Shown: positions 1 to 16,619, counted from the first letter of the stretch. The stretch is 16,619 nt of DNA from a virus (IMGVR_UViG_3300027710_001241:1-16619), one strand, 5' to 3'. Notes: generated by a model not told the origin, from the letters alone. Numbers and translations: made by a program.

Positions 1-11
1 TTAACTGTCAT
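1..11 (-). CDS. 5' end of a gene running off the left edge (M-T-V-...)
   Basis: ATG at 11-9 on the minus strand, 4 nt after the stop of the 16..186 ORF. Only 3 full codons are visible. Confidence 0.4.
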
Positions 12-15
12 ATTT

Positions 16-186
16 TTAACCCGCAGGTTGCTTTACTGCTTCTTTAGCTTCAAGTAGGTCTTTGACAAACTTAATTGCTTTTCTGTCAGAATCGTAAACG
101 AATTCTTGATCTTCATCTTCGTCGGTACGCAGAGTTACAATAACTCCATTGCGTACCTTTCGAATTTCTATGCTTTCAAACAACAT
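16..186 (-). CDS. Small hypothetical protein, 56 aa (MLFESIEIRKVRNGVIVTLRTDEDEDQEFVYDSDRKAIKFVKDLLEAKEAVKQPAG)
   Basis: Not in the ORF track; translated by hand. ATG at 186, TAA at 18-16, SD-like AAGAAAGGA just upstream, fills the gap after the 199..984 gene. Confidence 0.8.
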   Translation of the reverse strand: MLFESIEIRKVRNGVIVTLRTDEDEDQEFVYDSDRKAIKFVKDLLEAKEAVKQPAG

Positions 187-198
187 GGGGTTCCTTTC

Positions 199-984
199 TT
201 ATTGTGGAACTGATAGATTATAGTTAAAGTGGAAAATACCAATGTGTGCTACTTCTCTACTCAGTTCCTGATCACACCATATTTGATACCCGGCCTTTTG
301 GGCTTGTTGACAAAAGAAAATATCTTCGCCAATCTCAAGATTTAATGATGGAATAAATTCTTGCAGATAGTGAGGTTGAGGAATCCGTTCATAGACTTCT
401 CTCTTACATAGTACCATACCGTGTGGTAGTACGTCAATTAATTCCATTGGCGGACTTTGATCCGTGGTCTGGAATTCTGTAAACTTACCAGCACTGCCAC
501 TCATGCCAGTAAAGTTAGGGTTGGGGAAACGTCTGCGGCGATAGTTAGCGCCCACAATTTCTTTATTACGTGCCAACAAACGCATAGGTGCGTCAATTGG
601 GAATTTCATATCTGAGTCTACCCACCAAATATAATCAAAGTCTGACTTTAGGAAGATGTCAACTAGATTACGACGGGCAATAGTAATAACTGATCCAATG
701 TTAAATGCACAGTTGATCTTAACACCATTAGCAACCATATTGGCAGCTGCCATGGCCAAGTGTTGTGCAAATTCGGCATTAACCATTTCCATTGCTGGAA
801 CAGCAATCATAACACTTGGTGGTTTTCCATTCTGTGCTGGAGCCTGTGGGCGAAAATTAGTTGGCATAGCCTGACCAGGTGCGCCAGGGCGATTGAATGC
901 TGTCTGCATAGCCGCAGTTGCCGCGGTAGGAGTCGGTGCAGGAGCAGTCGCACGACTTGGAATGTTTAGTTTACCTTTTTTCAT
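199..984 (-). CDS. GT-A fold (GT2-like) nucleotide-diphospho-sugar transferase with an Ala/Pro/Thr/Gln-rich N-terminal extension
   Basis: N-terminal strand MIAVP, DxD motif WWVDSDM, late GEDIFFC motif typical of GT2-like enzymes. SD AAAGGA upstream of the ATG. Confidence 0.8.
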   Translation of the reverse strand: MKKGKLNIPSRATAPAPTPTAATAAMQTAFNRPGAPGQAMPTNFRPQAPAQNGKPPSVMIAVPAMEMVNAEFAQHLAMAAANMVANGVKINCAFNIGSVITIARRNLVDIFLKSDFDYIWWVDSDMKFPIDAPMRLLARNKEIVGANYRRRRFPNPNFTGMSGSAGKFTEFQTTDQSPPMELIDVLPHGMVLCKREVYERIPQPHYLQEFIPSLNLEIGEDIFFCQQAQKAGYQIWCDQELSREVAHIGIFHFNYNLSVPQ

Positions 985-1001
985 TTGTTTCCTTTAAAAT
1001 T

Positions 1002-1030
1002 ATTATACTTGGTAATTGTTGAAAGAGCAA
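1002..1030 (-). promoter_or_regulatory. Sigma70-type promoter for the glycosyltransferase gene
   Basis: Minus strand TTGCTC (1030-1025), 17-nt spacer, TATAAT (1007-1002), followed by SD AAAGGA and the ATG at 984. Confidence 0.7.
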
Positions 1031-1045
1031 GAACTGATTTTGCCA

Positions 1046-1783
1046 TTATCTAGGTGCAAATTCTTGCTGTAATTTAATATTGTCAAAAAACTCTTTTTTG
1101 GTATTGCCGTCGTCTTTGAACGCACCTTTCAATACTGTAGTTTGAGTTAATGAGCTGTGCGCCATAATGCCACGGTTCTCACAGCACCCATGTACTGCTT
1201 GAATATAAACACCTAGGTCTTTGGCTCCTGTGGCTTTTTCGATCTCCCTAGCAATGTCGTTACAAAGTTCCTCCTGGAGAGTACCTCGTCTTGCACACCA
1301 CTGGGCGATACGAGTGTACTTTGAGAGTCCGATAAGTTTCTCAGCGGCAATAATACCAATATAAGCAACGCCACTAACGGGTTGGTGATGATGACTACAC
1401 ATACTACGAAGCTCACTACGAACAACCAGCATACCTTCGTAGCGGTCCTGCGAATCATTTGGGAAAGCGGTTGCGTCTGGTGCTGGTTCATATCTTCCTG
1501 CCATTATTTCGTTAAAATACATTTTAGCAAGTCGTCTTGCTGTACCTTTGCTATTGGGATCGTTTTCTCTATCGATTAATAGAGTATCTAGCACACCTTC
1601 GAATGCCGTTGTAGCTTCGTCGATTAGTCTAGGAATATCTTCTTCACTAACATAGTCGCTGATGTTATCTCCGGCCCAAAATCTTTTGCCATTGCGTCTC
1701 ATCACTGCGCCCAAATAGCCATGCATTGAGCCTTCTTCATAGCCCTTGTCGTCTATGTTGTTTAATGTCACTGGTTCACTCAT
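1046..1783 (-). CDS. folE: GTP cyclohydrolase I (type IA)
   Basis: SMCSHH Zn-ligand motif, IGLSKYTRIAQWCARRGTLQEEL, HGCCENRG and TTVLKGAF segments match the FolE signature pattern. SD GGAG 9 nt upstream of the ATG. Confidence 0.95.
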   Translation of the reverse strand: MSEPVTLNNIDDKGYEEGSMHGYLGAVMRRNGKRFWAGDNISDYVSEEDIPRLIDEATTAFEGVLDTLLIDRENDPNSKGTARRLAKMYFNEIMAGRYEPAPDATAFPNDSQDRYEGMLVVRSELRSMCSHHHQPVSGVAYIGIIAAEKLIGLSKYTRIAQWCARRGTLQEELCNDIAREIEKATGAKDLGVYIQAVHGCCENRGIMAHSSLTQTTVLKGAFKDDGNTKKEFFDNIKLQQEFAPR

Positions 1784-1828
1784 TTTAATTTTCTCCGATG
1801 TTAAGGCAGAGGATTGCCATATAATTCT

Positions 1829-1857
1829 ATTGTACTTTATTTAGATTGAATTGTCAA
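1829..1857 (-). promoter_or_regulatory. Sigma70-type promoter for folE with a nested TAAATA motif
   Basis: Minus strand TTGACA (1857-1852), 17 nt, TACAAT (1834-1829). The spacer contains CTAAATA (TAAATA at 1843-1838). Confidence 0.85.
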
Positions 1858-1862
1858 CACCA

Positions 1863-2834
1863 TTAATATTTTGTGTACCACCGATATGCGCTATCAATGA
1901 TTGTTCCAATATCACTGTGTTCTGGTTCCCAATCTAAATCCCTTTTAGCTTTTGATGAATCTGCAATCAATATTGCAGGATCACCTGGACGCTTAATTCC
2001 ATAATTCAAAAATTTAAATCCATATTTTTCACCAACGTAGTCTGCAATTTGTTTATTGCTAATACCTTGTGCAGTTCCTAAATTGAATACATAAAATCCT
2101 GGATTGTATTCTAAATAATTGATAACTTTGATATGAGCCTGTGCTAGATCCAAAACATGGACATAATCTCTAACGCAGGTACCATCTGGAGTATTATAGT
2201 CATCTCCAAATACATTAAATGCTTTACCGTTAATACTGGCTTCCAAAGCTCGGGCAATAATATGGGTGCCGCCAGATTCTTCACCTAAGTCGTGTTCAAC
2301 GGGCCATGCACCTGCGGCATTAAAATATCTAAAACAGATACTATTGATATCGTAGGCGTTACTGTAATCTCTCAGCATTGTTTCGATCATTAACTTAGTA
2401 CGACCGTAGGGACTAATTGGATTAAGTGGATGACTTTCTGGAATAGGTAATTCTTTAGGTTCACCGTAAACACTGGCACTACTGCTAAACAGTATAGTAG
2501 GCTTCTTAGAAAAATTCTTGATATGATTTAACAATGTAATTGTTTTAGCAACATTGTTTTCATAGTAGTCCGCCGGATCGTACACACTAGGTTCTACCAA
2601 ACTTGTTCCAGCACAATGTACAATAATGTCTGGTTGTTCTAGTTCAATTAGATCTAGTGCAGGCGTGCTGGCATAATCTGCCCTTAAAAAACAATCTATA
2701 TCTTTAAGGGTATGATTATGCTGAACTCGATCTATAATGACAACACGATTATTATGATCAGCATATCTAAATGCCCGTGCGATATGACTACCAATGTAGC
2801 CACATCCTCCGGTGACAATTATAGTTTTGCTCAT
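1863..2834 (-). CDS. galE: UDP-glucose 4-epimerase (extended SDR)
   Basis: GGCGYIG Rossmann motif, FSSSASVYG, YGRTK (YxxxK), RYFNAAGA, DGTCVRDYVHVLDLA, GDPAILIAD. ATGA overlap with the upstream gene. Confidence 0.9.
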   Translation of the reverse strand: MSKTIIVTGGCGYIGSHIARAFRYADHNNRVVIIDRVQHNHTLKDIDCFLRADYASTPALDLIELEQPDIIVHCAGTSLVEPSVYDPADYYENNVAKTITLLNHIKNFSKKPTILFSSSASVYGEPKELPIPESHPLNPISPYGRTKLMIETMLRDYSNAYDINSICFRYFNAAGAWPVEHDLGEESGGTHIIARALEASINGKAFNVFGDDYNTPDGTCVRDYVHVLDLAQAHIKVINYLEYNPGFYVFNLGTAQGISNKQIADYVGEKYGFKFLNYGIKRPGDPAILIADSSKAKRDLDWEPEHSDIGTIIDSAYRWYTKY

Positions 2835-3637
2835 GACAGTCGAAGTAACAAATTCTTCTTTAATGCTGCCTCGAGGACCTGCATAGTAACACCTAGATCT
2901 TTTGACAATGATACCAATGCTTCGGTGTCCTTAGGCAAACAATGTCCACCGAATCCAAAAGATCCATCCGCACCGGGTACCTTCATATGGCTGCGTCCGA
3001 TTCGCTGATCTAAACTAACCAATTCGGCAATAACATCGTAATCTAATCCGGATGCTACTGCTATTCCATGAAGCTCATTCATGAATACAACTTTAGTGGC
3101 TAGAAAACTGTTTATAGCATATTTGGCCAATGCGGCTTCGCCGATATCACAATGCACAATAGTTTTTAAATTTTGTTGACTGAGCTTAACAAAACGTTCA
3201 GCTTCATTCATATAGGCTTTAACACTGCCTCCTATGATAGCAAATGACCCGTTGAGATAATCTCTAACAGCATCCGAAGCTGTAAGGAATTCAGGAACAT
3301 GAACTAGATTTGGATACTGCTCATTTAACCTTTTGTATATATTCGGAGTAGCTGTACACTTACTAATGATAACTCCGGTATATTTAATTTTATGTAACTT
3401 GTTTAATACATCTTCGAGAATAGAGGTATCACAATTTCCAGAGTCGCCACGTGGAGTAGGCACACAGACAAATACTGCTTCTGCTCCTGCAAGATCATTG
3501 TAAGTAGAGTTGTGTCCTTTATTAGGATCTATAATTACAATTTCCATGCAGAATCTATCGGAAATTGAATTAAGTATAGCATCCCCTACATATCCTAGTC
3601 CGATGATACCTATTTTAACTTCAGGAAAGGAGTTCAC
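2831..3637 (-). CDS. UDP-glucose/GDP-mannose 6-dehydrogenase family protein lacking the C-terminal domain
   Basis: GIIGLGYVG, CVPTP, PEFL, AKYAINSFLATKVVFMNE and GFGGHCLPKD (catalytic Cys motif). GTG start; only 268 aa. Confidence 0.88.
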   Translation of the reverse strand: MNSFPEVKIGIIGLGYVGDAILNSISDRFCMEIVIIDPNKGHNSTYNDLAGAEAVFVCVPTPRGDSGNCDTSILEDVLNKLHKIKYTGVIISKCTATPNIYKRLNEQYPNLVHVPEFLTASDAVRDYLNGSFAIIGGSVKAYMNEAERFVKLSQQNLKTIVHCDIGEAALAKYAINSFLATKVVFMNELHGIAVASGLDYDVIAELVSLDQRIGRSHMKVPGADGSFGFGGHCLPKDTEALVSLSKDLGVTMQVLEAALKKNLLLRLS

Positions 3638-4214
3638 GTTCGACGGTTTCCTTAATTACTTCAGTGGCTACCCAACTCACTTCTGAGCCTTCACCCCAAC
3701 TCTGTTTCATTGTTTTTTGAAAGTGAGTTGCTTTTGCAAGAGCTTCTTCGAGGTTGATTGCCTCAACGTCAAAGGTGTATCTAACATCTAGTTTTACGGT
3801 ATATTGTTTGACAACAGCTTTGGTGTTAGAGAAATATTCACGACTATCTATAACAGGTAAGTTAGAGTAATCAAGATTTATAATGTTTTCTACGTACTCG
3901 AGCATTAGTTCTTCAGAGTCTACATTGGTATATGTAACGTCATCCCAGGCAATGTTCCATTCATCTCCTAGTTCTTCACAGTAGGCGCTTTTATAATTTC
4001 GATGAATCCATTGAAATGCCAATGGTTGTTCAGGAACCTCTGCGCCAAGATATACTACAACTTTGGTAGCATTGTCGTAGATGCAGTGACCGCAAGGCCT
4101 ATCATTTTGATCTTTGAATGTAATATGTGAAGTATTATTGAAAATTTCAAAACCCCAGTCATCTCCTGTGGTAAATTTGTTATCAATAGCTTCAAGTACT
4201 GATTTAAGATTCAT
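3621..4214 (-). CDS. Hypothetical protein, acidic, possibly two-domain
   Basis: 197-aa ORF overlapping both neighbours in one operon. No recognisable catalytic motif. Confidence 0.8.
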   Translation of the reverse strand: MNLKSVLEAIDNKFTTGDDWGFEIFNNTSHITFKDQNDRPCGHCIYDNATKVVVYLGAEVPEQPLAFQWIHRNYKSAYCEELGDEWNIAWDDVTYTNVDSEELMLEYVENIINLDYSNLPVIDSREYFSNTKAVVKQYTVKLDVRYTFDVEAINLEEALAKATHFQKTMKQSWGEGSEVSWVATEVIKETVERELLS

Positions 4215-4437
4215 CTGTGAGTCCCATAAAAATTAGTTCACGTTCTGTAATGTTGGCAACGGGCACTAGCCATTCATTCTTAATAGCTTCCATGATCACT
4301 AATTTGTGTGATCTGGGACAGTCTTGGCTGATTTCAAATCCTGCTCTAGGGGCTACAGTAAGTTTATCCTTGATGAGAAATCGAGGATCATCTTGTGTAA
4401 GTGTACGGATTTGACTTTGATGGACGGTGTAGTTCAT
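4204..4437 (-). CDS. Small hypothetical protein, predicted leaderless
   Basis: 77-aa ORF whose ATG lies 6 nt after a -10 box. Its stop overlaps the next gene's start. Confidence 0.78.
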   Translation of the reverse strand: MNYTVHQSQIRTLTQDDPRFLIKDKLTVAPRAGFEISQDCPRSHKLVIMEAIKNEWLVPVANITERELIFMGLTDES

Positions 4438-4443
4438 TCTACT

Positions 4444-4472
4444 AGTATAGCAGAATGTTCGGTAGTTGTCAA
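4444..4472 (-). promoter_or_regulatory. Strong sigma70 promoter with extended -10 for the 4437-1863 operon
   Basis: Minus strand TTGACA (4472-4467), 17 nt ending in TGC, TATACT (4449-4444). Confidence 0.88.
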
Positions 4473-4477
4473 CTACC
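4461..4477. repeat. Perfect inverted repeat GGTAGTTG-T-CAACTACC overlapping the -35 box
   Basis: 8-bp arms at 4461-4468 and 4470-4477, read directly. Confidence 0.9.
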
Positions 4478-5207
4478 AGTTAATCCAATCTTTGTTTCTA
4501 TATGGTTTGCCAGCTTCTGCCGCAGACAAATAACGGACTACCTTCTTTTTAACACGTTGTAAGATTGGATGATTGTGATCGTGTTCGAAGGCTTTTAAGT
4601 ACATACGCCAACTGTTATGACGTCTTTTCTTGCCTTTTTGGTTTTCGTTGAGATAGTTAACAACTTGACGTTTATTTTTACCAAACTTGTCCATAAGTTC
4701 GCAGGCAATGTTAAATCCATACGCATCTATTTCATCTGAGCATCCTAGGTACTCTTGTTCTTCCCTAATTTTACTTTTTTCAGCATTGCTGGCATAATCT
4801 GGAAGTTGCTTAAAGTTTCTTCTTCTAAATTGACGCATGTGAATAATTTCATGTAGCAGGGTGTCTGCTATAGTTGTACACATACTAGAAAATCTTTTGC
4901 TGGTTAGATTTATTATCTTTTCATTGGCCCGATATTGGAACAATATTTCAATGCATTTTTCGTAGTCTTCGTCGTAACCGCTGTAGTAACAGCCACCTAC
5001 AAATACAAAACCTGAATCTACCTTTGGACTAAAAGTTTTTCGAACTCTAACAGGTATGTACTTCTTTAAAAGACCGGTAACTTTTTTATGAAATTGGTCT
5101 ATAGTAAGCGGCTGTTTTACTATTTCAGGCGCCAAGGTATGCATCAGCGTAATTATGCTGTTTCGATTTAACACAGACCAGTCAAAGTTTTTGGTTGAAG
5201 TAGCCAT
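4473..5207 (-). CDS. HEXXH zincin-like (putative metallopeptidase-fold) protein
   Basis: LLHEIIHMRQ followed about 30 aa later by EIDAYG, a gluzincin-like spacing of the third ligand. Confidence 0.6.
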   Translation of the reverse strand: MATSTKNFDWSVLNRNSIITLMHTLAPEIVKQPLTIDQFHKKVTGLLKKYIPVRVRKTFSPKVDSGFVFVGGCYYSGYDEDYEKCIEILFQYRANEKIINLTSKRFSSMCTTIADTLLHEIIHMRQFRRRNFKQLPDYASNAEKSKIREEQEYLGCSDEIDAYGFNIACELMDKFGKNKRQVVNYLNENQKGKKRRHNSWRMYLKAFEHDHNHPILQRVKKKVVRYLSAAEAGKPYRNKDWINW

Positions 5208-5276
5208 TTTTCACCCAGAGTATACTATTAATTATCACTGTTTTGCTTCTATTATATACTACTTTTAAGCTATAAC

Positions 5277-5309
5277 ATATTTATGTGGGCTATTATTGGT
5301 CATAAATAT
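5277..5309. promoter_or_regulatory. Back-to-back CATAAATAT motifs (putative late promoters) at a divergent junction
   Basis: ATATTTATG at 5277-5285 and CATAAATAT at 5301-5309 form a 9-bp inverted repeat; each resembles the T4 late promoter TATAAATA. Confidence 0.55.
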
Positions 5310-5328
5310 CAAACACCAATGTTGTCCA

Positions 5329-5856
5329 ATGAAAATCCATTCTATACACGACCTCTCTAATAATTATGTAGTTGATATGCTTAGGGATAATCTGGTAACC
5401 GTGACTGAATCTAATTTAGTTAAAAACTATCATCCAGACTTTTCTAATGACCCTGCCAATTTATTCTACATTCTTAAAGACGGGCGCTTTAAAAATGGCG
5501 ACTATTTTGTTATGGAAGAAGATGGAAAGTATGTTGGCAGCGCAGGATGGAATCCATATGGTGATGTTGCACTAGTATTAACTAGAGCATTCATTCCTAT
5601 AACAGAACGCAGGAAATATAATATGGCACGTTACCTGCTACCTATAATATTTGAGAAATCAATTGATTTTAAAAAACTTTGGATTACTTGTAACGATTAT
5701 AATTTTACAATATATCGGGCACTAACTAGATTGCACAACGGTAAATCTATAGGATTATGCTCGTCGTGGGATGATGTATATAAAAATTTTATACCTATTG
5801 GAAAAAAGACAGTAAACTATACAGAACAATATGTAGCAGAATATAAAAGATATTAA
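5329..5856 (+). CDS. GNAT-fold N-acyltransferase-like protein
   Basis: YFVMEEDGKYVGSAGW beta-hairpin followed by LVLTRAFIPITERRK (motif-A-like region). The ATG at 5329 is preferred over the track's TTG at 5296. Confidence 0.6.
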   Translation: MKIHSIHDLSNNYVVDMLRDNLVTVTESNLVKNYHPDFSNDPANLFYILKDGRFKNGDYFVMEEDGKYVGSAGWNPYGDVALVLTRAFIPITERRKYNMARYLLPIIFEKSIDFKKLWITCNDYNFTIYRALTRLHNGKSIGLCSSWDDVYKNFIPIGKKTVNYTEQYVAEYKRY

Positions 5857-6422
5857 TTAATATATTCTGCTAACATGATATTTGCTTCTTGCCATGTTAA
5901 TCGTTTCTTAGTAGTTAAGTTTATAAGTGGCATCGAGTAACAATCTCGTTTGCTATTTCCATTGAGAAGGGTGTGAATGATCATGCCATTGACTAAACAG
6001 GCAGGCCCGTTTGCACTAGCTTCGAATATAAAATTGCAATCTTCTTCATTGTAAATTTTTATTCTTTCGCCAACCTTGTTATATATAAAGCTCGGTGATC
6101 TGTCTGGTTTTAGAGAATACCAACACATTTTACTATTAGTTGAATTATAAATCAAATTAATTTTAACACAATCAGTGATTCGGTTTGATAATTCACTAAC
6201 ATAACTAACATCTTTGTGTAAGGTATATTTGTGGTAGGGTAACGCACTAAAAAATCTACAATTGTCTACACCAATGTTTAGAGACGCTAACCATTCTTTA
6301 AACTCAATGTTTATATCATCAATTGGTAATATTTTCTCAAATGATTTATTAATCTTAATATCCTGATAGCACTGGACAAATATATTGGGAATGTTTAATT
6401 CCTGATAATATATATTACTCAT
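5853..6422 (-). CDS. Fe(II)/2OG-type oxygenase (double-stranded beta-helix), group A
   Basis: HKD (HxD) ... KINL ... LVNGMIIHTL (distal His) ... NSKRDCYS (Arg for 2OG). Confidence 0.65.
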   Translation of the reverse strand: MSNIYYQELNIPNIFVQCYQDIKINKSFEKILPIDDINIEFKEWLASLNIGVDNCRFFSALPYHKYTLHKDVSYVSELSNRITDCVKINLIYNSTNSKMCWYSLKPDRSPSFIYNKVGERIKIYNEEDCNFIFEASANGPACLVNGMIIHTLLNGNSKRDCYSMPLINLTTKKRLTWQEANIMLAEYIN

Positions 6423-6424
6423 TT

Positions 6425-7045
6425 TTAATTACCGGTTGTTAACAATATATGCATCCTTGTTTGAGTGCCCATATGAAATACTGAGTGTTTAATACCTTTA
6501 GGGTTGAGATACCAGACTCGGCCATCTGCTGGCATATGACACAGTGTCATATCTCTGTGGGAGTTCTCAAACACCCACAAACAGTTTTCATCTGTTACTA
6601 CTGGAATATGATATCGGTGCGCTGTATGCATGTCCCTGTGTAATCTATAAGCATGATTTGCTCTTAACCATATTAATTGACATCTACCTTGAAAAGGTTT
6701 TTCAAATTTAGAATTGTGCATTTTAAACACATTGTCAATTGCTTCTTTTAGATACAGACCGTCTAACTCAGTTAAAAATTCTGAAAAGTCTTCTTCTTTA
6801 ATATTTGCTTTTTCAACTGTATTGTGACTACCTCGATGTTTTTGCCAACGATCGATCCCTTCGATTCCTGGTAAATGATTTAAGTTAAAAGTTGTTGCTG
6901 TGCGAGACAACAACTCATTATTAAATATGTCATGAGAAATTCCAAGTCTACTAAACAAAATTTCAACCGAATCGATTAATTTTTTTACATCAAAATTAAG
7001 ATCAGTAGGAAAACAATACGGGTCTACTCTATCAGTTACTATCAT
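6425..7045 (-). CDS. AspH-like (Asp/Asn beta-hydroxylase family) Fe(II)/2OG oxygenase, group B
   Basis: LHRD ... RYHIPV ... HMPADGRVWYLN ... KHSV ... TRMHIL. Confidence 0.75.
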   Translation of the reverse strand: MIVTDRVDPYCFPTDLNFDVKKLIDSVEILFSRLGISHDIFNNELLSRTATTFNLNHLPGIEGIDRWQKHRGSHNTVEKANIKEEDFSEFLTELDGLYLKEAIDNVFKMHNSKFEKPFQGRCQLIWLRANHAYRLHRDMHTAHRYHIPVVTDENCLWVFENSHRDMTLCHMPADGRVWYLNPKGIKHSVFHMGTQTRMHILLTTGN

Positions 7046-7586
7046 TTAATAAACTCCATGGATCTTCTATAAATCTAAAACTTAGCGATATTCGTTGCTC
7101 TCCGATTGGAGAGTATACCCCGTGCGGAATCTTTGTATTAAAAATTGTAGGCTGTAATAAATCAAATTGATCAATCAATTGAAATTTTGCATCCTTGGAA
7201 AACTTATATTTTGGAATTCCATTAGGTTGTATCGCTTCATACATTTGACCGTTGACTAAGTTGTATAATCCAGTATATGACCCTTTTGGTATTTTGATTC
7301 CAAAGTTTAATGCCAACGTTTGTTTTTGATGATCAACATGAGTAAGAGCAAACCCATTACCTACTATTACAATGATTGCACATGCTCTAGGAATTATTTT
7401 TTTTTCTTTAAACCATAGATTAATACTAGGACATTTTGCTAGTAAGTCTGGTAATTTAAGATGGAAATAAGGATTTGATGCCCCTGTATTTTTGGGTTCG
7501 TTGTCATATGCATAGACTGTTAATTCTTTAATGATCCTATCGTAATTCTCAATGTGAATAGTTTTATATAAAAAGTTTTCAATCAT
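7032..7586 (-). CDS. Fe(II)/2OG-type oxygenase, group A
   Basis: THVD ... ALNFGI ... PTIFNTKIPHGV ... RISLSFRF. ATGA overlap with the radical SAM stop. Confidence 0.7.
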   Translation of the reverse strand: MIENFLYKTIHIENYDRIIKELTVYAYDNEPKNTGASNPYFHLKLPDLLAKCPSINLWFKEKKIIPRACAIIVIVGNGFALTHVDHQKQTLALNFGIKIPKGSYTGLYNLVNGQMYEAIQPNGIPKYKFSKDAKFQLIDQFDLLQPTIFNTKIPHGVYSPIGEQRISLSFRFIEDPWSLLNDSN

Positions 7587-9091
7587 ATAGTGCAGTCCTG
7601 TGTTGCATTTATATAATCTAATAATTGCTTTTTATATTGCCCTGCCATCCTTAGTCGTTTTTTTAATATTGATTTCCACGGCATGTCTTTTATTTTCCAA
7701 TTCATTAACTCTTCCTGCGAGTATCCATGACTTCTTAATGCCATGATCATCCAAGAGCCGGGCATGTTTTCTTTATACATTGCAATATCATTAAACTCTT
7801 TAGAAATAGAAAATGCAGTAGAGTGAGTCATTGTATTGCTTACCCAATCTTCTCCGTCAACATTTAATGTATATCCGTATCTGTGATGATCTTTGTCAAA
7901 TGCAGATTGATAGTGAGTATCAGTGTTTATGCTCAACGGATACCAATTATCACATAGATCTCTGCCTTCATTCCTAAACCATTCAAATGATTCTCTTAGG
8001 TCTTTTTCAGTTTCTTTTGGTAGTCCTACAATCATAGAACACGTTATCGAAATCTCACTGTTCCACTGTTTGTAATATAAATCTAACAAAAATGTCTTCA
8101 GTTTATTTCTGTCCATGCCTTTTCCTATGGCTTTTGCTGCATAAGGATGGAACGACTCTATACCAAACACCACTGAAGATAATCCCATTTCTTTTAATAA
8201 TACAATCTGTTCAGTGTGTTTATATAACAGGTCTGCTCTTAGGAAACATACAAAATTTATTTTAAATGGCAATTGTGTAAAAACAGAATGTAGTGCTGCC
8301 ACTTTTTCAGTTGAATCATTGAATGTATCGTCTGTGAAAAAATAATTAGTGGTTCCGAATTTTGTGTAATTTTCAATCAACTCTTTCTTAATAAGATCAT
8401 AGTCTCTTATGTAATCAAGTTTCTTTTTACCGTTCAGTGGGTACGCACAAAATTTACATTTAAAAATACATCCCCTAGTGATTTCAATTGGTAGTGTTTC
8501 GTTATTTAAAATTATATCCTGTTCAATAAATCTGTGTTGTAGATTTTCAATGTCGAACTTTTCTAGGTCGCCGTTAATAATGTCCTGTTTGCCTATTTTT
8601 TTATGTAAGGCCTTTTTCTTTCCGCTTTGAAGTTCGTTCAAATAGTTAACCACTGATTCTTCAGAGTAGCCATGAAACACAGCATCAAAGAACGGATTCC
8701 CCTCCATCTGCCAACTATTAGCCCCACCTGCAATTATTTTAACAGATGGGACTGACGATTTAATAAAGTCTATTGCAGATTCTATTTGAGAATCAACTCC
8801 TGCGTGTCCTCTAAAAATTGATCCGGCAGTTGGCACAAGAATTGGATTATTGTAATCTTCGTTGACAAACGAATAAAATGTAGTTGAAATTCCAACGGCT
8901 AATAATTTATCAGATACTAATTTTTCACAGATACTGATTAACTCATTCGAATTAAAAAAATCAGTAAAGTCAATAACCTGAACATCGTATCCATTTATTC
9001 GGCAGTGATGCGCCACTTGGTATGCACCTATTGATCTCTGCCAAACAGATCCTCTGGTATTTGTAAAAATTAAAAAATGTGGTAGTTGCAT
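7583..9091 (-). CDS. Radical SAM enzyme with an N-terminal cobalamin-binding-like domain (class B type)
   Basis: EITRGCIFKCKFC (CxxxCxxC), FTDDTFN, FGIESF, MIVGLPKET, and N-terminal SIGAYQVA...GYDVQVIDF and KIIAGGA segments. The ATG at 9091 is preferred over the track's TTG at 9151. Confidence 0.88.
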   Translation of the reverse strand: MQLPHFLIFTNTRGSVWQRSIGAYQVAHHCRINGYDVQVIDFTDFFNSNELISICEKLVSDKLLAVGISTTFYSFVNEDYNNPILVPTAGSIFRGHAGVDSQIESAIDFIKSSVPSVKIIAGGANSWQMEGNPFFDAVFHGYSEESVVNYLNELQSGKKKALHKKIGKQDIINGDLEKFDIENLQHRFIEQDIILNNETLPIEITRGCIFKCKFCAYPLNGKKKLDYIRDYDLIKKELIENYTKFGTTNYFFTDDTFNDSTEKVAALHSVFTQLPFKINFVCFLRADLLYKHTEQIVLLKEMGLSSVVFGIESFHPYAAKAIGKGMDRNKLKTFLLDLYYKQWNSEISITCSMIVGLPKETEKDLRESFEWFRNEGRDLCDNWYPLSINTDTHYQSAFDKDHHRYGYTLNVDGEDWVSNTMTHSTAFSISKEFNDIAMYKENMPGSWMIMALRSHGYSQEELMNWKIKDMPWKSILKKRLRMAGQYKKQLLDYINATQDCTI

Positions 9092-9099
9092 GGCCTTGA

Positions 9100-9107
9100 T
9101 ATTTATA
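9100..9107 (-). promoter_or_regulatory. TATAAATA putative late promoter for the radical SAM block
   Basis: Exact T4 late consensus, 8 nt upstream of the ATG at 9091. Confidence 0.65.
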
Positions 9108-9150
9108 ATGATATACTGCGCTGAGATTTTGTTTAGGCTGGGCAACACCA

Positions 9151-9158
9151 AATAAATA
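9151..9158 (+). promoter_or_regulatory. AATAAATA putative late promoter
   Basis: 5 nt upstream of the ATG at 9164; no SD in between. Confidence 0.6.
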
Positions 9159-9163
9159 AATGT

Positions 9164-9931
9164 ATGGAAACTATTATAGGTCTAGGAGACAAAAAATCTC
9201 CATTTTTATATCTTGATGAATATGTTAAGCAGATTGATTTAAATTTGTTAAACAACGAAATATCTAAAGGGATTGCGTTATCCAATTGGAATAAACGATT
9301 TGTTTCAAGTGGTGTTCATGATGAATGGGCAGATAAAGAAATTACTCCCTATATACGAAACTTAGAAAAACATCTAACTCCTGAACAGGTTGAGATATTT
9401 ACATCGTTTAAAACAACTGACGAAAAACTTAAATTTATTAGTTGTATACTTCCTGTACCGCATCCGTTTTGGATAGTCTATTTACGAAATAATAAACGGA
9501 TAGATTCTAGTGGCATTAACAACAAAGCAGTTTCTGCAGATTGTCATTGGACAGAAAATGCTGCACACTTTCCTACACTAGTTGACTTTGTTAAAAGCAT
9601 GCCGTTTGAAGGAATTGGAAGAGTCATGATTTTTATGACAGAGGCTAATAATCAAACAGTTCCTCACTTTGATGCAGGAACGCAAGAACAACGTTCTAAA
9701 AAACCCAATGATGATTTTATTTGGTTTACTACTTCACAACACGCTAAAAAAATATATGTTATGAATGGTACCACTAAGGAAAAGTTTTACACCGACGAAA
9801 CTAAAAAGTATATATGGTTTAATGAAATGGATTATCACGGAACTGATGCTATTCCTTATTTTACATTCTCGATAAGAATAGACGGAAAGTTTCTACCAGA
9901 TATAAAAAGCCGCTTACTAGCTAGTCTTTGA
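9164..9931 (+). CDS. Cupin/2OG-Fe(II)-type oxygenase with a long N-terminal region
   Basis: GRVMIF ... PHFD (HxD) ... WFNEMDYHG (distal His) ... FSIRIDG. Confidence 0.6.
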   Translation: METIIGLGDKKSPFLYLDEYVKQIDLNLLNNEISKGIALSNWNKRFVSSGVHDEWADKEITPYIRNLEKHLTPEQVEIFTSFKTTDEKLKFISCILPVPHPFWIVYLRNNKRIDSSGINNKAVSADCHWTENAAHFPTLVDFVKSMPFEGIGRVMIFMTEANNQTVPHFDAGTQEQRSKKPNDDFIWFTTSQHAKKIYVMNGTTKEKFYTDETKKYIWFNEMDYHGTDAIPYFTFSIRIDGKFLPDIKSRLLASL

Positions 9932-10544
9932 GTAAGAGATCGGGAAATAAAAAATCTTCAAACTTGAATGCAAATATTGCAACTATTCTAGTTTTATCAA
10001 AGTTTAATACTTGATGTTTCCATCCTGTGTTGATAAAATACATCTTGCCGGGTTCCATTAACAGTTCTTCTATGCAATCTTTGGTTTGAAAGTTAAATTT
10101 GTTATCCCCAACATCTATGCAGATTTGTGCCCTGCATACCACGCTGGTATCTGCATCAATGTGCCACGGTATGATATGATTAGGACTTGAAACTGAAATT
10201 CTAAGTCTATAAACATTTTTAAAGTATCTAAGTAGAAAAGTTTTAATTCTTTCAGTACCATCTACCCAGTTGGTGTAGTCAAATTCTGTTTTTTGATCAG
10301 AGCTATGCGATTGCAATAATATTTGTTTGTATTCTGTTTGTGACACATTGAATACTGATTTTAAGTCAATATTTTCTGCAATTTGATAGTTATCACTTCC
10401 TATGCTAGTAGGCGGAATTGTACTTGATAGATTTTTTAAATCAAATATTATTTCTTCTGGTACAGAATCGACAACAGAAAATGCCTTAAGCATTCGTCTC
10501 GACGGCCCCAATCCGTTGACTCTTTGTTTTTTAGATTCTATCAT
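9921..10544 (-). CDS. AspH-like Fe(II)/2OG oxygenase, group B
   Basis: RLRIS ... PWHID ... MEPGKMYFINTGWKHQV ... TRI. Confidence 0.72.
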   Translation of the reverse strand: MIESKKQRVNGLGPSRRMLKAFSVVDSVPEEIIFDLKNLSSTIPPTSIGSDNYQIAENIDLKSVFNVSQTEYKQILLQSHSSDQKTEFDYTNWVDGTERIKTFLLRYFKNVYRLRISVSSPNHIIPWHIDADTSVVCRAQICIDVGDNKFNFQTKDCIEELLMEPGKMYFINTGWKHQVLNFDKTRIVAIFAFKFEDFLFPDLLLKD

Positions 10545-10566
10545 AAATTAAATTTTGTTGTTTGAA

Positions 10567-10579
10567 TATTTAATAAATA
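10567..10579. promoter_or_regulatory. Back-to-back TAAATA pair (TATTTA-A-TAAATA), putative divergent late promoters
   Basis: Minus TAAATA at 10572-10567 and plus TAAATA at 10574-10579, between the divergent genes starting at 10544 and 10601. The plus gene has SD AAAGGA. Confidence 0.55.
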
Positions 10580-10600
10580 ACTAAAAGGATTAAAAAATAT

Positions 10601-11011
10601 ATGTACACTATTATTTTATACAGAAGACCGGATGTATCAACTTTATTTTTTCAGCCTGATTCAGATGTCTGGCAAAATCCTAACCTTATTAACTTTTATC
10701 AGCATATTAAAGATGAAGGAATTTTAATGTCTGATACTATAGAACTATCCGAAGACCAGTTGATTATGAAAAAAACTATGGTTTGGAAAAATTTTGAAAG
10801 TTGGTCTCAATATGTGGATGACTTTATATTAGCTTTTCCAACTTACGCCAGCGATCGTGACACTTTTCACACGGCACACAACTCTCAATACCTAGTTAAA
10901 ACTTTTTTTAATGATGAAGTTGAACTAAAGTCCGTGGGTACTATTAACGCATCTGTAATAATTCATAATAACAATGGTGTCATATCTTCGTCATATGTGA
11001 TTACTGAGTAA
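10601..11011 (+). CDS. Hypothetical protein
   Basis: 136-aa ORF with SD; TAATG coupling to the downstream desaturase. Confidence 0.8.
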   Translation: MYTIILYRRPDVSTLFFQPDSDVWQNPNLINFYQHIKDEGILMSDTIELSEDQLIMKKTMVWKNFESWSQYVDDFILAFPTYASDRDTFHTAHNSQYLVKTFFNDEVELKSVGTINASVIIHNNNGVISSSYVITE

Positions 11012-11748
11012 TGACCCCTTATAAACAAACGTTGTTTGTAGTATGGATAAATCAGATATTATTCTGCTTATCGCTTATACTAATGTGGGATAATTTGTTA
11101 ATTCCAATAGGTATTGTAGCACTATATGTATTTGGCTGCTTTAGCGAAATTTCCATTCATAGATACTATACACATAAAAGTTATGAAACTACTCCATTAA
11201 AAGAAAAGTTTTTAAGAGTATTTGCACTATTAGCAGGCCAAGGCGCTACTATATCTTGGGTCACTGTTCATAGAACTCATCATGCGTTTGAAGATACTAT
11301 TAAAGATCCGCACAGTCCTTTATTTCATCCATGGTGGAAGATACTGTTAGGTTTGTTCCCTACTCAATATAGTAACAATCTTGTTGTGGACTTGATGAGA
11401 AAAAGAAGCTGGAACTATTTTGTCTTTGAAAACAAATACTACTGGTTAATATGGACAGCAATTTGGATTGTATCGTTTCTAATTAGTAAATGGTTATTTT
11501 ATTTTATTGTTGCCGGCGCCGCCCTATGGTACGCGGCAACTAGTGCAGTAAACATCTTATCGCACGGATTTATATTAGGCACTACTCGATTTAAAGAAAC
11601 AGTTGCAACTAATAGCAGTATCCTTAATTTCTTTACAGGAATAGGAAATCATAACAATCATCACAAGTTTCCTAAAAGTTATACCTATTCCGTTGATAAT
11701 GAAATAGATATCAACGGTTGGGTCATTAAAACTTTTTTTAAAATCTAA
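11011..11748 (+). CDS. Membrane fatty-acid desaturase-like protein (delta-9/DesC-type His boxes)
   Basis: Three His boxes HRYYTH, HRTHH and HNNHH, DPHSP after box 2, and hydrophobic segments. Confidence 0.88.
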   Translation: MTPYKQTLFVVWINQILFCLSLILMWDNLLIPIGIVALYVFGCFSEISIHRYYTHKSYETTPLKEKFLRVFALLAGQGATISWVTVHRTHHAFEDTIKDPHSPLFHPWWKILLGLFPTQYSNNLVVDLMRKRSWNYFVFENKYYWLIWTAIWIVSFLISKWLFYFIVAGAALWYAATSAVNILSHGFILGTTRFKETVATNSSILNFFTGIGNHNNHHKFPKSYTYSVDNEIDINGWVIKTFFKI

Positions 11749-12343
11749 ATTCTGATTTAAGGCTGTTATGCCTTACTACTATTGTTCTCTGTTGTTTTCC
11801 TGCAAGACTTCCTAATAGCTTATTAAACATGTGAAATTTTGAAAAGGTATTAGGTGGTATAATTTCCACGTCATTAACTATATATCTATCTGTGATAGTT
11901 AATAACTGGTCATGCAGGTTTCGTCTTTTATTAAATTTTTCACCAGTGTCTACAATAGCAATATAACCGTCATATAATTTGTTACGTTCGGCTTCTGTCA
12001 TACATGCCTGATACATCATTAAAGATAGCGCTCTGTGTCTTATATAATCTAGTCCAGGTCTATTTAATGTAAAATTAGTTCCAACACTCCAAAAAGGTAA
12101 TCCACTCCAGAAAGAAATTCGCATAGTGCCCTCGACTTGTCCGTCAATTTCTCCCACTACTAATAATCCCGGGTTGTTATTATCTATGGTTGTTTTTATA
12201 TAATGGGCTGACTGATTTTCTATACTGGTACCGAACATAGATTTTTGACTAGATATAATAGTAGATACTACTTCCCGATCTGTATCAGCGTAGGGTCTTA
12301 CAGTTATCCTTGAGAATATTTCATGATTACTAACAAATTTCAT
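11738..12343 (-). CDS. Hypothetical protein, weakly GNAT-like
   Basis: TVRPYADTD start and LLVVGEIDGQVEGTMRI hairpin resemble GNAT strands; no clear acetyl-CoA loop. Confidence 0.4.
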   Translation of the reverse strand: MKFVSNHEIFSRITVRPYADTDREVVSTIISSQKSMFGTSIENQSAHYIKTTIDNNNPGLLVVGEIDGQVEGTMRISFWSGLPFWSVGTNFTLNRPGLDYIRHRALSLMMYQACMTEAERNKLYDGYIAIVDTGEKFNKRRNLHDQLLTITDRYIVNDVEIIPPNTFSKFHMFNKLLGSLAGKQQRTIVVRHNSLKSEFRF

Positions 12344-13098
12344 TTTTTAATCAACTCGATAAATTTTGCAGACAAATCAATTTCCCACCACTTTTCACCG
12401 AATCTATATTTTCCAGGCCACCTATGATGATTATTATGCCACCCGCCTCCTAGTGTAATAATTGAATTCCACAATACATTTCTACTGTTATCGGATAAGT
12501 CGTAGTTGCGATATCCTACAGCAGGATGATGAAATATTACATTACCTAGATTTTCTATCATACCAAATAAAAAGAATCCACCCAATGTAAAAAAGAATAG
12601 GCCAAAATAAGGGTCAATCAAATACATTACTAATCCAGACAACCAGTAAAATTTATAGTAGTGTCTGTGTATGACTTTAATTAACTTATCGGTATACATG
12701 TTCCTATTGGCCAATGCAGGAATTTGTTCTATTGGTTTAAATTGCCATCCTATGAATGATGTAAATATTCCGTTCGTAGGAGAGTGCAGATCTGCACTGG
12801 TATCGGATACTCTGTGATGATGTTTGTGTAGGCCTACCCAAAATATAGCACTGCCCTGGCCCGATAAGGATCCAAATATGATCATTAATACTTCCCAGAA
12901 TCTAGATGTTTTAAATGATTGGTGTGCTAAGAATCTATGAAATCCTATAGAACTTCCAAAGATTCCGATAACATAGAATCCTAGGAGAGTATATAATATA
13001 TAGGTCCATGTAAAATCAGTGATTAAAACATAGATAGCCAATAAGGATAGTACATATCCGGGCAACATGATTCGTTTAAAATGATCACTTAAATGCAT
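12340..13098 (-). CDS. Membrane fatty-acid desaturase-like protein (delta-9/DesC-type)
   Basis: GFHRFLAHQSF, HKHHH, DLHSP, GGGWHNNHH and WWEIDLS. The ATG at 13098 is preferred over the track's TTG at 13125. Confidence 0.92.
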   Translation of the reverse strand: MHLSDHFKRIMLPGYVLSLLAIYVLITDFTWTYILYTLLGFYVIGIFGSSIGFHRFLAHQSFKTSRFWEVLMIIFGSLSGQGSAIFWVGLHKHHHRVSDTSADLHSPTNGIFTSFIGWQFKPIEQIPALANRNMYTDKLIKVIHRHYYKFYWLSGLVMYLIDPYFGLFFFTLGGFFLFGMIENLGNVIFHHPAVGYRNYDLSDNSRNVLWNSIITLGGGWHNNHHRWPGKYRFGEKWWEIDLSAKFIELIKK

Positions 13099-13669
13099 TA
13101 TTAAACTTCTCTTGTAATAAATCAAATGAGGGATTAATTTTAAATCTTAGACTTAGCATCCATCGAAATGACTGCACTCCCCTATTATCAACTCTATGCC
13201 ACGTATCTGTATTAACTAGTGCAGGCTCTGTTACTAAAGTAGAAAATATAGGAACTGTTTCATTGGACTTTCCGTTTTGTATTTGCTCGTTGGTAACTCT
13301 AATGGTTGTATAATTATTTTCAACAGAGTAGACAGAAAAATCTGAATTGCTAAACCAATCCATAGATCCTGTTTCGCAATTTAAAATAGGAACGTTAAAT
13401 GCACATAATCTATCAACTCCGTCCTTGTGAATTAAACCAACAGTATTAGGTTCTATTGCAAATATTTGTAAAACAATAATCTCTTCTGGAATGCCTTGTC
13501 TGATCCATTCGGGTATCTCATCTTTTATTAGACGATGAATAATAGTGTGAGTATCTCCCCTAAGTCTGCTACTCTCTAAACATTTTTCGTTGTCTACAAA
13601 TGTCAAACCAAATTCTTTAATCTTTTCAAAGAAAGGATTCCACTTATAGTGTGTTATTAAATTTTTCAT
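13085..13669 (-). CDS. Fe(II)/2OG-type oxygenase, group A
   Basis: IHKD ... AFNVPI ... PALVNTDTWHRV ... RWMLSLRF. Confidence 0.72.
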   Translation of the reverse strand: MKNLITHYKWNPFFEKIKEFGLTFVDNEKCLESSRLRGDTHTIIHRLIKDEIPEWIRQGIPEEIIVLQIFAIEPNTVGLIHKDGVDRLCAFNVPILNCETGSMDWFSNSDFSVYSVENNYTTIRVTNEQIQNGKSNETVPIFSTLVTEPALVNTDTWHRVDNRGVQSFRWMLSLRFKINPSFDLLQEKFNNAFK

Positions 13670-14254
13670 TTAGATATTATAAGTGTGGTCGTCTGAATCA
13701 ATGTCAATAATAATATGTATACGCTCAACATTAGATCTATTTTCTGCAGAATGTTTTTTTCTGTTAGCTAATTGTGAAAGGTACCCTTCGGGCATGTGCA
13801 TAGGATGATCTTTATCTTCCCCAAAGAATAACACATCAGGGTCGGTAACAATAGGCACATGAAATCGATAGTGCTCTAAAAAGTATTTTCCAGGATCGAT
13901 ATGTTCTCCTATAATGCCGGACGGCATTAACTTAACTATCATTATCCTTCCTAATTTTGTTCCGTTTACAGAAGCAAATACCCAGTTAACTAATTTATCT
14001 ACTTCTGGGTAAAGTTGTCTTGCAGGAGTATCTTTACACTCAACAATAGCAGACAGTGCTTCGATTGTATGCGGTGTATCTTTAGTTACATTATGAACTC
14101 TTAGATGATTGGTTATACTTGTTTTAAATACTGCGGCTTCAGATCGACGATCGGGTATTGGCAGATTATTCCAATCTATTTTTAATACCTCGGCCTTGGC
14201 ATTTATAAATAGATCGTCAGGAACTTTAGATAATACTCTAATAACTTGGTTCAT
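13670..14254 (-). CDS. AspH-like Fe(II)/2OG oxygenase, group B
   Basis: GRIMIVKLMPSG ... EHID ... RFHVPI ... HMPEG ... KHSAEN ... ERIHIIID. Confidence 0.8.
   Translation of the reverse strand: MNQVIRVLSKVPDDLFINAKAEVLKIDWNNLPIPDRRSEAAVFKTSITNHLRVHNVTKDTPHTIEALSAIVECKDTPARQLYPEVDKLVNWVFASVNGTKLGRIMIVKLMPSGIIGEHIDPGKYFLEHYRFHVPIVTDPDVLFFGEDKDHPMHMPEGYLSQLANRKKHSAENRSNVERIHIIIDIDSDDHTYNI
14204..14211 (+). promoter_or_regulatory. TATAAATA inside the opposite-strand gene, candidate promoter for the gene at 14275
   Basis: Exact octamer 63 nt upstream of the ATG at 14275, whose short intergenic region has no plus-strand motif. Confidence 0.35.
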
Positions 14255-14259
14255 GAAGA

Positions 14260-14267
14260 TATTTATA
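14260..14267 (-). promoter_or_regulatory. TATAAATA putative late promoter
   Basis: Exact octamer 5 nt upstream of the ATG at 14254; no SD. Confidence 0.65.
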
Positions 14268-14274
14268 GATTGCT

Positions 14275-14820
14275 ATGCTAGACTTTAAATTTTATAAGAC
14301 GACTACGTTGTCATGTTTCCCTTCAATTAGTAAGGCCCTACTAGAAAAACATAAAGATAAATTTAATACAAATGAAAGAAGCGCAGTGTTATTGCCTTGG
14401 ACACAAGAAAACTTTTTAGATTTGTATGATGAAATAAACTCGTTAGTTAAACCAAAAGGTTTACATGTTACTATTTCTAGATTTTTTATTACTCCGCCGA
14501 ACGGACGTCTCGGAGTTCATGTGGATAGTCACGAACTAAATCCTAACGCATACGCTTTAAATATCCCTATATTGGTAGATTCAAAAGACCATGTTATGAA
14601 TTGGTTCGACTACGATGGCGAAATTTTTTCAAAAGTAACTCCGACATATAATAAAGCGATTGCTCCGTTAACGCCGGAAAAGCTTCAGTTAGTTGAAAGT
14701 TATTTGTTAATAGAACCTACATACGTTCAGGTTGGAGTATTTCATGAAGTATTGAATACAAGTAGTTTACCGAGAATTGTATTAAGTATTAGATTTTCAA
14801 ACTCGTTTAAAGTGGGTTAA
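14275..14820 (+). CDS. Fe(II)/2OG-type oxygenase, group A
   Basis: VHVD ... ALNIPI ... PTYVQVGVFHEV ... PRIVLSIRF. Confidence 0.72.
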   Translation: MLDFKFYKTTTLSCFPSISKALLEKHKDKFNTNERSAVLLPWTQENFLDLYDEINSLVKPKGLHVTISRFFITPPNGRLGVHVDSHELNPNAYALNIPILVDSKDHVMNWFDYDGEIFSKVTPTYNKAIAPLTPEKLQLVESYLLIEPTYVQVGVFHEVLNTSSLPRIVLSIRFSNSFKVG

Positions 14821-15382
14821 GGTCTGATTTCCACGGTGTATTAATAATGCAATTATCTTTTTTTCTAAATCTTTCAATAAATTTTTTATATTCAGTTACA
14901 GCCTGATGTTTAGAAATATTTTGATATGGTCTAAAATGTCTTACTATAAATCCTGCATCCCATACACCTTGTCCTAGATCTCTTTTATCATCCTCTTTCC
15001 ATACTTGTCCGTTATCTAATATAGGATCTTCATCAAAAATTCTTTGAACAGTTTTTAGATCTCTCCAAATTTCAATATAGTCGATGCTACGGCTTACTGG
15101 ATTAAATGATTTTACTCTCCACACTAGGTCTCCATTTTGTGCAGATTGATTAAATGCTTCATTATGATTCTTCCACTTTTCCTGCAAGTGTGTGGTTTGT
15201 TTCCTAACATTTAAACCTGCATTATTTCCTTCTACAAAATAATTCTTTACAAAAGATTCATTGTCAAATCTATGCTGTATCCAAAGATATCTTACCACCC
15301 ATCCAATCTCGCCGTCTGGATCGATAAGAGAATTCATTGGTGATGTTGTGTTATCTATAAAACAAATTGCGTTAATGTGCAT
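14807..15382 (-). CDS. Hypothetical protein (191 aa)
   Basis: The ATG at 15382 (MHINAICF) is preferred over the track's TTG at 15430, which would overlap the divergent gene. Confidence 0.78.
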   Translation of the reverse strand: MHINAICFIDNTTSPMNSLIDPDGEIGWVVRYLWIQHRFDNESFVKNYFVEGNNAGLNVRKQTTHLQEKWKNHNEAFNQSAQNGDLVWRVKSFNPVSRSIDYIEIWRDLKTVQRIFDEDPILDNGQVWKEDDKRDLGQGVWDAGFIVRHFRPYQNISKHQAVTEYKKFIERFRKKDNCIINTPWKSDLNPL

Positions 15383-15383
15383 A

Positions 15384-15396
15384 TATAAATATTTAC
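15384..15396. promoter_or_regulatory. Overlapping bidirectional TAAATA promoter (palindrome TAAATATTTA)
   Basis: Plus TATAAATA at 15384-15391 and minus GTAAATA at 15396-15390, within a 14-nt divergent gap. Confidence 0.65.
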
Positions 15397-16257
15397 ATGA
15401 TTTTAAAAAACGTTCACAAAAATTGGGCAACTGAAATACAATTTGATGATCCTTTAGATTTTTTTAAACAACCTATGGGGTTTTGGAGAGATTTAATTTA
15501 CCAACGGAAGCTTCTAATATTTAAAAAAATGAAATTCACTAAAGAAGATTATGCAAAATTTTCTTTACACTTTGGAAGACCGTGGACAAATGAAGAGTAT
15601 AGCTATAGTGAAGAAAAAAAAGAAGATGTAATGACAGATGTAGGACTTATGACACTAAGTCCATTTAGTAATAAGACTAGTAAACGATTGCATACTCGTC
15701 CGATGACATATCATGCAGATATTCCTAATAAAGGAATAAATCCTTTTCCATTTAGAAGTTTATGGATTACAAAAAATCCTAATCCGGAAATATCAGGAAT
15801 AACAGGATTTTTAAATATATCTCAGGAATCGTTTTCTTACTTAACTGATGAACAACGGGACCTACTTGATAAAGTTAAAATAATACAGCAAAGTTGGTAT
15901 AAGCCCGGAACTGATTTTAGAGAATATGACTTTGTAAAAATACATCCAATCACAGGAGAAAAATCACTACGATTAAATTATTTTTGTAAAGGTCAGGATC
16001 AAACGGCTTGGATTAAGTATGTGATAATTAACGAGCAACAGCAGCCAGATTGTCAATTAATCGAAGACTTTACTAAACATTTATTGCAATTTAAAGATTT
16101 ACAACACTTCCATACTTGGGATACTTATGATATATTAATATATGATAATTATCAGTTCATTCACAACAGAAGTTCTTTAATCCTTGAAGCAGGTGAAGAA
16201 CGTCATTTCTATAGAATGAATATTGATCATGTTAATGATTTAGAATTTAAAATTTAA
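15397..16257 (+). CDS. TauD/TfdA family dioxygenase
   Basis: YHAD (HxD), HPITGEKSLRLN, and WDTYDILIYDNYQFIHNR matching the TauD C-terminal WxxxDxxxxDNxxxxHxR pattern. Confidence 0.88.
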   Translation: MILKNVHKNWATEIQFDDPLDFFKQPMGFWRDLIYQRKLLIFKKMKFTKEDYAKFSLHFGRPWTNEEYSYSEEKKEDVMTDVGLMTLSPFSNKTSKRLHTRPMTYHADIPNKGINPFPFRSLWITKNPNPEISGITGFLNISQESFSYLTDEQRDLLDKVKIIQQSWYKPGTDFREYDFVKIHPITGEKSLRLNYFCKGQDQTAWIKYVIINEQQQPDCQLIEDFTKHLLQFKDLQHFHTWDTYDILIYDNYQFIHNRSSLILEAGEERHFYRMNIDHVNDLEFKI

Positions 16258-16619
16258 AAATGGTTTAAAAATTACACAAGGGTCCCATTCCCACCACTTG
16301 CCACTTATACTGTTACCAAAATTAAAATTTTTAGGATCGTAATGGTGATTGTTATGCCATCCTTGTCCCCAGGCAAGGTATCCTAAAATAAGATTATTAT
16401 AACTATTATCTTTAGTTGTATAATTCCTGTATCCTATGATACCCTTAAGGTGGCCAAATACATTAACTAAGTTGTCTTGAATTGTTCCTAAGAAAGATAC
16501 TAGACAAAAAGCGGTTAGTGCAAGTTTCCAATCAAATAATGCAACAATTAACGGGACACCCCAAAGTACCTTCAATTGATGTTTATGAAACCATAAATGG
16601 TTAGGTTTCCTAAGTAAGT
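16240..16619 (-). CDS. C-terminal part of a third desaturase-like protein (gene starts beyond the window)
   Basis: VNVFGH, GYRNY, WGQGWHNNHH and WWEWDP. The frame stays open upstream of the track's TTG (LLRKPNHLWFHKHQ) to the window edge. Confidence 0.88.
   Translation of the reverse strand, partial: LLRKPNHLWFHKHQLKVLWGVPLIVALFDWKLALTAFCLVSFLGTIQDNLVNVFGHLKGIIGYRNYTTKDNSYNNLILGYLAWGQGWHNNHHYDPKNFNFGNSISGKWWEWDPCVIFKPFLNFKF

Follow-up and report, generated by a model that had tools for sequence, protein, structure and literature searches.

A mobile low-GC island of an uncultured jumbo phage combines a conserved carrier-protein operon with a variable array of oxidative tailoring genes

Results

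The island and its phage

The window, a 16,619-nucleotide stretch of viral DNA, raises the question of whether the modifying-enzyme genes packed into its positions 5329–16619 serve one dedicated pathway. The source record is an IMG/VR virus with a CheckV completeness of 22%, and its relatives reach 365 kb, in support of the phage origin assumed in a preliminary description. The 80.6-kb contig is a fragment of the genome of an uncultured, T4-like, aquatic jumbo phage of about 360 kb.

Positions 5329–16619 take up most of a mobile accessory island of low GC (contig positions 5208–18850; 32.7% GC compared with 39–40% in the remaining contig), and this island occupies a hot spot. Where the flanks are collinear, relatives either have no island or are differently filled: L087 and L088 carry other gene sets between flanks of 84–99% identity, and the same flanks enclose no island in L089–L092. 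The left edge is formed by a conserved backbone gene (4473..5207, minus strand, 244 aa) with an HExxH-like motif and no family. Its orthologues are present in L087–L092 (51–93% identity), and that of L089 directly adjoins the dCMP deaminase gene. A 16.7-kb contig of a separate study spans 4400–16619 at about 99% identity; the order of the genes is therefore not the product of misassembly. We found no published description of such a phage island in the literature.

Gene content and catalytic residues

ORF calling identified 17 genes in 5329–16619, comprising eight AspH/Cpz10-like Fe(II)/2OG oxygenases, one TauD-type oxygenase, three desaturases, one class-B radical SAM enzyme, two GNAT-fold proteins, and two orphans. 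The earlier census of nine oxygenases, three desaturases, one B12-type radical SAM enzyme, and two GNAT-like proteins was upheld in every class, as detailed below.

Pfam alone recognized only some of the nine oxygenases. Iterated profiles run over 1,998 ORFs from 80 related loci united eight of them as one superfamily, the cupins, and the ninth is the TauD-family enzyme (15397..16257, plus strand, 286 aa; Pfam TauD, 45.7 bits; HAD at residue 106). The small oxygenases of profile family A4, the subgroup lacking Pfam matches, are encoded at 5853..6422 (minus, 189 aa, HKD at 69), 7032..7586 (minus, 184 aa, HVD at 83, H155, R165), 13085..13669 (minus, 194 aa, HKD at 81), and 14275..14820 (plus, 181 aa, HVD at 82). 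The AspH-like proteins encoded at 6425..7045 (minus, 206 aa) and 9921..10544 (minus, 207 aa, HID at 128) belong to profile A5 and match Asp_Arg_Hydrox below the cut-off (17.9 and 17.1 bits), and that at 13670..14254 (minus, 194 aa, HID at 118, H168, R178) matches above it (37.4 bits). A larger enzyme (9164..9931, plus, 255 aa, HFD at 168) was assigned to the superfamily by the iterated profiles.

The HxD motif is retained in all nine window copies, and the metal ligands are intact. In the A4 and A5 alignments (30 and 28 members), H-x-D...H is invariant, as is an Arg about 10 residues past the distal His; H, D, H, and R are all invariant in the A4 family, which includes 5853..6422. The two subgroups pair up by hhalign with a probability of 96%. 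The profile of the 13670–14254 family matched the beta-hydroxylase Cpz10 (7v4f, E 1e-33) and the proline hydroxylases 4p7w and 1e5r, and no PDB entry was reached by sequence from the subgroup lacking Pfam matches.

Each window desaturase matches FA_desaturase and has three His boxes and four hydrophobic segments. All three are delta-9 type membrane fatty-acid desaturases. Two lie wholly inside the window: 11011..11748 (plus, 245 aa, 52.9 bits; HRYYTH, HRTHH, HNNHH), with a 68% identical orthologue in L010, the closest island relative, and 12340..13098 (minus, 252 aa, 48.2 bits; HRFLAH, HKHHH, HNNHH). The third, on the minus strand, enters the window with its 3' part (16240..16619) and extends to 17040; the match was obtained with the full 266 aa. 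The catalytic residues are invariant in all four paralogues found in 80 kb. More than 120 cluster representatives of the third desaturase, at 66–91% identity, lie on environmental contigs, and those with context examined all lie on phage contigs, whereas the nearest cellular desaturases are only 28–37% identical.

The radical SAM enzyme (7583..9091, minus, 502 aa from the ATG at 9091; Pfam Radical_SAM, 62 bits) belongs to the class-B (B12-domain-type) family. Its CxxxCxxC cysteines (C208, C212, C215) are invariant, as are the catalytic residues of both cupin subgroups, and its profile matched AprD4, TokK, and CysS in the PDB. The best NCBIfam matches, far under their cut-offs, were PhpK-family and ladderane-lipid B12/radical SAM models. 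IMG/VR contained 307 relatives and the GenBank phages none.

The GNAT assignments were obtained from AlphaFold models. GNAT2 (5329..5856, plus) has no Pfam match; its model (pLDDT 83) matched only GNATs in the PDB by Foldseek (best E 5e-6). A paralogue of GNAT1 (11738..12343, minus, 201 aa), whose start overlaps the stop of the 12340–13098 desaturase, matched the PDB GNAT 4lua through profile A1 (E 2e-7), and its model (pLDDT 85), which likewise matched only GNATs, was nearest to phosphinothricin/ArsN/YncA and RimI acetyltransferases (E 4e-8). One orphan (10601..11011, plus, 136 aa) has no Pfam or PHROG match and no relative among 86 loci. The other (14807..15382, minus, 191 aa) has no Pfam match, a sole relative in L010 (60%), and weak Atlas leads (0.91).

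Promoter motifs

A TAAATA/TATAAATA motif lies upstream of eight of the nine unit heads, in agreement with the shared late-type promoters claimed previously. Within the first 22 kb, each of the five full copies of TATAAATA occupies a promoter position: 9100–9107 (radical SAM gene), 14260–14267 (AspH-like oxygenase 13670..14254), 14204–14211 (64 nt upstream of oxygenase 14275..14820), 15384–15391 (TauD gene), and 18817–18824 (the block of genes from 18777 to 16240 described below). TAAATA is also found 20 nt upstream of the GNAT2 ATG and 5 nt upstream of the 9164..9931 ATG. Several TAAATA copies are only 5–8 nt from the ATG, too near for an ordinary late promoter and leader. Judging from these sequences, the motifs are probably T4 late-type and expression would be late.

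A conserved core operon

The preliminary description had seen no scaffold-building enzyme, which proved incorrect: positions 17627–18777 encode a carrier protein together with a PP-loop enzyme that depends on ATP. These genes were missed because most of the scaffold genes lie just past the window end. They share a conserved operon with the first and last of the 17 genes, in the order GNAT2, ACP, PP-loop, GNAT1, desaturase. The ACP-like gene (18544–18777, minus, 77 aa) has an invariant DSLD motif and a PP-binding match of 19.4 bits, under the Pfam cut-off of 20.8; its L088 orthologue scores above it (28.9 bits). The PP-loop enzyme (17627–18544, minus), which is AsnB-like and would act by adenylation, resembles the synthetase domain of Asn synthase, and GNAT1 (17040–17630, minus) precedes the core desaturase on the same strand. 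The genes overlap or abut, and the operon is translationally coupled.

The order GNAT2-(ACP)-PP-loop-GNAT1-desaturase was found in all seven desaturase-anchored phage contigs (L095–L097, L099–L102), and also in the flank-anchored L088 and in L033, even though the proteins share only 41–69% identity across these contigs. GNAT2 orthologues (44–49%) lie directly upstream of ACP/PP-loop in L088, L095–L097, and L099–L102. Core partners were absent from all 80 of the nearest cellular desaturase loci; the conserved operon is restricted to phages. Straight after the core desaturase, six of the seven contigs carry cupins, TauD (L095 and L100), or class-B radical SAM genes, and in L102 an ACP, six desaturases, and a ketoacyl synthase come after it.

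In the phage studied here, one inversion split the core operon, leaving GNAT2 (at 5329) and the block from ACP to desaturase (18777–16240) facing each other across the variable array, which comprises the eight AspH/Cpz10-like and one TauD oxygenases, two desaturases, the second GNAT1, and the radical SAM enzyme.

Co-occurrence was analyzed in 62 dereplicated loci anchored on the radical SAM gene. A desaturase was present in 14 of 15 loci with GNAT1 and in 11 of 47 without it (p 2e-6, kinship not corrected), and 15 of 34 GNAT1 neighbour slots were occupied by a desaturase or PP-loop gene, compared with a background of 7%. Part of the gene set therefore co-occurs non-randomly.

Turnover of the tailoring genes

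A single oxygenase gene is absent from an independent population of about 99% identity: contigs of runs X5 and X6 are missing 5853–6424 and nothing else, with a TTAATTA microhomology at the junction and the stop codons of both neighbours intact. Per 20 kb, relatives carry 0–14 cupins, 0–8 desaturases, and 1–4 radical SAM genes, and gene order is shuffled even in L010. Each window paralogue nevertheless has its own L010 orthologue at 55–72% identity (70% for 6425–7045, 66% for 7032–7586, 61% for 9164–9931, and 55% for 13085–13669), indicating old, individually maintained genes and not decaying copies.

The proposal of one dedicated pathway therefore stands in part. The core is conserved, but the 17 genes are not fixed, near relatives differ, and one oxygenase was lost; with interchangeable tailoring genes, the locus is a conserved core with a swappable tail. 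The preliminary interpretation as a whole kept its phage, its metal ligands, its promoter motifs, and part of its co-occurrence, and lost the missing scaffold and the single fixed pathway.

A putative acyl-carrier pathway

We consider there to be an even chance that the core operon and the variable tailoring array act on a carrier-bound fatty acyl group. The island probably makes a decorated fatty-acyl compound during infection. Only the desaturases, the carrier protein, and the ketoacyl-synthase relative point to a fatty acyl substrate; the order of steps and the acceptor given here are proposals. An acyl group would be activated and then held on the phage carrier protein, loaded by either the PP-loop enzyme or GNAT2. 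The tethered chain would be desaturated by the membrane desaturases, as in the ACP-dependent JamABC and polyyne cassettes, in which a dedicated ACP holds the acyl group for the membrane desaturases and an ATP-dependent ligase takes part (10.1101/291195; PMC9828172). A GNAT could pass the acyl group to an amine acceptor, the oxygenases would hydroxylate this group, and the radical SAM enzyme may methylate it.

Several results count against this pathway. The ACP is missing from four of the nine other operon instances (L033, L095, L099, and L100), and that of L102 lies just outside the operon on the opposite strand. The 80.6 kb yielded no phosphopantetheinyl transferase, ANL ligase, or thioesterase, and we know of no PP-loop enzyme that loads carrier proteins. 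The GNAT folds resemble short-chain amino-acid/protein N-acetyltransferases and not known long-chain N-acyltransferases. Of 44 loci bearing cupins, 23 have cupin arrays but no desaturase within some 10 kb, and the deletion shows that one tailoring gene is dispensable in nature.

Alternative explanations

We assign roughly one chance in four to the genes having no common substrate, the island being a hyperplastic region in which independent auxiliary genes pile up. The fluidity of the host membrane would then be adjusted by the desaturases, the role proposed for cyanophage vFADs; each 2OG oxygenase would have another target (DNA/RNA repair, protein hydroxylation, or 2OG drawdown), and the radical SAM and GNAT genes would be unrelated morons. 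The differing or absent gene sets between near-identical flanks, the clean one-gene deletion, the wide copy-number ranges with the shuffled order in L010, and a promoter-like motif at nearly every one- to four-gene unit favour this explanation, and partnerless multi-copy 2OG-Fe(II) oxygenases of 180–250 aa have long been known in cyanomyophages (PMC3037559). Tailoring-gene differences between near-identical relatives suit independent genes and a variable pathway equally. The phage-specific five-gene core, with order and coupling kept at low protein identity, argues against independent genes, as do the L010 orthologue of every window paralogue and the oxygenase, TauD, or radical SAM genes that, in six of seven independent contexts, are read in the same direction behind the core desaturase, frequently with stop and start codons that overlap.

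Less likely still, at about one chance in seven, is that the target of tailoring is not a lipid-like acyl compound but a glycan, a virion protein, or a protein of the cell surface. On this view, a uronic or nonulosonic acid would be amidated by the AsnB-like enzyme, amino sugars or protein termini would receive N-acetyl groups from the GNATs, and the AspH-type enzymes would add hydroxyl groups to protein residues; late in infection, tail fibres or the host envelope would be decorated with the products. Consistent with this are the late-type motifs, RimI among the folds nearest GNAT1, PseH among the GNAT2 matches, glycosyltransferases flanking the operon in L100 and L101, and PAAR, spike-like, and cell-wall hydrolase genes co-directional before it in L096 and L099; in the cultured Pelagibacter phage Mosig, the comparable cluster lies beside tail-fibre genes and includes a DegT-type aminotransferase and a carbamoyltransferase. 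At 2–3 kb upstream there are UDP-glucose dehydrogenase-like and NAD-epimerase genes, but these sugar genes are conserved backbone, present also where the island is absent (L090–L092). The desaturase is the best-conserved core member, and to our knowledge integral-membrane His-box desaturases have no sugar or protein substrates; the dedicated PP-binding carrier and the L102 ketoacyl synthase point to acyl chains, and the closest solved AspH-like relatives (Cpz10 and free-proline hydroxylases) act on small molecules.

Comparison with known systems

The acyl-carrier pathway most resembles JamA/JamB/JamC and the cay/pgn polyyne cores (10.1101/291195; PMC9828172), which also place a small carrier, an ATP-using activator, and one to several His-box desaturases side by side. 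Several desaturases can work on one tethered chain there, and L102 likewise adds a ketoacyl synthase and six desaturases. In the phage, however, an AsnB-like PP-loop enzyme is the activator in place of an ANL fatty acyl-AMP ligase (PF00501 had no match in 80.6 kb), two GNATs take the place of the releasing thioesterase, and the phage-borne cassette has 2OG oxygenase arrays behind it. Nothing tested implies alkyne chemistry.

Cyanophage vFADs are described as desC-like auxiliary genes, tested in yeast, that act on C16 chains (Roitman et al. 2017, PMC5776448). They are similarly DesC/SCD-type, about 250–290 aa, and accessory in T4-like aquatic phages, whereas our phage has four paralogues in 80 kb, one operon-locked with a carrier, a PP-loop enzyme, and two GNATs. 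In a tblastn search of GenBank phages with 12340–13098, only Mosig and a metagenomic 'Acinetobacter phage' record were matched (26–30%).

The Mosig EXVC030M cluster (Mosig_00072–00092; MT647606; PMC7892664) holds the same family mix in one block: two Asp_Arg_Hydrox proteins, an FA desaturase, TauD, an N-acetyltransferase, methylases, and radical SAM proteins. This cluster is known from annotation, and its record annotates no ACP or AsnB-like gene in it; its radical SAM proteins are MoaA-like and not class B, and its desaturase is only 26% identical to the window desaturase.

Cpz10, the non-haem 2OG beta-hydroxylase of caprazamycin biosynthesis (7v4f; PMC9814697), is the best solved AspH-like relative and shares the size of about 180–200 aa and the HxD...H...R pattern. 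However, the window protein taken singly did not match it by phmmer at E 0.01, and the phage DNA contains no nucleoside-antibiotic genes.

T4-like cyanomyophages (Sullivan et al. 2010, PMC3037559) also sporadically carry several 2OG-Fe(II) oxygenase paralogues of 180–250 aa per genome, and their hyperplastic regions are likewise variable stretches between conserved blocks. The arrays described here are denser, with eight within 9 kb and as many as 14 per 20 kb in relatives; their oxygenases are related to Cpz10 and proline hydroxylases, and the arrays are attached to the putative acyl-carrier operon.

A phage-specific core operon at the ends of the island

ORF calling, Pfam, iterated profiles and AlphaFold/Foldseek assigned 15 of the 17 ORFs in window 5329–16619 to enzyme types, the same number as in the preliminary description. 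That description also stated that no scaffold-building enzyme was in view, which is an effect of the window edge: a carrier protein and a PP-loop enzyme are encoded just beyond the window end.

The core desaturase gene, the last of the island genes in the window, extends past the window end (16240–17040). Upstream of it, on the minus strand, lie the genes for GNAT1 (contig 17040–17630) and a 305-aa PP-loop protein with an SGGTDSE motif (contig 17627–18544), and their stop and start codons overlap. The nearest structure to the PP-loop protein was the synthetase domain of asparagine synthase, and its sequence clusters were almost all viral. An uncalled gene for a 77-aa acyl-carrier-like protein (ACP) was found on the minus strand at contig G000 18544–18777 (L004:2544–2777), inside an apparent 300-bp intergenic gap about 1.9 kb past the window end. 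The protein contains the motif LDSLDIVEL, and DSLD was invariant in five orthologues. Its PP-binding score (PF00550, cut-off 20.8) was 19.4 bits, just below the cut-off, and the orthologue in the related locus L088 scored 28.9 bits, above it. The gene is preceded by the full promoter-like motif TATAAATA at 18817–18824 and a Shine-Dalgarno-like AAGGA leader. A phosphopantetheinyl transferase (PF01648) had no match in the 80.6 kb.

The two GNAT-like proteins noticed previously were confirmed as GNAT folds by AlphaFold models (pLDDT 83 and 85). Foldseek searches of the PDB returned only GNATs among the top 50 matches (probability 1.0, TM 0.5–0.65), and the GNAT1 profile matched 4lua (E 2e-7). GNAT2 is located at 5329–5856, at the opposite end of the island. 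L088 carries GNAT2, ACP, PP-loop, GNAT1 and desaturase genes all in one direction. The gene order of the window phage departs from that of L088 by a single inversion, which runs from the ACP through the whole variable array; the two operon parts now face each other with this array between them.

The core desaturase had more than 120 cluster representatives at 66–91% identity. Seven contigs carrying it were fetched, picked for length alone, and the order GNAT2-(ACP)-PP-loop-GNAT1-desaturase was found in all seven. The ACP was within the operon in three and adjacent to it in one. Cupins (small oxygenases), TauD or a probable class-B radical SAM gene directly followed the core desaturase in six of the seven; in one of these contigs, L096, the order was cupin, cupin, radical SAM, cupin, all co-directional. 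As a control, we used the best 80 desaturase matches among 185,579 prokaryote species genomes. They were just 28–37% identical, and none of the 80 loci had GNAT1, GNAT2, PP-loop, cupin or TauD genes within 7 kb. Among 62 dereplicated loci anchored on the radical SAM gene, a desaturase was present in 14 of 15 loci with GNAT1 and 11 of 47 without it (p 2e-6, indicative only, as kin are not independent). The neighbour slots of GNAT1 in radical SAM-anchored loci held a desaturase or PP-loop gene in 15 of 34 cases, against a background of 7%. The operon, encoding a carrier protein, an adenylating-type enzyme, two acyltransferase-fold proteins and a membrane desaturase, is phage-specific and translationally coupled. 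The oxidative and radical enzymes appended to it are interchangeable and have intact active sites.

In the seventh contig, L102, the core operon is directly followed by an ACP gene, six tandem desaturase genes and a ketoacyl synthase gene (L102:9794–16656), possibly a polyunsaturated or polyyne-type acyl cassette.

Oxygenases and desaturases of the variable array

Pfam named 8 of the 17 proteins: Asp_Arg_Hydrox (three, two of them below the cut-off), FA_desaturase (three), TauD (one) and Radical_SAM (one). We built iterated local profiles on 1,998 proteins from the ORFs called in 80 related loci, and these profiles joined eight small island proteins and two further ones downstream into one superfamily. 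Outside the island, AspH-like oxygenase genes were located at contig G000 25259–25903 and 34592–35074, both on the minus strand. The protein encoded at 13670–14254 exceeded the Pfam gathering threshold (37.4 versus 22.6 bits, PF05118 clan), and those at 6425–7045 and 9921–10544 scored 17–18 bits, under the 22.6-bit cut-off. Five copies had no Pfam hit and were linked only through the iterated profiles and an hhalign probability of 96% between the subgroup without a Pfam hit (A4) and the AspH-like subgroup (A5).

H83, D85 and H155 were invariant in the A4 alignment (30 sequences), as were H118, D120 and H168 in the A5 alignment (28 sequences), and HxD was kept in all eight AspH-like window copies. 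An arginine about 10 residues past the distal histidine was invariant in A4 (R165) and nearly invariant in A5 (R178); judging from its position, it would be the basic residue for the 2OG C5 carboxylate. The A5 profile matched two free-proline hydroxylases and Cpz10 (7v4f, E 1e-33), the caprazamycin beta-hydroxylase (PMC9814697). A sequence search of the PDB with the A4 profile gave no hit. TauD was assigned by PF02668 (45.7 bits, cut-off 27, residues 9–274) with HAD at residue 106. Thus, the nine Fe/2OG oxygenases of the preliminary description, eight of the AspH-like superfamily plus TauD, were all recovered. Degenerate metal ligands, which would have spoken against that description, were looked for, and the ligands were intact in all nine.

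The three desaturases were likewise verified, with FA_desaturase scores of 52.9, 48.2 and 36.7 bits, all above the Pfam cut-off. A fourth paralogue lies outside the island at contig G000 47730–48434 (plus strand). All four have three His boxes (HxxxxH, HxxHH or HxxxHH, and HxxHH), and each desaturase has three or four hydrophobic 19-mers, with 4 hydrophobic segments counted in each of the three window proteins. The box pattern and the automatic JGI names 'stearoyl-CoA desaturase' are the only pointers to a putative delta-9 regiospecificity. Two of the 17 genes are orphans, and an Atlas look-up of the 191-aa orphan gave weak leads at most.

The radical SAM enzyme

The enzyme described earlier as a B12-type radical SAM protein has a radical SAM core (Pfam Radical_SAM, 62 bits) with CxxxCxxC, and its cysteines C208, C212 and C215 were invariant in 21 sequences. 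From residue 86–105 or so, it aligned with NCBIfam B12/radical SAM models, TokK and CysS. The NCBIfam scores were all far under the cut-offs (best 89.7 versus 600), so the protein falls in no named subfamily, and the Pfam B12-binding domain gave no hit. A class-B architecture is therefore likely, and the enzyme may or may not use cobalamin. The best PDB match was AprD4, which has a B12-binding domain and is not known to use cobalamin.

Gene turnover between conserved flanks

Six relatives (L087–L092) were anchored on the left-flank gene at 4473–5207, and their flanks were 51–99% identical to those of the window. In L089–L092, the flank genes are collinear and co-directional and enclose neither oxygenase nor desaturase genes; the flank gene of L089 adjoins the dCMP deaminase gene, which is located at 18850 in the window contig. 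L087 and L088 have flanks with 84–99% protein identity and different islands. That of L087 contains eight cupins, GNAT1 and a desaturase, and that of L088 the bare core operon and two cupins. Gene content thus varies between conserved collinear flanks across these relatives and the window, as in a hyperplastic region of T4-like phages, and the island is an insertion at a hot spot with rapid gene turnover. In L010, the closest island relative, about 12 families were shared at 55–72% identity in shuffled order. The synteny comparison suggested in the preliminary description gave a split result: the core operon kept its order in all seven contigs fetched through its desaturase, and the array differed between relatives.

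A 16.7-kb contig from a 2025 aquatic metagenome matched 6425–16619 at about 99% and lacked exactly 5853–6424, which is one oxygenase gene. The joint is a 7-bp TTAATTA microhomology; the copies at both ends of 5853–6424 include the stops of the convergent neighbours, and both stops are kept. This natural presence/absence polymorphism was seen in contigs from two runs of that study. Since the gene is missing from an otherwise nearly identical contig, single tailoring genes come and go within a population. Over the left flank gene (4400–5207), identity of the contig without the oxygenase gene to the window was about 94.6%, compared with about 99% over the island (6425–16619), which suggests recombination moving the island between backbones. 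The public runs holding the stretch came from at least three studies, with no RNA run listed among them.

The boundary gene at 4473–5207 has an HEIIH (HExxH-like) motif without a family match. The island or the empty site always adjoins this gene or lies one gene off. The GC content of the island is 32.7%, compared with 39–40% on either side.

Phage origin of the contig

The source record, of which the window forms the first 16.6 kb, has 80,619 bases and is 22% complete (CheckV), from which we estimated a genome of about 360 kb. Outside the window, the genes are mostly co-directional and include DnaK, Ro60-like and other phage-borne host-like genes. Phage rather than bacterial chromosomal origin, as supposed earlier, was borne out by the IMG/VR record and by the fetched relatives, which reach 365 kb and have T4-type RNA ligase and PAAR/baseplate-type genes. 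The alternating strands, the DnaK gene and the estimated size prompted us to consider origin from a giant eukaryotic virus. This was rejected on the same genes of the relatives and because the remaining large genes on the contig strongly matched PHROG families (bacterial/archaeal virus proteins). The first 10 island proteins gave nothing in PHROGs except one unnamed family for a desaturase. Neither the island (megablast) nor the radical SAM and PP-loop proteins (tblastn) had a match among 50,697 GenBank phage records. The phage lineage is uncultured.

Promoter-like motifs

TAAATA, the shorter form of the motif, lies 5–22 nt 5′ of the ATG at eight of nine transcription-unit heads; about 0.1 was expected by our own estimate (23 TAAATA sites, two strands, 16.6 kb). 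The first 22 kb contain five full TATAAATA copies, each of them upstream of a unit head. The TATAAATA count over the whole window showed no excess over chance; what is non-random is thus where the copies sit. Of the shared late-type promoters proposed previously, the sharing is supported by this placement, but late timing of island transcription would follow solely by analogy with T4. TAAATA is only 5–8 nt from the ATG in five cases, which would mean leaderless transcripts or another role of the motif. Divergent gene pairs at 9092–9163, 14255–14274 and 15383–15396 are separated by 14–72 bp with TAAATA 5–8 nt from each ATG; these gaps leave no room for a Shine-Dalgarno leader, and the transcripts may be leaderless.

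Possible function and alternatives

In JamABC (10.1101/291195) and polyyne biosynthesis (PMC9828172), membrane desaturases are known to work together with an ATP-dependent ligase on an ACP of their own. In those cassettes, the gene for an ANL-type fatty acyl-AMP or acyl-ACP ligase is beside the ACP and desaturase genes, whereas an AsnB-like PP-loop protein takes that place here. ANL ligase (PF00501) had no match in the 80.6-kb contig; lacking this defining enzyme, the island is a functional analogue and not a member of that group. Published precedents are DesC-like desaturases that occur singly in cyanophages (PMC5776448) and 2OG-Fe(II) oxygenases present in several copies in cyanomyophages (PMC3037559), and a comparable gene mix was annotated, not analysed, in the genome announcement of Pelagibacter phage Mosig (PMC7892664). 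Our literature searches turned up no paper in which a phage radical SAM enzyme, a fatty-acid desaturase and a 2OG oxygenase are combined in a single system. In our assessment, the island unites two elements of known kind, a desaturation cassette of the thiotemplated type and a hyperplastic AMG region of a phage.

In the acyl-carrier model, an acyl group would be activated and tethered to the carrier protein, the tethered chain would be desaturated by one or more membrane desaturases, and a GNAT would pass it to an amine acceptor. The oxygenase/radical SAM array may then hydroxylate or methylate the product. Since 2010 or earlier, small 2OG-Fe(II) oxygenase paralogues have been listed for T4-like aquatic phages with no substrate assigned; the present data link them to a conserved operon that is phage-specific and encodes a carrier protein and a membrane desaturase. 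Should this reading hold, a lipid-like molecule would be remodelled or newly added in infected cells by abundant uncultured phages, through a route that cells themselves lack, and the phages would vary this route gene by gene within populations. This would be relevant to how phages interact with the host surface and to viral auxiliary metabolism in lakes and in groundwater.

More tentatively, and with rather low confidence, jumbo aquatic phages might have their own natural-product-like gene cluster family. Its thiotemplated core (carrier protein, PP-loop ligase, two GNATs and desaturase) would make an unsaturated N-acyl compound, diversified from strain to strain by swapped oxygenase, desaturase and radical SAM cassettes in an arms-race-like manner. 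The 2OG-Fe(II) oxygenase swarms of T4-like phages would then gain a defined substrate.

The main rival to the acyl-carrier model is that these are independent auxiliary genes in a hyperplastic region. Against the model, the GNATs fold like short-chain N-acetyltransferases, the ACP is not in every operon copy, the 80.6-kb fragment yielded no PPTase, and desaturase-free loci also carry cupin arrays. We know of no PP-loop enzyme that loads a carrier protein. The island enzymes may also have a glycan or virion-protein target: sugar genes lie nearby, and in the cultured phage Mosig the similar cluster adjoins tail-fibre genes. Queuosine/deazaguanine DNA modification, considered from FolE and a weak QueC-like hit, was rejected, as Asn synthase is the closest structure to the PP-loop protein and FolE is a gene of the conserved backbone, being kept where the island is absent. 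A phosphonate pathway, suggested by a weak PhpK hit and a phosphinothricin-acetyltransferase-like fold, was discarded, with no PEP mutase in the contig. A ribosomal precursor peptide was set aside, as a search for conserved small genes found the carrier protein only.

Left of the island, window 2831–3637 holds a short UDP-glucose/GDP-mannose dehydrogenase-like gene (238–268 aa) that matches the central domain and only a portion of the N-terminal one; the C-terminal domain is missing. The short form is kept in relatives (238–292 aa).
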